Source of the DNA: Escherichia coli
Lineage (GTDB): Bacteria > Pseudomonadota > Gammaproteobacteria > Enterobacterales > Enterobacteriaceae
Length of the DNA: 64,000 nucleotides
NCBI RefSeq assembly: GCF_003991155.1
Contig: NZ_CP031293.1
Strand: one strand, 5' to 3'
Shown here: positions 1 to 64,000 of the stretch, piece after piece
How positions within the stretch are numbered: the stretch's first letter is position 1
Layout: every line of letters begins with the position of its first letter
The notes under the pieces: model-generated
Databases searched by the model: none
The model's input: the letters and a program-made list of their open reading frames with translations, nothing else
Told to the model about the DNA's origin: nothing
Made by a program: the position numbers and the translations under genes

Positions 1-414
1 TCGTCTTTTGGGATCAATGTCGTGATAAACGAGCGTACGATTTTTGAGCTTGACGCAGTGGCTGAGCTGGCGCAACAGTTTGGTGCTAGTGAATTGCTGT
101 TGTTGCCTCAGCAAGCAACTAATGCAGTCGCAAGTATGGACGAATTGGTCGGCCGAGAGCTTCAAAACTGGGTCTCTAGCTATAGAGGAAAGGTTCGACT
201 TGCAGTAAGTGAGGTGGGAGCGTCAGGGCTCCCCATATGTGACCCTCTTCCTAATGAAACAGGCCTTCAAGCCTACGCGCATATAGACGCTTCCGGGATA
301 TTGCGCACGAGTTCTTATTCAACCACAGGTATGGATATTGAAGAAACTGGTGTTATGTCCGCGCTTAAACGGCTTAGAAATACCTTAGAGATTAAACAAG
401 GGACACAATCATGA
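1..414 (+). CDS. hypothetical protein, 5'-partial (reading frame open to window edge)
   Basis: Frame is open from nt 1 (no upstream in-frame stop); stop overlaps the next start as ATGA at 411-414. Confidence 0.35.
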   Translation, partial: SSFGINVVINERTIFELDAVAELAQQFGASELLLLPQQATNAVASMDELVGRELQNWVSSYRGKVRLAVSEVGASGLPICDPLPNETGLQAYAHIDASGILRTSSYSTTGMDIEETGVMSALKRLRNTLEIKQGTQS

Positions 415-818
415 AAATTTGGAACGGATACGGATCTGAGCATTCGATGAACTTAGTTCTCATCGGAAAATTCAAGCAAGAGCAAGATGCAGTGAAGGTC
501 GAGAAGGATATTAAAACGCTCAGTACTCAGGCTGAGAAAGATGAATGTTACTCGATCCCTTTTGATGAGCCAGAGAATCAACGGTTTTCATATGAAATGC
601 TCTCATTACTATGCAGCCTAAAACTCCACACTTTAGGACCAACCGATCTTGGTCAATTGGTGTCAGATCATCATCTAGATCGCGAAGGCGATAGAATAAC
701 AATAACTACTGATGAGGCAGAGGTATCCGCGTTCGTGAAGCTGTTTGTCGAGGCTGGAGCAAAGGTCGAGATTTTCTCAGCGCATGACTATCCGTCCGAT
801 TCCAGCGATGCCAGTTGA
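411..818 (+). CDS. hypothetical small protein (135 aa), translationally coupled between flanking genes
   Basis: ATG overlaps upstream stop (ATGA); its own stop at 816-818 overlaps the TTG 815 of the large downstream ORF. No family recognised. Confidence 0.4.
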   Translation: MKIWNGYGSEHSMNLVLIGKFKQEQDAVKVEKDIKTLSTQAEKDECYSIPFDEPENQRFSYEMLSLLCSLKLHTLGPTDLGQLVSDHHLDREGDRITITTDEAEVSAFVKLFVEAGAKVEIFSAHDYPSDSSDAS

Positions 819-832
819 CAGAGGATGCATTG

Positions 833-3800
833 ATGCCTGAAGTAAATTGGAAAGTATTCAACGAACTGCCCGGTGCAGCAGATGTGAACTTCGAAAACCT
901 TTGCCGCGCTCTGGTACGCCGACACTATGGTCGTTTCGGTCGCTTTAAGCAACTCGCAAATCAGCCTGGGGTGGAGTTTCACCTCGAGCTGACGGAGCCT
1001 TGTGATCTCGGTGCGCCACCAGGTTGGATTGGTTGGCAATGCAAGTGGTATGAACTGGTGAATGGACAAGATTTGGGAGCCTCCCGCCGCAACAAGATCA
1101 TCGAAGGTATCGAAAAGACGCGTAAGCATGTCCCTGGAGTGACCAATTGGAAGCTTTGGACTCATCACACGTTAACAAAAGGTGATCAAGAGTGGTTTTT
1201 CGCGCTAGAGCAAGACCGCTTCCCAGAATTGAAGTTAGAACTGCTCACAGCTACGGATATCGAAGATCTTTTGGTCGGACCGGGAGCGCTTTTACGAGAA
1301 ACCTACTTTGGTGAACTGGTTCTAACTCCAGAGCTAATTGCTGAGCAGTATAAGCTTGCAGTGGCCCCATTTAAGAACCGCTACCAGCCAGATGTTCATG
1401 TAGCGGTGGGGGCTGAGGAGAATATATTCAGGCATCTGTGCAGCCAAAACGCATGGGAATCTCTGGAAGAACTCTCAAACGCTTTAAAAAAGAATCATAC
1501 GAGCATTGCTTCGGTTACTGAGCAACTCAAAACTGAGCTCAGGGCTGAAGTTGAATTACTCCTGGCCCGGGTTATTGGGTTGACTGAGTTTATTGATGGC
1601 TTACACGCGGCGCTCGGCAAAGGTGACTTTAACTCTGTATATCAAGCGTTGGTTTCAAATCCGCGTCAGCCGGTACGTTATGACAGGCTACTTTCGAAAT
1701 TGCGTGGAGCGCGCTTTGACGGGGCTCCGTTAACCGCTAATTTGGTTGCAGATATCCACGCGGTTTCGTCAGTTCTCCGCAGTCTGGAGCAATCGATTAG
1801 TGCTCGGGCGGTTGCTGTTCTTGCGGCGGCGGGGGAAGGTAAGTCTGAACTTGCAGTCAAGGTAACACAGCCAGAAGGGGCGTTCCTAGGGGGAATCCTC
1901 CTATTAGGCAAGAATCTTCATTCAGGCCAGGGGCTTGATGATCTCGTATCTGCCTTCAAGATTTCTGGGAGACCAGCAGAAAGTTTTGACCGCCTGATTG
2001 AGGCCGTAGATGCGGCAGGCCAGCGTGCAGGTAAACGCATACCTATTGTTATTGACGGTCTGAATGAGGCGGAAGATCCGAGAAATTGGAAGGATGAATT
2101 ATCCCGAGTGGATGAGCTTCTAAAGAATTTTCCTTATGTCTTGTTAGTTGTCACTCTTCGCAATGAATTCGCCCAGATGTGTCTGCCTGAGGGGTTTCCC
2201 CAAGTTGAACATAATGGGTTTCAGGAAGATCCGAAGACAGCATTTGACAAGTATTTTGAGTACTACAAGATCGATGCTACTGATGCGGATCTACCAGTCG
2301 AACTCTTGCAGCACCCCTTAACACTGAGAATTTTTTGCGAAGTAGCAAATTCTCCTCGTCAGCATATTGTCGGAGTGGAAGCATTGCCCCGTTCGCTTGC
2401 AAGCCTGTTCGAAGCTCACTTTAACAAGGTTGCAGCACGAGTCGCTGAGCTTTCACCGACGATGCATCGCATTTATCAAGATGACGTTCAGGATGCACTA
2501 CTAACGATCGCGGGTCTTCTTTGGGATAACAATGCGAGAAGTGTGGATTTTCAGGCTACACGGATGGCAGTTCGGGATATGGGGTGGGACGACAGTATTA
2601 TTCGTGCACTGGAGTCTGAAGGCATTCTCGTTCGGACTATTTCTCCAGAAGGTAGGCAAGGAGTTGCGTTTGCATACGACCTAATGGCCGGACATATGAT
2701 GGCGCGCAACCTGCTTATGAAGCCTGAACTGGTGCAATGGCTACAAAGCGATGAAGGGAACGCAAAATTTAAATCTCATGGACCTGATTCGCATACCTTC
2801 GCTTATGACGTATTACGGGCTCTGGTTGATCTGTATCCGCAACACTCTGGTAGGCGGCAGCTTTGGCAAGACTTGTCGGATGATATACTCGTTATGAACG
2901 CTCTGCTATTGACGACGCAATCGGATCCAAGATATATCGGGCGGGCTACTGTTGAACGATTTGCTCAAGCTATGCAGGAGTCGAAGCGGTTTGCACAACT
3001 TGCCTTCGAGAGACTACGGAGCACTAGGGCTGCGCTGGCACATCCGTTTGATATGAGCTTTTTGCATGATGTGCTAATGGCTATGTCCAACACTCAGCGC
3101 GATCTTTTTTGGTCAGAGTGGATTCGTCAGAAATCTGAACAAGTTAAAGACGACTTAAAATTCTTGTCGACGAGATGGAAATCGGGTCATCTGGATGAGC
3201 GTGAACTTCGAAGAGTTCGCTGGGTAATGTGGACACTGACGACGACATCCAGAGCTTTGCGGGATATGGCTACCAAAGCCCTGTATGAATTTGCCATCAG
3301 GCGGCCAGAAGAGTTTTTCCGGTTAGCGACGGAGACAATTGTAGTTTCAGACCCATATGTCCCCGAGCGAGTGTTCGCCGCAGCCTACGGTGCAGTCCTG
3401 ACCACTTGGTCGGATATCGATGCGGTAGAGTTACATGATGCGTTGCCACGGTTCGCTCGTGAGATTTACCAAACCATGTTTGCACCTGGCGCTACAGCCC
3501 CTACCTGGCATGCATTACATCAGCAGTACTGTTTGGGAATCATTGCCATTGCGAGGATGGTCGATCCAAATTGTTTTTCAGAGGACGAAGCTGTTTATCT
3601 TCTTCCGCCATTTAGCCATCTGCCTAACGTATTTGAAAGCATTCAACCGTACGATCCAGAGATGATTGGGCGAGCGGAGAGCGCAGCGATTCAAATGGAC
3701 TTTGGTAACTATACGATTGGTGGACTTATTCCAGACAGAGCGAACTACGATGACAGTAATCCGGAGTACCAACAGGTGTTGCAGGCCATTGTTTCTCGAA

Positions 3801-4891
3801 TGCTGATGCTTGGTTATGACCCTGAGCAGTTTGAAGCTGTTGATCGGCAAATGTACTCCGGTTCTCGTATGGGAGATGACAAGCACAAAATCGATCGATA
3901 TGGCAAAAAGTACGGCTGGATAGCTTACTTCGAGATGTGGGGGATACGATACGCGCAGGGCCTCCTTTCCGAAGAACGCAGTGCTCGCCCATCAGATGCT
4001 GATATCGATCCAACGTTTCCGCAAAAAGTAGAGAGTATTAGTTTGTCACTCCCAGTCTTATTTAACGATCCGTCTGTGGATGATGGTGACTGGATCGTGG
4101 GAGGCCCGCTACCTGACTACCGTAGCATCCTTGAGATTACGGAGGTTGATGGTCTGACGGGGCCATGGATCCTACTTGACGGTTTTGTTGAGCAAAATGC
4201 TACCTCGGATGACCGACAGATTTTCACTTTCCTGCGAGGAGTATTCGTAGATAGCCAAGAAGTTGACAATCTATGTAGGTTGTTCATTGATCTTGAATAT
4301 CCTGGCAATAGCGCCATCCCTGATGCTCCTGGCTACTATTACACCTATGCGGGTGAGATGCCTTTCCCGACTATTCCGGGGCTGCTAGTCGCTAATGAAC
4401 AAGAGGATGATAGCGATGAAAATTTGGTGTTCGCAGAAAGATGGTCAGGCAATGGCGTTGCGGTAGATATCACAGTGCAGGACTACAACTGGGAGAGCTA
4501 CCATAGCGTGGAGAACCAAAGCAGCGGTGCGAGCCTGCCCTCAAAGCAACTTTGTGAGGCTTTGAATCTCAGATACTGTGCAAACAAATGGGATTTGCAT
4601 GATGCTGCAGGTGTAGCGTCACTTTACCGCAAAATTGACGAAAATGGTTCGGACGTCAGTGGCTCTGTCAGCTATCTACGTCGTGATCTACTTGACCGCT
4701 ATTTGATGCAATCCGGTAAGGTATTGGTATGGCTTATGTGGGGAGAGCGTGGTTTTCATTACCGGTCCAACAAGACACGCAATTTGCACAGGTATTACGT
4801 GAATCACCAACATATTCACAAGCGTATTCATATCCATCAGATAGCTTCGAGTACTAGTAACCCAAATATTGCGGATGGAGTCGCTATATGA
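833..4891 (+). CDS. STAND-class P-loop NTPase, Avs/NLR-like, with N-terminal Mrr-like (PD-(D/E)xK, QxK variant) nuclease-type domain
   Basis: Walker A-like AAAGEGKSELA and Walker B-like IPIVIDGLNEAED (the hhhhDGLNE form typical of NACHT/STAND NTPases); N-terminal NFENLCRALV...GWQCKWY resembles the Mrr catalytic core; long C-terminal region. ORF track starts at TTG 815; first ATG is 833. Confidence 0.55.
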   Translation: MPEVNWKVFNELPGAADVNFENLCRALVRRHYGRFGRFKQLANQPGVEFHLELTEPCDLGAPPGWIGWQCKWYELVNGQDLGASRRNKIIEGIEKTRKHVPGVTNWKLWTHHTLTKGDQEWFFALEQDRFPELKLELLTATDIEDLLVGPGALLRETYFGELVLTPELIAEQYKLAVAPFKNRYQPDVHVAVGAEENIFRHLCSQNAWESLEELSNALKKNHTSIASVTEQLKTELRAEVELLLARVIGLTEFIDGLHAALGKGDFNSVYQALVSNPRQPVRYDRLLSKLRGARFDGAPLTANLVADIHAVSSVLRSLEQSISARAVAVLAAAGEGKSELAVKVTQPEGAFLGGILLLGKNLHSGQGLDDLVSAFKISGRPAESFDRLIEAVDAAGQRAGKRIPIVIDGLNEAEDPRNWKDELSRVDELLKNFPYVLLVVTLRNEFAQMCLPEGFPQVEHNGFQEDPKTAFDKYFEYYKIDATDADLPVELLQHPLTLRIFCEVANSPRQHIVGVEALPRSLASLFEAHFNKVAARVAELSPTMHRIYQDDVQDALLTIAGLLWDNNARSVDFQATRMAVRDMGWDDSIIRALESEGILVRTISPEGRQGVAFAYDLMAGHMMARNLLMKPELVQWLQSDEGNAKFKSHGPDSHTFAYDVLRALVDLYPQHSGRRQLWQDLSDDILVMNALLLTTQSDPRYIGRATVERFAQAMQESKRFAQLAFERLRSTRAALAHPFDMSFLHDVLMAMSNTQRDLFWSEWIRQKSEQVKDDLKFLSTRWKSGHLDERELRRVRWVMWTLTTTSRALRDMATKALYEFAIRRPEEFFRLATETIVVSDPYVPERVFAAAYGAVLTTWSDIDAVELHDALPRFAREIYQTMFAPGATAPTWHALHQQYCLGIIAIARMVDPNCFSEDEAVYLLPPFSHLPNVFESIQPYDPEMIGRAESAAIQMDFGNYTIGGLIPDRANYDDSNPEYQQVLQAIVSRMLMLGYDPEQFEAVDRQMYSGSRMGDDKHKIDRYGKKYGWIAYFEMWGIRYAQGLLSEERSARPSDADIDPTFPQKVESISLSLPVLFNDPSVDDGDWIVGGPLPDYRSILEITEVDGLTGPWILLDGFVEQNATSDDRQIFTFLRGVFVDSQEVDNLCRLFIDLEYPGNSAIPDAPGYYYTYAGEMPFPTIPGLLVANEQEDDSDENLVFAERWSGNGVAVDITVQDYNWESYHSVENQSSGASLPSKQLCEALNLRYCANKWDLHDAAGVASLYRKIDENGSDVSGSVSYLRRDLLDRYLMQSGKVLVWLMWGERGFHYRSNKTRNLHRYYVNHQHIHKRIHIHQIASSTSNPNIADGVAI

Positions 4892-5049
4892 GTTACGACT
4901 TCAGAAATCTTTCATCCGCAAACTTTGAGGATCTTGTGCGGGATCTTATCGAAAAAGAAGAAGGGTTCGCTTCGAAGCATTCTCTGTGGGGGCTGATAAT
5001 GATATTGATGGCCGACACGCACATGCTGGAGGGAATGTCAGTTTATAGG
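4888..5049 (+). pseudogene. 53-codon remnant beginning a Mrr-like nuclease domain, ATGA-coupled to the STAND gene stop
   Basis: ATG 4888 overlaps the STAND stop (4889-4891); MSYDFRNLSSANFEDLVRDLIEKEEGF parallels the N-terminal motif of the upstream STAND protein, then terminates early; followed by about 1.2 kb AT-rich ORF-free DNA. Confidence 0.3.
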
Positions 5050-6264
5050 TAAAACCTTATGAAGGGGCGTCGTTTAGTATACTGATGGCTATTATGAAGT
5101 GTGAGTGGTTGTCTAAAGATAAGCTAGCCCTCACACGCTGTATCAAGCGACCTCTTGTTAGCTTACTCCAGCTAGCAAGAGTAAACTTTCCCCACTCATA
5201 GGGCTATGTTTGAAGTCCGAGTCGGAAATTGGGGGGCAGAAGACATAAAAGGTCTCCTTAAGAAGTCTTCTTGTCTGTACAAAAACTCTTATTTTGACAA
5301 AGAGCATTGTAGTTATTAACAGGCTGATTAATAAATTTAAAAATAAGTCGTCAGGAACACCAGATTAGCTACCCAAATTCTCATGCCGTGGAAGCGGAAG
5401 AAAAATACTCCCCTGAATATCTTCATATCGGATATACATAATAAGCTTGAGGTTGTATATTTGAAGAATTGAGTAGCCAGAGCCTTGTTGACATAAAGCG
5501 ACACGAACAACATGTTACTTAAAATATCACGAGTATATATTCAGACTTGTTTATGTTGCGACATGGATTCTACAGGCAGCTGGCTGAAACAGTGAGTCAG
5601 AAAAATTTACAGGAGCGCCATAGTCATTAATGGATATCCGTAATATGCTGATGCAAAAGGGTAAGGAGTTTGCCGGTAATCTGCGGTGTTAGACGACAAT
5701 TACAAAACGACCTTAGGCGTCAATTACCGCTGAAAAAAGTGACAGATCACTTTCTATAAAATGCTGCCGTATGACCGACAGATTTATTCCGCTTTATAGC
5801 CATGACTGTTCGGTGCTCACTTCGCTGCGCTCCGCCTCAGTCCTGCCTAAAAAGCGTTGCAGGTTAGTTTGTATCGGCCTAATGAAAGGCTGTTTTAGCG
5901 AAGCGTAAATGTGACATCTTATCTGGTCTAATCTCTTTGCGATAATTGACGCAAAAGCATGGGCTGTAATTGTCACGCAATACTGCGGCAAGTCTCATGA
6001 TGATGCCTCTGACAGGGATCTCCGTAGCCATTAACTGGTCGATTGGTAAGCTAAAACAAAAAAATTGAATTTGTCAAGACAGCCATAATGACTACCATTT
6101 TCGTCTCTGCTTTTCCATCCTGAAATTAATGGCTATCATATTCGCAATAGACAACATCATCTTACTTGCACTCAACTATAACTAATGCTGAGTGCAAGAA
6201 ACGGGGATTATATCCCCTATCAAGGACCTGTTGAAATATTAGTCTGGAATTTCGAGGCTGTAAT

Positions 6265-6789
6265 TTAAATTGCTCCATTTGCCTTAGCATCAAGAATGAA
6301 TTTTTCATACTCGCGTTCTGCAACAACAACAGGGACTGTTTTGCGATTATATAATTGCATTAATAACAATGTACGATGCCTTCCATCAGAAACACCAAAT
6401 TCACTGTTAGATGCCTCTGGATATTCAACATACCCTTTTGATATATATTTTTTGATTTTATGCCATCTACGCGGATCAATGCAGAATGCTCCATCTCCTA
6501 ATTTTTTAAGAAAGGCTAGCCCATCGACATATACAATCCTGGTAGGACAATGCCGATAGCGTACAGGAAGGGTAAAGATAATATTTTCAAAAACAGGGAA
6601 AGTAAGACCTGAATCATCTTTAGGTATTGACTCAAAGGAATCAAAAGGATATTTTGTCATGTAATCATTTAGTTTTTCAATATCCATATTGGAAAACCAC
6701 GATACTTCCGGGAGAAATTTTTTATCTCTTTCTCTAATTTCTTTGATCGAATCTCCAAATATATCATCTAACCTCCACCCCTCTTTCAT
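6265..6789 (-). CDS. hypothetical protein with C-terminal ParB/Srx-like DGRHR motif
   Basis: 174 aa; GVSDGRHRTLLLMQL near the C-terminus resembles the DGxHR signature of ParB/sulfiredoxin-fold nuclease domains; AT-rich gene downstream of an Rhs immunity gene. Confidence 0.45.
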   Translation of the reverse strand: MKEGWRLDDIFGDSIKEIRERDKKFLPEVSWFSNMDIEKLNDYMTKYPFDSFESIPKDDSGLTFPVFENIIFTLPVRYRHCPTRIVYVDGLAFLKKLGDGAFCIDPRRWHKIKKYISKGYVEYPEASNSEFGVSDGRHRTLLLMQLYNRKTVPVVVAEREYEKFILDAKANGAI

Positions 6790-6833
6790 TTATGCTCCTA
6801 AAATAATGTGATATTAAAAATTCTGTTAATAAG

Positions 6834-7349
6834 TCAAATTTTATGAATACTAATAAGGGGTTTGCACCACTCAACCGAGAGAATATCTTCCATTTTATAA
6901 AAAACGCCATAATCACTTTGATTATAATGCTCAATTTTATCAGCCATTTGTAATCTAATTTTGTCTTTGTAAATTCTACTTCGGATCAAACTGGCGAAAT
7001 TATATATATCAACCCTCAGATTGATAATATTATTTCTATCTGGGCGTCTTTCATGTAACATATCACGAAAAGAAACAAGTAACGTAATTAATTTTTTAGC
7101 CTCATTATTTTTAATATATCCTTTTTTAAAGATGCATAATATTAATTTTGAAATTAAGCTGATTTTTATTTGTAAATTATAGATAGCATTATCGTTTGTC
7201 AGGCAGGTTATGACTTCAATTACTTCACGTGAGCGAATATAATTGTCCAGTGCTTCCCATTCATCCATTCCTCGATGCATTGAAAGTTCCAATTGCCTTA
7301 AAAAAGCATATAACCCCAATAAGAAGTCGCTATTGCAGTATATTTTCAT
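6834..7349 (-). CDS. putative Rhs immunity protein (cognate to orphan Rhs-CT at 7346-8737)
   Basis: 171 aa, AT-rich, immediately downstream of the Rhs-CT gene with a 4-bp ATGA overlap; family not recognised. Confidence 0.5.
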   Translation of the reverse strand: MKIYCNSDFLLGLYAFLRQLELSMHRGMDEWEALDNYIRSREVIEVITCLTNDNAIYNLQIKISLISKLILCIFKKGYIKNNEAKKLITLLVSFRDMLHERRPDRNNIINLRVDIYNFASLIRSRIYKDKIRLQMADKIEHYNQSDYGVFYKMEDILSVEWCKPLISIHKI

Positions 7350-8737
7350 GAATCACATCCTTTAATAAAACTCATTATTCGTGACCAAAAAGAGTCTTTT
7401 TTGTATATAGGGTTTTTATCGTTTAATGGTAAAGGATCGTCTGTTGGTATAACGGCTGTATTTCTTGGCCCAACATTTGTTTTAGTAAGTGAATCTTTGG
7501 AAGCATCAAACTCTACATAAGAACCATTCTTCCATGCCCCTGTTTCTGCACCTGCCGTTTTAGGATCTCCAAATGGCTCCACCTCAACGTGTACACCAAC
7601 AGGATTGCCTCTGGCAGGGTTGATAGACCCATCCTTGCTAATTCCATCAATACCCTCTGTTGAAGTATGATGTCTAACTCTAACAGTATCGTCACCAGTT
7701 AACCCTAACGGATCAATAATTTTTAGCGGATTAAATACATATCCATACAGGCAATCCCCACCTCTCAGCCCCATCGGATCAGCACACAGATACTGCCCCG
7801 TATCGCAATCATAATACCTGAATCGGTTATAGTACAGGCCTGACTCAACATCCTCGTACTGCCCCGGAAAACGTAACCGGCATGTGGGCGCATCTTCTTT
7901 ACTGATGCCTTCCTCACGCCCCCAGAGCTGCTGCTTGCCTTTCCAGACTATCAGACCCTCTTCGGTCAGCAGTTCTTGTACGCGGCCAGTTGTGTCTGTT
8001 ACCGCATAATGCAGTTGCCCCTTTTCATAACGCGCAAACGGCGTGAAATCTCCCGGCTCGTATATCCAGCGGATGGCGTTTTCATCTTCCGGTTTGCCGT
8101 CAGCGCCAACCGGAATTTCCGCCGTCAACTGGTCGCCGTTCCAGTGAAAATCCATGCCGCGTTTGTCGCGGCTGGTACAGCGCTTGCTGATGCGCCTGCC
8201 GAACGGGTCATACTTATATTCCCAGCGTTCGCCCTCCGGTGTTTCCAGTCCGGTCAACTGGCTGCGTGCATCCCATTTATAACGCCATTCCAGTGGGCGA
8301 TAACCCCCTTTATCCACCAGTTTCTGTACCAGCCTGCCGTTAACATCATATTTCCAGGTGATGTTGTGCGCATTCACCACCCGGACAAATCTCCCGTCTT
8401 CCCCTTTTCCGGTGTCCGGGTTGATGCGATGCGTCGAGTGCCGCCAGCCTTCATGTTCCCGCGATACCACACGACCATGCTGCTGTTGCTGGTGCGTCTC
8501 GCTTTCCAGTACGTTATTCACCCTGATCTGGCGACGGGTAATGTTCAGGTTTTTATCGTAAGTGAACAGCTCCTCGCACAGCGGAAACTGGCTGGAATCA
8601 CCCGTCCAGGTGGCGTGGCTTATCTGGTCGTTTGCCGTGATGGTGTTGAACATGGAGCCGCGCAGCGAGTCGGCGATTGCGGTGAGGTTATACGCTTTGT
8701 CGTAGCTTCGCTGCGTCGGGAGGTTTCCATGCCGCAC
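7346..8737 (-). CDS. orphan Rhs C-terminal fragment: end of YD-repeat core plus variable C-terminal toxin domain
   Basis: YD-repeat-like segments (YKYDPFGRR, WIYEPGDFTP) and the core-terminating motif YYNRFRYYDCDTGQYLCADPMGL...DPLGL, followed by a ~115-aa unrelated C-terminal domain; GC-rich core against AT-rich tip. No full-length Rhs N-terminus upstream. Confidence 0.75.
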   Translation of the reverse strand: MRHGNLPTQRSYDKAYNLTAIADSLRGSMFNTITANDQISHATWTGDSSQFPLCEELFTYDKNLNITRRQIRVNNVLESETHQQQQHGRVVSREHEGWRHSTHRINPDTGKGEDGRFVRVVNAHNITWKYDVNGRLVQKLVDKGGYRPLEWRYKWDARSQLTGLETPEGERWEYKYDPFGRRISKRCTSRDKRGMDFHWNGDQLTAEIPVGADGKPEDENAIRWIYEPGDFTPFARYEKGQLHYAVTDTTGRVQELLTEEGLIVWKGKQQLWGREEGISKEDAPTCRLRFPGQYEDVESGLYYNRFRYYDCDTGQYLCADPMGLRGGDCLYGYVFNPLKIIDPLGLTGDDTVRVRHHTSTEGIDGISKDGSINPARGNPVGVHVEVEPFGDPKTAGAETGAWKNGSYVEFDASKDSLTKTNVGPRNTAVIPTDDPLPLNDKNPIYKKDSFWSRIMSFIKGCDS

Positions 8738-8850
8738 AGGTCGTGCTCAAATGTCAGCGGGGCATGGTCCGCTATTCGCCATGACGTAAGATGCCCCATC
8801 AGGTCGCGGGTGAAGCGTTCTGTGATACCCTCAGCCTGTAATTTTACAGG

Positions 8851-9285
8851 TTAAATGGGGAATTTTTCTTCAATGAGCTTCAAGCCAAGTAATGCCATAT
8901 CATGAATATCTTCATCATGCGATTGAGCCGAAATTTTCAACCCGTTTACCATTCTTTTATCTGGGAAAGACATTGTTAATATAGTACACCAAAGCCTAAC
9001 GCTTTTTATTGTGTTAGGATTTTCGAGTATGTTAACGATATTTATAACAACATCATTAAAATCACACTTATAGAGAAAATCCTCAACAATTTGATATACT
9101 CCAAGACCATCACCCTCACCAAAAGATCGCAAAAATAAAGGTATTGCATCTTTATCGGGATGGGAAAGAAAGTAAATTCGTACCTCATCGTATTTATCTA
9201 TAAGATCCTGAGTAATATCACAATCCGCGGGCATTGGTTGATGTAGTGACAGGAACTCTAATGCTTCTTTTTTATTCATATTCAT
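8851..9285 (-). CDS. putative Rhs immunity protein (cognate to the IS-truncated Rhs-CT at 9282-9763)
   Basis: Small ORF starting immediately after the upstream toxin stop; likely start at the internal Met (MNMNKKEALEF). Confidence 0.45.
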   Translation of the reverse strand: MNMNKKEALEFLSLHQPMPADCDITQDLIDKYDEVRIYFLSHPDKDAIPLFLRSFGEGDGLGVYQIVEDFLYKCDFNDVVINIVNILENPNTIKSVRLWCTILTMSFPDKRMVNGLKISAQSHDEDIHDMALLGLKLIEEKFPI

Positions 9286-9763
9286 ATATTTAATGATTCC
9301 CAAAGTTTTTTATTCTGTCTGGCTAACTCATATAGTTGTTCAGTGATGACCTTTTTATCATAGCCTGCATTTGTTAAGATTTTTCTTAGGTCATCTATAT
9401 CCCTTTTCAAATATTGTTCTTTTGTCAAACCTCGAACAAATGCTCGTCTGAATGTCCAGGTAAGAGCATGTAAATCTTTACGCAGATTTATCGTAATTCC
9501 CTTACATTTTGTTGTGGGGCTTACCGCATCCTGAATGGCATGATGAGGTGTATGAGTTGCATTAAGCCCTGTTTTACCATTCGCATAAATTGAAGAACCA
9601 TATGTACCAACGTATAAATCTTCTCCTGGACCAGCTAACAATCCCAAGGGATCAATCCATACCAGTGGATTTGGAGCGTAATTGTAAAGGTTTACTCCCC
9701 CCGACAGTCCAATCGGATCAGCACACAGATACTGTCCTGTCTCGCAATCATAGTACCGGAACC
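9282..9763 (-). pseudogene. Rhs core tip plus C-terminal toxin domain, 5'-truncated by the IS3-family element
   Basis: Rhs-derived coding begins at RFRYYDCETGQYLCADPIGL...DPLGL exactly at the IS left terminus (9764); the annotated Met and first ~16 codons are read from IS terminal sequence. C-terminal domain of unknown family. Confidence 0.65.
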
Positions 9764-11013
<1,250 letters not shown>

Positions 11014-11016
11014 CCA

Positions 11017-11385
11017 CTACAATGAGAGCATAAGTACACCTGCCGTCATTTCTGGTACGGCAACGCCCCCCGGTGTATAAGCTGTCCCGTTAATGATGAT
11101 GTCACAGGCGGGTTTCAGGGGGGCGAGGTCGCTTTCGCGCAGTACCGGAGATGTGTTCATCTCCCCGGCATACTCATCTTCCACACACAGCGGTAGCGGC
11201 GGGTTTTCGATAAGTTGGGTTTGCCACTGACCATTTTCGTCCCGTTGCAGCCGGAAGCCCGTTTTCATGGCGATAACGCGGTGACGTTCGCTATGTTTAT
11301 CATCCATCGCATATTCTATCGCTGAAAACGGCGTCAGGTTACGAAATTCCATATTGCACCCCGATCCCGTCTGTACCTGTCGCAA
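11017..11385 (-). pseudogene. N-terminal fragment of a gene truncated at the IS right end
   Basis: ORF runs into the IS right terminus and hits a stop inside the inverted repeat. N-terminus MEFRNLTPF... is tentatively reminiscent of T6SS-associated DUF2169-type proteins, from memory only. Confidence 0.35.
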
Positions 11386-11790
11386 AACATAATTCTACAG
11401 ATGGCACAGTATCCCCCTGATACAGGTAAAAACTTATTTCACGGAAACCGGCATAGCAAACTGGATGACACAATACCGGGCAAAACGATAAGTATGGTTA
11501 CTATATGAAACGGAATACTCCCGTTTCGTATTATTTTTTTTGACTGATATCAACGGGACGAATTAACTGACAGGATATTTACTGGAAAGTGTCTGCATAT
11601 TGCTCAATATATTTTTAATGGAAATGTATTCTCCATTAATATTTATGGTGTGATTGTGTTTCCCTGTGTGTCAGCTTCCGCTAAACCCCTTGCTGCAAAT
11701 TACCGATCATTGTATTGTTGCGCCGCGCCTGCAAAATCAGGCGTCGGGATTGGAACCCTGATAAGTGTTACAGGCGACATATAGCGCATT

Positions 11791-12426
11791 TTGCGTCTTT
11801 TTTATGTCGTGCGTCTGGCTGCATCTCAATGGTGGGCTGGACGGGGGCGTCGCAAGACGCGCCGGTTTCCTGTAACACCGGTAGTTCCAACCCCGTTCAG
11901 TTCACCACCAATGAGATTGGAACCTCTGGTGGTGGAATTACCACCCGTTACAGGAGGCTATCCTATGGTTATCATCCTTTCCCCTGACTGCGACTTACTT
12001 TCCATCCCCTTCAGTGCCACCACGGATTTCACCGATCTGGCCGACTACTGCGATCGCTTCGCTGAAACCCTGATCGAATGCCACGATCCGGCGCTGAAAA
12101 TGGCGCTTTATGGCAGGATCAACGCCAGCCTTGCGCTGCTGCGTCCCTCGTTGGGCGAGCCGATCCCGCTGCACCTGATCGACCGTTTCATTGTGGACAC
12201 GCTTCCCGACGTTTCACCGCGCTTTGAACCCGGCGCAGGGCTGCTCTGTGACTACTGTCTGGCGCTGACGCAGGTATTAAGCGGGCGGTCGCTGCTGCCG
12301 GAAACCGAAACCACACTGACCGGGTTGCTGTGCGAACTGGTCTGGTATTTTGCCGCCGACCTTAAAGCGCCGCAGTGGCTGCGCACCGCTGATGGCTTAC
12401 AGGTTATTGACGGGGGGACGGTATGA
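11791..12426 (+). CDS. hypothetical protein, translationally coupled to the downstream Ner-like gene
   Basis: GC-rich ORF whose stop overlaps the Ner-like start (ATGA at 12423-12426); true start uncertain. Confidence 0.35.
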   Translation: MRLFYVVRLAASQWWAGRGRRKTRRFPVTPVVPTPFSSPPMRLEPLVVELPPVTGGYPMVIILSPDCDLLSIPFSATTDFTDLADYCDRFAETLIECHDPALKMALYGRINASLALLRPSLGEPIPLHLIDRFIVDTLPDVSPRFEPGAGLLCDYCLALTQVLSGRSLLPETETTLTGLLCELVWYFAADLKAPQWLRTADGLQVIDGGTV

Positions 12427-12677
12427 TGCAACCGGACTGGCATCCCGCCGATATCATGGCAGCACTGCGAAAACGTGGTACGTCGCTGGCAGCGGTTTCC
12501 CGCAAAGCGGGACTGGCGTCCGCCACACTGGCAAACGCGCTGAGCCGCTCCTGGCCGCGTGGCGAAAAACTCATTGCGGATGCGCTGGAAACATCACCGG
12601 AAATTATCTGGCCGTCCAGATATTTCGATGATCAGGGCAACCGTATTGTAAGGCTCATGCGAAAGCAGTGCTCCTGA
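12423..12677 (+). CDS. Ner/Nlp-family DNA-binding protein
   Basis: DWHPADIMAALRKRGTSLAAVSRKAGLASATLANALSRSWPRGEKLIADAL...IWPSRY matches E. coli Nlp / Mu Ner closely from memory. Confidence 0.8.
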   Translation: MMQPDWHPADIMAALRKRGTSLAAVSRKAGLASATLANALSRSWPRGEKLIADALETSPEIIWPSRYFDDQGNRIVRLMRKQCS

Positions 12678-12796
12678 TGACAGAAGTGTCAGAAACACGA
12701 TTACAGTAAAATCAGGCTCTCCCGGCTCTCTGCCTGCTTCTGCTGGCGGAGAGCCGGGAGAAGACAAGCGAAGCGCGGCAGGATGCCATCCCGCTG

Positions 12797-13099
12797 TTGA
12801 TAACAGTCACAACCGGAGTCGTTTTTATGCACATGTTTAATCCACCCCATCCGGGTGACGTCCTTCGCGATTATCTGGACGGCGTGAGCATCACGCAGGC
12901 CGCTTCCCGGCTTCAGGTATCGCGCTCGCGGTTATCCCGTATCCTCAATGGACATGCACCAGTGACGGCTGATATGGCGCTACGTCTGGCGGCGCTGCTG
13001 AATACCCGCGCTGAACTGTGGACGGGGATGCAGTCTGAGTATGGCCTCTGGCAGGCGTCACAAAAACCACGACCCGTTATCCGGTCATTGCGGGGTTAA
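12797..13099 (+). CDS. HigA-family HTH (XRE-type) antitoxin-like protein, no adjacent HigB-like toxin ORF
   Basis: NPPHPGDVLRDYLDGVSITQAASRLQVSRSRLSRILNGHAPVTADMALRLAALLNT...ELW is the HigA/VapI pattern; likely start at internal Met (12827 or 12833). Confidence 0.7.
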   Translation: MITVTTGVVFMHMFNPPHPGDVLRDYLDGVSITQAASRLQVSRSRLSRILNGHAPVTADMALRLAALLNTRAELWTGMQSEYGLWQASQKPRPVIRSLRG

Positions 13100-13186
13100 C
13101 TCAGCATTTTACATTCACAAATACACGATAAAATCAGGGGGAAAACCAATATCCAGAAAAATGAGTTTCCCCTTTCTGCGCCAGAA

Positions 13187-15521
13187 ATAACGGTGTAATC
13201 TCCCTCCTGCATTGTCGCCTTCGGGCACCCTTTGGCTTCATGGTCTGCAAGAAGCCCCTGATTTATCAGGATGACCAGCCCTTACTACCGGTACGACCTC
13301 CGCAATACCGGAACGCGAAAGCGTTTGAGGCTAAGAGTACATACACCCGAACGGCTTCATCGTCATTGCTTAACGGCAACAGTCTTCACCGGCTGAACGG
13401 CTTTTCTTTGCCGGAATTTCCCGACTGCCCCATACCCAGCTGAAAACAGCGCCCTTTACATGACGGGCTGCGGCCTGCATTGCCGTCAGGCTTTGCTGCC
13501 GCGTGACCGTCATTCTGCACCAGAAACGCAACGTTTACCCCCTGCACCAGATGAGGCGTCACTTTGGTCGCGCCAGCGAAAAAGCAAAGTGACGCCGTAC
13601 AACATACCGCCGCAAGCCGCGCCAGTTCTGGCCTGCGTCCTGTTTCCGCCGTCTGACATGCCCTTTGGGGCGCTGTCAGTCCAGAGTAAAGGAGAAAAAG
13701 ATCGATACCGAGGGGGGCACGACGCCCCGGAGATACCCCTGCTTCGTCAGGCAGTCTGTACCGCGTACAGCCTGAAACTCCCTAAACCTCAACAATCAGC
13801 CACTCCGGCGTGAAGGTATCGTTCTGGCGCAGCCAAAAAGCACACGCCGGAGACTGTTTGTTTTTTGTTGCAGGGGGTAGTTATGAGCAAATTAAGCAGT
13901 GAAATGAAGGCGCTGGCGAAAAAAGCAGGCGGTAGTTTCAGAACGGTGGACTACCGTATCCATGCCACGAAGCGGTTCAGTCAGCATTTACGCGAACTGA
14001 ATATTCAGATCCAGCGGGTGGAGCAGATCAAAGTTCGCCATATCGAATGCTATATTCAGGAGCGGCTGGAGCAGGATATTGGCCTGCGCACGCTGCAAAA
14101 CGAAATGGCGGCGCTGCGGGCCGTGCTGAGGCTGGCGGGACGCCGGCAGGTGGTGGAGCATCCGCGCCTGACCAATAAGGCGCTGGGGCTGTCAGGTGCT
14201 TCGCGCAACGGCACGCGTCGCGCCATCACGCCGGAACATTATGAAAAAGTGATGGAGAACGCCCGCGCACAGGATGCGGGGCTGGCGGCAGCGGTGGAGA
14301 TCGCGCGACTGATGGGATTACGCTCGCAGGAGGCGGTACAGAGTTCACAGTCGCTGAAAACGTGGCTGAAAGCCATTTCCCGCGGCGAAACCCGGCTGAA
14401 AGTGGTGTTTGGCACCAAAGGCGGGCGTCCGCGTTACACGACGCTCCTGGACGCTGGCGCAGTCAGGAAGGCGGTGGAAAACGCATTACCGATCGCCAGA
14501 CAGCGCAATGGCAGGCTGATCGACAAGCCAGACCTTAAAACGGCGCTGGAGAGCTGGCACAAACAGGCCATTAAGGCGGGGCTGAAAGGGGAATTTTCCC
14601 CGCACTCGCTGCGTTATGCGTGGGCGCAGGACGCGATCCGCCATTATCTGGCGCAGGGATTCAGCGAAAAGGAATCGCTGGCGCTGACGGCGACGGATCT
14701 GGGTCATGGCGACGGTCGCGGCCGCTGGGTGAAACAGGTGTACGGCTACCGCTGGAAGGAGGAATAACGGCTTTCATGAATGGCGCAAAATAGTACGTTA
14801 CTGCGTAACGACAGCGATTTATCGTACCCTCTGTACCGGATCTGGCGCAGGGGGCGAGCGGGTTTGTATTGTGAAAATATCGTTACAGCATGACGAATAA
14901 ATATCAATAGCTCAGATTTTCCTGCTGAACCAATGTAGCTCGCCGGAATATTATAGTGATTACCCGGTAATCACTCGAAACGATCCCGATTAATAGCTGG
15001 TGTTTCAATCGTTTTACCGATATTACAGGTACAGGGTCGGGAAATTTTAAAATGTAAACTCACCGAGGCATCACATTAATTCTGGCGCAGGATTATATCT
15101 GAATAATTCTCTCTGTGTTTTCCTGCATCCTGTGACATATATTGCATGGTCACAGAATGTCTCATGATTTTATAAAAAATGCTGCGACGGTTTTTGACAT
15201 CATAACCTGCTGCATATAGATTAATAATTTTCGGTGCTTCATGTTATTTTTTTGCGCTCTGTGATCGTTATCTGGTGGTGAAAATACAATCTGGTGCAGA
15301 CTGTCATGGTGCATTTCTGAATAAACTGGTTGCGCCAGAAAGGGAAAGGGCCATAAAGGTTAAGGGGCGATAAGGGTAACAGCGCCTGACCGGAAAGGGC
15401 CGAAAACCAAAGAGCCAGAAACTGGCGCAGTCCTGAATGTGTGAAGTGGCGAGACGCTGGCGCAGATAACCGATCTTCCGGGGCTGGTGCAGATTATTTC
15501 GTCTCTGTATATCTGGTGCAG
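13187..15521. repeat. dispersed array of at least 10 copies of the decamer TCTGG(C/T)GCAG
   Basis: Copies at 13187-13195 (inverted), 13823-13832, 14841-14850, 15081-15090, 15289-15298, 15330-15338 (inverted, degenerate), 15421-15430, 15456-15465, 15483-15492, 15512-15521; mostly in non-coding DNA flanking the integrase-family gene. Confidence 0.7.
13883..14767 (+). CDS. tyrosine-recombinase (phage integrase) family protein, short form
   Basis: C-terminal FSPHSLRYAWAQDAIRHYL...GRWVKQVYGY has the HxxR...H...Y pattern of tyrosine recombinase catalytic domains; AGGGGG Shine-Dalgarno precedes ATG 13883. Confidence 0.5.
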   Translation: MSKLSSEMKALAKKAGGSFRTVDYRIHATKRFSQHLRELNIQIQRVEQIKVRHIECYIQERLEQDIGLRTLQNEMAALRAVLRLAGRRQVVEHPRLTNKALGLSGASRNGTRRAITPEHYEKVMENARAQDAGLAAAVEIARLMGLRSQEAVQSSQSLKTWLKAISRGETRLKVVFGTKGGRPRYTTLLDAGAVRKAVENALPIARQRNGRLIDKPDLKTALESWHKQAIKAGLKGEFSPHSLRYAWAQDAIRHYLAQGFSEKESLALTATDLGHGDGRGRWVKQVYGYRWKEE

Positions 15522-15579
15522 TTATAATATGTATCAGGGAAGGCTGTCCGGTATTTTATGACGCCTCTTTTAGAGTATA

Positions 15580-15654
15580 TTAATTGGTATTTCCGTGAAA
15601 ATATCGCTTATTGATAGTTTTTCATCTTCCGTGATTAACGCGTTAATCACGGAA
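15580..15654. promoter_or_regulatory. two adjacent palindromes (candidate operator or hairpin sites)
   Basis: Perfect 30-bp palindrome CTTCCGTGATTAACG/CGTTAATCACGGAAG, then an inverted repeat TACCTATCAA(N11)TTGATAGGTA. Confidence 0.4.
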
Positions 15655-15776
15655 GACTGTTACCTATCAAAAAAAGATATATTGATAGGTAACGGTCAAA
15701 TTTTATTTGGGGCCAAATAATTGTAGATACTTTCCGATTGGTAATAAAAAAGAACAACGGCAATACCTCTCAATAC

Positions 15777-15814
15777 AAAAAAGCAGATCCCGGCCAATCA
15801 GGATCTGCTTTTCC
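15777..15814 (-). terminator. intrinsic terminator downstream of the P4-type integrase reading frame
   Basis: Inverted repeat AAAAGCAGATCC...GGATCTGCTTTT followed on the minus strand by a T-run. Confidence 0.55.
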
Positions 15815-15841
15815 ATTTTAATGATTTCAGCTATTTATGAC

Positions 15842-17104
15842 TCAGGCTGCCTTATGCTGCCGCGCATAAATATACGGCGCGACATACCCCTCGCGGCACA
15901 CATCCAGATAATCCGACCACCACTGCATCATGGCCTTTCTGGCCTCCAGATGCTCCGCTTTATGCACATAGGCCGCCCGCACGCTGTTACGCTCCTAGTG
16001 GCTCATTTGCCGTTCCACCGTATCGCGTGACCAGAGATCCGACTCTACCAGGGCGCTACAGGCCATTGCGCGAAGTCCATGTCCGCACACATCGGTTTTC
16101 GTATCATACCCCATCAGGCGCAGCGCCCGGTTGGTTGTGTTTTCGCTCATTGGCTTGTACGGGTTATGGTCGCCGGGGAATACCAGATCCAGATGGCCGG
16201 AAAGCTCCTGTATCTGTTTCAGAATGGCAATCGCCTGGCGGGAGAGTGGCACGATATGCGGACTACGCATTTTTGCGCCACGCCCCGAAAACCGTACTTT
16301 GTCGATGGCCTCGCGGGTGGCGGGGATGGTCCAGATTTTGTGCCTGAAATCAATCTCGCTCCAGCGGGCGAAACGCAGTTCGCTGGAACGGATGAACAGG
16401 TGCAGTGTCAGCACCACCGCCAGCCGGGTTAACTCCCGGCCCTGCCGGTAATCGCCAATACGATCGAGCAATTCAGGCAACCGCTCCAGCGGTAAAGCGG
16501 GATAGTGATTCTTGACGGGAGAGGCGACTACACCATCCAGATGCTGCGCCGGGTTGCTTTCGGTCAGTCCCTGCTGAACGGCATAGCGCATGATGTTGCT
16601 GAGTTGCTGCCGGGTTCGGGACGCGACTTCCAGAAAGCCCTTATCCTCAATAACCCGCAGCAAAGCCGTGAAATCCTGCGTTTTAAGCGCAGCAACGGGC
16701 AGATGACCAATCGCCGGGAAGATATGGTTTTCCATACTGGCGAGAATACGGGCGGCATAATCAGCCGACCATTTTTTGTTGGTTTTGTGCCAGGCCAGCG
16801 CCACCGCCTTAAAGCACTTTTCAGGGGAGCAGGCGGATTTCTCTGCCATACGCTGTTGCGCCGGGTTGATATTCTGCGCCAGTAGCTTGCGGATACCGTC
16901 GCGCTGTTGCCTGGCTTCTGCCAATGAGACAAGCGGATATGCGCCAAGACTGACTCTGGATTCTTTTCCGTTGAAACGATATTTGAGATACCAGATGCGT
17001 GAACCACCCGGATTGACGAGCAGATACAGACCCTGAGAGTCGGAGAGTTTTACCGGACGGGAAGAAGACTTTAACTTGCGGATTTTAGAATCGTTTAAAG
17101 ACAT
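15842..17104 (-). pseudogene. P4-type tyrosine integrase interrupted by an in-frame amber codon (TAG at 15995-15997)
   Basis: N-terminus MSLNDSKIRKLK...GLYLLVNPGGSRIWYLKYRFNGKESRVSLGAYP is P4-integrase-like. Translation stops after ...VERQMSH, but the same frame continues ERNSVRAAYVHKAEHLEARKAMMQWWSDYLD... to a stop at 15842-15844; the catalytic-Tyr region lies after the amber. Confidence 0.75.
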
Positions 17105-17265
17105 TTGGGGGTCACTCCAGAATCGAACCAAACTGACCCCAGATCTGACCACCAAATTATCCCGATGCGGAGAGAAAATTAGATACGCACCGGGAAGGAT
17201 TTTCACGCTAACTTACTGAATCGTAAACAAATAGAGACGCATAGATAAGCATGAAAACTTGAATT

Positions 17266-17341
17266 TGGCTCCTCTGACTGGACTCGAACCAGTGACATAC
17301 GGATTAACAGTCCGCCGTTCTACCGACTGAACTACAGAGGA
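17266..17341 (-). tRNA. tRNA-Asn (GUU)
   Basis: 76-nt reverse complement of TCCTCTGTAGTTCAGTCGGTAGAACGGCGGACTGTTAATCCG...GGAGCCA; anticodon loop CUGUUAA. Confidence 0.95.
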
Positions 17342-17441
17342 ATCGTGAGAACGAGGCGAATATTAGCGACGCTCATCCACAATGTCAAAGCCTGTTTTTT
17401 AAATTTGAAATCGTTTGCTGAAATAATCTGCACTTTGTCGT

Positions 17442-19088
17442 TTATTCCGACACAACTGGCTTTTTTTCACACTTTTGCGGCTCAGGTCGAGGATATTTCC
17501 ACAGCCAACGTCCAGTAACCATTCGCCAGTAAAACAGCACGGCCCGCACAGCCCAGTCGGCAAACATTCCCATCCAGACACCAACTACACCCCAGCCAAG
17601 CATGATTCCCAGCACATAACCGACTACAACCCGGCAACCCCACATGCTCAACATAGAAACCCACATGGCGTAACGTGCATCGCGAGCACCCTTAAATCCA
17701 GCGGGTAGCACCCATGAGGCAGACCAAATAGGCATAAATAAAGCATTTAGCCAAATCAGAATCACAACGACATGTTTAACCTGTGGATCCTGGGTGTAAA
17801 ACGATGCCATAACCCCGGCAAAGGGAGCCGTTAGCCAGGCGATGGCCGTTAATCCAAGAGTGGACAGCCAGAACACATGCCGCAACTGAATCTCTGCTTG
17901 CGCTATCTGCCCTACCCCCAACCTTCGGCCTGTAATGATCGTAGAAGCAGAGCCGAGCGCACTTCCGGGTAAGTTGATAAGAGCCGCAATTGAAAACGCG
18001 ATAAAATTTCCGGCAATAACACTGGTCCCCATCCCGGCAACGAACATTTGGGTTAATAACCGACCACTGGTAAATAACACTGATTCGACACTCGCTGGAA
18101 TACCAATCCCCATGACTTCCCAGATAATGCTAAAATTCAGCGGGTTAAAATAGCTCTTTAACGAAATTCTTAGCGCAGGATTAAAACCAATCGCCAGCAC
18201 CCACAAAATTGCAACTGCGCCAATATAACGAGAAATGGTTAAACCCAACCCAGCCCCGACAAATCCCAGTCCCGGCCAGGAGAAAAGGCCGTAAATCAAT
18301 ATGCCGCTAATAATAATATTAAGAATATTCAGGCTACCGTTAATCAGTAGCGGTATTTTCGTATTCCCTGCACCACGAAGTGCCCCGCTACCAATCAAAG
18401 TGATGGCAGCTGCTGGATAACTGAGTACCGTCAGCTCCAGATAAGTCAACGCCAGTGCTTTAACTTCTGTCGTGGCATCACCCGCGACGAAATCAATAAT
18501 TTGTTCGCCAAAATGATGAATAAGCGTTGCCAACAGTACGGCAAACAACGTCATGATCACCAATGACTGCCGCGTCGCCACCCTCGCTCGTCGTCGATCC
18601 CGCTTACCGAGACAAAATGCCACAACGACAGTAGTACCAAGATCGATAGCAGCAAAAAAAGCCATAATGACCATATTGAAGCTGTCCGCCAATCCCACGC
18701 CGGCCATCGCATCTTTTCCCAGCCAGCTGACCAGAAAAGTGCTCAGGACCCCCATCAACAGGACACAGGCATTCTCCATGAAGATAGGAACAGCAAGCGG
18801 GGTTATCTCGCGCCAGAACAACACTTTGTAGCTCTTGCGTTTAGCGTGCCAGCGAGTGCCGTGAACAACCTGGCGTAAAGCAGAGGAGATATTCAAAGCC
18901 GACCTTAATTGCAGAAAGTGAAACCACATTTCAAATAATGAGGGAGAATCAGCAAAGCTGCAAAGATTTTCGCCAACAAATTGTCTGCAAATGCAACAAA
19001 CTGTTGATAGAAACGGCAAACGGTTGGGAAATTTAAAAATCGGGTTTGACAAAAGATTTTTCGCCGTTAAGATGTGCCTCAACAGCAA
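17442..19088 (-). CDS. yeeO: MATE-family efflux transporter YeeO
   Basis: 548-aa polytopic membrane protein in the yeeO position between two tRNA-Asn genes; N-terminal ~60 codons are not membrane-like, so the true start may be internal. Confidence 0.75.
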   Translation of the reverse strand: MLLRHILTAKNLLSNPIFKFPNRLPFLSTVCCICRQFVGENLCSFADSPSLFEMWFHFLQLRSALNISSALRQVVHGTRWHAKRKSYKVLFWREITPLAVPIFMENACVLLMGVLSTFLVSWLGKDAMAGVGLADSFNMVIMAFFAAIDLGTTVVVAFCLGKRDRRRARVATRQSLVIMTLFAVLLATLIHHFGEQIIDFVAGDATTEVKALALTYLELTVLSYPAAAITLIGSGALRGAGNTKIPLLINGSLNILNIIISGILIYGLFSWPGLGFVGAGLGLTISRYIGAVAILWVLAIGFNPALRISLKSYFNPLNFSIIWEVMGIGIPASVESVLFTSGRLLTQMFVAGMGTSVIAGNFIAFSIAALINLPGSALGSASTIITGRRLGVGQIAQAEIQLRHVFWLSTLGLTAIAWLTAPFAGVMASFYTQDPQVKHVVVILIWLNALFMPIWSASWVLPAGFKGARDARYAMWVSMLSMWGCRVVVGYVLGIMLGWGVVGVWMGMFADWAVRAVLFYWRMVTGRWLWKYPRPEPQKCEKKPVVSE

Positions 19089-19089
19089 T

Positions 19090-19165
19090 TCCTCTGTAGT
19101 TCAGTCGGTAGAACGGCGGACTGTTAATCCGTATGTCACTGGTTCGAGTCCAGTCAGAGGAGCCA
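19090..19165 (+). tRNA. tRNA-Asn (GUU)
   Basis: Sequence identical to the minus-strand copy at 17266-17341, ends in CCA. Confidence 0.95.
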
Positions 19166-19169
19166 AATT

Positions 19170-19203
19170 CAAAAAAGCCTGCTTTCAAGCAGGCTTTTTG
19201 CTT
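19170..19203 (+). terminator. intrinsic terminator after tRNA-Asn
   Basis: AAAAGCCTGCTTTCAAGCAGGCTTTTTGCTTTC stem-loop plus T-run. Confidence 0.6.
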
Positions 19204-19220
19204 TCTAATTACCAACGCTC

Positions 19221-20156
19221 TTAAAACATCTGTCTTGAACCAGAACTAATTTGCACAGGCATTCCCGATCGACGTTGCAACGCAGCATTTGCGCGATTTA
19301 CATCAACTTCTTGCCCGTTGATAAACGCCCGCAAAGATGGGGTTACCGGCAATGGTACTTTTCGGTCAGACTCATATTCTGCACGATTGCGCGACAGCGG
19401 CTCATGAACTTCCAGCCACTTTGAACCATCCGGTTCCGTTGTGTATTTCACTGGCTGATCAATAATTTGTACACGAGTGCCTACAGGAACATTATCAAAC
19501 AGATATTTGATATCGTCATTGCGCAGACGAATACAGCCCTGACTTACCCGGAGCCCAATACCAAAATTGGCATTGGTACCGTGGATGGCATATAGCCTGC
19601 CAATATAAATCGCATACAGCCCCATGGGATTATCAGGCCCCGCAGGAACAAATGCGGGCAAACTCTCCCCTCGTTTCGCATATTCGCGCCGAGTGTTCGG
19701 CGTTGGCGTCCAGGTTGGAGCTTCTTGTTTACGTTCAACGGTAGTCACCCAGTTACGCGGGGTTTCTCGCCCAGCCTGGCCGATACCAATAGGAAAGACT
19801 TCCACAGTATTACTGTCTGGTGGGTAGTAATAAAGACGCATCTCAGCGACGTTAACCACAATCCCTTTACGAACAGTGGCGGGCAAAATCAGTTGCTGCG
19901 GAATGGTGAGTTGCGAACCTGACTTCGGCAAGAAAACATCAGCGCCCGGATTCGCTTCCAGCATGTTACTTAACCCTTGCCCGTATTGTGCGGCAAAAGT
20001 CTCCAGCGGCTGGGTATTGTGATCAGGAACAGTTACAGTAAACGACTGCCCCACTAAACGGCTACCCTCTGGAGGTAATGGATAAGTTACCGCCAGGCTA
20101 GTATGGCTGGCAAAAAGCAGAGCAAATGAGCAAAGAATATTTACACGACGCATCAT
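19221..20156 (-). CDS. ldtA: L,D-transpeptidase LdtA (ErfK)
   Basis: 311 aa with signal peptide; YkuD-type domain motifs ([19 protein letters not shown]); position upstream of cobT as in E. coli. Confidence 0.8.
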
Positions 20157-20217
20157 GTCCCTTTCCTATGTCGCGAAAGCTATCCATTAAGTATAGCTTT
20201 TATCAGACTTTTCGTTT

Positions 20218-21297
20218 TTAACTGTTCAAATCAGAAGTCGTATTCCCCGGTAGAACAATATTACTGGCAGCAAGTTCGCCCATGTTGTTGTATATCGCAC
20301 AAGCAGCTTCGATGATGGGCATCGCCAGAGCTGCGCCACTCCCCTCACCTAAACGCATCTCCATATTGAGATAAGGCTCCAGCCCCAAATGCGACAGCGC
20401 TATACGCGCCCCTTTTTCTGCCGACAGGTGAGAAGGAATGAGATACGGTTTGATTGCAGGAGACATCTGGCAGGCTGCGAGCGCAGCAGCATAAGAAAGA
20501 AATCCATCCAGCAACACGGGTAAACCGCAGGAAGCAGCGCCTAACATCACGCCAGCCATTCCGACCAAATCAAATCCACCCACTTTTGCCAGAACATTAA
20601 CGCCATCCTGCGGATTTGGCTGATTCAACGTAATCGCCCGGCGCACAACATCAATTTTATTAGCCAGTTTATCTGTCGGCAGGTTTGCGCCAATCCCAAC
20701 CACTTCTTCAGGATCCCGGCCAGTGATTGTGCTGACTATTGCTGCTGCCGGTGTCGTGTTTGCCATCCCCAGTTCACCTACACCAAACAGCGTGACACCG
20801 TTTTTTGCCAGCTCCCGCGTATAACATATGACGTCCAAAAGCAACTTTTCAGCCTGACGGCGACTCATTGCCGGAGCTGAAGCAATATTGCCGCTACCTC
20901 GTGCGACACGCATGTTGATAAGCCCGGGGATAGGCTCAGCAGTATCAATACCAACATCAATTACGTGGACGTTAGCGCCCGCTTGTGCTGCCAGCACACA
21001 CACGCCGGTTGTTCCGCGGGTCATATTTTCAGCCTGAATGGCTGTGACTTCTTTTGGGGAAATAGCGACCCCTTCCTCCCAGACGCCGTGATCGGCACAC
21101 ATAACCAGTACCGCTTTTTTGCCCACATGCGGTATGCCATTCAACCCCGGCATTCCCGCCAGTTGTACGCCAAGCGCCTCCAGCCTTCCCAGGCTACCAA
21201 CAGGTTTGAGTAACCCGTCAATATGCCGTTGTGCACGCGACATAGCGGCAGGATCGATGGCAGGGATCGTATTCAGTAAATTGGCAAGTGTTTGCAT
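20218..21297 (-). CDS. cobT: nicotinate-nucleotide--dimethylbenzimidazole phosphoribosyltransferase CobT
   Basis: 359 aa; N-terminus [19 protein letters not shown]... and gene order cobU-cobS-cobT. Confidence 0.85.
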
Positions 21298-21308
21298 GTC
21301 ACGTCTCT

Positions 21309-22052
21309 TTATAGCAGTGCCAGCAGGAAGACCAGTTCACCAAGCTCTATGGCTGCTCCCAGCGTATCGCCGGTTTGCCCGCCCAGCGTACGTTTGAGAA
21401 GCTGACCGAGGATGAAAATCGCCACCATCGTCACCACCATAGCAGCCACACCATGCATACCCGGCAATAATACGGCAGCAAAAATAGCGGCTAAGCCGAG
21501 TGTGACGCAGGTTTGTCGCCCATCAATTTTGCCAATGAACACATTGCCAAGCCCTTCTTCCCGCGCATAACGATGACGATACATCAATAATGCGGCAGTC
21601 CCGCGGCTGACCGCACATGCTGCCGCCAGCGATGCAAGGATCGGTTCGCCACGCAGAGCCAACTCGCTTAACACCAGAATCTTTGCCAGTACCACAAAAA
21701 TCAATGCCAGACCGCCGTGGGTGCCTAAACGGCTATCACGCATGATTTCCAACATGCGATCGCGGCTACGTGCAGAAAATACGCCATCACAGGTATCAGC
21801 GAGGCCGTCCAGGTGGAATCCCCCGGTCATCAGCGCCAGCATAAGTACGCTAAACAGTGCCGCCAGTGGTACGTCACACCATGCCTGCAGCACCATGAAG
21901 ACCAGCCCGCTAATCGCGCCAAGCAATAATCCAATCAAAGGAAAAGTAATAATACCGCGAGAATAATGCTCGAAATCCAGTCCCTGGGACCAGCGACGCG
22001 GTACAGGCAGACGCGTAATAAATGAGAGCATCGCCCAAAATAATTTACTCAT
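21309..22052 (-). CDS. cobS: adenosylcobinamide-GDP ribazoletransferase (cobalamin synthase) CobS
   Basis: Polytopic membrane protein; likely start [18 protein letters not shown]; between cobU and cobT. Confidence 0.85.
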
Positions 22053-22594
22053 TTGATTTTTACTCCAATACACGAAACCACCAGCCATACTTCATTTGCC
22101 GCAGCGGCCAACTGCTGGTTTACCCGCCCGGCAATATCACGAAAATGTCGTGCCAGACGACTCTCCGGCACAATCCCCATTCCCACTTCGTTAGTCACTA
22201 ATACAACCTTTGCGGGGCAACGTTGGCAGGCAGCAATCAACGACTGAATCTCAGCATTAATCGCCTGTTCCATCGCCTGATAATCCCATTCATCAGGGTC
22301 TTTATCGCCGCCATAATCAAACAACAGATTAGTCACCATTGTGGTAACGCATTCCAGCAACACAGCCTCATTCGGGTTAATGTCTGCATGAATTAATTCA
22401 TCAAGATGTTGCCAGCGCTCCACTGTGCGCCAGTGCGCCGGGCGGCCTTTCCGATGATGTTCTATCCGTGCAGCCATCTCATCATCAAGGATTTGCGAGG
22501 TGGCGATATACAGAACCTGTGAAGAGTCCCCAATAAGCGCTTCTGCGTGGCGACTCTTCCCGCTCCGTGCTCCACCTGTCACCAAAATCATCAT
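22049..22594 (-). CDS. cobU: adenosylcobinamide kinase / adenosylcobinamide-phosphate guanylyltransferase CobU
   Basis: 181 aa; P-loop [18 protein letters not shown]. Confidence 0.85.
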
Positions 22595-22727
22595 ACCGAC
22601 TCCTGATTCAATTGTATGATGGTATTCATTGAACAGAACAATGGATCCCCCACCGTTGCTGACCGCAAAACATTTACGCGATTAATACTGCGCGTAATAT
22701 AATTAAAAATCCAGCATTCTCAATCCA

Positions 22728-23234
22728 TTACGAAAGAAGATGGCATTGCGGAATAGCCAGACTTCCTCGTGTTAACGTCCGACAAAATGCGTCATTGACA
22801 GCGGTTTCTCTGGCATGACAGATTTCATTCAGATAATGGATTAATGCTACAGCCCCACCAGCCGGACCAGTCAGCAAACGGGCATTGTGTTCTGTAATCA
22901 AAATTACCGTCGTTCCCTCAGAATGAGCGAGCCATTCTGGTACGGATATCTCGCTTTCAGCTGCTATCAATAGCAGCACTGAATAATCGCTATACGCATC
23001 TGATAACGATTGCACAGGCCCACCGTCAAAAGGCTGGAAATCTTGCTGCCAGTCCTCACCAACCAAACAGGTTATTGGCAATATTTCCGCCAGATGTTTC
23101 GCCAGATCCACATCTCCAGATAAGAGGCAAAAAAGAGCTATCGATTCGGGTTTTATCGTTTTCATGCCCCTCGCCCTCCACTTAATTTCCTGTAATGGCG
23201 GTCTGGTTGATAAGCCATGAAACAAGATTGCCAC
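22728..23234 (-). CDS. hypothetical protein upstream of cobU (possible cbi-region remnant)
   Basis: 168-aa ORF between pocR and cobU, where Salmonella carries the cbi operon; no motif recognised. Confidence 0.3.
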   Translation of the reverse strand: MAILFHGLSTRPPLQEIKWRARGMKTIKPESIALFCLLSGDVDLAKHLAEILPITCLVGEDWQQDFQPFDGGPVQSLSDAYSDYSVLLLIAAESEISVPEWLAHSEGTTVILITEHNARLLTGPAGGAVALIHYLNEICHARETAVNDAFCRTLTRGSLAIPQCHLLS

Positions 23235-23649
23235 ACCTTAAGTGCAGCCCTGGTGCCTGTCGGCACTGCGATGAAAGAACTAAATGATGCCGCCATACCC
23301 TGATCCTTTCAGGGTGGTAGGGGTATAAAGACGCGCCTGTACTCTACCGGACGCTTCCGGGCAACCCACTTCCCACCGAAGTTGTTGGTATTGACTGACT
23401 GGCTGGTCTTCTGGCTTAGCGTCATCCTCTCCCGACCTTCCCAATCTCGCGATCAGTGGCATTTTCGGGTTTGTCAGCATTACAGCAGCGGGGGCTGCGA
23501 GGGATTTTCACCCTCTTCCCAGGCACAAATGTGCCACACCTGTCAGCGTATGTTATGAGCTGATTTCACTTTTCCCATAACAGGGAAATAACGTTAATTA
23601 TTCATTCCAGAGTTTATTTAAACCGTCCTCTTTTTTTGGGGCATTTACT

Positions 23650-24564
23650 CTATACCGTTTCCATCGCCGCATTATCACTCACTTGCTGTCGATACACCTG
23701 CGGCGTAACCTGATAAGTCTGACGGAAAACTTTGCAAAAATAACTTGTTTGCGAAAAACCTAAATTACGCGCAATGCTGGCGATGCTCCAGTCACTATGG
23801 CACAGTAACTCACGAGCGCTGGCCATCCGTTGTTGGTTTACCCACGCATTAAACCCGATTCCATGGTATTTCTTAAATAACTTACTGAAATAATAAGGGC
23901 TTAGATAAACGTGCGAGGCGACATCTTCCAGACGCAAATCGTCTGATAAATGCGCATCAATATAACGTAAAGCTTTTTTCATTTTATTGTCGTGGGGACC
24001 AGGCGCACGAGTCTGGCGCAACGAATCTGACTGAGATTTGTTCTCTTTAATAACCACAAAATTGAGTTGTTTTTTTAGGCAATTTTCTACAATCAACTTC
24101 AACAAATCCGCAGAGGCCATAACTCTTGAGTAATCCATCTCAGGGACTTTGCGAAATTCATTAAGTAATTCGGGATCTGCCTGCCAGCAATCATCGACAT
24201 TCAGAATATCGACCAAATCGACATCATCATTACGCAGACGAACTTGCCCGCACAATACAAAACCAACTAAATGTCCGGCGATTACCAGTGGAATAGAGAA
24301 ATCGGTTAATCCGGCATGACAGCGATAAATACAAGGCTGATCGGATTTAGAGGCTTCCAGCCCCCCACAACGATCGCTCATGCGACATCGAGTGCTCATC
24401 TGAGGGTGTTGCCGCATCATCTGACAAAATGGAGTGAAGTTAAACAGCTCGGAAATTTCATCGCCGTGAATATTGACCACGACAACCGCAAGGCTGGTCG
24501 CCTGCGCAAAATCCTGCGCGATTTTATTAATGAGTTCTGAATTAAGTGTCGCCGCAGAAATCAT
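23650..24564 (-). CDS. pocR: AraC-family regulator PocR (propanediol / cobalamin regulon activator)
   Basis: N-terminal sensory region plus C-terminal AraC HTH (YFSKLFKK...SIASIARNLGFSQTSYFCKVFRQ); divergent from the pdu operon, adjacent to pduF. Confidence 0.85.
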   Translation of the reverse strand: MISAATLNSELINKIAQDFAQATSLAVVVVNIHGDEISELFNFTPFCQMMRQHPQMSTRCRMSDRCGGLEASKSDQPCIYRCHAGLTDFSIPLVIAGHLVGFVLCGQVRLRNDDVDLVDILNVDDCWQADPELLNEFRKVPEMDYSRVMASADLLKLIVENCLKKQLNFVVIKENKSQSDSLRQTRAPGPHDNKMKKALRYIDAHLSDDLRLEDVASHVYLSPYYFSKLFKKYHGIGFNAWVNQQRMASARELLCHSDWSIASIARNLGFSQTSYFCKVFRQTYQVTPQVYRQQVSDNAAMETV

Positions 24565-24766
24565 GATAAAACCTCCCAGTTAATTTATTGTTATAGCAAA
24601 ACAATTGTTTTACATTTAATCTTCACATCATCCTTGATGATTTACTGACGAGAAGCACAAAGGACAATAACAAAAGCCTCCGTGAAGCGGGAGACTTTTT
24701 AATAAGTTCGGAAAGCAGATCACAAACAGTAAAAAAATAAACGTTTATAACTGCCAGATTATTTCA

Positions 24767-25576
24767 TTATTCGCTGATTTCTTTAGGCGTTACACTATTG
24801 ACAGGTAAATTCTTTGCAATGAGATAGCGATAAATCGCCGCACCAACACATGCCCCAATGATCGGTGCAATAATGGGTACAATGAAATAAGGAATATTGC
24901 GTCCACCAGTCATCGCAATTTCCCCCCAACCCGCAAACCAGGTGAAAATTTTAGGTCCAAAATCACGCGCTGGATTCATGGCAAAACCGGTTAATGGTCC
25001 GGTAGAAGCACCAATAACAGCAACCAGAATACCAATAAGTAAAGGCGCAAGCGGTCCTTTGGGTACGCCATTACCGTCATCGGTCAACGCCATAATCAAC
25101 CCCATTAACATGGACGTTATGACCACTTCGACCAACGCAGCTTGCCATACATTAATCGCCGCTGCTGGATAAGTACTGAAGATACTGGCGAGTTGTAAAC
25201 TTTCTGCGCTACCACGCACTATATTGTGAGCAGATTCAAAATCGATAAACAAACTGCTGTAGAGAGAATATGCCAGAACCGCACCACCAAAGGCACCCGC
25301 TAATTGCGCCACACAAAATGGCAGCACTTTACGGGCTGGGAAAGAGGCAAACAGCCACAGAGCAATGGTAACTGCCGGGTTGAGATGAGCGCCGGAAATA
25401 CCTGCCGTAAGGTAAACAGCAAGCGAAATCCCTAACCCCCATATGATACAAATTTCCCACAGTCCCAGACTTGCCCCGGCAACTTTCAGGGCGCACAAAC
25501 AACCAATGCCAAAAAAGAGGAACAGTCCGGTGCCCAAAAACTCGGCAACGCATTGCGCCTTGAGTGAATCATTCAT
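24767..25576 (-). CDS. pduF: propanediol diffusion facilitator PduF (MIP/aquaporin family)
   Basis: NPA motif (HLNPAVT), multi-pass membrane; likely start MNDSLKAQC... at 25576. Confidence 0.85.
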   Translation of the reverse strand: MNDSLKAQCVAEFLGTGLFLFFGIGCLCALKVAGASLGLWEICIIWGLGISLAVYLTAGISGAHLNPAVTIALWLFASFPARKVLPFCVAQLAGAFGGAVLAYSLYSSLFIDFESAHNIVRGSAESLQLASIFSTYPAAAINVWQAALVEVVITSMLMGLIMALTDDGNGVPKGPLAPLLIGILVAVIGASTGPLTGFAMNPARDFGPKIFTWFAGWGEIAMTGGRNIPYFIVPIIAPIIGACVGAAIYRYLIAKNLPVNSVTPKEISE

Positions 25577-26009
25577 AGTGACACCTTCTTTACGGAGTTT
25601 TTCTTTATCAGCCAACTATGCGCTGATTGTTGTGTATACCGAGCGCAACTATAAAAAATTGCTCTGCAGAAAATATTGCCAACATGCATGACAGACTCGT
25701 GTAAAAATCGTGCTAACATAACAAATTATTGTCATTGCCGAATCATGCAACACAGCTTTAATCAGTGTTGAAGTAATAATTTCCACCAAACTTTTACAAT
25801 AAAAAATTGCCATCATGACATAATAAAATTGAAACAAATATCACAGTTCCTTCCTCGAACCAAACTCAACGAAATATTATTCGCGATTAAACTCACTAGC
25901 CAACGCAATTAATTCACATTGAAACATCCACAAAACAACCAATAAATTAACAACATATAGTTCATAAAAGCAATTTTATTATATTTGTTCTCTAGGTAAT
26001 GACTCCAAC

Positions 26010-26513
26010 TTATTGATAGTGTTTTATGTTCAGATAATGCCCGATGACTTTGTCATGCAGCTCCACCGATTTTGAAAACGACAGCGACTTCCGTCCCAGC
26101 CGTGCCAGGTGCTGCCTCAGATTCAGGTTATGCCGCTCAATTCGCTGCGTATATCGCTTGCTGATTACGTGCAGCTTTCCCTTCAGGCGGGATTCATACA
26201 GCGGCCAGCCATCCGTCATCCATATCACCACGTCAAAGGGTGACAGCAGGCTCATAAGACGCCCCAGCGTCGCCATAGTGCGTTCACCGAATACGTGCGC
26301 AACAACCGTCTTCCGGAGCCTGTCATACGCGTAAAACAGCCAGCGCTGGCGCGATTTAGCCCCGACGTATCCCCACTGTTCGTCCATTTCCGCGCAGACG
26401 ATGACGTCACTGCCCGGCTGTATGCGCGAGGTTACCGACTGCGGCCTGAGTTTTTTAAATGGCGGAAAATCGTGTTGAGGCCAACGCCCATAATGCGGGC
26501 GGTTGCCCGGCAT
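26010..26513 (-). CDS. insB: IS1 InsB (transposase catalytic part; InsAB' by -1 frameshift at the A6C motif)
   Basis: 167 aa InsB sequence; TTTAAAAAAC motif present on the coding strand. Confidence 0.9.
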
Positions 26514-26707
26514 CCAACGCCATTCATGGCCATATCAATGATTTTCTGGTGCGTACCGGGTTGAGAAGCGGTGTAAGTGAACTGCAGTTGCCATGTTTTA
26601 CGGCAATGAGAGCAGAGATAGCGCTGATGTCCGGCGGTGCTTTTGCCGTTACGCACCACTCCGTCAGTAGCTGAACAGGAGGGACAGCTGATAGAAACAG
26701 AAGCCAC
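26432..26707 (-). CDS. insA: IS1 InsA
   Basis: [43 protein letters not shown]...; 91 aa. Confidence 0.9.
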
Positions 26708-26863
26708 TGGAGCACCTCAAAAACACCATCATACACTAAATCAGTAAGTTGGCAGCATCACCTGTTCTCTATTAATTTTTCTCATTAGCCGAGTAAGTCA
26801 GCCATTCTTTTTCCTCGCTTTTTTTTATAGTCATATCGTCAAAAAAATCCAGGCGAGGTCTTT

Positions 26864-27148
26864 ATGCAACAAGAAGCGTTAGGAATGGTAGAAACCAAAG
26901 GCTTAACTGCCGCCATAGAGGCCGCAGATGCCATGGTGAAGTCGGCAAATGTTTTGCTGGTCGGCTACGAAAAAATAGGTTCCGGGCTGGTGACCGTCAT
27001 CGTTCGTGGTGATGTCGGGGCGGTAAAAGCGGCAACAGACGCGGGTGCCGCAGCTGCGCGTAACGTCGGCGAAGTAAAAGCCGTACACGTTATTCCCCGC
27101 CCACATACCGATGTCGAAAAAATCTTACCAAAGGGAATTAACCCATGA
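26864..27148 (+). CDS. pduA: BMC shell protein PduA
   Basis: 94-aa BMC-domain protein ([24 protein letters not shown]), first gene of the operon. Confidence 0.9.
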
Positions 27149-27957
27149 GCAGCAATGAACTGGTCGAACAGATCATGGCGCAGGTCATCGCTCGCGTAGC
27201 GACGCCAGAGCATGAGGTTCTCCCGAAAACCACTCATCAAATACGAGAGACGGCTATGGCAGAAAAAAGCTGCACGTTAACAGAATTTGTTGGCACCGCT
27301 ATTGGCGACACTGTAGGTCTGGTCATTGCGAACGTTGATAGCGCCCTGTTGGACGCGATGAAACTTGAAAAACGCTATCGTTCCATTGGCATTCTGGGGG
27401 CGCGTATTGGCGCAGGGCCACACATTATGGCCGCTGATGAAGCGGTAAAAGCCACCAACACTGAAGTTATTAGCATTGAACTTCCTCGCGATACTAAAGG
27501 CGGTGCCGGACACGGCTCATTGATCCTCTTAGGTGGCAACGATGTTTCCGACGTGAAACGCGGTATTGAAGTTGCCCTGAAAGAACTCGATCGGACCTTT
27601 GGTGATGTCTATGCCAACGAAGCCGGGCATCTTGAACTGCAATACACCGCCCGCGCCAGCTATGCACTGGAAAAAGCGTTTGGCGCTCCACTGGGACGGG
27701 CTTGCGGCGTTATTGTCGGCGCTCCGGCTGCGGTGGGTGTTCTGATGGCCGACACCGCGCTGAAGTCCGCCAATGTGGATGTCGTGGCATACAGCTCCCC
27801 CGCTCAAGGCACCAGCTACAGCAACGAAGTCATTCTGATTATCTCGGGTGACTCCGGCGCAGTCCGCCAGGCGGTCATCTCCGCACGCGCAATCGGTAAA
27901 ACCGTGCTTTCGACTCTCGGCGATACACCGAAAAACGATCGCCCTTCCTACATCTGA
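27145..27957 (+). CDS. pduB: BMC shell protein PduB (tandem BMC domain)
   Basis: 270 aa, position and length as PduB. Confidence 0.85.
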
Positions 27958-27975
27958 ATTCTCTGAGGCAGATTT

Positions 27976-29640
27976 ATGAGATCGAAAAGATTTGAAGCAC
28001 TGGCAAAACGCCCGGTCAACCAGGACGGTTTCGTTAAAGAGTGGATTGAAGAAGGCTTCATTGCGATGGAAAGCCCGAACGATCCTAAACCGTCAATCAA
28101 AATTGTTAACGGCGTCGTTACCGAACTGGATGGAAAACCCGCCAGTCAGTTTGACCTGATCGACCACTTTATCGCCCGCTACGGCATCAATCTCGCGCGC
28201 GCAGAAGAAGTCATCGCGATGGATTCGGTAAAACTTGCCAATATGTTGTGCGATCCAAATGTCAAACGTAGCGATATCGTTCCCCTTACCACAGCAATGA
28301 CGCCTGCAAAAATCGTCGAAGTGGTTTCGCAGATGAACGTGGTAGAGATGATGATGGCGATGCAGAAAATGCGCGCCCGTCGAACACCATCACAACAGGC
28401 TCACGTCACCAACATCAAAGATAACCCGGTACAAATTGCCGCCGACGCAGCTGAAGGCGCATGGCGCGGGTTTGATGAACAGGAAACCACTGTTGCCGTT
28501 GCTCGCTATGCACCGTTCAACGCCATCGCCCTGCTGGTCGGCTCACAGGTGGGACGTCCGGGCGTCTTGACCCAGTGTTCACTGGAAGAAGCCACCGAAC
28601 TGAAACTCGGTATGTTAGGCCACACCTGTTACGCCGAAACAATTTCTGTCTATGGTACAGAACCTGTTTTCACCGATGGCGATGATACCCCGTGGTCAAA
28701 AGGATTTCTCGCGTCATCCTATGCTTCTCGCGGCTTAAAAATGCGCTTTACTTCCGGCTCCGGCTCTGAAGTACAGATGGGTTACGCGGAAGGCAAATCA
28801 ATGCTTTATCTCGAGGCTCGATGCATTTACATCACCAAAGCCGCAGGCGTTCAGGGTCTGCAGAATGGTTCGGTAAGCTGCATCGGTGTTCCATCAGCTG
28901 TGCCATCAGGCATCCGCGCAGTATTAGCGGAAAACTTAATTTGCTCATCGCTGGATCTGGAATGCGCCTCCAGTAATGACCAGACCTTTACCCACTCGGA
29001 TATGCGCCGTACCGCACGTTTCCTGATGCAATTTCTGCCGGGTACCGACTTTATCTCGTCCGGTTTTTCCGCTGTGCCGAACTACGACAACATGTTTGCT
29101 GGTTCAAACGAAGATGCTGAAGACTTCGATGATTACAACGTCATTCAGCGTGACCTGAAGGTTGATGGCGGGCTGCGACCAGTACGCGAAGAAGATGTTA
29201 TCGCAATCCGCAATAAAGCCGCTCGCGCTTTACAGGCTGTCTTTGCCGGTATGGGACTACCGCCAATTACCGATGAAGAAGTCGAAGCGGCAACCTATGC
29301 CCACGGTTCGAAAGATATGCCTGAGCGCAATATTGTGGAAGACATCAAGTTCGCCCAGGAGATTATCAATAAAAACCGTAACAGCCTGGAAGTGGTGAAA
29401 GCCCTGGCGCAAGGCGGTTTTACCGATGTCGCCCAGGACATGCTCAACATGCAAAAAGCAAAACTGACCGGCGATTATCTCCATACCTCAGCCATCATCG
29501 TCGATGACGGACAAGTGCTCTCAGCGGTCAATGACATCAATGATTACGCCGGACCAGCTACAGGTTACCGCCTGCAAGGGGAACGCTGGGAAGAGATCAA
29601 AAATATTCCCGGTGCACTTGATCCCAACGAAATTGACTAA
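27976..29640 (+). CDS. pduC: B12-dependent diol dehydratase large subunit PduC
   Basis: 554 aa; start MRSKRFEALAKRPVNQDGFVKEWIEEG. Confidence 0.9.
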   Translation: MRSKRFEALAKRPVNQDGFVKEWIEEGFIAMESPNDPKPSIKIVNGVVTELDGKPASQFDLIDHFIARYGINLARAEEVIAMDSVKLANMLCDPNVKRSDIVPLTTAMTPAKIVEVVSQMNVVEMMMAMQKMRARRTPSQQAHVTNIKDNPVQIAADAAEGAWRGFDEQETTVAVARYAPFNAIALLVGSQVGRPGVLTQCSLEEATELKLGMLGHTCYAETISVYGTEPVFTDGDDTPWSKGFLASSYASRGLKMRFTSGSGSEVQMGYAEGKSMLYLEARCIYITKAAGVQGLQNGSVSCIGVPSAVPSGIRAVLAENLICSSLDLECASSNDQTFTHSDMRRTARFLMQFLPGTDFISSGFSAVPNYDNMFAGSNEDAEDFDDYNVIQRDLKVDGGLRPVREEDVIAIRNKAARALQAVFAGMGLPPITDEEVEAATYAHGSKDMPERNIVEDIKFAQEIINKNRNSLEVVKALAQGGFTDVAQDMLNMQKAKLTGDYLHTSAIIVDDGQVLSAVNDINDYAGPATGYRLQGERWEEIKNIPGALDPNEID

Positions 29641-29649
29641 GGGTGAGAA

Positions 29650-30318
29650 ATGGAAATTAACGAAAAATTACTGCGTCAGATTATCGAAGGCGTGCTGGCA
29701 GAAATGCAAACCAGCGACAAGTCCGTTTCATTTCGTGCACCTGTCTCTGCAACTGTCTCTTCAGTGCCAGATACCGGAAATTTTCTGACCGAAATTGGCG
29801 AAGCCCAACAAGGCACTCAGCAAGATGAAGTCATTATTGCTGTAGGCCCGGCGTTCGGCCTGGCGCAAACCGTCAATATCATCGGTATTCCGCATAAAAA
29901 CATTTTGCGCGAAGTGATTGCCGGTATCGAAGAAGAAGGCATTAAAGCCCGTGTGATTCGCTGCTTTAAATCGTCCGATGTCGCATTCGTAGCAGTCGAA
30001 GGCGATCGTCTTAGTGGTTCAGGTATTGCTATCGGTATTCAGTCGAAAGGCACAACGGTTATCCACCAGCAGGGACTTCCCCCCTTGTCTAACCTGGAAC
30101 TTTTCCCACAAGCGCCTTTGTTGACGCTGGATACTTATCGTCAGATTGGCAAAAACGCCGCGCGTTATGCGAAGCGCGAGTCTCCACAACCGGTGCCGAC
30201 CCTCAACGATCAAATGGCGCGACCGAAATACCAGGCCAAATCTGCCATTTTGCATATTAAAGAGACGAAGTACGTGGTCACTGGCAAAAAACCGCAAGAA
30301 CTGCGCGTGACGTTTTAA
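29650..30318 (+). CDS. pduD: diol dehydratase medium subunit PduD
   Basis: 222 aa following pduC. Confidence 0.85.
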
Positions 30319-30332
30319 CAAAGGAAACCTTC

Positions 30333-30851
30333 ATGAATACCGATGCAATTGAGTCGATGGTCAGGGACGTGTTGAACCGCATGAACAGTTTACAGGGTGC
30401 AGCTCCTGTTTCTGCGGTCCCCAGCGCGTCAATACAGAGCGCCAAAGTGACGGATTACCCGCTGGCAAATAAACATCCGGAATGGGTTAAAACAGCAACC
30501 AATAAAACGCTCGACGATTTCACTCTGGAAAATGTGCTCAGCGATAACGTCACCGCCCAGGATATGCGCATTACCCCTGAAACATTGCGTATTCAGGCCG
30601 CGATTGCCAGAGATGCTGGTCGCGATCGCCTGGCGATGAATTTCGAACGCGCCGCTGAGCTTACCTCAGTACCGGATGATCGCATCCTCGAAATCTACAA
30701 TGCGTTACGCCCTTATCGTTCGACTAAGCAAGAACTTATTGCCATTGCTGACGATCTTGAACGGCGTTATCAGGCCAAAATTTGTGCTGCATTTGTCCGT
30801 GAAGCTGCGGAACTTTATGTCGAGCGCAAAAAACTGAAAGGCGACGATTAA
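30333..30851 (+). CDS. pduE: diol dehydratase small subunit PduE
   Basis: 172 aa following pduD. Confidence 0.85.
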   Translation: MNTDAIESMVRDVLNRMNSLQGAAPVSAVPSASIQSAKVTDYPLANKHPEWVKTATNKTLDDFTLENVLSDNVTAQDMRITPETLRIQAAIARDAGRDRLAMNFERAAELTSVPDDRILEIYNALRPYRSTKQELIAIADDLERRYQAKICAAFVREAAELYVERKKLKGDD

Positions 30852-30887
30852 GGACGAACTATGCGATATGACGATTAAGGACGAACT

Positions 30888-32720
30888 ATGCGATATATAG
30901 CAGGCATTGATATCGGCAACTCATCAACAGAGGTTGCGCTGGCAACGCTCAGTGCAACTGGAGAGTTGTCGTTCGTGAGTAGCGCCCTGGCGGAAACCAC
31001 CGGAATTAAAGGTACGTTGCGTAACGTCCATGGTATTCAGGAGGCGCTCGCACAGGCAACGAAAAAAGTCGGCATCAATGTTAGCGATATTTCGCTTATT
31101 CGTATCAACGAAGCAACTCCGGTCATTGGTGATGTGGCGATGGAAACCATCACTGAAACTATCATCACCGAATCAACCATGATCGGTCACAACCCGAAAA
31201 CGCCGGGCGGAGTGGGGCTGGGCGTAGGGCTCACCATCACTCCGCAAGAGTTATTAACATGCCCGGCGGACACACCCTACATTCTGGTGGTGTCATCGGC
31301 ATTTGATTTTGCCGATATCGCAACAATGATAAACGCCTCCGTACGCGCCGGATATCAGCTGACTGGCGTTATTCTGCAACGCGACGATGGCGTACTGGTC
31401 AATAACCGCCTGGAAATTCCTCTCCCTATTGTTGATGAAGTCCTCTACATCGATCGTATTCCGCTCGGCATGCTGGCTGCGATTGAAGTTGCCGTTCCCG
31501 GGAAAGTTATCGAAACCCTGTCTAACCCGTATGGGATTGCCACCGTTTTCGCCCTCAATGCTGAAGAGACTAAAAATATTGTTCCTGTCGCGCGGGCGCT
31601 AATCGGCAACCGTTCAGCAGTGGTAGTGAAAACGCCTTCTGGCGACGTTAAAGCCCGTTCGATACCCGCCGGAAATATCGAACTGCTTTCTGCCGGGCGC
31701 ACAACGCGGGTTGATGTAGCTGCTGGTGCCGATGCCATTATGAAAGCGGTCGGTGAGTGCCCAAAACTGGAAAACGTGACGGGAGAACCTGGCTCCAACA
31801 TCGGCGGAATGCTGGAACATGTTCGCCAGACCATGGCTGAACTGACCAACAAACCCAGCCACGAAATTTTTATTCAGGATTTGCTGGCGATAGATACCTC
31901 TGTCCCCGTCAACGTAACCGGTGGTCTGGCAGGTGAATTTTCACTGGAACAGGCTGTGGGTATTGCCTCTATGGTGAAATCCGACCGTCTGCAAATGGCG
32001 ATGATCGCCAGTGAAATTAAGCAAAAACTGCATGTTGATGTTCAGGTCGGAGGCGCAGAAGCAGAAGCCGCCATTCAAGGGGCCTTGACTACCCCTGGAA
32101 CCACACGTCCACTGGCAATTCTGGACTTAGGTGCAGGCTCTACCGATGCCTCCATCATCAATCAGAAAGGGGAAATTGTTGCCACTCACCTTGCGGGTGC
32201 GGGCGACATGGTAACGATGATTATCGTTCGTGAGCTGGGCTTAAATGATCGTTATCTGGCAGAAGAAATCAAAAAGTACCCGTTGGCAAAAGTAGAAAGC
32301 CTGTTCCACTTACGCCATGAAGATGGCAGCGTTCAGTTCTTCCCTACTCCCCTATCCCCCTATGTATTTGCCCGCGTCTGTGTAGTGAAACCCGACGAAC
32401 TGGTGCCTATTCCCGGTGATTTGACGCTGGAAAAAGTACGCGCTGTTCGTCGCAGTGCGAAAGAGCGTGTCTTCGTAACCAATGCCCTGCGCGCGCTACG
32501 TCAGGTAAGCCCTGCCGGAAATATTCGCGACATTCCGTTCGTCGTTCTGGTGGGCGGTTCTTCGCTGGATTTCGAAGTACCACAGTTAGTCACCGATGCA
32601 TTGGCGCATTATCGACTGGTCGCCGGACGGGGGAATATCCGTGGTAGCGAAGGTCCGCGCAACGCGGTAGCTACTGGGCTACTCATCGCCTGGCACAAGG
32701 AGTCGATTCATGGAAAGTAA
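30888..32720 (+). CDS. pduG: diol dehydratase reactivase large subunit PduG
   Basis: 610 aa, MRYIAGIDIGNSSTEVALA (ASKHA-like N-terminus); preceded by a 27-bp tandem duplication of its ribosome-binding site and start. Confidence 0.85.
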   Translation: MRYIAGIDIGNSSTEVALATLSATGELSFVSSALAETTGIKGTLRNVHGIQEALAQATKKVGINVSDISLIRINEATPVIGDVAMETITETIITESTMIGHNPKTPGGVGLGVGLTITPQELLTCPADTPYILVVSSAFDFADIATMINASVRAGYQLTGVILQRDDGVLVNNRLEIPLPIVDEVLYIDRIPLGMLAAIEVAVPGKVIETLSNPYGIATVFALNAEETKNIVPVARALIGNRSAVVVKTPSGDVKARSIPAGNIELLSAGRTTRVDVAAGADAIMKAVGECPKLENVTGEPGSNIGGMLEHVRQTMAELTNKPSHEIFIQDLLAIDTSVPVNVTGGLAGEFSLEQAVGIASMVKSDRLQMAMIASEIKQKLHVDVQVGGAEAEAAIQGALTTPGTTRPLAILDLGAGSTDASIINQKGEIVATHLAGAGDMVTMIIVRELGLNDRYLAEEIKKYPLAKVESLFHLRHEDGSVQFFPTPLSPYVFARVCVVKPDELVPIPGDLTLEKVRAVRRSAKERVFVTNALRALRQVSPAGNIRDIPFVVLVGGSSLDFEVPQLVTDALAHYRLVAGRGNIRGSEGPRNAVATGLLIAWHKESIHGK

Positions 32721-33060
32721 AGAGCGTGCACCAGCCATCGTCGTCATGGAGATCGGTAACTGCATCACTATATGGGATGAGGTGCTTCTTGGCATTGAAG
32801 AGGAAGGTATTCCCTTTCGCATTCAACACATTCCGTCAGGTGAAGTTATCGATAGCGCCTGGCTGGCTGCTCGTCAATCTCCCCTGTTGGTTGGCATTGC
32901 CTGCGATCAGGAAAAACTGATTGTGCATTACAAAAACTTACCACCATCAGCGCCACTGTTTACGCTGATGTATCAACAAGATAACCATGCCCGGCGCAGC
33001 ATCGGCACTAACGCTGCCCGCCTGGTAAAAGGAATTCCCTTCCGGGAATTCCACTCATAA
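32710..33060 (+). CDS. pduH: diol dehydratase reactivase small subunit PduH
   Basis: 116 aa, overlaps pduG end. Confidence 0.8.
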
Positions 33061-33079
33061 TCCACAGGAGAAACGCAGT

Positions 33080-33355
33080 ATGAACAACGCACTAGGACTG
33101 GTTGAAACAAAAGGGTTAGTTGGCGCAATTGAAGCTGCAGATGCCATGGTTAAATCCGCCAACGTGCAGCTGGTTGGCTATGAAAAGATTGGTTCGGGTC
33201 TGATTACGGTGATGGTCCGCGGTGATGTTGGTGCAGTAAAGGCCGCCGTGGATGCGGGGAGCGCTGCGGCAAGCGCAGTTGGCGAAGTGAAATCCTGCCA
33301 TGTCATCCCGCGCCCACACAGTGATGTTGAGGCTATTTTACCTAAATCGGCATAA
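33080..33355 (+). CDS. pduJ: BMC shell protein PduJ
   Basis: 91-aa BMC-domain protein, near-paralog of PduA. Confidence 0.9.
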
Positions 33356-33378
33356 CCCCATTTGCTAAGGAGCACAGC

Positions 33379-33801
33379 GTGAAGCAATCACTGGGATTAC
33401 TTGAAGTCAGTGGTCTGGCACTCGCCATCAGTTGCGCAGATGCTATGGCAAAAGCCGCGTCCATCACGCTGGTTGGCCTTGAGAAGACCAATGGCTCAGG
33501 CTGGACGCTCATCAAAATCACCGGTGACGTCGCCTCGGTTAATGCGGCGATCGCGACGGGAGCCAGTTTCGCCGGACAGCGAAATGGCCTCGTCGCACAC
33601 AAAGTGATTGCCCGTCCGGGAGACGGCATTCTGCCCCACACAACTAAAGCATTGACTGTGACGGTTGAAACAAGCGAAACACCAGCAACAACCGTCATCT
33701 CAGAGATTATCAGTTGTAATTTGTGTCTTGACCCGGCATGTCAGCGGCAAAAAGGTGAGCCCCGCTCACTTTGCCTGCACGCCAATAAGCGAGGGGAGTA
33801 A
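33379..33801 (+). CDS. pduK: BMC shell protein PduK
   Basis: BMC domain plus C-terminal Cys-rich tail (CNLCLDPACQRQ). Confidence 0.8.
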   Translation: MKQSLGLLEVSGLALAISCADAMAKAASITLVGLEKTNGSGWTLIKITGDVASVNAAIATGASFAGQRNGLVAHKVIARPGDGILPHTTKALTVTVETSETPATTVISEIISCNLCLDPACQRQKGEPRSLCLHANKRGE

Positions 33802-33803
33802 CA

Positions 33804-34436
33804 GTGGATAAACAAACCTTGCAGGAAACAGTGAGCCAGATTCTGGATGAGATGCGCGAGCGCCCTATCCCTCTGGGTGTTTCCAGTCGTCATATTCATC
33901 TTTCAACAGCGGATTATTTGCGTCTTTTTCCTGAACAACCGATTAGCGAGAAAAAGCCGTTAATGCAACCTGGCCAATTCGCTGCTGAACAGGTTGTTAC
34001 GCTGGAGGGACCAAAAGGTAAATTGCACAACGTTCGCTTGTTGGGGCCGCTACGCAATGCAAGCCAGGTGGAAATTTCCCGGACGGACGCCAGAACGTTA
34101 GGGATCACCGCCCCGCTACGCATGTCAGGCGATCTCAGCGGCACTCCAGGGATTCGTTTGGTAAGCCCATTTGCGGAACTGGAGATCACATCTGGCGTCA
34201 TTGTCGCGCAACGGCATATTCATATGTCTCCGCTGGATGCCCTGATTTATGGCGTTACGCATGGCGATAAAGTGGCGGTTGCCATTGAAGGTGATGAGCG
34301 ACGACTGATATTCGAAAACGTCGCTGTTCGCGTCTCTCCGGATATGCGTCTTGAAATGCATATTGATACCGATGAAGCCAACGCCGCAGGGGCTGATAGC
34401 CCTGACGTTTTTGCCACACTGGTGTCAGTGCCATGA
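33804..34436 (+). CDS. pduL: phosphate propanoyltransferase PduL
   Basis: 210 aa in PduL position. Confidence 0.8.
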   Translation: MDKQTLQETVSQILDEMRERPIPLGVSSRHIHLSTADYLRLFPEQPISEKKPLMQPGQFAAEQVVTLEGPKGKLHNVRLLGPLRNASQVEISRTDARTLGITAPLRMSGDLSGTPGIRLVSPFAELEITSGVIVAQRHIHMSPLDALIYGVTHGDKVAVAIEGDERRLIFENVAVRVSPDMRLEMHIDTDEANAAGADSPDVFATLVSVP

Positions 34437-34924
34437 ATAACATGCTGATGCAACGTATTGTTGACGAAGTGGTTTTTCGCCTTAAACAACGTGCGGGAAA
34501 AACACTCGTGCTGACTGTTTTTCAACTGCGAGACGCCAGCGTTCAAGAGATAGTTCATCAGTATGCATCATTACAAATCCGATATGTCGATCTGCCGTTG
34601 TTACGACAACTTGCGGAGAACAAAACGTCAGATCGAGCAGCAATTCAGATACACGAAGCGTTAGCCTGGGGATTGCACATTCAATTGTCGTTGCAGCGTC
34701 ATTTCCTGAACGCCATTGAATTGAAGACTCTCGCCCGTCTACCGCTAAGCTGGTGCGACGAGCAAGGGCAACCGATCTACCTTCATCGTGATCGACTTTT
34801 AAGTTATGCCGATATTGCACAGTTAAGCTCGGGAATACTGGTGTTACAGCGAAAATGTTGTGTGACCGCACTGGCTCGTGAAGCGGCAATTACCCGAAAT
34901 ATTCAGTTAATCAGGCAGGAGTAA
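34433..34924 (+). CDS. pduM: microcompartment protein PduM
   Basis: 163 aa in PduM position. Confidence 0.75.
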   Translation: MNNMLMQRIVDEVVFRLKQRAGKTLVLTVFQLRDASVQEIVHQYASLQIRYVDLPLLRQLAENKTSDRAAIQIHEALAWGLHIQLSLQRHFLNAIELKTLARLPLSWCDEQGQPIYLHRDRLLSYADIAQLSSGILVLQRKCCVTALAREAAITRNIQLIRQE

Positions 34925-34927
34925 CCT

Positions 34928-35203
34928 ATGCATCTGGCTCGAGTCACTGGCGCGGTAGTATCCACGCAAAAATCACCTTCTCTGATCGGGAAAAAACTGC
35001 TGCTGGTTCGCCGGGTCAGTGCTGACGGCGAACTGCCTCTCACGCCATTAACCGGCGACGAAGTTGCCGTTGATTCCGTCGGCGCAGGCGTTGGTGAGTT
35101 GGTACTCCTCAGCAGTGGTTCCAGCGCCAGACATGTGTTTTCCGGCCCTAACGAGGCCATCGACCTGGCAGTGGTCGGCATTGTCGATACGCTTTCGCGC
35201 TAA
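34928..35203 (+). CDS. pduN: BMC vertex protein PduN (EutN/CcmL family)
   Basis: 91 aa, [15 protein letters not shown] EutN/CcmL-like N-terminus. Confidence 0.85.
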
Positions 35204-35214
35204 GGAGCTGAAAG

Positions 35215-36222
35215 ATGGCAATTTATACCCGAACAGGTGATTCAGGAAGTACGTCTTTATTTACCGGACAGCGCGTCAGCAAAACTCATCTACGTGTCGA
35301 AACCTATGGCACGCTGGATGAACTGAACGCGACACTCAGTCTGTGTTATTGCGCCACCGCCATCGAAAGCCATCGCATCTTACTGGAAGCCATTCAACAA
35401 CAGATATTTTGGTTTAGCGCCGAACTCGCCAGTGAAAGCGAACAGCCGTCAGCGCAGCAGCGTTACATCGGTACGGAAGAAATTGCCGCGCTGGAAAACG
35501 CGATCGATAGCGCAATGAACGCCGTCCCCCCGGTTCACAGCTTCATTCTGCCTGGTCGATGTGAAGCTGCAAGCCGCATGCATTTCGCCCGCACGGTGGC
35601 TCGACGGGCTGAAAGACGTCTGGTTGAACTGACAACAGAAACCACCGTCCGGAATGTTTTGCTGCACTATATCAACCGACTTTCCGATTGCCTGTATGCC
35701 CTCGCCCGCGTGGAAGACAACGTTGCTCATCAAAACCTGATGATTCAGGAAATCACAAAACGTTATCACGAAGCCAACCACACACCAGCATTGAAGGAAC
35801 GCACAATGCCGCTCACTTTTCAGGATCTTCACCAGCTCATTCGTAGTGCGGCAATGCGCGCAGATGAACTGCATATTCCCGTTGTCATCAGCATTGTTGA
35901 TGCCAACGGAACAGAAAGTGTTACCTGGCGGATGCCTGATGCCCTGTTGGTCAGCAGTGAACTGGCACCGAAAAAAGCCTGGACCGCCGTGGCGATGAAA
36001 ACGGCAACCCACAAACTTGCTGATACCGTGCAACCCGGCGCGCCGCTTTACGGGCTCGAAAGCCATATGCAAGGCAAAGTCGTCACTTTTGGTGGCGGCT
36101 TCCCCCTCTGGCGTGACGGAAAATTGCTTGGCGGGCTTGGCATCAGCGGCGGTAGCGTTGAACAAGACATGGATATTGCCCAAAGCGCAATGGCGGCAAT
36201 TAACGTGGGAGTAAACCAATGA
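35215..36222 (+). CDS. pduO: ATP:cob(I)alamin adenosyltransferase PduO
   Basis: N-terminal MAIYTRTGDSGSTSL PduO-type adenosyltransferase signature plus C-terminal domain. Confidence 0.85.
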   Translation: MAIYTRTGDSGSTSLFTGQRVSKTHLRVETYGTLDELNATLSLCYCATAIESHRILLEAIQQQIFWFSAELASESEQPSAQQRYIGTEEIAALENAIDSAMNAVPPVHSFILPGRCEAASRMHFARTVARRAERRLVELTTETTVRNVLLHYINRLSDCLYALARVEDNVAHQNLMIQEITKRYHEANHTPALKERTMPLTFQDLHQLIRSAAMRADELHIPVVISIVDANGTESVTWRMPDALLVSSELAPKKAWTAVAMKTATHKLADTVQPGAPLYGLESHMQGKVVTFGGGFPLWRDGKLLGGLGISGGSVEQDMDIAQSAMAAINVGVNQ

Positions 36223-37604
36223 ATAACTCTGAATTAGAAACACTGATCCGCAATATTCTGCGTGAGCAGCTTGCCCCCGCTACGCAACGAGCGCAAAGAA
36301 ACGCTATTTTCCAGACTGTTGATGAAGCGGTCTGCGCAGCGCACCAGGCCTTTTTACGCTTTCAACAGTGCCCGCTTAAAACCCGTAGCGCCATTATCAG
36401 CGCCATTCGCGAAGAATTAATGCCCCGCCTTACCGAACTGGCAGAAGAAAGCGCCAGTGAAACAGGGATGGGAAATAAAGAGGATAAGTATCTAAAGAAC
36501 AAAGCAGCACTCAATAATACGCCAGGAATTGAAGATTTAACCACCACTGCACTAACCGGTGATGGTGGCATGGTTTTGTTTGAATACTCCCCGTTTGGGG
36601 TTATTGGCTCGGTCACGCCAAGCACCAACCCCACGGAAACCATCATTAACAACAGCATCAGCATGCTGGCAGCAGGTAATAGCGTCTACTTCAGTCCACA
36701 CCCGGGAGCCAAATACGTTTCGTTAAAACTGATTACCACAATCGAAGACATCGCGTTTCGCTGTAGTGGCATTCACAACCTGATCGTTACCGTATCTGAA
36801 CCGACCTTTGCCGCCACCGAACAGATGATGGCGCACCCTAAAATCAGCGTTCTGGCGATTACCGGCGGTCCGGGGATCGTCGCCATGGGAATGAAAAGTG
36901 GCAAGAAAGTGATTGGTGCCGGTGCGGGTAACCCTCCGTGCATCGTCGATGAAACGGCGGATATTGTGAAAGCCGCCGAAGATATCATCAACGGCGCTTC
37001 ATTTGATTACAACCTGCCGTGTATCGCTGAAAAAAGCCTGATTGTCGTGGCATCAGTGGCAGAGTATTTAATTCAGCAGATGCAAAGTTTTGGCGCGCTT
37101 CTTCTTAACTATGAGCAAACGGAGAAATTGCGTGCAATTTGCCTGCCAGACGGTAGCGCCAACAAAAAACTGGTTGGGAAAAGCCCATCAGCCTTGCTGG
37201 AAGCGGCAGGCCTCCCTTTGCCCGCAAAAGCGCCGCGCCTACTGATTGCTGTTGTCGACGCCAATGATAGTTGGGTTACTTGTGAACAACTGATGCCAAT
37301 GCTGCCCATTGTGAAGGTCAACGATTTTGATAGCGCTCTCGCCCTGGCGTTGAAAGTGGAAGACGGCTTGCACCACACGGCAATTATGCACTCGCAGAAC
37401 GTCTCACGGCTCAACCTTGCCGCGCGCGTTATGCAAACCTCAATCTTTGTCAAAAACGGCCCCTCTTGGGCGGGTATTGGCGTCGGCGGCGAAGGCTTTA
37501 CGACCTTTACTATTGCAACACCGACCGGAGAAGGGACAACGTCAGCACGGACTTTTGCCCGCTCACGACGCTGTGTGTTAACCAGCGGCTTTTCAATTCG
37601 CTAG
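36219..37604 (+). CDS. pduP: CoA-acylating propionaldehyde dehydrogenase PduP
   Basis: 461 aa aldehyde dehydrogenase-family sequence in PduP position. Confidence 0.85.
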   Translation: MNNSELETLIRNILREQLAPATQRAQRNAIFQTVDEAVCAAHQAFLRFQQCPLKTRSAIISAIREELMPRLTELAEESASETGMGNKEDKYLKNKAALNNTPGIEDLTTTALTGDGGMVLFEYSPFGVIGSVTPSTNPTETIINNSISMLAAGNSVYFSPHPGAKYVSLKLITTIEDIAFRCSGIHNLIVTVSEPTFAATEQMMAHPKISVLAITGGPGIVAMGMKSGKKVIGAGAGNPPCIVDETADIVKAAEDIINGASFDYNLPCIAEKSLIVVASVAEYLIQQMQSFGALLLNYEQTEKLRAICLPDGSANKKLVGKSPSALLEAAGLPLPAKAPRLLIAVVDANDSWVTCEQLMPMLPIVKVNDFDSALALALKVEDGLHHTAIMHSQNVSRLNLAARVMQTSIFVKNGPSWAGIGVGGEGFTTFTIATPTGEGTTSARTFARSRRCVLTSGFSIR

Positions 37605-37614
37605 AGAAACGGAA

Positions 37615-38727
37615 ATGAATACTTTTTCACTGCAGACGCGTTTATACAGCGGACCAGGAAGTCTCAAGGTACTTAGCCGTTTCTCTCATAGACACATCTG
37701 GATTATTTGCGATGCCTTTCTGGCACACTCACCACTCATTGACACGTTGCATCAGGCGCTGCCAGACAGTAATCGTCTCAGTATTTTTAGCGAAATAACG
37801 CCCGACCCAACTATCCAGACCGTGGTGAAAGGCATTGCGCAAATGCAGACTTTACGCCCGGATGTGGTTATCGGTTTTGGCGGCGGTTCTGCCCTGGACG
37901 CCGCAAAAGCGATTGTCTGGTTTGGTCGCCAGTGTGGCATTGAAATTGAAACCTGCGTAGCCATTCCTACCACCAGCGGTACCGGTTCCGAAGTGACCAG
38001 TGCTTGTGTCATCAGCGATCCTGAGAAAGGGATTAAATATCCCCTTTTCGATAATGCACTTTATCCGGATATCGCGATCCTTGATCCATCTCTGGTCGTC
38101 AGCGTGCCACCGGCGATAACGGCCAATACCGGGATGGATGTTTTAACCCATGCGCTTGAAGCTTATGTTTCTCCTCGCGCCAGCGACTTCACGGATGCAC
38201 TGGTCGAAAAAGCCGTGCAAATTGTTTTTCAATACCTGCCCACTGCAGTGAAGAAAGGCGATTGTCTCGCCACCCGTGGCAAAATGCATAATGCATCGAC
38301 ACTTGCAGGAATGGCCTTTAGCCAGGCTGGACTGGGATTAAACCATGCAATTGCTCATCAACTCGGCGGACAGTTTCATCTGCCACACGGCCTGGCGAAT
38401 GCGCTCCTGCTCACGGCGGTTATCCGCTTTAATGCTGGCGATCCGCGCGCTGCCAAACGCTACGCCCGGCTGGCGAAAACGTGCCATTTATGCCCGGACA
38501 ACGCCAATGACACCGCCAGCCTGAATGCACTTATTCAACATATTGAACAGCTTAAAACAACCTGTACGCTGCCGACTCTTACCAATGCGCTGAAAGAAAA
38601 AAAAGCAGAATGGTCAATACGCATACCAGATATGGTTCAGGCGGCACTGGCGGATGCAACGTTGCGTACCAACCCGCGTGCGGCTGATGCCTCCGCGATT
38701 GCAGAACTGCTCGAGGAGTTGTTATGA
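37615..38727 (+). CDS. pduQ: propanol dehydrogenase PduQ (iron-containing alcohol dehydrogenase)
   Basis: Fe-ADH motifs (GFGGGSALDAAKA; HAIAHQLGG). Confidence 0.85.
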   Translation: MNTFSLQTRLYSGPGSLKVLSRFSHRHIWIICDAFLAHSPLIDTLHQALPDSNRLSIFSEITPDPTIQTVVKGIAQMQTLRPDVVIGFGGGSALDAAKAIVWFGRQCGIEIETCVAIPTTSGTGSEVTSACVISDPEKGIKYPLFDNALYPDIAILDPSLVVSVPPAITANTGMDVLTHALEAYVSPRASDFTDALVEKAVQIVFQYLPTAVKKGDCLATRGKMHNASTLAGMAFSQAGLGLNHAIAHQLGGQFHLPHGLANALLLTAVIRFNAGDPRAAKRYARLAKTCHLCPDNANDTASLNALIQHIEQLKTTCTLPTLTNALKEKKAEWSIRIPDMVQAALADATLRTNPRAADASAIAELLEELL

Positions 38728-40067
38728 ACGTCGAGTTAACCTCCTGCGACGACCAGACCATCCGCGAGCGAGTACAGGCAGCAGGTGTCGTGGGTGCTGG
38801 CGGGGCAGGTTTTCCAACCCATATTAAGCTACAAGCGCGTGTTGACACGTTCCTGGTGAATGCGGCGGAATGCGAACCCATGTTGAAAGTGGATCAACAG
38901 TTAATGGTGCAGCAAGCCAGCCGCCTGCTTCGCGGTGTTCACTATGCGATGAAAGCCACCGGGGCCAGTAGCGGAATCATCGCGCTGAAAGAGAAATATC
39001 AACGGGCAATAAACGCACTCACACCACTGTTACCACCGGATATCCGCCTGCATATTTTGCCCGATGTTTACCCCGCAGGAGACGAAGTGCTGACCATCTG
39101 GATGGCAACTGGTCGCCGCGTTCCACCCGCTGCATTACCCGTTAGCGTCGGTGTGGTGGTCAATAATGTTCAAACCGTACTTAATATTGCCAGAGCCGTC
39201 GAGCAACAGTATCCAGTGACGCGCCGCACACTCACTATTAATGGTGCAGTGGCGAAACCAATAACGGTAACCGTCCCCATCGGCATGTCTTTCCGTGAAG
39301 TCCTGGCGCTGGCGGGCGGCGCAACAGTAGATGCTCCTGGTTTTATCAATGGCGGGCCGATGATGGGAAGTTTGATCACATCGCTCGACACACCCGTCAG
39401 CAAAACCACTGGCGGCTTGCTGGTTTTACCCAACTCTCATTCACTGATCCAACGTCGAATGCAGAATGACCGCAGCGTACTTACCGTCGCGAAAACTGTT
39501 TGTGAGCAATGCCGCTTGTGTACCGATCTCTGCCCACGTCATTTAGTCGGTCACGAACTGGCCCCCCATTTATTAGTACGTGCGGTTAACTACCAACAGC
39601 TCGCTACGCCACAACTGTTACTGACGGCGCTCACCTGTTCGGAGTGCAACGTCTGCGCCAGCGTCGCCTGTCCGGTAGGAATTTTACCAATGCGCATAAA
39701 CCGCCTGCTTAAGCAGGAATTACGCGCACAAAATCTCCGCTACGAAGGTGCCTTAAATCCTGCAGATCCCTTGGCAAATTATCGACTGGTTCCCGTAAAA
39801 CGGCTGGTAACCAGACTGGGCTTAACCCCGTGGTATCAGGATGCGCCATTGTCTGAACAGGTGCCTCAGCCCGAAAAAGTGACGTTATTGTTACGCCAGC
39901 ACATCGGTGCCAGCGCAATTGCGTGTGTACAAAAAGGCGATCGCGTCGTTCATGGGCAATGTGTAGGTCAAATTCCACACGGCACATTAGGTGCCCCCAT
40001 TCATGCCAGTATTGATGGCATGGTCAGCGATGTGACAGAAAACGCGATTACGCTTGTGAGAGGTTAA
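38724..40067 (+). CDS. pduS: cobalamin reductase PduS (Fe-S flavoprotein)
   Basis: Two Cys clusters [12 protein letters not shown] and [13 protein letters not shown]; 447 aa. Confidence 0.85.
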
Positions 40068-40069
40068 CG

Positions 40070-40624
40070 ATGTCGAAAGCGGTAGGTATTTTAGAACTTA
40101 GCAGTATCGCGAAAGGGATGGAAACCGGCGACGCCATGCTGAAAAGCGCCAACGTTGAGTTACTGGTCAGCAAAACGCTATGCCCCGGAAAATTTCTGCT
40201 GATGCTCGGTGGCGATGTGGGCGCGGTGCAACAGGCCATCAACAGCGGTGCTTCCCTTGCTGGTGAAATGCTGGTCGACAGTCTTGTCCTGCCGAATATT
40301 CATCCCAGTCTCCTTTCTGCAATCAGCGGACTGAACCAAGTTGAACAGCACCGGGCTGTCGGCGTAGTCGAAACCTGGAGTGTCGCCGCCTGCATTGACG
40401 CTGCCGATTGTGCTGTCAAAGCTGCGAATGTCATTCTTGTTCGCGTGCATATGGCTTTTGGCATTGGCGGTAAATGCTACATGGTGGTTGCTGGCGATAT
40501 TTCAGATGTTAATAACGCGGTCTCTGTCGCCAGCGAGCGTGCGGGAGAAAAAGGTTTGTTGGTCTATCGGTCGGTGATTGCCCGTCCACATGAAGCCATG
40601 TGGCGTCAGATGGTGGAGGGATAA
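40070..40624 (+). CDS. pduT: BMC shell protein PduT (tandem BMC domain)
   Basis: 184 aa tandem BMC protein. Confidence 0.85.
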
Positions 40625-40974
40625 TGACAACTCAGCACACAACTGAACGGATGATTCAGGAATATGTCCCTGGTAAGCAGGTCACGCTGGCACATGTCAT
40701 CGCCAATCCAGGGAAGGATCTGTTTAAGAAATTGGGTTTACCAGACACCGTTTCTGCTATTGGCATTCTGACGATTACCCCCAGCGAAGCATCTATCATC
40801 GCATGCGATATCGCCACAAAATCAGGCGCTGTAGAGATCGGTTTTCTTGATCGTTTTACCGGTGCCGTAGTGCTGACTGGTGATGTTTCTGCCATTGAAT
40901 ATGCACTTAGCCAGGTTACCCGTACGCTGGGTGAAATGATGCGCTTTACCACCTGCCCCATTACGCGGACCTGA
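40624..40974 (+). CDS. pduU: BMC shell protein PduU
   Basis: 116 aa from the ATG that overlaps the pduT stop (TAATG). Confidence 0.8.
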
Positions 40975-40978
40975 CGTT

Positions 40979-41422
40979 ATGCAACGTATGATGCTTATCG
41001 GCCCCAGCCAGTGCGGAAAAACGTCACTCACGCAATGTCTGCGTGGCGAAAATATCCATTATCAGAAAACGCAGGCAATCGTCTGGTCCCCGACCACCAT
41101 TGATACACCAGGCGAATACCTCGAAAACCGCAGCCTCTACAGTGCATTGTTGGTCAGTGCCTGCGAAGCAGACATTATCGCGCTGGTACTTAATGCGGAC
41201 GCACCGTGGTCACCTTTTTCGCCAGGCTTTACCTCGTCAATGAATCGCCCGGTCATTGGAGTAGTAACCAAAGCAGATTTAGCCAGTATGGAACAAATAT
41301 CTTTGGTGAAATGTTGGTTACGGGAAGCTGGAGCGCACAACGTGTTAGTAACCAGTGCGGTTAATAACAATGGAGTTACAGAAGTTTTTGCCTTGCTGCA
41401 TACAGAAGAAGGCTGTCGCTAA
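40979..41422 (+). CDS. pduV: GTPase PduV (EutP/PduV family)
   Basis: P-loop [13 protein letters not shown]; last gene of the operon here. Confidence 0.85.
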
Positions 41423-41480
41423 TTTCGATAGGTTCTCAGATGAGAATGATGACGGTGATACACAGATAAGAATCAATGAG

Positions 41481-41509
41481 CAATGAGGGTTGCCGGGCAA
41501 CCCTCATTG
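41481..41509. terminator. bidirectional intrinsic terminator between convergent pduV and yeeX
   Basis: Perfect palindrome AATGAGGGTTGCC/GGGCAACCCTCATT flanked by A/T runs. Confidence 0.6.
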
Positions 41510-41522
41510 AATAAAACAGGAA

Positions 41523-41852
41523 TTACTTCGCTTCGCCGTTTTTCATTTCGCCCATAGCTTTCAGCTTTTTGGAGATATCGCGGCGTTCTTTGGAGAGCTC
41601 GGCATTTTTGATGATGTAATCGTCAACGCGATCTTCATAGTCACCTTTCATGCTGGCGATGATGCCCTGGATTGCTTCAACGCTCATCCCTGGCTTGATG
41701 TAATCGCTCAGGTTGTCCAGCAACAGGACGCGCTTCTGGTTGTCACGGATCTTTTTCTCAACGTCCTGAATTTCACGTTGCAGTTTGTTCTTACGACGGA
41801 ACAGACGAACAAATTCCAGTACGTCCTGGAATGAAGGCTTGGTAGTTTCCAT
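41523..41852 (-). CDS. yeeX: DUF496 protein YeeX
   Basis: [30 protein letters not shown]... matches YeeX from memory; start at internal Met of the longer ORF. Confidence 0.8.
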
Positions 41853-42023
41853 TTTTATACCCCTGATAATGTGAGAGTCGGATTCGTTTAAGCAACCGCT
41901 ATTCGTTAGGGCCAACATTACTCATAGCTGCCGCAGATGACAATGCTTTTATCCCTTTTCACTATCATACCCTTTATCCTTGCTGAATCGAAGCAGCAGC
42001 AAGATGATTCTGAAGTTCAGGAA

Positions 42024-43082
42024 TTATTTGCGCAAGGCCCGGCAAATCAGATTCGATAGCAACTCAAGCTGATGTGCCGTTTCCATGTTCAGCCACACAT
42101 AACCATAGATTGGTGTTTCTACGACTTTCAGGTCATGGTGGTTATCGAGCAACTGACGCAACTCTTCCACAGCATCGTTCAATTTTTCCGTATTGGCAAA
42201 AACCGGCTGCGGATTACCTTCGTACAGCGCATGAACAAGGCTCAGCAGTATTTGCTGCATCATGTGCTGGGTATCACGAAGTTTTTGCGCGTTCAATAAC
42301 ACGAAATGGCTGGGGCGCGTGGCCCAGTATGCATTGATTTGCAACTCCAGCATACAAACCAGATTGCGATTAATGGTCTGGATACCTTCATATATCGATT
42401 TGGGAATACGGGTTTCTTTGCTGGCGGGCGCAATCAGCCCACGCATTTTCACGGCATCGGTCAGCAGTTTTTGTAGATGGCTTTCCAGACGTGGGCGTTC
42501 GAGTAAGTTCGGTGAGAATGCAGATTGATAGACCCGATTATACTCGGTCAGACTTTTCGCCAGTTGAATGCGCCAGTGGATGAACGCCCGTTGTGGCCAG
42601 ATACCGGTAAACAACATTGCCAGTAAAGAGCCGAGGATCACATCGCCGCTTCGCCACAACGCCGTATCAATTTCACCTGTCGGGGAACCCACAACAATTG
42701 CCAGCGTCACCCCAATCAATAATCCTTGATACGGTTTCTTGCCCAGCGCCAGCCAACCGCAAAGAAACATCGCCGCCGCGCACCAGACTAACATCAGCGG
42801 TAACGAAATTAACTCCAGTTGCAGAGCGATAAGACCTAAAATCGAACCCAACACCGTACCGCCAATACGTTCGAAGGCACGAGGGACAACGTTACCCCAG
42901 AACGAGATTGGCCCCATAATCACCACCATGGTGACCAGCGGCCAGGTACTTTCCGGGATAGTAAACAGGCGGATAATGAGAAAAGTGAGCAGGAATGCCA
43001 GCGCGACCCGAGTACCATGCACAATGCGGTAATGGCGGTATACCCGGATTTCAAACGGGCTTAATGACTTATCGGCACGCAC
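42024..43082 (-). CDS. yeeA: inner membrane protein YeeA
   Basis: 352-aa membrane protein between yeeX and sbmC, as in E. coli. Confidence 0.75.
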   Translation of the reverse strand: MRADKSLSPFEIRVYRHYRIVHGTRVALAFLLTFLIIRLFTIPESTWPLVTMVVIMGPISFWGNVVPRAFERIGGTVLGSILGLIALQLELISLPLMLVWCAAAMFLCGWLALGKKPYQGLLIGVTLAIVVGSPTGEIDTALWRSGDVILGSLLAMLFTGIWPQRAFIHWRIQLAKSLTEYNRVYQSAFSPNLLERPRLESHLQKLLTDAVKMRGLIAPASKETRIPKSIYEGIQTINRNLVCMLELQINAYWATRPSHFVLLNAQKLRDTQHMMQQILLSLVHALYEGNPQPVFANTEKLNDAVEELRQLLDNHHDLKVVETPIYGYVWLNMETAHQLELLSNLICRALRK

Positions 43083-43279
43083 GCAGAAACTCCGTAATGA
43101 AGATTAAAAGCGCTCATAACTCATCTGTCGGCCAGAAGGCGCGCCTCTGAATTATCCGACGGACATACCGGGAACAGTGTAATTTCCCGGCAGGAGCGAA
43201 AAAATTGAAAGGCGCATCTTACTCTTTTCGCTTTCAAAAAAAGAGTGGTCATCGCGTTAACACACCGCCCTGAGATGAA

Positions 43280-43753
43280 TTAGTGATGTTTTGGCTGCAC
43301 CGCAACATACATTTCGATATCCCAGTACCCATCTTCCGCGCCATTGTTCAAGTAAACCTCGAAGCAGGGCTTTGGTAACATTTCATAGGCACTGTCCTGC
43401 AAGAGGCTATTAAAGAACTGATACCAGGGTTTAGCAAAATCATCACCGACTACACGAGCCACCGCCACCGCATACTGACCACCTGAAATTTCTGTCAGAA
43501 TGACGCCCTCACTGTTTTCGGGGAGCGTAAAGTTATTCGGTACCGTCACGACGGTGTCGCAGCGTAATTTTTCGGCGGGTGTTTCATCTGGATTGTCGTA
43601 ATAGACAGCAACCCACTCCTTCGGCACAATATTTTTGCTATCTATCCACATCATCAACTGCTCAAAACCTTTCTTTACCGTCTGCTCCCACGGGCCAACA
43701 AGATGGAAACCTGCAACGGTACGTTTATCTTCCTGCTTAATCTCGTAGTTCAT
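43280..43753 (-). CDS. sbmC: DNA gyrase inhibitor SbmC (GyrI)
   Basis: 157 aa, [26 protein letters not shown]... Confidence 0.85.
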
Positions 43754-43871
43754 GACGCCTCCATTAACACTGTTTTTATATACAGTATAGTTGCAATATT
43801 AAAACCACAAGGAATGAGTGTTGATTATGCGAGCAGACTCGCACTCCTGCCAGTCTGCTGCAAAAGAAAGG

Positions 43872-45044
43872 TCAGGCCTTATGGTGGAAATAATCACTCA
43901 GCCGGGAAAACATGCTGCCTTCCCCGACAGATTCCAGGGTAACCAGCGGCCAGTGCGCCACCTGTTTATCACGGTCGTAAAGTTCAATTTCCCCTACCCG
44001 CTGATGGGCGCTAATTGGCGCGGTGAGTTCTTTACCATCAAGGGTATATTTGGCTTTGATATGTGGAATTTCGGCTTTCGGTAGCACCATCCAGAACTCT
44101 TGTTCCGTTCCCAGGGCGATATTTTCTTTATCGCCATACCAGATGCGTTCCGTACCAACCTTTTTCCCACGGTGCAAAATTTGCACCGTAGTAAAGTTTT
44201 GTTGCCCCCAACGCAGTAATTTTCTTGCCTCTTCCTCACGACCTTTTGCGCTGTCAGCCCCCATTACCACTGCAATGAGACGACGCTGCCCATCTACAGC
44301 CGAAGCAATGAGATTAAACCCGGCACCAGAAGTATGACCCGTTTTCAGGCCGTCAACATTCATGGTTTTATCCCACAATAACCCGTTACGGTTTTGCTGG
44401 GTGATACCGTTCCAGGTGAGGCTTTTCTCACTGTACATATGATAAAACTCGGGCTCGCCGTGGATGATAGCGCGAGAAAGCACAGCTAAATCATAAGCCG
44501 AGCTATGCTGGCCAGGTGCATCCAGACCATGCACTGTTTCAAAATGCGTATCCTTGAGATGCAGCTTCTCGGCATAGTTGTTCATCATTTCAACAAACTG
44601 CCGTTGCCCACCGGCAATATAGTCAGCCAGAGCAACACAAGCGTCATTTCCGGAATCCACAATTAAACCACGGCTTAAATCACGTACCGATACGCGATCG
44701 CCCTCTTTCAGAAACATCAGTGAAGAACCGACAAACACCGGATTATCTTTCGCCCACGCATCGCGCCCCACGGTGACAATATCGTCTGGCGTAATGCGAT
44801 GACTATCGATAGCACGATCCACGACATAGCCCGTCATCAGCTTTGTCAGGCTGGCGGGATTGCGCTGTTGATGCTCATTACCCGCGGTGAGAATCTGACC
44901 GGTGGTGTAATCCATCAATACCCAGGACCCGGCATGAATCTCTGGAGGCTGAGGTGAAAAAGGAATGTTTTCCGCCGCAAAACCAGACGATAAATTAAAA
45001 ACGAACAAAGAAGCAGCAATAATAAGACGGCGTTTCAACAGCAA
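43872..45044 (-). CDS. dacD: D-alanyl-D-alanine carboxypeptidase DacD (PBP6b)
   Basis: 390 aa with signal peptide; SxxK (ASLTKLMT), SGN and KTG motifs. Confidence 0.85.
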   Translation of the reverse strand: MLLKRRLIIAASLFVFNLSSGFAAENIPFSPQPPEIHAGSWVLMDYTTGQILTAGNEHQQRNPASLTKLMTGYVVDRAIDSHRITPDDIVTVGRDAWAKDNPVFVGSSLMFLKEGDRVSVRDLSRGLIVDSGNDACVALADYIAGGQRQFVEMMNNYAEKLHLKDTHFETVHGLDAPGQHSSAYDLAVLSRAIIHGEPEFYHMYSEKSLTWNGITQQNRNGLLWDKTMNVDGLKTGHTSGAGFNLIASAVDGQRRLIAVVMGADSAKGREEEARKLLRWGQQNFTTVQILHRGKKVGTERIWYGDKENIALGTEQEFWMVLPKAEIPHIKAKYTLDGKELTAPISAHQRVGEIELYDRDKQVAHWPLVTLESVGEGSMFSRLSDYFHHKA

Positions 45045-45246
45045 ACCCTCAGGTGTTTCAAATAGCTGTTCTTTTTACGGAAATACTTATGAACTGGCTG
45101 GAATAAAGTGCAAGAAAATGTGACTACTATCTCATTTTTATCTGACATGATCTGTTGCCACTCGCTGCCAAATTGTCGCGCTAAAGCTGATTAGCACGGT
45201 GATATTTGATACTCTGGCAGACAGCAGAAACAACGGATTTAACCTA

Positions 45247-45300
45247 ATGATGAATGACGGTAAGCAACAATCTACCTTTTTGTTTCACGATTACGCGCAA
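45247..45300 (+). pseudogene. sbcB: 5' remnant of sbcB (exonuclease I) at the prophage junction
   Basis: ATGATGAATGACGGTAAGCAACAATCTACCTTTTTGTTTCACGATTAC encodes MMNDGKQQSTFLFHDY, matching the SbcB N-terminus from memory, then diverges into ...AQHP-stop. Confidence 0.55.
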
Positions 45301-45775
45301 CACCCCTGAGAACCGCCATAAACAAGGGTTTCATGATTTGTGATTTTAGTTTGGTACGCAATTTGGTACACAACACAATTTTCACTTCAGCGGGTAGTCA
45401 TCAAACTCACCATAACGCACTTCGTTGATGATGTACGTGATCACCAAAAATATCGCATCCGGACTAGTTCCATCTTCATGCGCAGGCATATGTTCATGCC
45501 TACCTGTCTGCAAACCAGTAATAAGCCATTACAGGGTGATAGTGATGCATCAACTACGTTAAGCGCAGAGAAATGATGCAGTGGTGGGCGGATTGGCTTG
45601 ATGAAAAGGTGGAGTGATCCACCTTAACCACTATCGAAGAGCACAAAGCCTTGCAATCCAGTGCAAAGCTTTGTGTGTCTCAGTTTTGTTTCATAGGTAA
45701 TCATGCGTTCACTACGATGCAAGAATCCATACCAAATTTTATTTAAAACTCACAAATACACTAGATAAAAACAAT

Positions 45776-45794
45776 CCCGCAGTTTTCATGCGGG
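45776..45794 (-). terminator. intrinsic terminator downstream of the tailspike gene
   Basis: CCCGC-N9-GCGGG hairpin followed on the minus strand by a T-rich run. Confidence 0.5.
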
Positions 45795-45814
45795 ATATAC
45801 TGCATTTATTGCAA

Positions 45815-48292
45815 CTACATTGCCATTAATATAAACATAGCCAATTCGTCATAACGAATTCCGTAGCGTCCACCTGCTTTTTTTACAAGAATCATATTTC
45901 CTGTTTTATATTGAGAATAAATTTTCTCACCTGTATCAGGATCTGTGCTCTCTTCAGTTATCACCTCTTCATCCCATACGTCTGGCCATTCATCGTAACA
46001 CCAAAAAGCATATTGCTCAGGATTTAAACCATGCTTTCTAAGAATATCTCCTACGGTTTGAGCGCCAACTCCAAAATGATACCTTGATAACTCCAATCCT
46101 TTAAAATTAATCGACTCATTAAACCTGAACTTGCATATAATTCCCTTTATTTCCAGCGCAGCATCACGCTCTGCCTGAGTAATGTCATATATTGTTTTAA
46201 GTGTTTCATCTGATGTGCTTATAGTCCCGGATGCAGAATAAATCTGAGCCCATCTAAATGATGGTGCACCAAGAGATTTGCTGTTATCAATAATTGGTGA
46301 AAAATTACCTTTAATGGCAATATTTCCAGAGTCGCCGAATATATTAATAACTGTAGAGTCATCACCATGGTTTTTTACGCTTAAGTTTCTTGATAAAATA
46401 TTTATATCTTTGTTATACCCACTAACATTAATCCATCTTTTACCATCAATGTGATACCCGTAAATATTTCCGTTTGATTGTTCGTCAGGTGACTCTCTAA
46501 GAACAATAGCATCTACTCCAGACGACCATTGTATTTTTGTATCTGTAGGCCTCCAGTTCTTTATAATGAACGAACCATCAGTAAACTCCGTTTTTATTTG
46601 TCTATTGTCTACAAATGCGTCTCTTGGTTTAAACTCACTTGTGTTAACGCTGCTCTGAAGATCAGAAGCAAAAAATCTAAGATTTCCTGTATAACCCTGA
46701 GTCTCGGTCAGGTTATACGCAATCATAATTCCATTTTCAAACTCAGATGATGTTATTTTAACATCACGGCAATCACCAAAAATGCAATTTCCTTTATCAA
46801 ATGTTGTTTGAGCTTTGAATTTATCAAACCTTAAATTACGAACAGGGAAACCATCAACCTCTAATGCAAAGGATGCATGAAGGCCAAAGTATTCTGATGG
46901 CTTACCTGATGTATGATCAAGAGTAGTGGCTACTGTATTCTCAAAAACAGTCCCGCTAAAATTATTACCAATTGACGGAAACCTGATTACACTTATTGTA
47001 CCTTGTATTTCAGGAGAAATACCAGATAGTGTGATGTTAGTTCCATCAAATGATGCATCTGAATACGTATATACTGATTCACTGCCAGCAATTTTAAACT
47101 GTTTAACTGAAGTTATTCTCATCGACTTTTTATGTTTAAATGTCACTGAGCTTTCAGTATTACTTACAAGATCAATCTGAGGGCTATTCCTTATCGCGAT
47201 TCCTGACTGGACATAAACGTTATTAAAGTGCGTTTTTTCAGGATTTCCCTTCATTGAAAGGCTCCCGTCATTTTCTGTCAGTAGTAGTCCTTTTACCCTC
47301 CAATAGCCGACAATCTGTACGTTATCAATAACTGAATCACAGCTATCGTATACATGCAACCCTATATCCCAGTTATCACCCAATGAATAAGAATCAGGGT
47401 TATTGTATCCTTCAATACCATTTTTACTTACCATTATTCTCAGATTGCGTAACTGTGATGCCCTGTTGATACTAACAGCTACGCTCATGGCTTTTGGTGT
47501 AGCAGGAGTAACACCTACAGAATCTTCATTCGTAAACTCAGTGAACTTACAAGATATCCCTTCAACAATTTTAACCGGTCTTTCATTAGAGATGTTAAAA
47601 AAATATTTGTTTTTTTCTCCATCACCAGTAAATACAAGATGGGTTCCTTTACTCCAACTTTTTAATAATCTTTCAGGCGCTGGTCTATATGTATCCCAAT
47701 AATCAATGCCAGATCCAACCAGTGAACACCCCTCAGGAATGTTAATATTCTTCTTGATGATGCATATTCCTTCCGGAATTGTTATAACCGACCTTCCAGA
47801 GTTTAAAGCTTTAATAAAAGCATCTGAATCATCTGTTTCCCCATCTATTTTTGCTCCCCACCCTCTAACATCTCCACAATCTCTCCATCGTGCCATCTGC
47901 AACTCAGGATATTTTTTAGCGCCATCTGGATCTTCTAATTGCTGCCGTAGCTGATCGGGGTCATACTTCAGCACATTAGGAAAATAGAACTGCTGCGCAC
48001 CATATGCATCATAAACAGCCATAGAATGGCCTTGCACAGTTACAAACTTGGCTATTTGCCCGTTATATACCGGGTAACCAGCAGCGTTAATGATGATTGG
48101 TTGCGAAACAGGAACGTGAGAGCCATCTTCGTTCTCCACATAAACCTGAATCTGGTTTTCAGGATTTACAGGGTCAGTGTCAATTTTACCGATATAAATT
48201 TTGCCATTGGCAACCGCTTTAAAAGAACGTGCCATAGTGAAGAGTTGAGAAGGCATACTCACTACAACATTGGCATTTATCGAATCTGTCAT
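45815..48292 (-). CDS. tailspike protein (P22 gp9-like head-binding N-terminus, divergent receptor-binding body, C-terminal chaperone-like domain)
   Basis: First ~115 aa resemble the P22 tailspike head-binding domain ([37 protein letters not shown]...[13 protein letters not shown]...VLKYDPDQ); remainder unrelated. Confidence 0.8.
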
Positions 48293-48391
48293 TTAATTTG
48301 CTCCAGATACAAGGAATCGCCGCAGCATGGCTACGGTGAATTTTGGGCATAAAAAACCCAGCCGAAGCTGGGTCGTTGCGTTGGTTATCTG

Positions 48392-49321
48392 TCAGTAGTT
48401 ATGTACTGAAGGAGGTAATTCTTTATTCTTAAGTCTCATCCATGCGGAAAGATTCGTTGGTCCGTCTGGCTCATTGATATCAACATCTCGTGTGTGATTG
48501 ATTAAAACGTCTCTCGCCATTCCGATAACATACGAGAACTCATGACCATAGTCGTAGCATCTGCCGGAATAGTTCGATTGAATTTGTTTTAATGCCGGAT
48601 ACAGTTCGCGGAATAACGCCTGTGAGCGGTTGGCATAATCCCATAACCATACAAGGCTGTTTGCTTCTTTTGCAGAAAGCTCGTTGGTTTTCTTCTCTTG
48701 TTTGCCAATGAACTCACCTTCAAGCGGAACGCGAGCAGCAAGTGACAGTGCTTCGGTAAACTGCTCATCACTGATTTCTTTGTACGAACATCCAAAATGG
48801 GATTTCAGTGACGACCACATGGTGATCATCGCCTTCGCCTGTTTTTCTTTTGGCAGAGACTGACCGCGACTCATGACGAGTTGTTTAATGGCTTCCTGCT
48901 GTTCAGTGGTGATTTTACCCGGCAACGCCTTTTTAGCTTTGCGTGGGTTAACTACATGGCCTTTAGTCCAGTACTCGTAGAGCACATCGTCACACTCTTC
49001 CTGATACTGGATTACCTTGTCGCGGATTTCAGGGCGGACTTTGTTTGGACTGATGGTTTGCAGCCAGCCAGCAAGTTTGCGAAGTGCCAAACAAATAATC
49101 TCACGGCACTGTTCATCACCAGGAAGCTGCATTGTGATTTTCACAATGGAGGTTTTAAACCGTTGCTTTATTTTCGTAAACTGTGAAGCCCAATCCATAC
49201 CCATACCTTCAACGATAGGTTTCATTGGGGTGTACGGCTCACCGTTGTGATTGACGACATAAAGCTCTGCGCCGTGGAATGGCACGTTGATAGTAGATAC
49301 TGCTGTTGCTATACTTTTCAT
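48392..49321 (-). CDS. ant: phage antirepressor Ant
   Basis: 309 aa downstream of arc in the immI arrangement. Confidence 0.7.
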
Positions 49322-49387
49322 GTCAGTTTTTCCTCAAAATTTACTGGCGATTTAAGCCCGAGCTACTCGCAATAGCTTGGGCTTTAC

Positions 49388-49534
49388 TCATTCTGGACAA
49401 ACAATTCCATCCTTAGCTACTGACTCCTTTAGTCTCCTCAATACCTCATTACTGAACGACCGATCATCCTTTTTCGCGGACTGCTCCAAAGCCTTTTCCA
49501 GCCATTCTGGCATCCTTAATGTCTTAACTTTCAT
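49388..49534 (-). CDS. arc: Arc-like ribbon-helix-helix repressor
   Basis: MKVKTLRMPEWLEKALEQSAKKDDRSFSNEVLRRLKESV... Arc/MetJ-type fold, upstream of ant. Confidence 0.7.
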   Translation of the reverse strand: MKVKTLRMPEWLEKALEQSAKKDDRSFSNEVLRRLKESVAKDGIVCPE

Positions 49535-49646
49535 TTTTGCTCCTTTGCTCCTTTGTATGTGGTACGCATACATAGTATTTAGGTACGCATTGATAGTCAA
49601 TAGATACCTACATATCCTGTGGTAAATAATTATTCAGGATGCGCCG

Positions 49647-49898
49647 ATGTCTGATCGTAAGTACAAAAACCCTCAAGTGAATCTGAGGCTTCCTGTAGAG
49701 ATAAAGGAACGTCTTATTGAGCTGGCTGAGGCTAATTCTCGTTCATTAAATGCTGAGATGGTAGCAGCACTTGAGGCATGGACTGAAAAAAATAAACATA
49801 TTCAAGCACTAGATATTGCAACTATAGCATCGCGGTTGATAGAGCTTGAGCATGAGGTTGAGAAGTTAAAATGTATGCATGGCAACGGTGAAAAATGA
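49647..49898 (+). CDS. mnt: Mnt-like maintenance repressor (ribbon-helix-helix)
   Basis: 83 aa; NPQVNLRLPVEIKERLIELAEANSRSLNAEMVAAL; divergent from arc-ant. Confidence 0.75.
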   Translation: MSDRKYKNPQVNLRLPVEIKERLIELAEANSRSLNAEMVAALEAWTEKNKHIQALDIATIASRLIELEHEVEKLKCMHGNGEK

Positions 49899-50209
49899 AA
49901 CGCATCGCTATTTTGTTAATATTGTTCTTCTCTACAATAGTTTGCGCCAAACAAAAATCAGATAATGGCGATCTTAAAGGCCTGCAAGAACTCATGATAA
50001 CTTCGAAATTTGCTGGCATGTGCGGCACAATCAAACAAATGGCAACATTTCAAGAATCAACAAAAATGCCTGGCGGAGATGAGTTCTTACAGCGTTTTCT
50101 GACCACAGAGCAAGCAAGACTTGGAATGAATCCACAGGAGTTTCTTGAAGCATGCCAGAAGTCAATTTCAGCTTATACCAATTATTACAATCTAACTTCT
50201 GATAAATAA
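49895..50209 (+). CDS. small exported protein (signal peptide), mnt-coupled prophage moron
   Basis: ATG overlaps the mnt stop (ATGA at 49895-49898); MKRIAILLILFFSTIVCA signal peptide; 104 aa. Confidence 0.55.
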   Translation: MKRIAILLILFFSTIVCAKQKSDNGDLKGLQELMITSKFAGMCGTIKQMATFQESTKMPGGDEFLQRFLTTEQARLGMNPQEFLEACQKSISAYTNYYNLTSDK

Positions 50210-50234
50210 TAGAAAGGATTTTATAAATAACTTT

Positions 50235-50720
50235 ATGAAAAAATCACTATTAATTATCCCGCTTCTGCTGGCTGGATGCGCAAAAGTAAGTGACTACCAA
50301 GCAAGTTGCGAACAACGCTATCCAAAGCTTAGTGATATGGCTAATTGCCTTGATGCCAGCGTGAAGAACGACTCACGCATGGCATCAGCACCAACACCTA
50401 AGCTGTATGTCCTTGCTGCGAAGATGCTCGGGCAAGGTGTCGATGAAGGCAAGATAAGTGACGCACAGGCAAGACTTGAGCTTCAGAATCTTTATGTTCA
50501 ATTACAAAGCCAAGAACAAGCCCAACAAATAGCGCAAAGCCAAGCATTCCAGCAGGCTTTATTGAATTATCAGGCTGTAAACACAATGCAAGCGATCGAG
50601 CAAAAAGCGCGCCAGCCTGTTATAACTCAACCTTACCCAACACGCGTTGACACATATACAAACTGCAATTCAGGATTTGGAAACACCGTCACATGCAACA
50701 GTAGCAGCAACATTAGATAA
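50235..50720 (+). CDS. lipoprotein, prophage moron at the P22 sieA position
   Basis: MKKSLLIIPLLLAGC lipobox; Gln-rich central region; 161 aa. Confidence 0.6.
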   Translation: MKKSLLIIPLLLAGCAKVSDYQASCEQRYPKLSDMANCLDASVKNDSRMASAPTPKLYVLAAKMLGQGVDEGKISDAQARLELQNLYVQLQSQEQAQQIAQSQAFQQALLNYQAVNTMQAIEQKARQPVITQPYPTRVDTYTNCNSGFGNTVTCNSSSNIR

Positions 50721-50722
50721 AG

Positions 50723-52885
50723 CTATTCATATTCATTCATACCGCTTAACGAGGCGACAATACCAGCTCTCGACAAGCGATTGAATTCATCGCTACCAAT
50801 AGCATCGCGTATTGCTTTTACGGCGGCTTTATTTGCCATAAATCTGCGTTCCGCCGCCGCTAATGCTTCTTTACTTCCGCCAGCTCTTACTGCTTTCGTG
50901 GCTTCCTGAACTGCTTTCTCTATCGCATATCGGCCGCTACGCGTGGTGGCAATTTTAGATACAGCACCTTTTAACCCGGCGCCAACTAAAGCACCTGCGG
51001 CAGCGCCTGCAATGCCCCCTCCTGCTCCACCAACAATGGCACCTGATGTTGAGTTGGCAATTGCATTTAACACTGTTGATGTGACGTTGGATAAACCGGC
51101 ATCCAGATCGCGTAGTACATTGGCAGTTCTCCCTGTTCTTTCAATATACTGCTGAGGCTTCACTGCTGCTCTTGCAAGAGTGCCATATGCATCAGCAATT
51201 CTTCCGAGTTCTGAGGAATATCTGCTAATGGCTTTTACATTTTGTGGGGTAAGTATCCCTGCGATATGGTTAATTCCTGCTGCATCAGCTTTGCCACCAC
51301 GTACACCATGCGAGATAGCATCTTGCAACATTGATGATATAGCAGGAACACGCTCTGATTCTGGCAGCGCGCGGATCATAGAATGGAACCCAGCAGGACC
51401 ATTAAGACCTTTAGCTGACGATGATTGAAGGGATTTTACTCCATTCGTAATCAGTGCATCTGTTGCCAAATCACGCCCGAAAACAGACTCTGCACTCTCT
51501 TGTGCTGATAACCTCGCTTTAGACAGATCATTAGCTTTCTGCCAGTCATCAAGAAATCCGCCGTTTTCCGCCATTGTGCGCATATCATCAGTAATTGCCC
51601 GGCGTATTTCCCCTGCTCTCCTTGCCGCATTTGCCTCTCCGCTACGCTTATATTTTTGCTCCGCATCAGCAAATTTCGCTCTCCATGCTTTCATGCCATC
51701 AAATGTTACCCCACCTTGATTGTTTGCCTGAACAAACTGTTTCATTTCAGGAGTAAGCGGTATGCCAGCAGATCGCTCTGCCTGAATAACGGCATTACCA
51801 TTTAGCATTCTTGCTTTTTGATTTGGCATTGTTGACCGCACGTCATCCCATGCCGCGCGCTCGGCATCCTTCATCTGATCAAGATTTTGAAGAATCCTTT
51901 GTTTTATAGCCGCACTTTTTTCTGATGCCGTTCCAGATGCGGCCCCAAATTCATCAAGGTTTCGACTTAACTTTGATGATATTTCGTTAAATGCTGCCTG
52001 ATGGGCGTCCTGAACAATTCCTGGTGTTGATGCCAATGCGCCTTCGGCTTGTGCAATTCCACGACTTCCAGATCGCATTCCTGGTGTTAATGCGTTTATA
52101 TCAATTCCAGCAGACTCAGCCGCTTTTGCTACATCTTCGGACACATTAGCGGCCTGACTGGCAATTGACTGACGCCCAGCACCTGACTTTGCCATCCTGG
52201 AAACATCATTAGCAGAATTCAGTGCTGCACCACCAAGAGCCTGTGAAACCCTTGGCGCAATAACGCGCCCGACACCTGAAAGAACGCCTTGAGCACCAAT
52301 ATTGATACCACCGTTAATGGCAGCATTTTGTGCAAAGTCGCCCTCCTGATTTGCAGCATCAGCAAGAGAACCTGCAATCATGTTTCCTGCGGAACCGATA
52401 TCTCCAGCGAGCTTTGCTGGCGCTCCAGCAGCTTTTGCCGCTGTGCCAATTGGCAGGAGATACCCACCAATTGTTTCACCGGCTTGCGCATAAGGGTCTG
52501 TCGGTCGATCGACTGGACGATAGACATCATCCAAAACCTTTGGGCCACCAAGCCCCTGGCTGATTGCATTAATCAGACTTGCGCCACCCTGCAATACGTC
52601 AAATGGTATGTTTACCAGACCACGACCAGCCTGTTCTGCAATTTGCCCTGCACTTTGACCACCTGTGAGCCAATCACCAGCTTGTTGCATCAATGATGGT
52701 TCTTCTTTCTGCTGCTGTGGCGGAGGGTATGCTGCATAAAACTGATCTCTTGCTTCAGCCCATTTGTCACCAGCCTTAGGGGCAACAACCTCATCAAAAT
52801 ATTGCGCTTGAGCCTGTGCTTTCTGTTCTTCAGTTAACGCCTGATACTGTGGAGAAGCGATAACATCTTTCCATGCTTTAGCCAT
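50723..52885 (-). CDS. ejection (injection) protein, P22 gp16-like
   Basis: 720 aa, Gly/Ala-rich; gene order after gp20. Confidence 0.65.
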
Positions 52886-54225
52886 TAATCACCCCATAAA
52901 GACGAGAAACCGGAATTATTGCTGTCGCTTCCTGATTTTCGCTCACTAACATATGTGTCATAACCTGATGAACTATATCCCATTGATTCAGCCTCCCTTG
53001 CTGCAACCTTTTGAAATACAGAATATTGCGATCGGATTTCAGATAACTGTTTTCTGACGACCTCTTCAGGCTGTGTTATATCGAGTTTCGCGATCAGGTT
53101 TTCCAGTTTTTGGCCTTCAGCATTGGAGAGGCTACCCATACCTCGCATAGTCTGCACGTTCTGGACAAACGCACCCGACTTTAATTCTTCTATCGCATTA
53201 CGGTTTGCAAGCCCTTCAGCACTTGTGAAGCCATCTATATTTCTTCCTTCGAAGCGACCGATACCTTCAAGCTCCTTCTTACCAAGCAAAGAATCAATTT
53301 TCTCTATCCCTCGCTCACCAGTAATCAACGCATTGTTGTAATTATTGTTGCCATCAAGCCATCTCTTAGCCTGAGACATTCTGGCTGACGTTGCAGCTTT
53401 ACCGGTTAGAGGATCAATTCCCGTCGCTGCTATCTGTGAGTTAAGAGACAAAACATCCATATCCTGAAGTTGTCCTGCTCTTTCAAGGGCCGCCTGTGAC
53501 TGCTTAAACACATACTTGTCGTGATTCAGTCTTGCCATTTGAGCCTTATAGGAAAGATCCTGCCCCCTAATAGCCCTCGCATTCGTCATGTCATTATTGC
53601 GAATGGTTTCGTTAATTCTTTGCTGTTCCTGCTGGCGACCAACCATCTTGTCCTGAACATTGAAGTAATCAATCGGACCAAGAGCAGCCATTCCGAGGTG
53701 ATCAACAAACTCACCAAATCCTGAAGGATTCTGCTGATACATCTGAGCAACGTTGTTAGGGTCAACGCCGACGCGCGCCAGTTCCTTGGCGTTGTTTTGC
53801 AGCCATGATTGCATTGCTTCTGGAGACGAGGCCGCAAGGCGTGCGCCAGCTGCTAAGGTGCCGATAGAATTACGCTGCTCTTCATCAATGAATCCCATGC
53901 CTTTACGAACGGATTCAATCTGGTCTGGATATTGAGTAGCCAACTGACGCAAAGCACCGCGATCACCAGACGCATAAGCATTAGCGTATGCCTGCTGAAA
54001 TTCTTTCTGCCGCTGAGCCTGCTTTTCCTGCTGAAACACCCCCGCAATACCTGAAAGTCCTTGCAAAGCAGTCAGCCCAACATTGTTAGCGCCTGAACGC
54101 TCAATATCATTGTTCTGCCTGATAAGCTGAAGCGTATTGCCGATGTCATTTACGCTCGGAGCGTTTGAGTTGACGCCGCCGATACCAGCCAACAATCCGC
54201 CATTTGATCCTTGCCAAGTAGCCAT
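52885..54225 (-). CDS. ejection protein, P22 gp20-like
   Basis: 446 aa in gp20 position. Confidence 0.65.
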
Positions 54226-54234
54226 GATTACCCC

Positions 54235-54927
54235 TTAAAACAACGAACCAAGCAATCCGATACCAGCACCAATGCCAGCGCCCCAAGGTGTTGATGTTCC
54301 CAAAAGGCTGGCAAGACCTGCACCGGCAATCGCACCGGACGTTCCGCCGCTAATTGCTGTCTGAAGACTTGATGGTTTATTGGCATTAGCAGCGGCAAGT
54401 GCTGCGCTTTGCTGTGCAATGCTGCTCATGTTGTTGGCGTACGTCTGCCCGGCGTTTGCCTGACCTTGCAGAGCACCAAGCCCAACGTTTGCCAGATTGT
54501 TGTAATTGCTCATCTGGTTTGATAACCAAGACTGACCGAGAGTCGGCGCGATCGTAGCCAGTTGATTGCTTGTGGCTGTCGAACCAAGTCCGCCAGTCGC
54601 CTCCGCAGCAGCAAGACTCTGGTAACGAGCCTGACCTGCAAGGTCTTTATACTGCTGAGAATTGTAATACTGATTAAGTGCCTTCCCCTGACCTTCTAAA
54701 CTGGAAAGATTCTGAAGCTGGTTAACATACTGCTCCGCAAGCGGCGTGAACGGAGCAAGGTTTTTCATGATCGTCTGCCACTGCTGATTTTGCAGGTCTG
54801 CGGCATACTTCTGGGCTTCTGCTGCATACTTTGCGCTTTTATCAGAACTGCCACCTTTCCCGCCTTTTTCAGGGCAATAAGGTTCCTCGCCGCGCAGTTT
54901 TCTGCCCAGCTTAAATGCATATAACAT
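54235..54927 (-). CDS. ejection protein, P22 gp7-like
   Basis: 230 aa in gp7 position. Confidence 0.65.
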   Translation of the reverse strand: MLYAFKLGRKLRGEEPYCPEKGGKGGSSDKSAKYAAEAQKYAADLQNQQWQTIMKNLAPFTPLAEQYVNQLQNLSSLEGQGKALNQYYNSQQYKDLAGQARYQSLAAAEATGGLGSTATSNQLATIAPTLGQSWLSNQMSNYNNLANVGLGALQGQANAGQTYANNMSSIAQQSAALAAANANKPSSLQTAISGGTSGAIAGAGLASLLGTSTPWGAGIGAGIGLLGSLF

Positions 54928-54929
54928 GG

Positions 54930-55385
54930 CTATCTCCCGTGATTCAGGAAGTCGATTAGTTCTTCGCGTGTGGCGCTGTAAAACGTCACGTCATCCACGC
55001 CTTTGAAGTATTTCTTGATGGTTCCTACACGCTTAAGGCCAATCATTGCGCAGTACATCTGACCGTGGCGGAATTTGCGCGCAGCGAACGATGTGACACA
55101 CTGAACAGTGGTGTTAGTCAGAATGTATCGCCAGAACGCCAGCCCGATTTCCTTGCTGAAGCCGCGAACCTCTGGCAGGTACATGGCGTGGCAATCGAAT
55201 GTCAGCGGCTGAATCTCCTGATAGTAAACAATGCCGCCGAACTGCCCGTGCACGTTAACTTCAAAGTAACGGCAATCAGGTTTGTAGCCGTATTCATCAC
55301 CGTTATTGCTCCCGGCGATAATGTCAGGGTGATTTCCGACTGCTTCTATCAGGTCGATGTTTCGCGTTGGTTTGAATGTAATCAT
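54930..55385 (-). CDS. P22 gp14-like protein
   Basis: 151 aa between gp7 and gp26 homologs. Confidence 0.55.
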   Translation of the reverse strand: MITFKPTRNIDLIEAVGNHPDIIAGSNNGDEYGYKPDCRYFEVNVHGQFGGIVYYQEIQPLTFDCHAMYLPEVRGFSKEIGLAFWRYILTNTTVQCVTSFAARKFRHGQMYCAMIGLKRVGTIKKYFKGVDDVTFYSATREELIDFLNHGR

Positions 55386-56086
55386 CAGTCAATCAGCCCA
55401 TGTAATCTAAGTGCTGTTTCAAGCGCCAGAATACGCTGCCGCGCCTGCTGCAAACCTGTAGCGAGAGCCGCGACTTCGGATTGCGTGTACGTAGTGCCGA
55501 CAGTGTATGACTGGTTAGCGTTGAATGAGCCAAGAAGTGGCGTACCTGTGGCTGCAGTCCATCCGGTCTGCCTTGCTCCAACGACCTGAATTCCATCAAC
55601 TGAATATGATGTTTTTACATCCAGCGGTGACGCAAGAGACTGCGATTCGGTTACGGTTTTCGATACGTAATCACTCTTAATGCCAGAGACATCGTTTTCT
55701 ACGTCATTCAGTCTTTGGTCAACAGTGACCAGATGCGCCTGAATATCGATAACCTCATCCAGCAAGTAATCAACATCGCTACGCAGTACGACTATCTTCC
55801 CTTCGGCAGTTGTTAACCTGACCTCAAGGAGATTTATCGCTTTTGTGTTTGCGGTGATTCTTGCGTCGTGATCAGCCAGTTCGACATCCTGTTCATCGTT
55901 TTTCACCTGAGCATCGTAAGCGCCCTGACCAGCCTGATTTGCCTTCCCGGCAATTGCGCCGACATCAGCCCCCTGATTAATGACATACAGCAGGTAAGAC
56001 TGGCTGAAGATATTGCGTGGAAGGATTGATGTATCGAGCCGCGTCGCCTGCACAATAACAGGAGTGTTGAGATTCGAATCCGCCAT
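55385..56086 (-). CDS. tail needle protein, P22 gp26-like
   Basis: 233 aa; [36 protein letters not shown]...[18 protein letters not shown] closely matches P22 gp26 from memory. Confidence 0.85.
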
Positions 56087-57504
56087 TACTCAATCCTTAT
56101 CTGAGCGCCAGAAAGAGTTACAGGTGACTTCGTGATAACGCGCAATTTGAAGCCGACATTTTTCCTGATGCGCCCTACTCTCTTCCACAAAACACGCTTG
56201 TCGTAAACGAACGGTTCATTCTGCTCAATCATCTGCTCACGACCGTAATTGATGCCATCAGTGGTTGCCGAGAGGAACAGGCGGTCGGCGTACTGAGCGA
56301 CACCCGTCGATGATTCCACCTCCAGATCAAAGCATCTGGCGTTATCCGCTTTGAACAACGGAGTAAACAGCAGGTGTTCCTGTTGCTTGTCGTACTGGCT
56401 GCTGATATCGAATTGCAATTTCCCGGTCACGGACTCCAGCTTATCGCCGCACGTTATCTGATTGCCTTCGTAAATGAAGTCGATAGCGCGGTACACATCG
56501 TCATACAGGCCTGTTTTCAGTACACACCATTGCGGACCATTGGCGCTTGAAGATGCGTCGTACACGAGAACATGGCGCGGAAGATGGATAATCAGCAGCT
56601 CATGCGCATCAAATCGCAGAGACTCCATCACACCATCAGCCAGTTCATCAGCAGTGTAGGAGCGGAGGATTTTCTCAATGCTCGCGCTGGCGATTGGTGA
56701 TACCTGACCGGAGCCGATGATATATACAGACGGCGCACCTGTTGCCGGATTGCTGATGAACGCATAAGAATCAGCGAATGGCGTTTTGCAGTAAGTCCCG
56801 GCGATGCCTTTTTGCACCATCAGTGATGGCTGTGCGACATACAAAGCGGCACCAACGGTAGTTGATCCTGTCAGGGAGAAATATTCAATAGTCGATGAAC
56901 CAAAGCATACGATGAAGTCTCGCCATGTTCCGATGCCGATGATGCCGTCAGGCTGCGATTCTGCGCGATATTGTGCGCTGTAGCGGTCAGGGTGCGATTC
57001 GTCTTCAAGGTCAGTGATAAACCATGAATCAGTACCGTCTTTTGACCACGCATAACGCCCACGCAAGCGCGTAATGTCGCGAACAGAACCTAACTCATAC
57101 TGCGTGAATCCGCTGTCCGTAGGCCAGTTTGAGACGGTTTTAACCGTGCCATCATAGCGATACTCGACCAGTTGACCATTAACGCCTACCGCCTGTGATG
57201 TCCGACCATGCGCCATTGATACGCGACCACTTCCGGCAACATCACCGACTTCACTTTCGCCTTTGTACAGCTTGCCACCACACACACGATAAACAGCATT
57301 CTGCGCCATGTTGTACTCGACACCGCGAGATACACCGTTCACATCAGAACGTTTTGCAATGCCCGGGAATGAGCGAAGATATCCGCTGCTGTTCAGGATT
57401 TCTTTGGGTGTAGCCAACATATTCACTGGCAGATAGTCGATATAGTCGGCATTTCGGAAGTCTTTGCCGACACCTTTCATAAGCGGAAGTTGCTGAATCG
57501 GCAT
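56086..57504 (-). CDS. tail accessory protein, P22 gp10-like
   Basis: 472 aa in gp10 position. Confidence 0.7.
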
Positions 57505-58005
57505 TTATTCGCCCCCGTTATCGCAAGGTTCCTTCCGGTGGAAGTAATTCCAACCATTCCACTTCGCCAACTGGTTACCGCTACCAACAGGCATACGGTT
57601 TGGATAACCGGACTTACATTTAGCGGCTTTTGCTCTGTCCATTGCAGACAGTTTGACGAGTCGCTCTTTCCCGTATCTGGCAGTGGTTATAAGTTTTGCA
57701 GGCGCTTCCAGCGCATAATCCGGTGCAATGCGGCAGGCAAGGTTGAAAATAACAGCATTGATAGCGTTATTTGATAAACCGTGCTCATCGCCCGGATCCG
57801 GAGCGACATCTGCATCAGCAAAAATGTAGCCAACGTTGATCCCAGGTGACGCATCACCGCCAAGCCATTCAGCCATCATCATTTCAAGGTCGTTGACGCC
57901 GTCTTCCATAGACTGCGGTTCGACATCAGTTAACGTGGCATTTGATGCCACACCGAGCTTACGTAATGCCGCAAGGACTAAATCACCCTTCGTTGTCAGG
58001 TTCAT
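57505..58005 (-). CDS. tail accessory protein, P22 gp4-like
   Basis: 166 aa from internal Met: [41 protein letters not shown]... resembles P22 gp4. Confidence 0.75.
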
Positions 58006-58219
58006 CTGATGCCGCCTTAGGTTTTCGACCAGGCTTTTTACGCTGCTTTTCTTCTGGCTCTGGCTCTTGCTTTGCAACATCCTTCAAAAGGTCATCAGGA
58101 TGTGAAAACCAGCCAGCATCCAGATATTCCTGAAGCTCTTCGGCTTTCACGATTTCAAAGTCGTAGCCAACGCCTTTCCACTTCTTCATGTCGCCATGAC
58201 GAAAGATCATGTGTGTCAT
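57983..58219 (-). CDS. small hypothetical protein between coat and gp4 genes
   Basis: Highly charged C-terminus; start uncertain; overlaps gp4 start slightly. Confidence 0.3.
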
Positions 58220-58263
58220 GCTTGTCTCCAGATAAAAACGGGAGCCGAAGCTCCCTCTGGTTA

Positions 58264-59559
58264 TCACGCGGTCTGGTTAGGCAGACCAACACCAATTGCC
58301 TCTGGCCGTACAGCACATGCTGAATACCACACAGCAATACGGCACTTACCAGACAGAGTATTGATATCACCCTGCGTTGCGAAGATGCCGTTAACACCAA
58401 TACCAGGAATGCTGAAGGAAGACGTTTTCATGCCAGCAAACAGTTCATGGGTTACCGGAATCGGCTGAGACAGCAGGCGGATTGAGTCATCAGCCCAGAA
58501 CACGTTAGCGGTGGTTGTTGCCACGTTCAGAACGTTTACCGTAGTGGAATCAGCAAGAGAGGTGTTTACGTTAGCGTAAGCCTTCTCTTCTTTTGTCAGT
58601 GACGCGTCATCCAGTGCAATCGGCTTCGGCGTGATTTCGATGTGAGTACTATCGATCACACGGGTGATTGAGAAAGTTGCATCATCAGTCAGCACGTTCT
58701 TCGCCATCTGAGACAGGAATTTCACACCAGTGAAACTGATTTTGTCGCCGCGCTTAAATCCGGTGGTGGAGGATACAGTCACCGTTGCAACACGGTTGTC
58801 GACGTTCTCTTTGTTACCATCGGTATCAAGGGTGTATGCCTGCGGCTTAAACTTCTGCGCGCCAGAAACAGTTACACCAGTAGCGGTTGACTTGGTAACT
58901 GCCGGAAGTTTCGGTGAGCGAAGAATTTCATCAAAGCCAGCAATCTGACGCTGAATAGTACCGTTGTGATACGCATCTTCAGGAACGCGCCCGAAGATGT
59001 CACCATCTACAAGATTGCGGCCTGCTTTGCGGTAATCGTCAGGGTTCAGGAAGTAACTGATACCCATGTCGCGGTTGAGTTCGCGGGAGAACATCAGTCG
59101 CTCTGCATCAGACACAAAATCCCAGCCAGACAGGCCAGTAGATGGACCAATTGCGCGGGTATCGTGAACAACAAGTGAGCCCATTTCGGTTGCCTGTTTG
59201 GCAATTGCTGACTCAATGTTATTCGCCAGTTTTTTGGCGGATGCCTGGATGCGGCGACGGTAAGAACGCTCATCACGCAGGTCATCTGCACGAAGCTCGA
59301 AGAAATCGTTATCCGGATCGCCCATGTTGCACTTCACGGAGAGTTCCAGAATCCCGGTTGCGTTGCCAGTTAAATCCCAGCCAGTCTGGGTTGGCGCTTC
59401 CTGCTCAACAGGCATCCACACGGTGTTGCTTGAACGCTGCATGGATTCTGCCGGAGGGGTGTATTTTGTCACTTTGGACGCCATTGGCGTCAGGTTCTGG
59501 ACGGTTTCGATGATTTCATCCAGAGCATACGTGACCAGTTGACCTTCATTTAATGCCAT
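58264..59559 (-). CDS. major coat protein, P22 gp5-like
   Basis: 431 aa; [23 protein letters not shown]... Confidence 0.85.
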
Positions 59560-60470
59560 TATCGAATTCCTTTATTCAGTTGCGCCTTGAGCTTGCGGTA
59601 TGTCTCCACATCACCTTTGTTTGCTGCCGCTTCCATCTGCTTTTCAATCGCAGAGATATTTGCAGCAACAGCGTGTCCCTGAATGGGTTCATCAGGTAAC
59701 GGGGCTTCTGAAACAGGCTTTGCTCGAGGCTTGAGAGTTAAACGTTCTGACAGTCGAGTGAGTTCAATCAGCGCGGATTGCCCGTCCATCGCCAGCAACT
59801 GGCGTGTTTTCTCAGGATTAGCACCAAGGTGATACATGAGAGCGGCGGATTTCTCCGGGAAGAGGCGCATGATGTCGGCACCGACTGCTGGCGGCACCAG
59901 TTGCATGAATGCATCCTCTTTCTCCTGATAGTCAGGGATATTGAGTTTTTCCGCTGCGTCGTAGTGCTTACGGGCTGCCTCGACGTATTGCGCTGATTGC
60001 TGGGTGAACTCCTGAGTTTTGCGCCCCTGCTCGGCGACAGCCCGGCTTCGTGCGTCCATAGCCTTGATCTGCCATTCACTGTTTGCCTGCTGGAAGGCAG
60101 CCAGTGCGCGGCTCTGGTCATAGTCGTACTTAGCCAGTGCATCTTCGGAAAGATAATCGTTAGGGTCTGGTTGTTTTGGTAACTCAGGGTTCACCCGCAG
60201 GTGCTCCGGCAACTCTCCACGCTTAACCGCTTCCATCTGCTGCTCAAGCTCACGCTGGCGTTTGCGTTCGATGCGGCGACGGGCAAATTCAGCATTAGTT
60301 GCCGGGTCTTGTTTTGGTTTCTCATCGTCTTTCAGGACAATCTCGAAGCCTTCTTCCTGACCTGCGTTGTCGTTGGCATTATCGACAACTAAGCCATCAG
60401 CAGATGCCGCTGCATGATTGCCGGGCAGGGTTAATTCTTCAGAAGCCTGAATGTCGGTGGTTTGGTCCAT
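59559..60470 (-). CDS. scaffolding protein, P22 gp8-like
   Basis: 303 aa, charged helical protein between portal and coat. Confidence 0.8.
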
Positions 60471-60483
60471 GATTAACTCTCTC

Positions 60484-62649
60484 TTATTGAGGTGTCTCGG
60501 CTACTCCGCCGGAGGGGATTTGAACTTGACGCATAAGATTCGCGAAATCCATGCGTTGTGAATGAGTCTGGTCTGCATCTTTAAGAAGCAGCTCAGCGTT
60601 AGCACGAGCATCTTTGCTGCGCTGTTGCTGGAATTGACCTACGAGCTTGAGGTACTCACGCAGTTCTGCCTGCTTGTCTAGGTCCATATTGTTGAAGATT
60701 TCCGCAATCTTCGCGGCGTTGAGTTGGTTTTGGGCTTCAACCTTGGCGGCTTCAACCTGAATCTGCGCCTGTTGGTTCTCTGCCTTGAGCAATTCAGCCT
60801 GACCTTGCAGAAGGATACCCTGCGCCTGAATTTGCTCTGCTGATGGCTGCTGCGGCTGCTGTTGAGCCTGCTGTACCATCTCCATCTCTTCAGGTGTTTC
60901 TGGTTTCTTCAGCCCCATCATCACCAGTTGCTTGTTCGCGTACTCTCGCATCATCTCGACGCCTTTACCGTCAAGCAGCGTGAAGTATTGCAGCATCAGC
61001 ATCTGGAACTCTGGAGTACCTTGTGGAACCTTGGTGAGTAACTCCTGAATCTCTGCGCGGTTCTGTTCCTTCATACTCTGGAAGGATGGTCCAACGTCTG
61101 TATAGCACTCATAGCGACCGCGAATGTCGTTGAGTGTGACCACATTGCCGGACTGGTAATCTACAACTTGCGCGTAGAGTTGAACGTCTTTCTCGCTTCC
61201 GTCTTCAAGAGTCAGCGTTACATGGCGAGGAACGTCATAAATATCGTTGACCATTGAGGCATAAATCTCGCCATCACGTCGCATTGCGGTAGCCAGGTTA
61301 TCCTGAAACACGTATGTCTCAAGGTCTGCCCGCATGTTCAGTTGATTGACGGTATCGAAAGCGACCTGACCATTTGCCGCCTGCGCATCAACGCCAAGAC
61401 TAGCCACCTCTTTCACTGCGTTGGTGGCTGCCTCAAGCATGTAAGCGTTGGCTTGCGGCACTTCAGGGTTTTCCATGTAGGAGATTGGACCAATCGGCAG
61501 GTCGTTACCGTTTTCATCGGTCCTGTTCTGCAGATAGTACGGATAGTCATCATTTCCACCGTACATGTATTCGTAGCCTTCGATTTGCTCAGGGAAGAAG
61601 GTCGGTTTCTTCTTCGGTGAACGAGCAACAATATCGGCGTTGAATGACATGATCATGTTACGAAGGCGCTGACCGTCTTTCGTCAGCCTTACCACTCCTT
61701 CGTAGCACTCCTTGTCACCAGCGAATGACCATTCGCCATACACTGGAACGATTGGAATATGCTCTCCGGCTATCTTCTCGCGGTCTTTCAGTATCTGCGT
61801 GCAGGTGATGATCGACTTATACACACGCCGACGCTTGACCTTACGCTCTGCCACCTTAATGAATCCACGATTAGCCAGGTCGTCGATGACGTCTTTGATA
61901 TCCTGCTGGTAATAGCTGACCGGCTCACCTGTCAGCGGGTCGCGGTAGATGAAGACTTTCTCTTTCTTCTCTTCGACCTCGTAATACTCAGCGACGTAGA
62001 CGACATCATTCGATACCCACGGAAACAGCCATGTATCGTTCGGATTCTGGAAAGATGGCAAGGTGTCAGGATCAATACCGTAATCCTCTGCGAACTCTTT
62101 CCAGCCATTGCGTGACAAAGCGTTAATCACCGTGCAGTGCTTAGCGTCGCTCTTATCCATCTGCTTGCTATTGGCGTCCCATATGACGTGTGAGCAGGCT
62201 TCATGGATTGGAAGGCGTCGGATTACCTGATTGTTGCTTGTTGGATCGTTGTCTTCGTACTGCGTGACCAGACGCCATGCACCAACGCCGGACTCTATCT
62301 GCTCACGAACGCCAACGTTAACGGCAATTTTTGCCGTGTTATGGCGCATATCAGTACGATACATCCCCATCAACACATCGGCTGCATCAGGATTAGCACC
62401 GTCTTTTGGTCGGAAGAGAACGTCGATAGGGTTCCGGCGCATCTCTGCGACCAACTTCCTGACCACCGGGCGGACAACATCGAATTGTCCGCGATATTGC
62501 AGGGTGGTGTAGTTTGATAGCCAGTCATCCCATTGCGACACTCGGCTAAAATACAGGTCATTTGTCGCCTCGGTTCTGGCTTCATCGCTCGCCATCCAGT
62601 CTGCGTCAAACTTACACAGAATGGAATTGAGTCTGTTTTCGTCGGCCAT
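60484..62649 (-). CDS. portal protein, P22 gp1-like
   Basis: 721 aa; position and length as P22 portal. Confidence 0.85.
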
Positions 62650-64000
62650 TTAAGTTCTCCGTGCGATGGGCCTGATTGGGGCTGGTATCTTTTTCTCTTT
62701 TGGCTTTTTGATGTCGCGCATCATTTTTGCGAAGCGGCGCATCATGTATGCATAGCGAACGGCGGATAGCACGTCGTCGTTAAGCTTGACGATTTTCCCG
62801 TTTTCATCACGGTGATAGAGGCGGAACTCCTCAAAGAATGGCTCACAGGTGTTGAATACTTTGAAGCGACCGTCGAGCATCATGTCTCGCAATTCAGTGA
62901 TGCCAGGCTCAACAGCGTTACCGCCATCAGGCCATGTCGCATGCTCCTGCAACATCATAAATCCAGCGTCTGCATACTGCCCTTTGAGCTGCTCACCGCC
63001 GCCCTTCTCATGCTGGTTTCCGTCATGAGGCCATGCGGTTGGCACTTTATGCGCCCATGATTTAACAGCTCCCCATGCCTGAACCGCTGTTTTTTCTTTC
63101 GCCTTCCACACGCGTGAAACGTAGATTGTGTCTGCGTCCTTATCCCACCAAAGCTGAACCTGCGCCTGTGGGTGATCCCATCCGAAATCCATCCCACCAA
63201 TTACGTAGAAGTGATCAGGACACTCGAACGGCTGACACTTAATTGTCTCTTCCGGTATCTGGAAGATTCGACCACTACCCATCGTAGGAATACCGCGAGC
63301 ACGCGCCTCTCTCTCATGCTCTGGATAGGATGCGATGATTTGCTCTTTCTGCTCGTCGGTATAGTGCTCAGCGTCATAGATGGTCATGTTGACCACTTTC
63401 TGCGACTTGCTTGGATTCTTCAGGAACTTGGTAACAACGTCAGACATCCCCATCAGCGGGGTAAACGTCAGAATTGAGAATTGACCGTATTTGTTGGTAC
63501 GGGTAAGACCTTCGCCATAAATGCTGTATGGTGGCTCTTCGTCAAACCACACGCCGTGGATTGTGTCACCCTGCCAGCGAGCACGGCCTTGCGAGTATGG
63601 TTTGAAGTAGCAGATTGAAATGCCATCTTCAACGCCATCAGCCGTGTGATGCTTAACCAGAAGATGATCAACAAGGTTCGGAAAGAAAGGAGACTTCTTC
63701 CAGCTAATGATGTCTTCTTTCGGTATGGAACCGTAGCCAGGCTCATCATTCTCTTCGATACGACCGCACAGGATGCGTTGAGTCGTTTTGGTTACAGTCT
63801 CGTTTGTCTCGCCACCAATCCAGAAGACAACGGGCTCATAGAAACGCTTACCTTTCCACTCACCGCCATATTTACCATCAGCAGGATAGCCTTTTGTGCC
63901 CGGATAACGCCCTGTAAGGTGAAACGCGACTTCAGCAGCACCAGTAAATGACTTACCAAGCTGGTTACCAGCCATAAAACATCGCTCTGGATAGTCATGC
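62650..64000 (-). CDS. terminase large subunit, P22 gp2-like (5' end beyond window)
   Basis: At least 441 aa with Walker A-like GKS near the N-terminus; start abuts portal gene. Confidence 0.75.
   Translation of the reverse strand, partial: HDYPERCFMAGNQLGKSFTGAAEVAFHLTGRYPGTKGYPADGKYGGEWKGKRFYEPVVFWIGGETNETVTKTTQRILCGRIEENDEPGYGSIPKEDIISWKKSPFFPNLVDHLLVKHHTADGVEDGISICYFKPYSQGRARWQGDTIHGVWFDEEPPYSIYGEGLTRTNKYGQFSILTFTPLMGMSDVVTKFLKNPSKSQKVVNMTIYDAEHYTDEQKEQIIASYPEHEREARARGIPTMGSGRIFQIPEETIKCQPFECPDHFYVIGGMDFGWDHPQAQVQLWWDKDADTIYVSRVWKAKEKTAVQAWGAVKSWAHKVPTAWPHDGNQHEKGGGEQLKGQYADAGFMMLQEHATWPDGGNAVEPGITELRDMMLDGRFKVFNTCEPFFEEFRLYHRDENGKIVKLNDDVLSAVRYAYMMRRFAKMMRDIKKPKEKKIPAPIRPIARRT

Follow-up and report, generated by a model that had tools for sequence, protein, structure and literature searches.

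Organization of the island around the spacer

The inverted repeats described here lie in a 1.07-kb non-coding spacer inside an island integrated at a tRNA-Asn gene of Escherichia coli, and were studied in the context of the surrounding 64,000 nucleotides of DNA (the window). Two genes converge on this spacer: a gene encoding a protein with PF12835 (Integrase_1) and PF12834 domains, and a pseudogene of a P4-type tyrosine integrase (Table 1). PF12835 is the Pfam signature in use in the literature for MpsA-like (MOB_M) tyrosine-recombinase-type relaxases, and on the basis of this family membership and that literature the gene product is a relaxase candidate; a search against the sequences of the PDB gave no match at E <= 0.01. 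The homology of this region to the islands at lysine and aspartate tRNA genes spans the spacer and ends at the stop codon of the integrase, and therefore the spacer moves with the relaxase-like side.

The spacer contains no open reading frame of more than 50 amino acids, which rules out an mpsB-like gene within it. A hidden coding region was also rejected: a 45-amino-acid frame in E. albertii reads the decamers as ELAQI repeats, and this frame is broken in Salmonella, in Klebsiella and in the window. The decamers, CTGGYGCAG, number eight between 14842 and 15513, against 0.44 expected, and occur in minimal versions of the spacer too. The purine-rich element within their array is the ancestral core of the spacer; RNAalifold gave it -9.4 kcal/mol with no covariation support, and thus no conserved RNA structure. 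The P1-like hairpin situated 190 bp past the stop codon of the relaxase-like gene differs in loop length among relatives, while the G+C-rich hairpin at the integrase end, a bidirectional terminator-like site as judged from its sequence, is kept in all related loci. The left flank of the AT-rich hairpin unit is invariant, or almost so, across all E. coli variants. In place of the P2 remnant the relatives have the palindrome AAAATTATTCACC/GGTGAATAATTTT, and Salmonella has AT-rich palindromes with other centres.

Table 1. Features of the spacer and its surroundings (positions in the window)
Feature	Position	Strand	Remarks
HTH_35 (Ner/SfsB-like) regulator	12423-12677	+	Candidate P1 binder if P1 were an operator
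EFASI motif	13697-13825	+	RF02957 (99 bits), immediately ahead of the relaxase-like gene
PF12835 (Integrase_1) + PF12834 protein, 294 aa (relaxase-like)	13883-14767	+	Pfam domains
CTGG(C/T)GCAG decamer array	14842-15522	+	Seven copies on the + strand, one inverted at 15331
P1-like hairpin	14955-14975	none	AGTGATTACC-C-GGTAATCACT
Inverted repeat with YGTGA core	15126-15159	none	CATCCTGTGAC-N12-GTCACAGAATG
Purine-rich conserved element	15327-15431	+	AAGGG repeats, invariant GTAACAGCGCC
AT-rich hairpin unit (P1 + IR2 + P2)	15570-15778	none	31.6% G+C, about 210 bp
Conserved left flank of the unit	15591-15617	+	Single half-site TTCCGTGAAAATATCG, then TTATTGATAG
P1 palindrome, perfect, 32 bp	15625-15656	none	Halves TCTTCCGTGATTAACG/CGTTAATCACGGAAGA; palindrome of the first-pass annotation
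IR2	15659-15693	none	Perfect 12-nt arms, GTTACCTATCAA-N11-TTGATAGGTAAC; second repeat of the first-pass annotation
P2 remnant	15703-15720	none	TTATTTGG-GG-CCAAATAA
G+C-rich hairpin flanked by A and T runs	15779-15812	none	Directly past the integrase stop codon; terminator-like
P4-type tyrosine integrase pseudogene	15842-17104	-	Internal stop near 15995
tRNA-Asn	17269-17341	-	Integration site of the island

The palindrome P1 and the inverted repeat IR2

The first-pass annotation had reported a perfect 30-bp palindrome, with the decamers to its left and the integrase gene to its right, followed immediately by an inverted repeat. This setting is correct and the palindrome is indeed perfect, but CTTCCGTGATTAACGCGTTAATCACGGAAG (15626-15655) gains a further matched base on each side, and the range originally assigned (15580-15654) is some 40 bases off, taking in the left flank and most of P1 and no part of IR2. 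The second repeat, TACCTATCAA-N11-TTGATAGGTA, was found at 15661-15691, though not directly adjoining, the two quoted sequences being separated by the five bases ACTGT. The arms of IR2 can be lengthened to 16 nt at 94% match (15655-15697).

P1 is the sole perfect zero-spacer palindrome with arms of at least 8 in the window, and the analytic expectation for a palindrome with 16-nt arms is about 1.5e-5. Inverted repeats having perfect arms of at least 12 and a spacer of at most 20 number seven in the window; five of these fall within 12718-15812, and three within the 190 bp from 15625 to 15812, where block-wise shuffles gave a mean of 0.1. The predicted folding is much stronger than that of shuffled sequences on both strands (z = -6.3 and -7.8). 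A chance origin of the symmetry of P1 and IR2 is excluded.

Occurrence and variation in related loci

P1 was detected in 442 of 5426 E. coli genomes, with one or two sites in each (both strands of a site being counted), and every match inspected in E. coli sat in the same island module. Among 100,044 species genomes the sole match was in E. whittamii. A dispersed palindromic repeat of the REP, ERIC or MITE kind was rejected, since the element is not scattered. Pattern scans of metagenome and viral collections gave mostly chance matches in unrelated DNA, and nothing similar to the P1/IR2 unit was found among plasmid and phage sequences.

Absence from homologous islands had been proposed as evidence against a functional site. 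In close relatives the elements were found, namely in the islands at asparagine and lysine tRNA genes of E. coli and in E. whittamii. The first-pass annotation was right in regarding them as non-random, conserved cis elements of the island. The aspartate-tRNA island retains just the left flank of the unit and the third palindrome, and the minimal modules (E. albertii, with a 190-bp spacer, Salmonella and Klebsiella) are without P1, IR2 and P2. A single hairpin unit is present in the window and in E. whittamii, while most relatives have a tandem duplicate, two units being found in loci L002-L005.

The relatives of P1 show changes in both arms at 6 of the 17 base pairs, among them CCGTG/CACGG to CTGTG/CACAG, TTAAC/GTTAA to TTTGC/GCAAA and TGTGA/TCACA to TTTGA/TCAAA. 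Pairing is preserved in 92.5% of cells; sliding the partner lowers this to 49% or less. In IR2 79.6% of cells are paired with zero double changes, and conservation resides in the TTGATAG/CTATCAA motif itself. Two variants of the palindrome, types A and B, occur side by side in one spacer and differ from each other at symmetric positions; the centre is ACGCGT, which is symmetric, in the window and in type A, and GCGGGC, which is asymmetric, in type B. In locus L004 the palindrome is perfect over 54 bp; its right arm repeats the left flank in inverted form, in place of the sequence seen in L002. Orthologous hairpins also differ in the length of their loop or spacer, and perfect or near-perfect palindromes are found in at least five lineages at 12-25% divergence.

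The spacer of Salmonella India, of which 12% was covered and which is otherwise unalignable, contains three units in which the flanks TATTGATAG-nTTTTC... and GTACnnTTTCCTATYAATA enclose palindromes unrelated to P1. This Salmonella lineage has architectural equivalents of the unit, with other palindromes between the shared flanks TATTGATAG and CTATYAA.

A possible fold-back DNA element

P1 and IR2 may be an accessory DNA element, forming hairpins or cruciforms, of the mobilisation and integration module, which is the reading that we prefer, though only tentatively. P1, IR2 and P2 are three neighbouring fold-back elements composing the AT-rich unit, which on this reading was inserted into the spacer between the relaxase-like and P4-type integrase genes and tandemly duplicated in most relatives. 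Evolution has retained self-complementarity and the short flanking motifs (TATTGATAG ... CTATYAA), not the sequence of the palindromes. The unit would act as DNA, its arms pairing as an extruded cruciform when the molecule is supercoiled or, alternatively, as hairpins on a single strand during transfer or replication, while some protein from the DNA-processing module would bind the flanking motifs. It would thereby serve as a structure-dependent accessory site for mobilisation or integration of the island and not as an operator read by sequence. The data show that the repeats exist and are not random, that their arms change in pairs, that palindromes are exchanged between conserved flanks, how the unit is distributed and that it matches no known family; that DNA is the active form, that there is a protein partner and that the role is one in mobility are points that we infer.

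The preference for DNA over RNA comes from the symmetry running through the centre of the palindromes, where the loop of an RNA is unconstrained. Of 12 palindromes tallied by eye, some of which are not independent of one another, about 6 have this central symmetry, against an expectation of 1 in 16 (p of about 4e-5, or 9e-4 with just 8 independent cases). The stems are AT-rich and nearly all of their pairs are Watson-Crick. The variable loop length suits a hairpin and not a rigid dimer site, and the genes for DNA-cleaving enzymes on both sides of the spacer are compatible with a role in mobility. A recombination accessory site, the other suggestion of the first-pass annotation, would likewise be compatible with these neighbours, a tyrosine-recombinase-like relaxase candidate and an integrase.

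Against such an element, the unit is not needed for the core function of the module, because the minimal modules are without it. IR2 is its weak member, having no compensatory change. The islands are decaying, as seen from the internal stop in the integrase here and from frameshifts in the relaxase-like gene of some relatives. The symmetry may moreover have come from mutation, since hairpin-templated change can create or repair palindromes in the absence of selection; the central symmetry and the inverted duplication in L004 make such an origin possible.

Palindromes as a possible by-product of replication

This last consideration leads to the alternative that the repeats are functionless, an explanation that we regard as unlikely. 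An AT-rich spacer prone to inverted duplication would undergo hairpin-templated correction (quasi-palindrome template switching) in replication, which would make perfect palindromes and keep their arms matched without any selection. Template-switch mutation at quasi-palindromes is established in E. coli through the work of Ripley and of the Lovett laboratory, and the spacer resembles such hot spots in showing multiple simultaneous changes that match the arms, perfect central symmetry and an inverted duplication that extends the arms, the 54-bp palindrome of L004 having arisen by inverted copying of the left flank. Central symmetry, which selection for a hairpin would not demand, is seen in half of the palindromes; the unit count shifts between one and two by unequal recombination, and both the minimal modules and the decay of the islands fit a dispensable sequence. 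However, known hot spots lie at arbitrary loci, whereas here the same architecture and flanks recur across genera in several copies: the arrangement of a palindrome within conserved flanking motifs, with three units to a spacer, persists from E. coli to Salmonella despite a remainder that cannot be aligned. At 15% divergence, few palindromes of 30 bp would survive neutral decay intact, and at least five lineages keep them.

Were the unit a working cis site, it would help to explain the processing or movement of such islands, which bring genes for type VI secretion and for RHS toxins to E. coli tRNA sites, and would also be a simple marker for one island lineage. Were it only a by-product, it would be a clear natural case of palindromes made and kept symmetric by hairpin-templated mutation.

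A possible operator for a Ner-like regulator

The first-pass annotation had suggested an operator, for which there is one lead, although the variation of the element speaks against it. P1 would be the operator of the Ner-like HTH_35 regulator of the island or of its host homologue SfsB/Nlp, two molecules reading the half-sites CCGTGATTAAC; nearby YGTGA sites would be bound as well, and binding would control a promoter in the spacer. We consider this unlikely. The HTH_35 protein is 59% identical to Ner of phage D108 (E = 8e-27), and in D108 the repeat CCGTGAGCTAC-N8-GTAGCTCACGG, which we take from the older literature to be the Ner operator, lies 25 bp upstream of ner. Both P1 and the D108 repeat have inverted half-sites of 11 bp, beginning with CCGTGA and ending with AC; CCGTGATTAAC and CCGTGAGCTAC are identical at 8 of 11 positions in the same outward CCGTGA polarity, a match with a chance of about 1e-3 per register. 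Additional CYGTGA half-sites occur at 15130, 15259 and 15593, inverted repeats with a GTGA core begin at 14955 and 15126, and weak promoter-like sites adjoin the unit.

The geometry does not agree with this assignment, the half-sites being separated by 2 bp in P1 and by 8 bp in D108, and the distance from GTGA to TCAC varying among the local repeats (11, 12 and 14). The HTH_35 gene lies 3 kb upstream of P1, which is placed where two genes converge and, unlike the D108 operator, is neither beside the regulator gene nor between divergent promoters; the enrichment of GTGA is mild (13 against 8.0 +/- 2.8). Both arms change together, even in the CCGTGA core, under an unchanged Ner-like recognition helix. 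The half-site reads CTGTGATTTGC in type B and TTTTGATTTGC in locus L127, where the recognition helix is identical and yet the arms of P1 read TTTTGA, and the Salmonella palindromes are without the motif despite a near-identical helix. Nor does the presence of the palindrome follow that of the regulator gene: in loci L002-L004 the palindromes are perfect and the 2-2.3 kb of sequence fetched ahead of the relaxase-like gene contains no annotated HTH_35 gene, and L130-L132 have the gene and lack such a repeat.

Possible RNA hairpins and terminators

P1, IR2 and P2 could alternatively act as RNA hairpins that stabilise, process or terminate a spacer transcript, either the 3' UTR of the relaxase-like gene or an RNA of about 590 nt running from a promoter near 15194-15222 to the terminator at 15779-15812. 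A role in RNA is improbable in our estimation. In its favour, the mobilisation of SGI1 requires an sRNA encoded beside mpsA (PMC9299015). Folding is predicted to be strong on both strands, a sigma-70-like site matching at 10 of 12 positions is present at 15194-15222 on the + strand with the first terminator at 15779, and P1 covaries, two of the intermediates (CCATG...CACGG and GTAATT...AATCAC) corresponding to G-U pairs on the - strand. G-U pairs are nevertheless sparse and inconsistent as to strand, the stems are very AT-rich, and an RNA hairpin does not account for symmetry across the loop positions. The -35 and -10 elements of the presumed promoter are changed in L003-L005. An Rfam scan of 13500-17600 at E <= 1 gave at the element only IS128, at chance level (19.9 bits against a gathering score of 80, E = 0.7), and at gathering scores nothing was found there in a scan of the whole window. 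An intrinsic terminator at P1 or IR2 was rejected because the terminator scan was negative there and neither strand has a T run downstream.

Comparison with recombination sites

Sites such as loxP, FRT and those of the dif type share a 13-6-13 geometry, as does P1, which on this analogy would be a core-type site with its arms bound by the PF12835 protein or the integrase and cut in the central 6 bp, the TTGATAG motif and the decamers being accessory sites. We find this very doubtful. Genes of the tyrosine recombinase family flank the spacer on both sides, accessory-like repeats are many, and there are relatives with two direct copies of which the single-unit variants resemble deletion products; such deletions are explained equally well by homologous recombination, the repeats lying about 240 bp from each other. 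Unlike the known sites, the window type and type A have a symmetric centre and hence no polarity, and the arms differ between copies in one genome and across lineages with near-identical enzymes. Minimal modules have the decamers and the PF12835 gene without P1, and no such palindrome lies near the PF12835 genes of ICEs.

The attC sites of integrons work in a folded, single-stranded form, in which a tyrosine recombinase recognises them. The likeness, by analogy only, consists in short inverse end motifs around a centre that is conserved as a palindrome and not as a sequence, over 60-70 bp. The present locus differs in lacking an IntI-type integrase, R'/R'' (GTTRRRY) boxes and gene cassettes between its copies, and its palindromes are perfect, without extrahelical bases.

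The decamers are separated from the att core by the integrase gene and by more than 1.4 kb, and arm-type sites of the integrase were rejected since the decamers and spacer are kept beside unrelated integrases at asparagine, lysine and aspartate tRNA genes. The decamers recall the P4 Int arm repeats (TTGGGGGCATAT), and GGTGAATAAT in the P2 palindrome recalls the P4 type-1 iterons (TGTTCACC). Sites of P4 replication or packaging were rejected, local alignments to P4 ori, crr and cos scoring 21-24, inside the shuffle range (maximum 25); the gene order also differs from that of P4. By eye, the motifs did not match the consensus spacing of IHF, CRP, matS, Fur or sigma-70 promoter sites.

Comparison with origins of transfer

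A precedent for the fold-back element is the oriT of the MpsA type, which is described as three stem-loops, conserved in structure and divergent in sequence (PMC8409611; PMC6414798). The oriT of MOB_M elements is described as lying directly upstream of the relaxase gene, and that of SGI1 as about 125 bp long, GC-rich and made up of an array of inverted repeats (PMC6414798, PMC8409611). The hairpin unit resembles the SGI1 oriT as a cluster of three stem-loops beside a tyrosine-recombinase-like gene of relaxase type, in which structure appears to be kept over sequence, and has direct repeats and a G-rich tract in its vicinity, as reported for the oriT of pIGRK. Of the three stem-loops P1 covaries, IR2 has no double changes, and P2 is palindromic with other sequences and a remnant in the window. 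The unit differs from the SGI1 oriT in its low G+C content, although an array of inverted repeats is present, and in lying about 850 bp downstream of the relaxase-like gene (P1 starts 858 bp past the stop codon), not upstream of it. The upstream position is filled by EFASI, and the minimal modules do without the unit. The search of plasmid and phage sequences gave no sign of oriT mimicry.

P1-IR2-P2, the CTGGYGCAG decamers and the purine-rich core could together be an undescribed structure-specific DNA site of MOB_M relaxases, a suggestion that we offer as a long shot. Such a site could be a second origin of transfer or a site of transfer termination or strand priming, and the perfect palindromes might be footprints of the hairpin-forming chemistry of the enzyme, as inverted duplications seeded at the cleavage site. 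MOB_M relaxases have recently been reported to be the commonest in bacterial chromosomes, and only three have been studied (bioRxiv 10.64898/2026.01.13.699239). The hairpin unit itself is a finding of modest weight; the broader leads are the purine-rich element that follows the relaxase-like gene and EFASI, a likely oriT, which was present upstream of the PF12835 gene in all eight of the loci checked.

Genomic setting

The window comes from the asn tRNA region of the E. coli chromosome (cbl, nac, yeeO, ldtA, cob, pdu) and matches about 30 sequenced strains at 100% identity. The palindrome (P1) and the adjacent inverted repeat (IR2) both exist as the first-pass annotation described them, shifted some 40 bases rightward from the range it gave. 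They lie in a non-coding spacer of 1,074 bp (14768-15841) that separates two convergent genes, one for a relaxase-like protein and one for the island integrase. The integrase has an internal stop (window 15995) in this strain and in the E. coli asn-tRNA islands L003 and L004, whereas L002 and L005 have it intact; L005 and the tRNA-Asp island L126 have a frameshift in the relaxase-like gene. Beyond the EFASI element, on its upstream side, the island encodes a HigA-like protein, a Ner/SfsB-like HTH_35 protein and P4-type immunity RNAs. This P4-like region (11725-11987) comprises isrK (11725-11803), C4 antisense RNA (11825-11912) and an 'ash family' ORF, a set also present upstream of the module in Salmonella and the lys-tRNA island. 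Window 1-11400 is a second asn-tRNA island facing the first, with an intact P4-type integrase and a cargo of a RelE/ParE toxin-antitoxin pair, RHS toxin genes, and an IS3 beside a short DUF2169 (T6SS-associated) gene; isrC (9832-9954) adjoins the IS3.

Coordinates of the island features, in the window and in related loci
Feature	Locus	Position	Strand	Remarks
EFASI (Rfam)	window	13697-13825		99 bits; directly upstream of the PF12835 gene
EFASI	L125	3555-3684		
EFASI	L127 (tRNA-Lys island)	2111-2239		
EFASI	L130	3808-3936		
EFASI	L131 (E. albertii)	3809-3937		
EFASI	L132	3809-3937		
EFASI	L008	4721-4871		
EFASI	L009	4737-4886		
294-aa "integrase domain-containing protein" (annotation)	window	13883-14767		left of spacer; PF12834 + PF12835 (1e-58)
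P1-like hairpin	window	14955-14975		AGTGATTACC-C-GGTAATCACT; left half of spacer
Inverted repeat	window	15126-15159		CTGTGAC-N12-GTCACAG; left half of spacer
Purine-rich element	window	15327-15431		AAGGG repeats, invariant GTAACAGCGCC; bracketed by decamers
Purine-rich element	L131	4905-4989		
Purine-rich element	L132	4906-4993		
Purine-rich element	L130	4921-4985		
Purine-rich element	L125	5001-5082		
P1	window	15625-15656		TCTTCCGTGATTAACG|CGTTAATCACGGAAGA; perfect palindrome, 32 bp
IR2	window	15659-15693		GTTACCTATCAA-N11-TTGATAGGTAAC; perfect 12-nt arms
P2 remnant	window	15703-15720		TTATTTGG-GG-CCAAATAA
P4-type integrase pseudogene	window	15842-17104	-	internal stop; right of spacer, adjoins tRNA-Asn
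tRNA-Asn	window	17269-17341		

Anatomy of the hairpin unit

In a search of the whole 64 kb, no perfect zero-spacer palindrome other than P1 had arms of 8 nt or longer. Inverted repeats with perfect arms of at least 12 nt and spacers of up to 20 nt numbered seven in the window, five of them in 12718-15812 and three in 15625-15812, against a mean of 0.1 in block-wise shuffles. The arms of IR2 extend to 16 nt (15655-15697) if one mismatch is allowed. Two adjacent strong hairpins are predicted on either strand, with fold z-scores of -6.3 and -7.8. Outside the spacer, a long inverted repeat at 12718-12761, 3' of the HTH_35 gene (TCTCCCGGCTCTC...GAGAGCCGGGAGA), recurs in Salmonella serovar India, L003 and L127, and another at 13555-13596, upstream of EFASI (GGCGTCACTTTG...CAAAGTGACGCC), recurs in the Salmonella India locus.

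P1, IR2 and a third palindrome (P2) belong to one AT-rich hairpin unit (15570-15778). The full unit, as in the tRNA-Lys island, reads TATTAATTGG, a lone half-site TTCCGTGAAAWTATCG, TATTGATAG, TTTTCAYC and P1, followed by CTATYAA-N9-11-TTRATAGG (IR2), P2 (AAAATTATTCAC-NN-GTGAATAATTT), GTAC-TTTCCAATTAATAATAAC and the terminator. The asp-tRNA island is without P1 and IR2, P2 alone being left.

Distribution among relatives

Of 5,426 complete E. coli genomes, 442 match a 200-bp query around P1 and IR2, each time in the chromosome, and all inspected matches sit in one and the same module: T6SS/RHS cargo, HTH_35, sometimes HigA, EFASI, the PF12835 gene, spacer, integrase and tRNA. It is inserted at asn tRNAs (L002-L005), tRNA-Asp (L126) and tRNA-Lys (L127). 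Homology to the lys and asp islands spans the whole spacer and ends at the integrase stop codon, the integrases beyond being unrelated. This places the spacer with the relaxase-like side and rules out the decamers (CTGGYGCAG repeats) as arm sites specific to one integrase. In most relatives the P1-holding unit is duplicated in tandem at a distance of about 240 bp; it is single in the window and in E. whittamii. When 100,044 species genomes were scanned for the pattern, E. whittamii alone had the P1 family. Phage and plasmid collections gave no match except one plasmid record that is in fact a chromosome fragment of Salmonella serovar India.

The Salmonella India spacer is alignable over only 12% of its length (purine-rich element and terminator). 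It has three units with the common flanks TATTGATAG-nTTTTC... and GTACnnTTTCCTATYAATA, inside which stand AT-rich, unrelated palindromes, AAAAATATTCTAC|GTAGAATAATTTT and TCGTACAAAAAATTTTG-TCCC-CAAAATTTTTTGTACGA. A minimal module is found in E. albertii, where the spacer measures 190 bp, in a Salmonella island that is very common, and in one of Klebsiella. It has three parts 3' of the relaxase-like gene: CTGGYGCA decamers, the purine-rich AAGGG element with its invariant core GTAACAGCGCC, and the integrase terminator hairpin. None of these minimal modules contains the palindromes. Conservation in related islands, proposed earlier as a check, extends to E. coli asn- and lys-tRNA islands and E. 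whittamii and stops short of the minimal modules. Since the latter keep the core without the palindromes, the hairpin unit is, on this comparison, a later, lineage-specific addition around an older conserved core.

Variation and covariation

Eighteen distinct units were aligned without gaps, anchored on a flank motif outside the palindrome. In P1, 92.5% of cells were paired; sliding the 3' partner gave no more than 49%. Both sides had changed in 6 of 17 pairs: C-G to T-A at 22/43, A-T to T-A or to G-C near the centre, and G-C to T-A in the lys island. The observed count of doubly changed cells was reached by 2 of 500 shuffles and the covariation score by none of 500. Types A (..CCGTGATTAACATGTTAATCACGG..) and B (..CTGTGATTTGCGGGCAAATCACAG..) occur together in one spacer. 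IR2 was paired in 79.6% of cells with zero double changes, its TTGATAG/CTATCAA cores being kept as sequence. In P1, self-complementarity appears to be what is maintained, and hairpin-templated mutation probably contributes to it.

Our tentative interpretation is that the unit is an accessory fold-back DNA element with short putative protein-binding flanks, part of the mobilisation/integration module of a tRNA-associated island family. Its arms would fold back in the DNA as a hairpin or cruciform and proteins would bind the flanks; a role in transfer, priming or recombination can be envisaged. Among known systems it would work most like the stem-loop arrays of MOB_M oriTs (MOB_M being the MpsA-like relaxase class) or like integron attC sites, in its kept structure, free sequence and short conserved flank boxes. 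By several of their testable features the unit falls outside MOB_M oriTs, attC sites and D108-type Ner operators alike, and it is best filed among the inverted-repeat cis elements of mobility modules.

Alternative explanations

Palindromes do arise de novo in this spacer: in L004 (4419-4472) a 54-bp perfect palindrome with 26-nt arms, its right arm an inverted copy of the left flank, stands in place of sequence found in L002. The whole unit could be a function-less by-product of palindrome-generating mutation; we consider this unlikely.

RNA hairpins, in a 3' untranslated region or a non-coding RNA, are a rather improbable alternative. About 6 of 12 palindromes are symmetric through the centre (a tally by eye, not all independent) where 1 in 16 is expected (p ~4e-5, or 9e-4 if just 8 are independent), and this symmetry at loop positions, with the near-absence of wobble pairs, points to DNA rather than RNA. 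A promoter-like site on the + strand (15194-15222; TTGACA-17-TAGATT, 10/12) could yield a transcript of about 590 nt via decamers, purine-rich element and palindromes to the terminator; L003-L005 have changes in its hexamers. A second promoter-like site lies on the - strand (15727-15700).

An operator had been suggested in the first-pass annotation, and a Ner-like one can be specified. In phage D108 the repeat CCGTGAGCTAC-N8-GTAGCTCACGG, presumably the Ner operator, precedes ner by 25 bp. In P1, 8 of the 11 half-site bases are identical to it and the polarity agrees, and the island HTH_35 protein is 59% identical to D108 Ner. However, the half-sites are 2 bp apart in P1 and 8 in D108, the P1 arms are TTTTGA in one strain whose recognition helix is unchanged, and the motif is absent from the Salmonella palindromes. 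Moreover, palindromes are kept where the flank examined has no annotated HTH_35 gene, and HTH_35 is present without them in some loci. This reading is accordingly also improbable. A recombinase core site seems very doubtful, and a terminator, an Rfam RNA, P4 ori/crr/cos, a dispersed repeat, arm-type sites and a hidden ORF were each tested and rejected.

Relaxase-like gene and EFASI

The 294-aa protein, which has only weak XerC/D matches, is probably an MpsA-like relaxase, as assigned by Pfam signature and literature. PF12835 is the signature used by the Burrus laboratory for MpsA-like atypical relaxases (PMC10484663). MOB_M relaxases are reported to be the commonest chromosomal relaxases, often annotated as integrases, with 96% of them adjoining an integrase, in MPF_G ICEs or alone (2026 preprint, bioRxiv 10.64898/2026.01.13.699239). 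The loci here fit this picture: PF12835 homologues were located in Klebsiella on a conjugative element, in Pantoea on a plasmid typed MPF_G, and elsewhere beside integrases.

EFASI lies about 55-135 bp upstream of all PF12835 genes examined, including those of the Klebsiella element and the Pantoea plasmid. Its model, of Rfam class 'sRNA', is a long-range stem around three GC-rich hairpins. Because this position (upstream of mpsA) and shape are those published for the SGI1 oriT, EFASI may act as an origin of transfer and not as an RNA. The hairpin unit is unlikely to be the primary oriT, being AT-rich and downstream of the gene, while EFASI sits directly upstream.

Decamers and purine-rich element

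Decamer copies mark window 12955-16875: of the 26 copies of CTGG[CT]GCA in the 64 kb, 16 fall within 11000-17400. Ahead of the relaxase-like gene, the copies at 13177, 13516 and 13543 point the other way from the downstream array, and the gene is therefore bracketed by oppositely oriented sets. The purine-rich element follows the relaxase-like stop codon directly in E. albertii, Salmonella and Klebsiella and is 78-84% identical, against about 71-77% for the relaxase-like gene. RNAalifold found no structure in it and Rfam no family; the oriT of pIGRK (MobK) likewise needs a G-rich tract. In E. albertii a 45-aa ORF is called across the minimal spacer (L131 4903-5040) and would render the decamers as ELAQI repeats; it is unlikely to be a real gene, since Salmonella, Klebsiella and the window all break its frame.

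Follow-up and report, generated by a model that had tools for sequence, protein, structure and literature searches.

tRNA-Asn loci are integration hot spots for P4-like integrases, as illustrated by the HPI, the pks island and the ROD21-like islands (PMC8209727, PMC2606025, PMC6035254). The HPI inserts at an asn tRNA and carries short direct repeats at its flanks (PMC2606025), and in most E. coli it has been immobilised through deletion of the right direct repeat (PMC2606025; PMC8209727). [quoted passage not shown] ROD21-like (EARL) islands at Asn-tRNA genes feature a P4-like integrase downstream of the tRNA-Asn attL, together with direct repeats (PMC6035254). In pandemic Vibrio cholerae, the Aux3 T6SS element has become fixed via lost recombination capacity (PMC7721734).

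Here we analyse an island at a tRNA-Asn gene in a 64,000-nucleotide stretch of Escherichia coli DNA (contig NZ_CP031293.1, assembly GCF_003991155.1), hereafter the window, in which the island's integrase gene, int, is interrupted by an in-frame amber codon. We consider it very probable that a recent nonsense mutation has made this cognate integrase a young pseudogene, with the loss of excision and integration by the island's own enzyme.

An asnW island with an interrupted integrase frame

The integrase gene is a 420-codon tyrosine-recombinase frame on the minus strand that runs from an ATG at 17104-17102 to a TGA at 15844-15842 and, upon translation, contains a single in-frame TAG as codon 370. 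It lies 161 bp downstream of a tRNA-Asn(GTT) gene in the same orientation, and beyond that tRNA gene (17266-17341) follow yeeO, a second tRNA-Asn gene, ldtA, cobTSU and the pdu operon. The features on which the analysis rests are the following:

1-17261, strand not applicable: in-window part of the ~18-kb asnW island (PADLOC, PHROGs, Pfam, annotation of relatives)
15842-17104, minus strand: full ancestral frame of a P4-type (arm-binding) tyrosine integrase, 420 codons, pseudogene (translation, Pfam, RefSeq)
15998-17104, minus strand: truncated ORF of 369 aa, both DNA-binding domains (arm and core) kept (translation)
15995-15997, minus strand: amber TAG, codon 370, ancestral CAG (intact sister allele, C versus T at nt 1108)
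16388-16390 (R239), 16271-16273 (K278), 16079-16081 (H342), 16070-16072 (R345) and 15998-16000 (H369), minus strand: catalytic codons ahead of the stop
15842-15994, minus strand: untranslated rest of the frame, with the Tyr379 helix (Tyr codon 15968-15970) and two C-terminal helices
15842-15982, minus strand: residual 46-codon ORF with a GTG start, MRAAYVHK..., preceded by AGGAG at 15996-15992 with a 9-nt spacer (labelled a hypothetical protein by one depositor, GJG83681.1)
17262-17281, minus strand: proximal 20-bp att direct repeat CCAGTCAGAGGAGCCAAATT, made up of 16 nt of the tRNA 3' end and 4 further nt (alignment with the empty asnW site)
17266-17341, minus strand: tRNA-Asn (GTT) gene at the asnW position, the integration target, which forms the proximal att site (ARAGORN; RefSeq in relatives)
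17360-17388, minus strand: sigma-70-like promoter of the tRNA-Asn gene, TTGACA-17-TAATAT (consensus scan only)

Homology with the empty asnW site of strain D4 is lost exactly at ...AATTTGGCTCCTCTGACTGG, that is, after the 16 nt of the tRNA 3' end and 4 nt more. The distal copy of the repeat falls outside the window, ~754-773 bp to the left of its position 1 (positions 16227-16246 of locus L003, from strain MRY15-117), and is therefore not visible within it. Positions 1-15841 are matched end to end by 21 complete genomes, with identity displayed as 100.0%, and in MRY15-117, one of these, the island extends over ~18 kb from yeeN to the tRNA gene and keeps both att repeats. The locus thus shows the layout of a P4-like tRNA-Asn island, with the integrase gene downstream of a co-oriented tRNA-Asn gene whose 3' end is duplicated distally, the distal copy being taken from the relative.

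The island's cargo includes an Avs2-type STAND anti-phage gene (815-4891, plus strand; PADLOC PDLC02164, E=8e-116), ahead of which lie a viperin-like radical-SAM gene (22-414; PDLC02903, E=5e-20, cut by the window start) and a DUF6375 gene (411-818); together these could form a three-gene defence module. Orphan Rhs C-terminal toxin/immunity cassettes occupy the region 6265-11385, where an IS3 copy (9800-11013) leaves an Rhs gene truncated and borders on a short DUF2169 gene (11017-11385). Sister strains differ beside this IS3: one locus (L004) is without window positions 11022-11976 and has a longer Rhs fragment. Further cargo consists of small HTH regulators, a HigA-like gene and a second, intact integrase-like gene (13865-14767, plus strand; Pfam Phage_int_SAM_2/Integrase_1, phrog_1 integrase), whose orthologue in strain D4 has become a pseudogene through an internal stop.

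Upstream of int, the only promoter-like site is that of the tRNA gene (17388-17360), and transcription could read through from it into int. The 161-bp spacer between the two genes (within 17104-17341) is highly conserved with the 95%-related island of D4 and partly with the CFT073 pks island, a conservation that fits putative arm-type or regulatory sites in attL. On the far side of the tRNA genes, the divergent regulatory region between pduF and pduA carries a 768-bp IS1 (25995-26762) flanked by a 9-bp target duplication, TGTTCTCTA, at 25986-25994 and 26763-26771. This IS1 is absent from all nine relatives compared (L001, L003-L010) and is thus private to the source strain, where it might affect pdu/pocR expression.

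Integrase family and origin of the amber allele

The gene had been called a P4-type integrase in the initial annotation, and this assignment agrees with both its domains and its predicted fold. In the repaired frame Pfam recognises Arm-DNA-bind_3 (PF13356, residues 3-87), Phage_int_M (PF22022, 98-191) and Phage_integrase (PF00589, 224-384), namely the three-domain architecture (arm-binding, core-binding, catalytic) of lambda/P4-type integrases. When the PDB was searched by sequence, using the whole protein, the catalytic domain alone or a 31-sequence profile, matches covered the N-terminal and central domains only, the best of them the arm-binding domain 3JTZ, annotated as 'CP4-like integrase', so that the catalytic residues could not be mapped in that way. 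A conservation alignment was built from 141 diverse relatives (35-96% identical) obtained in a representative search: R239, K278, R345 and Y379 are invariant in it, and H342 and H369 are present in 139/141 and 140/141 sequences, respectively. These residues are the canonical R-K-HxxR-H-Y set of tyrosine recombinases.

An AlphaFold model based on a shallow alignment yielded a poor catalytic domain (pLDDT 67) and was discarded; with the 141-sequence alignment, the repaired protein was modelled with a mean pLDDT of 94.4. The best structural match of this model in the PDB is full-length lambda Int (1Z1B, E=3e-10), followed by Tn1549 Int, XerD, XerH, IntI and Cre. Furthermore, its arm domain superposes on that of the HPI integrase (3JTZ, 72% identity, TM 0.94) and on 3RMP, whose PDB title refers to the 'recognition of attP substrates by P4-like integrases', and the repaired protein shares 71% amino acid identity over 417 residues with the integrase of the CFT073 colibactin (pks) island. 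Domain composition, model and similarity to the pks and HPI enzymes, both characterised members of the tRNA-Asn island group, therefore make 'P4-type integrase of a tRNA-Asn island' the correct description.

Translation bears out that the frame meets a TAG after ...VERQMSH and stays open beyond it (...DTVERQMSH*ERNSVRAAYVHKAEHLEARKAMMQWWSDYLD..., with an ancestral CAG for Gln370 at the stop); the Pfam Phage_integrase match spans the stop, and no further lesion is found in the part of the frame 3' of the TAG (15842-15994). The altered T had been placed at 15995, which needs correction: the codon reads from 15997 to 15995, and the mutated base corresponds to plus-strand position 15997, an A on that strand. 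Of 5426 complete E. coli genomes searched for the exact 41-mer with the T at its centre, 28 contain it, at one copy per genome. These 28 genomes, hereafter the TAG genomes, were independently assembled in many sequencing projects, and they come from hosts and sources such as humans, cattle, pigs, sheep, dogs, a cat, a mink, a chicken, wastewater and surface water. Among complete E. coli genomes, full-length alleles at least 99% identical are confined to this set; the next nearest, ~95% identical, are annotated as ordinary integrase genes and have CAG at the codon where examined (strain D4). Of the 120 best database matches, 116 carry glutamine here, reading H-Q-ERN..VRAAY, and a stop at codon 370 is absent from all other relatives compared (120 close matches and 141 representatives).

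The exact repaired 420-aa protein exists in nature (P0135, e.g. CP163898.1; UniRef UPI000A176551), encoded on contigs that share the pdu-cob-ldtA-yeeO-tRNA-int-island context of the window; no such intact sister allele is present among RefSeq complete genomes, and it was found only in other public assemblies. The P0135 gene and the allele of the 28 TAG genomes differ at one position, nt 1108 (C versus T), in full agreement with the single CAG-to-TAG change that had been proposed. The int gene of the window departs from the 28-genome allele at one further base, a synonymous C>T at nt 181 (Leu61), and three P0135 loci compared with the window over 14 kb show two differences only, both of them these int SNPs. 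These one-base and two-base differences place the alleles in order, from the intact allele through the amber allele to that of the window. All of the steps appear, by sequence comparison, to have been taken within one clone and very recently; ST457 is the known type of two of the 28 TAG genomes, MRY15-117 and MRY15-131 (PMC5430464).

Could the T simply be a sequencing or assembly error, the gene being intact in the organism? Single-base differences are the commonest type of error, but 28 complete genomes, each sequenced independently, carry the identical TAG 41-mer, public assemblies contain the truncated product in 145 index blocks, and the window shares the TAG allele with the addition of one synonymous change only, which leaves this reading a vanishingly small probability. 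The 369-aa product has been deposited many times (e.g. BAX15456.1, by exact-sequence look-up), and the 145 index blocks that hold it compare with 105 for the intact allele. At such a frequency the TAG allele is not strongly counter-selected at least, and it might even be favoured. The gene combines a premature stop, an identifiable ancestral CAG and a heritable lesion (28 genomes, 145 blocks), as expected of a nonsense pseudogene, and RefSeq/PGAP already labels it in relatives as a pseudogene, 'tyrosine-type recombinase/integrase', with an 'internal stop'. As an integrase pseudogene it is accordingly ordinary and already flagged in public annotation.

Position of the stop relative to the catalytic residues

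Codon 370 directly follows H369 and lies nine codons ahead of Tyr379, the product ending 10 residues short of that tyrosine. In the AlphaFold model, the stop removes the helix that bears the tyrosine (374-379), a long helix (386-405) and a final one (410-416). The complete catalytic set, R-K-HxxR-H/W-Y, is thus united in one polypeptide in the ancestral frame and not in the present ORF. Between 24 and 77 residues follow the tyrosine in 141/141 family representatives; a full-length C-terminus of this kind, with at least 24 residues past the tyrosine in relatives, is absent from the present product. The expectation that the truncated product would be without the tyrosine region is therefore upheld by the 141-sequence alignment, in which the stop precedes the invariant Tyr379, and by the model.

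We also compared the gene with intact orthologues, as had been put forward as a check, and asked whether relatives end naturally at the same place, which had been named as a possible refutation. Intact orthologues have 420 aa with glutamine at codon 370; none of the 120 closest database proteins naturally ends at ...QMSH, and none of the 141 diverse representatives ends ahead of the catalytic tyrosine. Short homologues that could have passed for natural ...QMSH ends were rejected as such, P0079, P0089 and P0120 being frameshifted and P0047, P0073 and P0075 being cut by contig ends.

In tyrosine recombinases the 3'-phosphotyrosyl link is made by the tyrosine as nucleophile, and an enzyme deprived of this residue cannot cleave DNA. 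Given the loss of Tyr379 and the absence of any relative that ends before the tyrosine, the 369-aa product should therefore be catalytically dead, in keeping with the established chemistry of tyrosine recombinases. We propose the following course of events. The int product would have served as the cognate site-specific recombinase of the ~18-kb island in the 3' end of tRNA-Asn (asnW), until a single recent C-to-T transition in one clonal E. coli lineage converted the Gln370 codon from CAG to the amber TAG. Translation would now end after the second catalytic histidine, H369, and yield a 369-aa product in which both DNA-binding domains are retained along with five of the six active-site residues, while Tyr379 and the C-terminal helices are missing. 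Such a product would be unable to cleave DNA, the gene would be a young pseudogene, and the island could not rely on its own integrase any more for excision or integration. The lack of secondary lesions downstream of the stop is expected if the mutation is very recent; it may also fit continued use of the frame and so speak against this explanation.

Continued use could take the form of read-through of the amber, either by supE/glnV carrying a CUA anticodon or by near-cognate decoding, so that some full-length integrase would be made and excision would proceed at a reduced rate. A supE suppressor inserts glutamine at UAG, which is the exact wild-type residue here, and the textbook suppressor would hence restore the protein precisely; in addition, low-level natural read-through of UAG may occur, and, with integrases acting at very low abundance, a level of 1e-3 to 1e-4 could conceivably give rare events. 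Against this, a supE44-type anticodon 41-mer is present in 157 genomes, and the 60 matches listed are laboratory K-12-type strains and derivatives with none of the 28 TAG genomes among them. The window's two tRNA genes (ARAGORN) are both tRNA-Asn, with no suppressor tRNA there, and no read-through signal was identified. We regard read-through as very unlikely.

A split enzyme would require re-initiation at the GTG at 15982, with a 46-aa peptide bearing Tyr379 that complements the 369-aa fragment. An AGGAG (15996-15992) overlaps the stop 9 nt upstream of this in-frame GTG, and the C-terminal coding part is undamaged. Both the AGGAG and the GTG are, however, found in the intact allele too, so nothing has evolved for re-initiation; five residues would be missing from the assembled pair, the conserved E371 and N373 among them; and no member so divided exists among the 141 representatives and 120 close matches. 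No tyrosine recombinase severed at the position of codon 370 is known to have reassembled spontaneously, and such complementation appears exceedingly improbable. There is likewise only a very slim chance that the allele is more than decay, be it as a dominant-negative 'lock' formed by the 369-aa fragment or as a two-piece recombinase via the GTG at 15982. If a lock were at work, the fragment would occupy att and arm sites and shield the Avs2/viperin-like island from excision by the paralogous asn-tRNA integrase present in the same genome, which might explain why the TAG allele is so common in the clone.

Mobility of the island and comparison with known systems

Returning to simple loss of function as the preferred reading, we infer that recombinase activity is gone and the island thereby immobilised; as regards its own enzyme, it is likely fixed. 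Its mobility may have been limited already, as PADLOC and PHROGs searches of the island for an excisionase (RDF) recognised none, their matches being confined to a HigA-like antitoxin and to HTH regulators or repressors of generic type.

The remaining route to mobility is action in trans on the att repeats by another enzyme, either the island's own intact Integrase_1/phrog_1 protein (13865-14767) or int2, an intact integrase beside another tRNA-Asn gene that is present in 28/28 TAG genomes. Both 20-bp repeats are also intact in those relatives whose sequence agrees fully with the window's part of the island. On the other hand, int2 is only 54% identical to the pseudogene product, and its cross-action is not the default expectation, given that the N-terminal domain of P4-type integrases recognises arm sites specific to each island (PDB 3RMP title). 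No RDF was recognised in the island, as mentioned above, and the direct-oriented distal repeat is absent from 7/28 TAG genomes (2016C-3878 type); owing to the deletion described below, the island is fixed in those seven genomes whatever the state of int. Mobilisation in trans is therefore unlikely, and we retain the view that the island has probably been stranded by the loss of its cognate enzyme.

The int2 gene lies ~40 kb from the pseudogene in MRY15-117, in a small island of its own bounded by a 15/16 repeat. Compared with MRY15-117 (L003/L011), the 2016C-3878 type (L001) has apparently lost ~27 kb between two direct IS3 copies, including the Avs2 module, the distal att repeat, yeeN, amn, shiA and an 8-kb Ig-like gene. 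The gene order indicates that the two IS3 copies recombined, deleting the ~27 kb and fusing the island of the interrupted int with that of int2; the fused composite, found in 7/28 genomes, is bracketed by inverted tRNA-Asn genes.

The surrounding gene order varies as well. In K-12, cbl and nac are situated between asnU and asnV. The same order is usual in E. coli (PMC8209727), and here both genes are missing between the tRNA-Asn genes (17266-19165). In MRY15-117 (L011) they are found ~40 kb away, beside a third tRNA-Asn gene and int2, whereas 2016C-3878 has, on the far side of cbl, the remnant of a tRNA end with a 15/16 match (L001 35955-35970). The displacement of cbl and nac suggests an asn-tRNA-mediated translocation.

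The interrupted gene is of little consequence outside annotation. As a marker, the SNP sets apart a sub-lineage within a widespread E. coli clone that occupies multiple hosts (two typed members ST457), and TAG and CAG strains whose locus is identical across the compared 14 kb at least provide a natural pair for measuring the role of the integrase in defence-island stability.

The closest known counterparts are copies of the same gene, BEN53_RS07935 (2016C-3878) and CPZ03_RS05755 (MRY15-117), which have the TAG and the tRNA-Asn/yeeO position and match the window at 1262/1263 nt, the window differing by its extra synonymous change. The intact sister allele P0135 encodes the same protein bar Gln370 in the same island, site and flanks; it has CAG in place of TAG and, judged from its sequence, is presumably active. 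Int_HPI of the Yersinia/E. coli HPI (3JTZ, 3RMP) is P4-like too and has a closely similar arm domain (72% identical, TM-score 0.94), but the HPI has been fixed by repeat deletion and not by an int nonsense codon, and carries yersiniabactin genes as cargo. The pks (colibactin) island, at asnW/asnU/asnV, shares the tRNA-Asn/yeeO neighbourhood and an integrase of 71% identity with the SHQERN..AY motif; it differs in that integrase and both repeats are intact and in its other cargo. As for ROD21-like (EARL) islands, the ~18-kb island showed none of the genes that typify them (RDF, H-NS paralogue, pilin/relaxase), and identification of the pseudogene as a ROD21/EARL integrase was rejected: it is int2, only 54% identical to it, that resembles, at ~90% nucleotide identity, an integrase in E. 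coli D7, which is among the strains listed with an EARL island (PMC6035254). With Aux3 the asnW island has in common that an element with competition or defence cargo is grounded in a successful clone; in Aux3, however, the element is truncated and its RDF gene lost, with experimental proof, whereas the asnW island would owe its presumed immobility to an int nonsense codon. The locus is thus an ordinary, if very young, instance of an already known pattern, in which decay of the recombination module leaves genomic islands fixed.

Follow-up and report, generated by a model that had tools for sequence, protein, structure and literature searches.

In Escherichia coli K-12 MG1655, the genes cbl and nac are located between two tRNA-Asn genes in the order asnW(-), yeeO(-), asnU(+), cbl(-), nac(-), asnV(+), ldtA(-), cobT, cobS and cobU. 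Cbl and Nac are regulators of sulfonate-sulfur and nitrogen-limitation genes. In the stretch of DNA analyzed here (64 kb, referred to as the window), yeeO is followed by a single tRNA-Asn gene and then by ldtA, and a 2.4-kb segment with cbl, nac and one tRNA gene is missing at this place in comparison to K-12. This raises the question whether the two regulators were lost, were never present at this locus or are located elsewhere. The K-12 order on which the original prediction was based agrees with that of MG1655.

Exactly two tRNA genes were detected in the 64-kb window by ARAGORN. Both are tRNA-Asn(GTT) and match the K-12 genes asnT, asnU, asnV and asnW over 76 nt (Table 1). A BLAST comparison with the K-12 locus gave no match for cbl or nac in the whole window, which confirms the single tRNA-Asn between yeeO and ldtA. 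YeeO is identical to the K-12 protein in 493 of 495 residues, and 55 bases separate the second tRNA from the ldtA open reading frame. The region from 16900 to 20400 is present with 100% identity in many complete genomes.

Table 1. Features of the window around the yeeO-ldtA junction and of the adjacent island 3.
Feature	Position	Strand	Evidence
Island 3 at asnW, about 18 kb	1-17265		annotation of the 100% identical STEFF_1 stretch
Avs2-type NTPase, island 3	833-4891		Avs2 match
IS3, island 3	9836-11013		STEFF_1 annotation
Integrase-domain gene, island 3	13883-14767		STEFF_1 annotation
P4-like integrase pseudogene, island 3	15842-17104	-	internal stop
tRNA-Asn(GTT), asnW position, attL of island 3	17266-17341	-	ARAGORN and flank comparison
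asnW upstream flank, promoter-like site TTGACA-17-TAATAT at 17388-17360	17342-17441	-	sequence
yeeO, MATE exporter, intact	17442-18929 (RefSeq CDS); ORF 17442-19088	-	ORF and annotation
asnU-type upstream flank, promoter-like site TTGACA-16-TAAGAT at 19046-19073	19010-19089	+	flank comparison
Hybrid tRNA-Asn(GTT), asnU 5' context and asnV 3' context, recombination junction	19090-19165	+	ARAGORN, flank identities
asnV-type downstream flank, terminator hairpin 19172-19199 shared with convergent ldtA	19166-19220	+	sequence
ldtA (erfK), intact, followed by cobT-cobS-cobU as in K-12	19221-20156	-	ORF, K-12 comparison

Since the tRNA-Asn copies of K-12 and of the ST457 lineage described below are identical over 76 nt, the 150-nt flanks were compared to assign each copy to its K-12 counterpart. 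The upstream flank of the tRNA at 19090 shows an identity of 0.97 to that of asnU and of at most 0.26 to those of the other copies, while its downstream flank shows 0.99 identity to that of asnV and at most 0.31 to the others. The gene therefore joins the upstream side of asnU to the downstream side of asnV across one tRNA, the junction that recombination between these two copies generates. Lineage-specific bases of the asnU type reach position -3 and the tRNA itself is identical, which confines the crossover to a tract of about 83 identical bases that includes the tRNA. Both the promoter-like site on the asnU side and the terminator hairpin of asnV were kept. Recombination has left a genuine scar in the single tRNA-Asn that separates yeeO from ldtA, and recombination between identical tRNA copies, as originally proposed, is borne out by this hybrid. 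The tRNA at 17266 is followed by island DNA. Its upstream flank is that of asnW (0.97 identity to K-12), so that the island-side tRNA occupies the asnW position, in agreement with the original prediction.

The proposed loss of cbl and nac did not hold. Positions 1 to 17400 of the window are 100% identical to 21 complete genomes, all of which carry cbl-nac at another place. In STEFF_1, where the window begins at record position 2,996,243, the order on the left is serU, mtfA, tRNA-Asn(+), island 1, cbl(-), nac(-), tRNA-Asn(+) and island 2. On the right it continues with yeeJ, yeeL, shiA, amn, yeeN, island 3, tRNA-Asn(-), yeeO(-), tRNA-Asn(+) and ldtA. Four tRNA-Asn genes are kept, and cbl-nac occupies the asnT position, about 45 kb upstream of the yeeO-tRNA-ldtA junction. 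Both genes are intact in 30 of 30 complete genomes of the ST457 type, to which the 21 genomes belong, and are placed between a type VI secretion system (T6SS) island, island 1, and an RHS island, island 2. The window starts inside island 3, and judged from the identical genomes its own genome would carry cbl-nac 26-28 kb in front of position 1. In a BLAST comparison, the moved block aligns collinearly with the K-12 segment that begins with the final 16 nt of asnU and extends to asnV (96.7% identity). Relocated Cbl and Nac are identical to the K-12 proteins in 312 of 316 and 302 of 305 residues, respectively, and contain no stops. The 324-bp region upstream of nac was relocated together with the gene, including the sigma-54 promoter-like sequence CTGGCAAGCATCTTGCAA and NtrC-like sites. 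As both proteins and the nac control region are intact, a functional effect is not expected, and the rearrangement is probably neutral.

The flanks of the moved genes reveal their former position. To the left of relocated cbl, a tRNA-Asn 3' remnant of 16-20 nt (attR) is followed by the downstream terminator of asnU, and the tRNA to the right of relocated nac has the upstream flank of asnV. The genes were therefore once located between asnU and asnV. In STEFF_1 the upstream flank of asnT is paired, via island 1 and its attR, with the downstream flank of asnU, and that of asnV, via island 2 and its attR, with the downstream flank of asnT, which is followed by yeeJ. The upstream flank of asnW is paired, via island 3, with its own downstream flank as in K-12; this flank and the attR at the far end of the island (L004 29474-29489) are found after yeeN, about 750 bp before the window start. 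The fourth pair, asnU upstream with asnV downstream, is the hybrid tRNA. The downstream partners of asnT, asnU and asnV are thus cyclically permuted, while every gene has kept its K-12 orientation, which identifies the rearrangement as a block interchange. The swapped blocks comprise 48.1 kb (island 1, cbl, nac and a tRNA) and 45.1 kb (island 2, yeeJ to yeeN, island 3, asnW, yeeO and a tRNA). Very probably, the yeeO-tRNA-ldtA arrangement is one of three joints resulting from this interchange among four identical tRNA-Asn genes in an ST457-typed lineage.

An inversion of the asnW-asnU-asnV region was not found, as yeeO, cbl, nac and ldtA lie on the same strands as in K-12. Routes by inversion alone were discarded by reasoning, since a swap of adjacent blocks needs three inversions and the asnT, asnU and asnV repeats are direct. 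A possible footprint of gene conversion upstream of the tRNA at the asnT position, a G at -18 which matches the asnV upstream flank, is also present in ECONIH1 and was classified as a polymorphism. We take ECONIH1 to belong to ST648 and phylogroup F.

The distribution of the arrangement was analyzed in a collection of 5,426 complete E. coli genomes. About 5,390 of them (about 99%), including ECONIH1, have the K-12 order, and cbl-nac is present in 5,418 and absent altogether in 8. Thirty-four genomes contain the direct yeeO-tRNA-ldtA junction. Twenty-nine of these match the window with 100% identity and show four tRNA-Asn places, whereas four (Esc20, CNR20180903, MEI3O-23 and AH20K059) are plain deletions with three tRNA-Asn genes and without islands. 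These four bear the hybrid of asnU upstream and asnV downstream flanks in three junction haplotypes, and they plausibly make up four of the eight genomes without a cbl-nac match. The last one, SL112, was considered as a partial case and rejected: its locus contains three tRNA-Asn genes, the cbl-nac deletion is internal, and the genome represents a different event. The relocated arrangement, defined by the end of island 1, cbl, nac, a tRNA and the island 2 integrase, was found in 30 genomes. An equal number, 30, is 100% identical over ldtA-cobT, and the next best genome shows 99.1% identity. The bare junction is missing from the 30th genome, UID2309220009, only because its hybrid tRNA is occupied by a yersiniabactin island. 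Assignment of the 30 genomes to ST457 is based on the strains for which literature exists, namely MRY15-117 and MRY15-131 (PMC5430464) and CREC-544 (PMC9860340). ST457 belongs to phylogroup F and is an emerging multidrug-resistant clone (PMC9780897). The original prediction had allowed that the single tRNA might be the conserved state of the lineage. The arrangement is indeed fixed in all ST457-type genomes of the collection, but it is derived within E. coli.

Three islands are located at tRNA-Asn genes in this lineage, and all of them have the features of P4-like-integrase islands. Each of the three tRNAs is followed by an integrase gene at a distance of 160-170 bp, and all three distal island ends carry the attR CCAGTCAGAGGAGCC(A)AATT, an att repeat of 17-20 nt, together with a conserved right arm. 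Island 1 (about 45.6 kb) contains an integrase, relE', IS3, a complete T6SS cluster, RHS/imm genes and ISAs1-type elements, and island 2 (about 10.8 kb) an integrase, relE/antidote, RHS, IS3 and PAAR. Their integrases are intact genes of 420 aa beside the tRNAs. Island 3 also contains RHS fragments and a DUF2169 fragment according to the STEFF_1 annotation. The two upstream tRNA-Asn copies are part of a common repeat of 1,822 bp (tRNA, integrase and relE') with 98.2% identity, in which the mismatches are concentrated at 863-1185. Between sublineages, the integrase alleles show a mosaic pattern of patchy differences, which points to continuing recombination between these repeats. The T6SS island was found in 28 genomes of the ST457 lineage and in no other lineage of the collection; outside the lineage, the best matches reach 85% identity and are located at the yafT/ykfM locus. 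In strain A29, related integrase/RHS islands are present at asnU in native context, so island 1 may have been located at asnU before the swap. An intermediate, or a sister genome with the ancestral order, was not found in the collection, where identity over ldtA-cobT drops directly to the 99.1% mentioned above. Together with the restriction of the T6SS island to the ST457 lineage, this is consistent with island insertion either before or after the rearrangement.

Changes related to IS3 are found within the lineage. Strain 980-2 belongs to a divergent sublineage with the same global order and IS3-related internal changes, and IS3 was probably behind the loss of its T6SS core. In 2016C-3878, the yeeJ-yeeN region was lost between two IS3 copies. 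An origin of the interchange itself through IS3 was rejected: the outer joints are all located at tRNA or att sites, so IS3 explains secondary changes only.

Several other explanations were weighed against the block interchange. A plain deletion, in which recombination between asnU and asnV removed cbl-nac from the window's genome, would leave exactly such a hybrid junction, has occurred in the four deletion genomes and agrees with the lack of cbl and nac inside the window. It is nevertheless very improbable here: all 30 genomes with the junction haplotype of the window have kept cbl-nac and four tRNA-Asn genes, the relocated copy is present in 21 of 21 genomes identical to positions 1 to 17400, and in the collection the complete absence of cbl-nac is limited to the 8 genomes noted above. 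Less credible still is an artefact of assembly, or import of the entire region from a donor. The tRNA, integrase, IS3 and RHS repeats are of the kind that confuses assemblers, but 30 independent complete assemblies from many laboratories agree. Import would only shift the same event into a donor, and the divergence of cbl-nac from K-12 matches that of the neighboring genes (97.1-97.7% identity), so that the genes look native. The least credible alternative, to which we give next to no weight, is an ancestral state in which cbl-nac was at no time located between asnU and asnV in this lineage and the K-12 arrangement arose later. It had been put forward in the original prediction and agrees with the local absence and nothing more; it is contradicted by the tRNA remnant, the asnU terminator and the asnV promoter flank which the moved genes still carry, and by the prevalence of the K-12 order.

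The remaining alternative accepts the interchange and concerns its catalyst. P4-like integrases might have joined the attL of an island at asnU to an intact asnV by aberrant excision, with integration of the resulting circle at asnT. The T6SS island at asnU would then have used asnV as a second att site, taken cbl-nac along as cargo and re-integrated at asnT. The intact upstream integrases beside the tRNAs and the conserved right arm and att repeat of all three islands are in line with this route, as is the yersiniabactin island in the hybrid tRNA of UID2309220009. In addition, tRNA-Asn sites are interchangeable for such islands, since pks has been found at asnU, asnV or asnW (PMC8209727). On the other hand, the junction of an aberrant circle would be without the normal right arm of attP, and the same deletion between asnU and asnV arises in genomes free of islands. 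Integrase catalysis of the interchange is therefore regarded as unlikely, and the excision of the T6SS island with cbl-nac as its cargo appears equally doubtful.

For the block interchange itself, we infer the order of events and the enzyme as follows. The ancestral order would have been mtfA-asnT-yeeJ...yeeN-asnW-yeeO-asnU-cbl-nac-asnV-ldtA, and the present one is mtfA-Asn-[T6SS island]-cbl-nac-Asn-[RHS island]-yeeJ...yeeN-[island 3]-Asn(-)-yeeO-Asn-ldtA. One could be converted into the other by as few as two reciprocal exchanges at direct repeats, either tRNA-Asn or island-integrase repeats. Recombination between asnU and asnV would loop out island 1 with cbl and nac, and the circle would re-enter at asnT; equivalently, recombination between asnT and asnU would loop out the other block, which would re-enter at asnV. 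The same arrangement would also result from an unequal duplication between sister chromatids and two subsequent deletions. As substrates, the exchanges would use the 76-nt tRNA (asnU and asnV are identical over about 83 bases) and, for the joint at asnT, a 1.8-kb repeat that consists of tRNA, P4-like integrase and relE'. The four natural deletions between asnU and asnV indicate that about 83 identical bases suffice and that the first step occurs in nature. RecA-dependent homologous recombination is the likeliest catalyst, with the island integrases as the alternative, as identical tRNA copies would fit both. A circle of 45-48 kb that does not replicate would have little time to re-enter the chromosome, which makes each single event improbable. 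The route by duplication and deletion needs no re-entry of a circle, but three exchanges.

Rearrangements of this kind are known from other systems. In E. coli of phylogroup B2, an inversion of the asnW-asnU-asnV region was tied to acquisition of the pks island (Auvray et al., 2021; PMC8209727). It resembles the ST457 case in the locus, the identical tRNA-Asn repeats, the islands with P4-like integrases and the fixation of the rearrangement in one lineage. In contrast, the B2 event took place between inverted copies and left yeeO, cbl and nac together, whereas in ST457 the genes have kept their orientation, and two blocks, each of about 45 kb, were swapped via the direct copies asnT, asnU and asnV. 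The four deletion genomes have the same hybrid tRNA but only three tRNA-Asn genes and no cbl-nac at the locus, compared to four and a relocated cbl-nac in ST457. The HPI, ICEKp and pks islands at asn tRNA genes also have a P4-like integrase at the tRNA 3' end and a distal direct repeat of 17-20 nt. These are insertions of foreign DNA, while in ST457 the core genes cbl and nac were moved and are now bracketed by islands. In Salmonella Typhi, segments of the chromosome were reportedly rearranged by recombination between rrn operons, as described by Liu and Sanderson. There, too, multi-copy RNA genes recombine and large blocks are reordered without gene loss; the rrn repeats measure about 5 kb and the blocks hundreds of kb, in contrast to the 76-nt tRNA repeats, extended by integrase homology, in ST457. 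Literature searches yielded no description of the ST457 translocation, which appears to be undescribed so far and adds a further case to a known type of event.

The finding corrects a call of gene loss: a pipeline that views the yeeO-ldtA interval alone would score the ST457 lineage as lacking Cbl and Nac, although the two genes, together with their control regions, are intact at another place. The biological effect of the rearrangement is probably small. Its three new joints, fixed in 30 of 30 genomes, would serve as a PCR or in-silico marker for ST457. For the asn tRNA cluster, the translocation joins the published inversion among the rearrangements of this region, with core genes enclosed between islands. 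If excision by an integrase were the true course of events, clustered identical tRNA genes would enable an island to capture core genes and carry them to a new position, and cbl-nac would be part of a composite element of roughly 59 kb (islands 1 and 2 with cbl-nac) which could be mobilised again.

Apart from differences in insertion sequences (IS1 and IS621), the window is identical through position 45295 to STEFF_1, a complete ST457-type genome. In STEFF_1, yeeA carries an IS621 element (L016 22698-23975, a stretch of that genome), which is missing at window 42530-42532. The strain of the window is therefore distinct from STEFF_1, although both are 100% identical elsewhere. The window also carries a P22-like prophage that interrupts sbcB about 48 bp into the gene, whereas STEFF_1 lacks it. 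In the pdu operon, an IS1 copy occupies the control region between pduF and pduA. It is present neither in STEFF_1 nor in 2016C-3878, another ST457-type genome, and this insertion might alter pdu expression.

Coordinates of the features identified in the window
Feature	Position	Strand	Remarks
Avs2-type STAND NTPase	833-4891	+	1,352 aa; PADLOC E = 7.5e-116
IS3	9836-11013
DUF2169 fragment	11017-11352
P4-like integrase of the asnW island	15842-17104	-	pseudogene, one internal stop
IS1 copy	25995-26762		768 bp; 9-bp target duplication; InsA/InsB ORFs
P22-like prophage	45296-64000		continues past the window end
Prophage tailspike	45815-48292
Prophage Ant	48392-49321
Prophage portal	60484-62649
Prophage terminase	62650-63975
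Prophage ejection proteins and coat	within 45296-64000

The Avs2-type gene lies at the distal end of the asnW island, beside genes for a DUF6375 protein and a radical SAM protein (window 411-818 and an ORF cut by the window start), and this cluster looks like an anti-phage defence module. Fragments of type VI secretion system (T6SS) accessory genes (DUF2169, PAAR, RHS) are dispersed across all three tRNA-Asn islands. On either side of yeeJ-yeeN lie IS3 copies that share one sequence and one orientation, the first in STEFF_1 (L004 12310-13487) and the second in the window. In 2016C-3878 the segment between them is gone, and with it the core genes shiA, amn and yeeN; AR Bank #0349 and PK12, judged from partial matches to window 1-17400, probably share this loss.

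Since its integrase is a pseudogene, unlike the intact integrases of both upstream islands, the asnW island is probably immobile. At both upstream tRNA-Asn copies, the integrase genes have a patchwork, mosaic structure (L005 5185-6983 versus L004 4252-6050, both from STEFF_1; L013 from the 980-2 sublineage). In the STEFF_1 pair, positions 1-862 are identical and 863-1185 differ by about 9%. The patches are not the same in the STEFF_1 and 980-2 sublineages. Taken together, this pattern suggests that island ends have undergone gene conversion with one another.

In one ST457-type genome, UID2309220009, the hybrid asnU/asnV tRNA has taken up a yersiniabactin island together with its integrase (L012 6688-8187), and the recombinant tRNA thus still works as an attachment site. 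In K-12, the 70 bp or so that follow asnW downstream share 93% identity with the left arm found in the ST457 islands (L001 3959-4127 versus L005 5161-5330). On the basis of this match, K-12 may hold a remnant of an ST457-like island at asnW.

Follow-up and report, generated by a model that had tools for sequence, protein, structure and literature searches.

The locus between cobU and pocR raises the question of what an Escherichia coli chromosome retains at the place where Salmonella would carry the cbi operon; in the classical picture, E. coli is simply without cbi and pdu. The window, i.e. the whole stretch of 64,000 nucleotides that was analyzed (contig NZ_CP031293.1), had previously been read from its letters only, and this sequence-only reading described an unassigned 168-aa ORF next to a plain spacer of ~400 bp, seen as a possible cbi remnant from the 3' end of the operon or as a small new gene sharing a transcript with cobUST. 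Both elements are real. The ORF listing of the window places the ORF, with a GTG start, at 22728–23234 on the minus strand between cobU and pocR, and 415 bp (23235–23649) separate the pocR stop from this GTG. The features of the locus, all on the minus strand and given in the direction of transcription, are as follows.

23650–24564, minus strand: pocR, on the same strand and directly 5' of the riboswitch (Pfam PocR, E=8.1e-46, and HTH_AraC; RefSeq annotation).
23559–23649, minus strand: short spacer from the pocR stop to the riboswitch, 91 nt in Escherichia versus ~330 nt in Salmonella and Citrobacter.
23384–23558, minus strand: cobalamin (AdoCbl) riboswitch aptamer, formerly the cbiA leader (Rfam RF00174; riboswitch in the RefSeq annotation).
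23297–23383, minus strand: expression platform, including the RBS-sequestering hairpin (23297–23315) that abuts the cbiA AUG.
23162–23296, minus strand: uORF44, 44 codons from the kept cbiA start codon (ATG GCG GC).
22728–23165, minus strand: cbiG', a 145-aa ORF whose residues 1 to ~125 are assigned by homology to a diverged CbiG N-terminal domain.
22733–22790, minus strand: interval of the putative second deletion junction, with cbiG codon ~125–137 joined to ~143 nt before the cbiP end.
22595–22732, minus strand: cbiP', by alignment the decayed final ~140 nt of cbiP, in the untranslated gap 5' of cobU.
22696–22723, minus strand: promoter-like site TTGAGA-16-TATATT (pattern match) within cbiP', ~100 nt upstream of cobU.
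22049–22594, minus strand: cobU (Pfam CobU, E=8.7e-63; RefSeq annotation).
20218–22594, minus strand: salvage genes cobU-cobS-cobT, with cobU first, kept in the window.

Sequence comparison assigns the "unassigned" ORF to cbiG, a mid-operon gene of which it is the remaining 5' third. The ORF matches positions 1–126 of the 351 positions of the NCBIfam CbiG profile NF004463 with 70.9 bits, against a cut-off of 546, while a Pfam scan gave no CbiG domain at E<=1; the former statement that the ORF has no assignable motif thus holds for Pfam and fails for NCBIfam. A Pfam match to Nup96 (E=0.016) was dismissed as chance, and a PDB sequence search with the ORF returned nothing below E=1.7. The true start is likely the ATG at 23165, giving 145 aa, because RefSeq/PGAP calls it in identical genomes, the CbiG homology sets in there and a GGAGG lies 9 nt upstream. 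Homology to CbiG runs out at ~22791–22830, the final ~20 residues lie past the deletion junction, and the stop codon is followed by an untranslated gap of 133 bp to cobU. Comparison of CbiP and CbiO with the interval had been proposed as a check; when the Cbi proteins of a distant relative were searched, only CbiG matched, and a CbiP/CbiO search would miss cbiG'. Neither clear homology to an unrelated protein nor a lack of similarity to cbi genes, the two outcomes named beforehand as speaking against a cbi origin, was encountered.

Much of the CbiG enzyme is gone from this ORF. The three domains CbiG_N, CbiG_mid and CbiG_C (~350 aa), all carried by the full-length relative P0056, are not found together in cbiG', and the cbiF-cbiG-cbiH context is missing as well, cbiA-cbiF and cbiH-cbiP being absent from the window. 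In a set of 38 full-length CbiG sequences, 69 N-terminal columns are near-invariant (>=95%); all seven remnants depart from CbiG at 30 of these and agree with it at 18. The cbiG' family has conserved motifs of its own, e.g. GEDWQQ and DYSVL, unlike those of true CbiG, and the AlphaFold model shows a compact alpha/beta domain to residue ~120, the alignment behind the model being mostly true CbiG. The C-terminal tail varies, giving proteins of 136, 144, 145 and 156 aa. No family of free-standing cbiG' relatives outside Escherichia was found among 1.84 billion representatives; a 25-residue match in Enterobacter sp. EA-1 (L086) turned out to come from a complete cbi operon, the assembly being rich in errors, and not from a second remnant.

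Downstream of cbiG', similarity to cbiP starts at window position 22732. Local alignment of cbiP' with the cbiP 3' ends of C. sedlakii, C. werkmanii and S. arizonae scored 50–58 against 24–25 +/- 2.3–2.8 for shuffles, a blastn match (22625->22501) supports the region, and cbiP' is kept in nearly all E. coli. The idea of a cbi remnant at the operon's 3' end was therefore right about the remnant and wrong about the gene, which is cbiG, since only the 133 bp before cobU derive from the cbiP 3' end. A 13-residue match to the C-terminus of CbiJ (22666–22704, E=0.067) did not recur when closer references were used, and it was set aside as chance. The promoter-like site inside cbiP' came from a scan in which it agreed with the consensus at 10 of 12 positions; four Escherichia species share its -35 hexamer but not its -10 hexamer. 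On these alignments, deletions have taken nearly all of cbiA-cbiP, and we slightly favor an interval that is the scar of two old deletions, of ~5.9 and ~7.6 kb, in the cbiA-cbiP genes of the Escherichia ancestor.

The supposed plain spacer proved to be occupied, holding a cobalamin riboswitch (109 bits), an RBS hairpin and the cbiA start codon. The Rfam RF00174 match covers model positions 1–189 of 189 and scores 109.4 bits against a gathering score of 31.5, and the scores of all Escherichia (109–113 bits) fall in the range of Salmonella and Citrobacter (107–114). The element lies with its expression platform in the 5' leader position of B12-related genes, cobUST being downstream. Blastn aligns this cob leader with that of Salmonella and Citrobacter at 82–88% nucleotide identity down to window position 23288, through cbiA codon 3, and the match restarts only at 23562. 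The RBS hairpin (ACCCUGA-AAGGA-UCAGGGU), which adjoins the AUG, is kept in all Escherichia, and predictions for E. coli and for S. arizonae both give it a 7-bp stem; by these comparisons riboswitch and hairpin are conserved as well as in the species with a full operon. Identity to the E. coli aptamer is 93–95% in other Escherichia and 87% in E. fergusonii, and that of the expression platform is 92–95% across Escherichia, E. fergusonii included, whereas the uORF and ORF tail reach 73–82%. Because aptamer and platform exceed the uORF and ORF tail in identity and the bit scores equal those of functional homologs, the riboswitch is probably still under selection, with putative AdoCbl binding and repression. 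On the mRNA strand no promoter-like or terminator-like site was seen in 23559–23649, and the Salmonella promoter-like site TTGTCA-17-AAAAAT (L019, 3468–3496) falls in the segment missing from Escherichia.

The start codon of uORF44 sits under the RBS-sequestering structure of the riboswitch, and its TGA overlaps the ATG of cbiG' (ATGA) in E. coli, E. whittamii, L009 and L010, in all of which the frame has 44 codons. The E. fergusonii uORF has 49 codons and stops at the native cbiF stop position, 20 nt inside cbiG', so that stop and start overlap there by 20 nt. This end point is the sole hint on the origin of 23167–23287, which scored no better than shuffles against the cbiA-cbiF DNA of four references; the uORF peptides after codon 3 had no significant similarity to the CbiF C-terminus. 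A terminator-like hairpin in the uORF (23230–23248) was considered as a translation-sensitive attenuator and rejected, its folding z being -0.2 in E. coli and +0.8 in E. whittamii and its stem not being conserved.

The scar is found in E. coli, E. fergusonii, E. albertii, E. ruysiae, E. marmotae and E. whittamii; the architecture was read directly in E. whittamii, L009, L010 and E. fergusonii, while E. albertii, E. ruysiae and E. marmotae are named members of the family. Full-length conservation in six Escherichia species marks the ORF as more than a chance reading frame. It is carried, as a "hypothetical protein", by ~12% of complete E. coli genomes and by all other Escherichia species, and in none of 5,426 complete E. 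coli genomes was the remainder of the cbi operon present. IS-associated deletions have removed the ORF wholly or partly from most E. coli: in ~88% of complete genomes the riboswitch and the front of the ORF are gone while cobUST is still there, and in E. coli deletion variants ORF loss always accompanies pdu loss. K-12-type genomes keep the 3' 172 nt of the ORF and cbiP' at 92–93% identity, labelled a pseudogene by PGAP ("cobalamin biosynthesis protein"), and have IS remnants or an island in place of the ORF 5' part, riboswitch, pocR and pdu operon; relative to that locus, the window is the complete, older state. In E. fergusonii, cobUST is missing in 25 of 25 contigs (L005 and 24 others), and the riboswitch (113 bits), the uORF and an open cbiG' of 156 aa are kept. 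For the E. fergusonii spacer between cbiG' and ldtA, the only match was a borderline one of 37 nt to cobS (score 34 versus a shuffle maximum of 30). No description of the cbiG' remnant was found in the full-text literature, the search of which did not extend to Lawrence and Roth 1995/1996, where the K-12 fragment may be mentioned.

Both small frames have stayed open far beyond neutral expectation, and their amino-acid sequence is weakly constrained. The stops and frameshifts of a neutrally decaying pseudogene are absent from five species copies despite nucleotide divergence of 16–37%, and all cbiG' indels are multiples of three. The neutral probability of finding no stop is 0.06–0.10 per core-species pair and 0.009 versus E. 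fergusonii, and in neutral simulation all five copies remained open in none of 20,000 runs (P<1e-4). Within E. coli, uORF44 and cbiG' are both intact in all seven alleles read directly, and 45 sampled full-length matches show no length change over 621 bp. Omega for cbiG' is 0.47–0.61 against a stop-free neutral median of 0.7–0.8, and it is unevenly spread, with 0.29–0.48 in codons 1–66 (variable sites by codon position 13/8/22) and 0.58–0.86, effectively neutral, from codon 67 to the end among core species. The deep comparison of E. coli with E. fergusonii gives 0.34 (P<=0.007); most pairwise values among core species are not significantly off stop-free neutrality (P 0.02–0.3). Segregating sites within E. 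coli comprise 19 nonsynonymous and 11 synonymous ones, and amino-acid identity between Escherichia species is 68–75% for the ORF versus 87–98% for neighbouring genes. The earlier suggestion of a small gene may hold; the frame has been open far longer than neutral decay allows.

Taken as a whole, the locus is read, with a probability of roughly 0.55, as a streamlined and still B12-switched leader, made of the uORF and then cbiG', ahead of cobUST. The unit would still work as a B12 OFF switch, in which AdoCbl closes the RBS hairpin so that the uORF is left untranslated, and with it cbiG', coupled to the uORF through the ATGA overlap. Without B12, ribosomes would coat this stretch of ~570 nt and transcription would get to cobUST. 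This transcription is probably read-through from pocR, as the Salmonella-type cob promoter segment is missing, and cobUST may also have its own promoter in the site within cbiP', in line with the retention of cobUST in most E. coli after loss of the upstream part along with pdu. The ORF would then be kept mainly as a translated leader relaying the switch, and not as a CbiG enzyme. Several observations weigh on this account. The untranslated gap of 133 nt means that there is no direct translational coupling of cbiG' to cobU, and the mRNA strand of uORF and cbiG' showed no C-rich Rho-loading stretch (C/G mostly below 1), hence no obvious loading region backs a polarity mechanism. The ~88% of complete E. 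coli with cobUST and without the riboswitch indicate that the unit is dispensable for cobUST as such, the loss of cobUST in E. fergusonii means that a relay to these genes cannot explain retention there, and the coding-like constraint on codons 1–66 points towards a role at the protein level.

Such a role is the substance of a more tentative explanation, in which CbiG' would be an exapted small protein, a stand-alone, genus-specific CbiG N-terminal domain under B12-riboswitch control and tied to the B12/propanediol (pdu) economy. Its task might, for example, be corrinoid binding or hand-over, with the protein made only at low AdoCbl and the riboswitch kept for its sake, a proposal that we hold with low confidence. 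It would account for an ORF open in six species against neutral odds of P<1e-4, for the riboswitch, uORF and cbiG' that E. fergusonii keeps without cobUST, for the low omega of codons 1–66 and of the deep comparison, for the family's own motifs and the compact predicted domain, and for the ORF always being lost along with pdu in E. coli deletion variants. Several observations count against it: constraint is weak, with most core-species values not significantly off stop-free neutrality, nonsynonymous sites outnumber synonymous ones within E. coli, codons from 67 onward evolve effectively neutrally among the core species, the tail length is variable, and 30 of 69 near-invariant CbiG columns are replaced. 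There is, moreover, no Pfam match and no free-standing family outside Escherichia, and the structural model draws on an alignment dominated by true CbiG.

That the ORF is a plain decaying cbiG pseudogene with no role in cis or in trans, the riboswitch alone or nothing at all being functional, we regard as unlikely. The ORF has only one of the three CbiG domains, the pathway as a whole is gone, amino-acid divergence is fast relative to the neighbours, polymorphism within E. coli looks nearly neutral, part or all of the ORF has been lost with IS association in most E. coli, and PGAP calls the K-12-type fragment a pseudogene; decay of this kind, however, is hard to reconcile with the simulations, with five copies free of stops and frameshifts, with every indel being a multiple of three, with the conserved uORF length and overlapping stop and start, and with omega significantly under neutral expectation in the deep comparison. 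In Firmicutes, B12 riboswitches regulate pocR or eut regulators via RNAs, and by analogy the riboswitch might now serve pocR/pdu, either from the 3' region of the pduF-pocR transcript, where it would sense B12, or as the source of a regulatory RNA, the remnant ORFs being incidental. Its position, 91 nt from the pocR stop and without an intervening promoter or terminator that could be recognised, the lost cob-promoter segment and its conservation in E. fergusonii without cobUST would suit this arrangement. We nevertheless consider it very improbable, for the conservation of platform, RBS hairpin and start codon is exactly that of a translational OFF switch, the openness of two downstream frames is left unexplained and the mechanism has no sequence support.

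Several consequences follow for the genus. The "hypothetical protein" of ~12% of complete E. coli genomes and of all other Escherichia species gains an identity. The Escherichia ancestor appears to have kept pdu, pocR, the B12 riboswitch and cobUST while ~13.5 kb of de novo synthesis genes between them were deleted, and later deletions, several independent ones of which some were IS-associated, would have removed pdu and the riboswitch from most E. coli; this history of retention and later loss refines the classical picture. For E. coli strains that are pdu-positive and Crohn's-associated, both propanediol and B12 may control B12 salvage. Should the frames be kept for relaying the riboswitch or as a new protein, the rebuilding of regulatory leaders from gene debris could be studied here in a simple natural system. 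E. fergusonii has no coding sequence other than cbiG' left under its riboswitch and, were exaptation true, cbiG' would be a rare, datable case of a gene fragment becoming a new regulated gene.

Among known systems, the K-12-type fragment upstream of cobU is the same locus as the ORF of the window. Compared with CbiG itself (cobalt-precorrin-5A hydrolase; NF004463; structure 3eeq), cbiG' has 145 aa versus ~351 and lacks both the middle domain and the CobE-like C-terminal one. In the GATGIAVR-xAP motif the conserved R and A have gone with a 4-residue deletion, TGPAGGAV stands where CbiG has SGHxGGAN, and the protein lies under Pfam detection and far under the NCBIfam cut-off. The closest regulatory counterpart is the cob (cbiA) leader of Salmonella enterica, which controls translation of cbiA and is homologous in aptamer, platform, RBS hairpin and start codon (82–88% nucleotide identity), with an equal Rfam score and the same place downstream of pocR. 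E. coli differs in keeping three cbiA codons that open a 44-codon frame without a detectable homolog, in missing ~240 nt of upstream leader together with the promoter, and in having, the cbiG' remnant aside, only cobUST as downstream genes. In M. tuberculosis, a B12 riboswitch upstream of ppe2 acts via a translated uORF that is needed by the downstream gene (PMC11260477). That case is experimental whereas the Escherichia one is inferred from sequence, and the Escherichia leader frames are remnants of biosynthetic genes, the last of which ends 133 nt before the next intact gene; in both leaders, a riboswitch-controlled start codon opens a short frame that precedes and overlaps the next gene.

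Between cobU and pocR, the unassigned ORF and the gap described by the sequence-only reading are both present in the window, in a region that is 100% identical to many RefSeq genomes (E. coli chromosome). The ORF is annotated by RefSeq/PGAP from an ATG at 23165 as a 145-aa "hypothetical protein" (here cbiG'), and a cobalamin riboswitch is already annotated in the gap. The locus is laid out as follows.

19221-20156, minus strand: ldtA
20218-22594, minus strand: cobT, cobS and cobU
22595-22732, minus strand: cbiP', the last ~143 nt of cbiP (alignment score 50-58 vs 24-25 +/- 2.3-2.8 for shuffles)
22696-22723: promoter-like site inside cbiP'
22728-23234, minus strand: flagged ORF, separated from pocR by a gap of 415 bp
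23162-23296, minus strand: uORF44, a 44-codon frame opened by the retained cbiA start codon
23384-23558, minus strand: full-length cobalamin riboswitch aptamer (Rfam RF00174, 109.4 bits vs a gathering score of 31.5)
23650-24564, minus strand: pocR
Beyond pocR in minus-strand gene order: pduF, then an IS1 element, then pduA and the following pdu genes

Judged by its sequence, the flagged ORF is the first third of cbiG. A Pfam search of the ORF returned no match; however, its residues 1-119 aligned with profile positions 1-126 of 351 of NCBIfam NF004463 (cobalt-precorrin-5A hydrolase, E=1e-19), and when Cbi proteins from complete operons were used in translated searches, CbiG alone matched, the best being C. 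sedlakii CbiG (E=1.8e-27, 46% identity). The blastn match to the complete-operon loci begins one base ahead of the cbiG ATG. Searched exhaustively with HMMER, 1.84 billion representatives yielded only 30 relatives, namely Escherichia remnants and fragments together with enterobacterial CbiG. The AlphaFold model of the product (pLDDT 74.5) comprises an alpha/beta domain to residue ~120 followed by a disordered tail. Because the middle and C-terminal domains of CbiG are absent and 30 of the 69 near-invariant CbiG columns (at least 95% conserved) are replaced in all remnants, the predicted product cannot be the CbiG enzyme; among these changes, the GATGIAVR-xAP motif has lost four residues and SGHxGGAN has become TGPAGGAV. 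The ORF is homologous to CbiG but failed every test for being that enzyme.

The presumed spacer is evidently the cob leader. Window 23562->23288 was 82-88% identical (blastn) to the pocR-cbiA leader of the complete operons of C. sedlakii, C. amalonaticus, Salmonella arizonae and C. werkmanii, and the match stops three codons into cbiA (GGGTATGGCGGC). The hairpin ACCCUGA-AAGGA-UCAGGGU, which ends at the cbiA AUG, occurs in E. coli and in Salmonella, and its folding is predicted in both. As a member of RF00174 the riboswitch is ordinary, with scores of 109-113 bits throughout Escherichia, E. fergusonii included, and 107-114 in Salmonella and Citrobacter. The TGA of uORF44 overlaps the cbiG' ATG as ATGA, and no homolog was detectable for its 120 nt past codon 3; in E. 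fergusonii the equivalent frame (uORF49) is 49 codons long and terminates where the native cbiF stop lies. cbiP' spans the 133 bp from the ORF stop to cobU plus the final few bases of the ORF, and its homology across 22595-22732 therefore places the second deletion junction within 22733-22790. Relative to C. sedlakii, ~5.9 kb is missing from cbiA codon 4 to the cbiF end, and ~7.6 kb from cbiG codon ~130 to cbiP -143.

The layout of pocR, riboswitch, uORF, cbiG', cobUST and ldtA is common to E. whittamii and two further Escherichia lineages (L009, L010), and named sources of family members include E. albertii, E. ruysiae, E. marmotae, the cryptic clades and Shigella dysenteriae. In E. fergusonii (locus L005 and all 24 further contigs) the order is pocR, riboswitch, uORF49, cbiG' (156 aa) and ldtA, cobUST being deleted except for the last ~12 nt of cobT. 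The full interval is present in 643-644 of 5,426 complete E. coli genomes, and the rest of the cbi operon in 0 of 5,426. About 65% of a spread sample of E. coli are of the K-12 type, in which only window 22595-22899 is left beside IS remnants or IS5, and other sampled E. coli carry deletions fusing the ORF to a pduV remnant. From this distribution, the scar is genus-wide and the window preserves its older, complete form. Since these deletions differ, pdu was lost several times independently in E. coli.

The truncation point 22899, inside cbiG', is shared by roughly two thirds of the E. coli genomes sampled and directly adjoins an IS4-family transposase remnant; in K-12, IS5 lies near the truncation. 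In L005 (10472-10697), 227 nt separate cbiG' from ldtA, cobUST is wholly absent, and homology to the E. coli cobT-ldtA junction is confined to the ~72 nt immediately ahead of ldtA. Although E. fergusonii carries pdu, it would be unable to add the lower ligand to cobinamide. When L005 6500-12500 was compared with window 19200-25600, pduF, pocR, cbiG' and ldtA were as distant from E. coli as Salmonella/Citrobacter genes (dS 1.1-3.9 and 73-78% nucleotide identity, against dS 0.3-0.7 for other Escherichia), a pattern suggesting either a haplotype that diverged long ago or transfer of the truncated cob-pdu region in its entirety. A locus labelled Escherichia sp. MOD1-EC7003 (L023 2528-11457) carries full-length cbiA-cbiH adjoining pocR, with PocR 84% identical to that of the window, and either the genome is mislabelled or its lineage has an intact operon resembling that of Citrobacter.

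Elsewhere in the window, a 768-bp IS1 copy with a 9-bp target duplication (25995-26762) is inserted where the divergent promoters of pduF and pduA lie; NZ_CP029747, otherwise 99.99-100% identical, lacks it, and the insertion may affect how pdu or pocR is induced in this strain. The interval from pocR to pduF holds a match to the enterobacterial sRNA STnc230 (76 bits, 24625-24708, plus strand), oriented antisense to the two genes; every Escherichia, Salmonella and Citrobacter locus examined has it in the equivalent position. Rfam matches to isrC, isrK, C4 antisense RNA and EFASI cluster at 9832-13825, tRNA-Asn genes lie at 17269-17341 and 19090-19162, and a pseudogenised integrase is nearby in an identical RefSeq genome; together these features probably mark a P4-like island inserted at a tRNA-Asn gene.

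Comparison of E. coli with three other species of the genus (E. whittamii, L009, L010) gave identities of 0.93-0.95 for the aptamer, 0.92-0.95 for the expression platform, 0.79-0.82 for uORF44, 0.84-0.89, 0.79-0.83 and 0.73-0.77 for cbiG' codons 1-66, codons 67-119 and tail, 0.83-0.89 for cbiP' and 0.88-0.89 for cobU; purifying selection acts on the riboswitch. The dN/dS of cbiG' was 0.47-0.62 among the core species (E. coli and these three) and ~0.34 against E. fergusonii, with neighbouring genes at 0.02-0.18. The within-genus values are only marginal (P 0.02-0.3), as stop-free neutral simulations themselves give an NG86 median of 0.7-0.8; the E. fergusonii comparison is significant (P<=0.007). 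Omega was lowest in codons 1-66 (0.29-0.48) and effectively neutral from codon 67 to the end. Among seven E. coli alleles, nonsynonymous and synonymous segregating sites numbered 19 and 11 in cbiG' and 5 and 1 in the uORF; the amino-acid sequence of cbiG' is nearly unconstrained. Pure neutral decay is, even so, quite improbable: under neutrality, 140 codons would stay free of stops with a probability of 0.06-0.10 per core pair and 0.009 against E. fergusonii, all five copies stayed open in 0 of 20,000 neutral simulations, every cbiG' indel is in frame, both frames are intact in 7/7 E. coli alleles, and no length change occurred in 45 sampled full-length E. coli matches. The reading frame is clearly protected.

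The spacer from the pocR stop to the aptamer is 91 nt in Escherichia, whereas it is ~330 nt in Salmonella and Citrobacter. The one promoter-like site detected upstream of the Salmonella leader, ~480 nt before cbiA, sits in the segment absent from Escherichia; its position agrees with the 468 nt reported for the cob leader. As no promoter-like or terminator-like site was found on the mRNA strand of the E. coli and E. fergusonii spacers, the riboswitch is probably transcribed by read-through from pocR. We infer that AdoCbl would close the RBS hairpin and switch off translation of uORF44 and, by coupling, of cbiG', while without B12 the ~570-nt stretch would be translated and upstream transcription could get to cobUST. 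The promoter-like site in cbiP' could supply B12-independent basal cobUST expression, which fits the survival of cobUST wherever the upstream part is deleted.

Weak points of such a relay are that no C-rich Rho-loading stretch was seen, that an untranslated 133-nt gap precedes cobU, and that E. fergusonii keeps the riboswitch and open frame without cobUST. The main rival, a protein-level function of CbiG', is kept alive by this last case and by the lower omega of codons 1-66; we regard it as possible but doubtful. In the literature covered, outside which older key papers lie, we found no description of the genus-wide reduced operon (riboswitch, cbiA'-uORF, cbiG', cbiP', cobUST), nor of the open upkeep of its remnant frames. 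The result accounts for a hypothetical protein and sharpens the picture of cob/pdu history in Escherichia, the apparently protected frames being the surprising part. For the relay, a precedent is found in M. tuberculosis, where a B12 riboswitch acting via a translated uORF required by the downstream gene has been demonstrated (PMC11260477).

What the first reader, a model, noticed from the sequence alone, without database searches (positions are those of the whole stretch)
25986..26864. IS1 with intact 9-bp target duplication inserted about 100 bp upstream of pduA in the pocR/pduF-pdu control region
An exact TGTTCTCTA duplication flanks a full-length IS1 between divergent pduF and pduA. Its right end is 101 bp from the pduA start codon, so it is likely to separate the operon from upstream promoter or activator sites, or to provide read-out transcription.
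Basis: seen in the sequence. Interest (0 to 1): 0.45.

Follow-up and report, generated by a model that had tools for sequence, protein, structure and literature searches.

The report
IS1 splits the pdu promoter region
One E. coli strain carries a recent IS1 insertion that leaves the propanediol-utilisation (pdu) promoter attached to its operon but moves the likely activator (PocR) binding site 777 bp away, which probably weakens induction; this is an ordinary kind of regulatory mutation.

Summary
A complete 768-bp IS1 lies at 25995-26762, flanked by an exact 9-bp duplication (TGTTCTCTA), 101 bp upstream of the pduA ATG. Removing IS1 and one repeat copy gives a sequence 100% identical to IS-free E. 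coli pdu loci. The 18.5 kb from the right-hand repeat copy through pduA-pduV to just past dacD has no mismatch to an IS-free strain. The same junction is absent from 5,426 complete E. coli genomes and from the metagenome contigs. The insertion is therefore recent and strain-specific.

Salmonella dRNA-seq start sites place the pdu core promoter (-10 TATAGT at 26826-26831, start about 26839) downstream of IS1. The insertion sits at about -77. It splits a module whose spacing is conserved from Escherichia to Vibrio. The upstream half (25968-25985) resembles the two PocR boxes of the cob promoter, and all four strong copies of the motif now lie on the pduF side.

Ppdu is almost silent without PocR, and a cob promoter cut at -73 loses function. 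I therefore expect strongly reduced propanediol induction of pdu (about 0.55).

The transposase genes point away from pduA, so read-out transcription is unlikely. Only a weak outward hybrid promoter is possible. This is a new instance of a known kind of event, of low to moderate interest.

The parts
25986..25994 (.). left copy of the 9-bp target-site duplication, TGTTCTCTA
   Evidence: a single copy is present in the IS-free reference
25995..26762 (-). complete IS1 (768 bp); the transposase genes read towards pduF
   Evidence: (100% identical to annotated IS1 copies)
25995..26017 (.). IRR, the terminal inverted repeat on the pduF side
26740..26762 (.). IRL, the terminal inverted repeat on the pduA side. 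It holds the inward insA promoter (CTGCCA-16-TATGAT, minus strand 26755..26728) and an outward -35-like TTGGCA at 26749-26754.
26432..26707 (-). insA (91 aa)
26010..26513 (-). insB reading frame (167 aa); the A6C frameshift motif lies at IS1 position 305
26763..26771 (.). right copy of the target-site duplication; equals -76..-68 relative to the inferred Ppdu start
25968..25985 (+). PocR-box-like element ('block i', AAGCAATTTTATTATATT). It sat at -94..-77 of Ppdu before the insertion and is now 777 bp further away.
25903..25920 (+). second box-like element oriented towards pduA (12.5 bits)
25795..25812 (-). box-like element oriented towards pduF (14.2 bits)
25717..25734 (-). box-like, partly palindromic element (12.7 bits on the minus strand, 9.2 on the plus strand)
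26799..26816 (+). nearly invariant -35-region block CAGCCATTCTTTTTCCTC ('block k', -40..-23), kept with pduA; a weak box match (5.2 bits)
26826..26831 (+). Ppdu -10 hexamer, TATAGT
26839..26839 (+). inferred Ppdu transcription start (plus or minus 1), transferred from the S. Typhimurium SL1344 dRNA-seq start site
26864..27148 (+). [quoted passage not shown]
24767..25576 (-). pduF (propanediol facilitator), divergent from pduA
23650..24564 (-). pocR, an intact AraC-family activator (NCBIfam equivalog, 553 bits against a cut-off of 500)

Best explanation
A single, very recent IS1 transposition landed in the AT-rich DNA between the divergent pduF and pdu promoters. It sits about 77 bp upstream of the pdu transcription start. 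The core promoter (-35 region, -10 TATAGT, start, leader) stays attached to pduA. The insertion opens up a conserved promoter module and moves the strongest PocR-box-like site, and every other strong copy of that motif, to the far side of 777 bp of foreign DNA. Ppdu is an activator-dependent promoter. The most likely consequence is a large loss of PocR- and propanediol-dependent induction of the 21-gene pdu operon, while pduF-pocR keeps its boxes. Shown: the anatomy, the recency, the position relative to conserved elements, and the similarity of the displaced element to the cob PocR boxes. Inferred: the position of the start site in E. coli, that the displaced element binds PocR, and the effect on expression.
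For: 1. Geometry. The S. Typhimurium SL1344 dRNA-seq primary start for pduA is 26 nt upstream of the ATG, behind ...GTCAGCCATTCTTTTTCCTCGCATCTTCTTATAGTCCCAACTA (PMC3963941, supplement file 13). The window matches this string from AAGTCAGCC to TATAGTC. That puts the -10 at 26826-26831, the start at about 26839, and the last IS1 base at -77.
2. Conserved module. In 46 of 60 sequences scanned (59 pdu loci from Escherichia to Yersinia, Aeromonas, Tolumonas and Vibrio, plus the window's rebuilt empty site), the CAATnnTTT block lies 52-54 bp upstream of the CCATT block. The CCATT block lies 24 bp upstream of the -10 in 57 of 60. By contrast, the distance from the CCATT block to the ATG varies from 60 to 158 bp. 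IS1 stretches the 54-bp spacing to 831 bp.
3. Identity of the displaced block. A weight matrix built only from that block scores 17.8 bits on the 16-bp palindrome TAGCAATATTTTGCTA and 12.5-13.1 bits on the TGACAATTTATTGTCA / TGACAATTTATTGTTA palindrome upstream of Salmonella cob. From the primers and box lengths in PMC11264322, these positions correspond to PocR binding boxes I and II.
4. Enrichment. Only 6 hits of at least 12 bits occur in the whole 64-kb window, and 4 of them lie in the 418 bp of intergenic DNA left of IS1. Right of IS1 the best hit is 5.2 bits, and IS1 itself has none of 6 bits or more. With the original 22-position form of the matrix, shuffled intergenic DNA gives 0.43 +/- 0.67 hits of at least 7 bits, against 6 observed.
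5. Published function. Ppdu gives about 50 AU without PocR and about 3500 AU with it. A cob promoter truncated at -73 (box I removed) shows 'a significant loss of function', and both boxes are described as 'indispensable' (PMC11264322).
6. Recency. The flanks have 0 mismatches over 18,533 bp and 2 mismatches over 16,231 bp to an IS-free strain. Identical IS1 copies occur in close relatives.
Against: No expression data exist for this allele. PocR binding at Ppdu has been shown only for a -618..+38 fragment (PMC10433801), so the site has not been mapped. The 76 bp kept with pduA include two conserved blocks (-70..-58 and -40..-23) that span about 48 bp. This resembles the promoter-proximal cob box II and could suffice for some activation. 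AraC-family proteins can act through DNA loops. The start site was transferred from Salmonella and not measured in E. coli. My placement of cob boxes I and II rests on primer positions and stated lengths, because the original footprint paper was not available. An outward -35 in the IS1 end could add some PocR-independent transcription.
Confidence: 0.55

Rival explanations
1. The insertion has little or no effect. PocR activates Ppdu through the promoter-proximal conserved DNA (-70..-23) that stays with pduA. The displaced block serves the divergent pduF promoter, so pdu remains inducible.
For: The target duplication preserves every base from -76 downstream. Blocks j and k are conserved and together span about 48 bp next to the -35, like cob box II. 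The displaced block lies at about -53..-70 of the Salmonella-mapped pduF start, a normal activator position. The operon shows no decay, although the insertion is too recent for that to be informative.
Against: The spacing from the displaced block to the Ppdu -35 block is fixed at 52-54 bp across distant genera, whereas the DNA beyond that block, on the pduF side, is not alignable. That ties the block to Ppdu. The retained DNA scores only 5.2 bits against the box matrix. Removing the distal box at cob caused significant loss of function.
Confidence: 0.22
2. The insertion is a gain of expression. The IS1 end supplies an outward -35 (TTGGCA, 26749-26754) that pairs with flanking AT-rich DNA (TAATTT, 26773-26778, 18-bp spacer). 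Alternatively, the insertion disrupts silencing of the AT-rich control region, as IS1 and IS5 do at bgl. Either route would give PocR-independent pdu transcription.
For: [quoted passage not shown] Reported outcomes differ by site: afaA up, osmB down, ugd unchanged (PMC8764528; the review PMC9330008). TTGGCA matches the consensus at 5 of 6 positions and lies 8 bp from the IS1 end. The intergenic region is 33% G+C and the target is 21% G+C.
Against: The best candidate -10 matches only 3 of 6 positions, and the consensus scan reports no plus-strand promoter at the junction. The transposase genes and their promoter face away from pduA. No evidence was obtained here that pdu is silenced by H-NS in E. 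coli.
Confidence: 0.13
3. The insertion is an assembly artefact: an IS1 copy was placed at this locus by mis-assembly of repeats.
For: IS1 is multicopy in E. coli, with a median of 11 places per genome. This junction was found in no other record.
Against: Both junctions are exact. A perfect 9-bp duplication of a sequence present once in IS-free relatives is the specific signature of IS1 transposition, and mis-joining would not create it.
Confidence: 0.02

Closest known systems
IS1 (IS1 family insertion sequence; copies annotated 'IS1-like element IS1B family')
   Same: 768 bp, imperfect 23-bp terminal repeats, insA and insB with the A6C frameshift site, a 9-bp target duplication, an AT-rich target, and 100% identity to annotated copies.
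   Different: Nothing about the element differs. Only the insertion site is new: it is absent from 5,426 complete E. coli genomes and from the metagenome contigs.
Salmonella pdu/cob control region (PocR-dependent promoters Ppdu, PpduF and Pcob)
   Same: The gene order pocR-pduF and divergent pduA is the same. The Ppdu -35 region and -10 are nearly identical. An upstream box resembles the cob PocR boxes. PocR is intact.
   Different: In this E. coli type of locus the cbi genes are missing: a riboswitch and a remnant ORF are followed by cobUST. The pduF-side half of the intergenic region has diverged from Salmonella. IS1 now separates the box from Ppdu.
Pcob2, the engineered cob promoter truncated at -73 (PMC11264322)
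   Same: It is a PocR-dependent promoter that keeps about 75 bp upstream of the start and the proximal site, but lacks the distal high-scoring box. It showed significant loss of activation.
   Different: It is a different promoter. At cob the distal box is about 75 bp from the proximal one, whereas at Ppdu it is directly adjacent (-94..-77). In the window the box is displaced by 777 bp and not deleted.
IS1 hybrid promoters and IS-mediated activation (afaA in ST131; blaTEM, acrEF; bgl)
   Same: An IS1 end with an outward -35-like hexamer lies next to AT-rich DNA upstream of an operon.
   Different: No well-spaced -10 is present (3 of 6 matches). IS1 lies in the orientation opposite to the afaA case (PMC8764528, describes that IS1 as being in the same orientation as the gene).

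Membership tests
IS1 insertion sequence | Length of about 768 bp with imperfect terminal inverted repeats of about 23 bp | tested here: met
   768 bp; the repeats match at 18 of 23 positions
IS1 insertion sequence | insA and insB frames with the A6C -1 frameshift motif | tested here: met
   ORFs of 91 aa and 167 aa; NCBIfam transpos_IS1 covers profile positions 1-81 and 76-199; TTAAAAAAC lies at IS1 position 305
IS1 insertion sequence | 9-bp direct duplication of the target | tested here: met
   TGTTCTCTA flanks both ends; a single copy is present in IS-free relatives
IS1 insertion sequence | Near-identity to known IS1 copies | tested here: met
   100% identity over 768 bp to many annotated copies
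PocR-dependent pdu promoter (Ppdu) | Start site and -10 upstream of pduA that match the experimentally mapped Salmonella promoter | tested here: met
   The sequence from AAGTCAGCC to TATAGTC is conserved with the SL1344 promoter string; no E. coli start-site data were available
PocR-dependent pdu promoter (Ppdu) | An intact pocR activator gene in cis | tested here: met
   NF047788 TransRegPocR, 553 bits against a cut-off of 500
PocR-dependent pdu promoter (Ppdu) | PocR binding site at its native spacing upstream of the -35 | tested here: not met
   The box-like block is 52-54 bp from the -35 block in 46 of 60 sequences. In the window it is 831 bp away. That this block binds PocR is inferred from its similarity to the cob boxes.
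IS-generated hybrid promoter | Outward -35 hexamer in the IS end | tested here: met
   TTGGCA at 26749-26754, 8 bp from the IS1 end
IS-generated hybrid promoter | A -10 hexamer in the flank, 16-18 bp from that -35 | tested here: not met
   The best candidate, TAATTT, matches 3 of 6 positions with an 18-bp spacer; the consensus scan found no plus-strand site
IS relief of silencing (bgl type) | An operon silenced by H-NS or a similar factor, with silencing relieved by upstream IS insertion | not testable with these tools
   Only the AT-richness of the region (33% G+C) could be measured

The most novel reading that the evidence does not exclude
The insertion is not simple damage. It rewires the regulon so that pduF-pocR keeps propanediol sensing and autoinduction, while the costly microcompartment operon is uncoupled from it. 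The operon would then be either shut off or run at a low constitutive level from an IS1-flank hybrid promoter. This would be a selected, potentially reversible IS-based switch in this lineage.
Probability: 0.08. Interest if true: 0.5.

Novelty: new member of a known kind. Interest (0 to 1): 0.28.

Why it matters
For this strain, the insertion predicts a phenotype that gene content alone would miss. The pdu operon is complete and mutation-free, yet probably poorly inducible, so the strain may not grow on 1,2-propanediol or build Pdu microcompartments. More generally, the allele is a natural promoter truncation at about -76. Comparing it with the empty site would test whether the conserved upstream box is needed for PocR activation of Ppdu, whose PocR site has not been mapped. 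It also shows why IS insertions in control regions should be scored when metabolic traits are predicted from genomes.

Tried and rejected
1. Several classic papers are not held in the library: the promoter-mapping papers (Chen 1994, PMC196736; Chen 1995, PMC177344), the PocR footprint paper (Rondon and Escalante-Semerena 1996, PMC177925) and Kroeger 2012 (PMC3356629). I used dRNA-seq supplement data and a 2024 biosensor paper in their place.
2. The first E. coli search, which included IS1, was swamped by IS1 copies. It was useful only as a negative result for the junction.
3. The biosensor paper says box II lies 9 bp from the -35. That fits only if its theoretical start is about 27-31 nt downstream of the dRNA-seq start at 2111978. 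dRNA-seq reports two cob starts 60 nt apart. I therefore anchored the boxes by primer positions and did not use the stated -35. This point remains a caveat.
4. I read an IHF-like WATCAANNNNTTR match upstream of Ppdu in some species. It coincides with the -35 of the Salmonella pduF promoter and is degenerate in E. coli, so I dropped it.
5. I rejected read-out from the transposase promoter into pduA on grounds of orientation.
6. An exact-match scan of the metagenome contigs for the right junction found nothing.
7. A literature search for IS1 together with pdu in E. coli found nothing relevant.

Full report
**The observation**

The region 25995-26762 is a complete 768-bp IS1, and it is the only IS1 copy in the window. 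Its ends are the canonical imperfect inverted repeats. GGTAATGACTCCAACTTATTGAT is at the left end and the complement of GGTGATGCTGCCAACTTACTGAT is at the right end; they match at 18 of 23 positions.

insA (26707->26432, 91 aa) and the insB frame (26513->26010, 167 aa) are open on the minus strand. They match the NCBIfam IS1 transposase model over profile positions 1-81 and 76-199. The TTAAAAAAC frameshift motif is present. The element is 100% identical to IS1 copies annotated 'IS1-like element IS1B family' in many E. coli chromosomes and plasmids.

TGTTCTCTA occurs exactly twice in the 64-kb window, at 25986-25994 and 26763-26771, directly abutting the two IS1 ends. There are 101 bases between the right IS1 end and the pduA ATG at 26864.

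**Proof of transposition and age of the event**

Deleting IS1 and one repeat copy gives a 1324-bp sequence that is 100% identical over its full length to many complete E. coli genomes. In those genomes it is annotated pduF | pduA | pduB. Of 5,426 genomes, 642 carry the locus.

Against the IS-free strain AR Bank #0349 (locus L001):
- Window 26763-45295 aligns with 0 mismatches over 18,533 bp.
- Window 9764-25994 aligns with 2 mismatches over 16,231 bp.
- The 9 bp at L001 20687-20695 belong to both alignments, so the target was present once.

The left 19 kb of the window is also 100% identical to several IS-free strains. Two relatives whose pdu locus is 100% identical and IS-free, 2016C-3878 and CREC-544, carry identical IS1 copies elsewhere, and these are plausible donors.

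No complete E. coli genome holds a place covering 80% or more of a query spanning IS1 plus both flanks. An exact scan of the metagenome contigs for the right junction found nothing. The insertion is therefore real, very recent and, as far as these collections show, private to the source strain. All pdu genes from pduA to pduV are identical to the reference, and pocR is an intact equivalog (553 bits against a cut-off of 500).

**Position relative to the promoters**

The classic mapping papers were not available. I used the dRNA-seq start-site table for S. Typhimurium SL1344 (PMC3963941, supplement file 13).
- The pduA primary start is at 2114535, 26 nt upstream of the ATG. It follows AACAGCAAGTCAGCCATTCTTTTTCCTCGCATCTTCTTATAGTCCCAACTA.
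- The pduF primary start is at 2114389 on the other strand, 146 bp away, with a 353-nt leader.

The window matches the pduA promoter string from AAGTCAGCC through TATAGTC. This gives:
- The -10 at 26826-26831.
- The start at about 26839, plus or minus 1.
- The last IS1 base at -77.
- The retained repeat copy at -76..-68.

The core promoter and leader therefore stay with pduA. What is cut off is everything upstream of -76. On the other side, the Salmonella-mapped pduF start corresponds to about 25915, which puts IS1 at about -80 of that promoter. This second mapping is less secure, because the E. coli sequence has diverged there.

**What lies on the far side**

I fetched 80 pdu loci from one genome per species and located pduF and pduA in 59 of them. 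The intergenic region is 509-531 bp long in nearly all Enterobacteriaceae. Most of it is poorly conserved apart from a few blocks.

Upstream of pduA, three elements are conserved as far out as Yersinia, Hafnia, Brenneria, Sodalis, Tolumonas, Aeromonas and Vibrio:
- The -10, TATAGT or TATATT.
- A nearly invariant CAGCCATTCTTTTT block over the -35 region.
- A CAATwTTTTryTAT block further upstream.

I measured spacings in 60 sequences: the 59 loci plus the window's rebuilt empty site.
- The upstream block lies 52-54 bp from the -35 block in all 46 sequences where a simple pattern finds it.
- The -35 block lies 24 bp from the -10 in 57 of 60.
- The distance from the -35 block to the ATG ranges from 60 to 158 bp.

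This is a spacing-constrained promoter module. IS1 sits between its two halves, and the target duplication begins one base after the 18-nt upstream block (25968-25985). The 54-bp spacing becomes 831 bp.

**What the displaced block is**

A weight matrix built only from that block across species recurs in the window's intergenic region. In its original 22-position form it gives six hits of at least 7 bits, against 0.43 +/- 0.67 in shuffles.

For the later scans I trimmed the matrix to its first 18 positions. In the whole 64-kb window, on both strands, there are only six hits of at least 12 bits. Four of them lie in the 418 bp of intergenic DNA left of IS1: 25717-34, 25795-812, 25903-20 and 25968-85, the last being the best at 17.1 bits. 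Right of IS1, the best hit is 5.2 bits, on the -35 block. IS1 itself has no hit of 6 bits or more.

In Salmonella arizonae and diarizonae the same matrix gives its top score in the locus (17.8 bits) on the palindrome TAGCAATATTTTGCTA, about 120-135 bp upstream of the cob start. It gives 12.5-13.1 bits on the TGACAATTTATTGTCA / TGACAATTTATTGTTA palindrome at about -43..-60.

A 2024 study (PMC11264322) reports, citing the original footprints, that Pcob has two PocR boxes of 20 and 48 bp separated by 52 bp. It reports that both are indispensable, and that removing box I (construct Pcob2) causes significant loss of function.

The Pcob2 forward primer starts at -73 of the dRNA-seq start. The roughly 170-bp Pcob1 construct starts at the first palindrome. 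With the stated lengths, box I falls on the first palindrome and box II covers the second. The displaced Ppdu block is therefore PocR-box-like. This is an inference from sequence similarity to experimentally defined sites, not a binding measurement.

**Mechanism**

Ppdu is close to silent without PocR: about 50 AU against about 3500 AU with it (PMC11264322). PocR binds a -618..+38 pduA fragment (PMC10433801). A related PocR promoter that keeps only 73 bp upstream of its start loses function.

The IS1 allele keeps 76 bp upstream of the start and has lost the adjacent high-scoring box and three more. I therefore expect a strong reduction of propanediol induction of pdu, with the pduF-pocR side largely unaffected (confidence about 0.55).

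The main rival (0.22) is that the retained conserved DNA at -70..-23, which is about 48 bp long like cob box II, is sufficient for activation.

A gain-of-expression rival (0.13) rests on the outward -35-like TTGGCA in the IS1 end. IS1 is documented to form hybrid promoters, with site-dependent outcomes (PMC8764528; PMC9330008). Here the best -10 (TAATTT, 18-bp spacer) matches only 3 of 6 positions, and the consensus scan finds no plus-strand promoter.

Read-out from the transposase promoter cannot reach pduA. insA and insB and their promoter (found on the minus strand at 26755..26728) face pduF.

**Comparison and novelty**

The element is an ordinary IS1, and insertion into an AT-rich control region (33% G+C, against 49% for the window) is typical behaviour. 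The insertion site is new. The fine-scale reading, a natural truncation that separates a conserved PocR-like box from the Ppdu core, is also new. The event is a new member of a known kind, and interest is low to moderate. Its value is as a predicted regulatory phenotype in a genome whose pdu genes look perfect, and as a ready-made test of the Ppdu upstream box.

Noticed in passing
window 45296-64000: Identity to the IS-free reference ends at 45295, about 48 nt into sbcB. Beyond that point lies a P22-like prophage on the minus strand (tailspike, antirepressor, Arc-family repressors and a long run of large ORFs). Other E. coli strains carry a similar prophage next to dacD.
   Followed up: partly
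window 22728-23558: A cobalamin riboswitch (23384-23558, minus strand, 109 bits) is followed by a 168-aa ORF annotated as hypothetical, and then directly by cobU, cobS and cobT. The cbi genes for de novo B12 synthesis that follow pocR in Salmonella are absent from this E. coli type of pdu locus.
   Followed up: partly
window 24625-24708 (+): Rfam places the sRNA STnc230 (76 bits) in the spacer between pocR and pduF, on the strand opposite to both genes.
   Followed up: no
window 25609-25629: The pduF leader holds a short inverted repeat (TCAGCC...GCTGA in E. coli, CCAGC...GCTGG in other genera). It is conserved across Enterobacteriaceae, with changes on both arms, and may form an RNA hairpin.
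   Followed up: no
window about 25888/25889: The Escherichia lineage lacks 12 bp that other Enterobacteriaceae conserve in the pduF-pduA intergenic region (..ACAAAAATGTAA..). The pduF-side half of the region is much more diverged in Escherichia than the Ppdu core.
   Followed up: no
window 1-17341: A genomic island lies next to a tRNA (17269-17341; annotated tRNA-Asn in a reference strain identical over this region). It carries RHS-repeat proteins, an IS3-family element, an integrase pseudogene and a HigA antitoxin, plus four Rfam RNAs: isrC (9832-9954), isrK (11725-11803), C4 antisense RNA (11825-11912) and EFASI (13697-13825).
   Followed up: partly
L002 (DXKH01000123.1): A metagenome-assembled genome labelled Citrobacter sp. 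carries a pdu locus whose PduA and PduB are 100% identical, and PduF 99% identical, to this E. coli window. It also carries a second, Citrobacter-like pdu locus (L030). The bin probably contains E. coli contigs.
   Followed up: no
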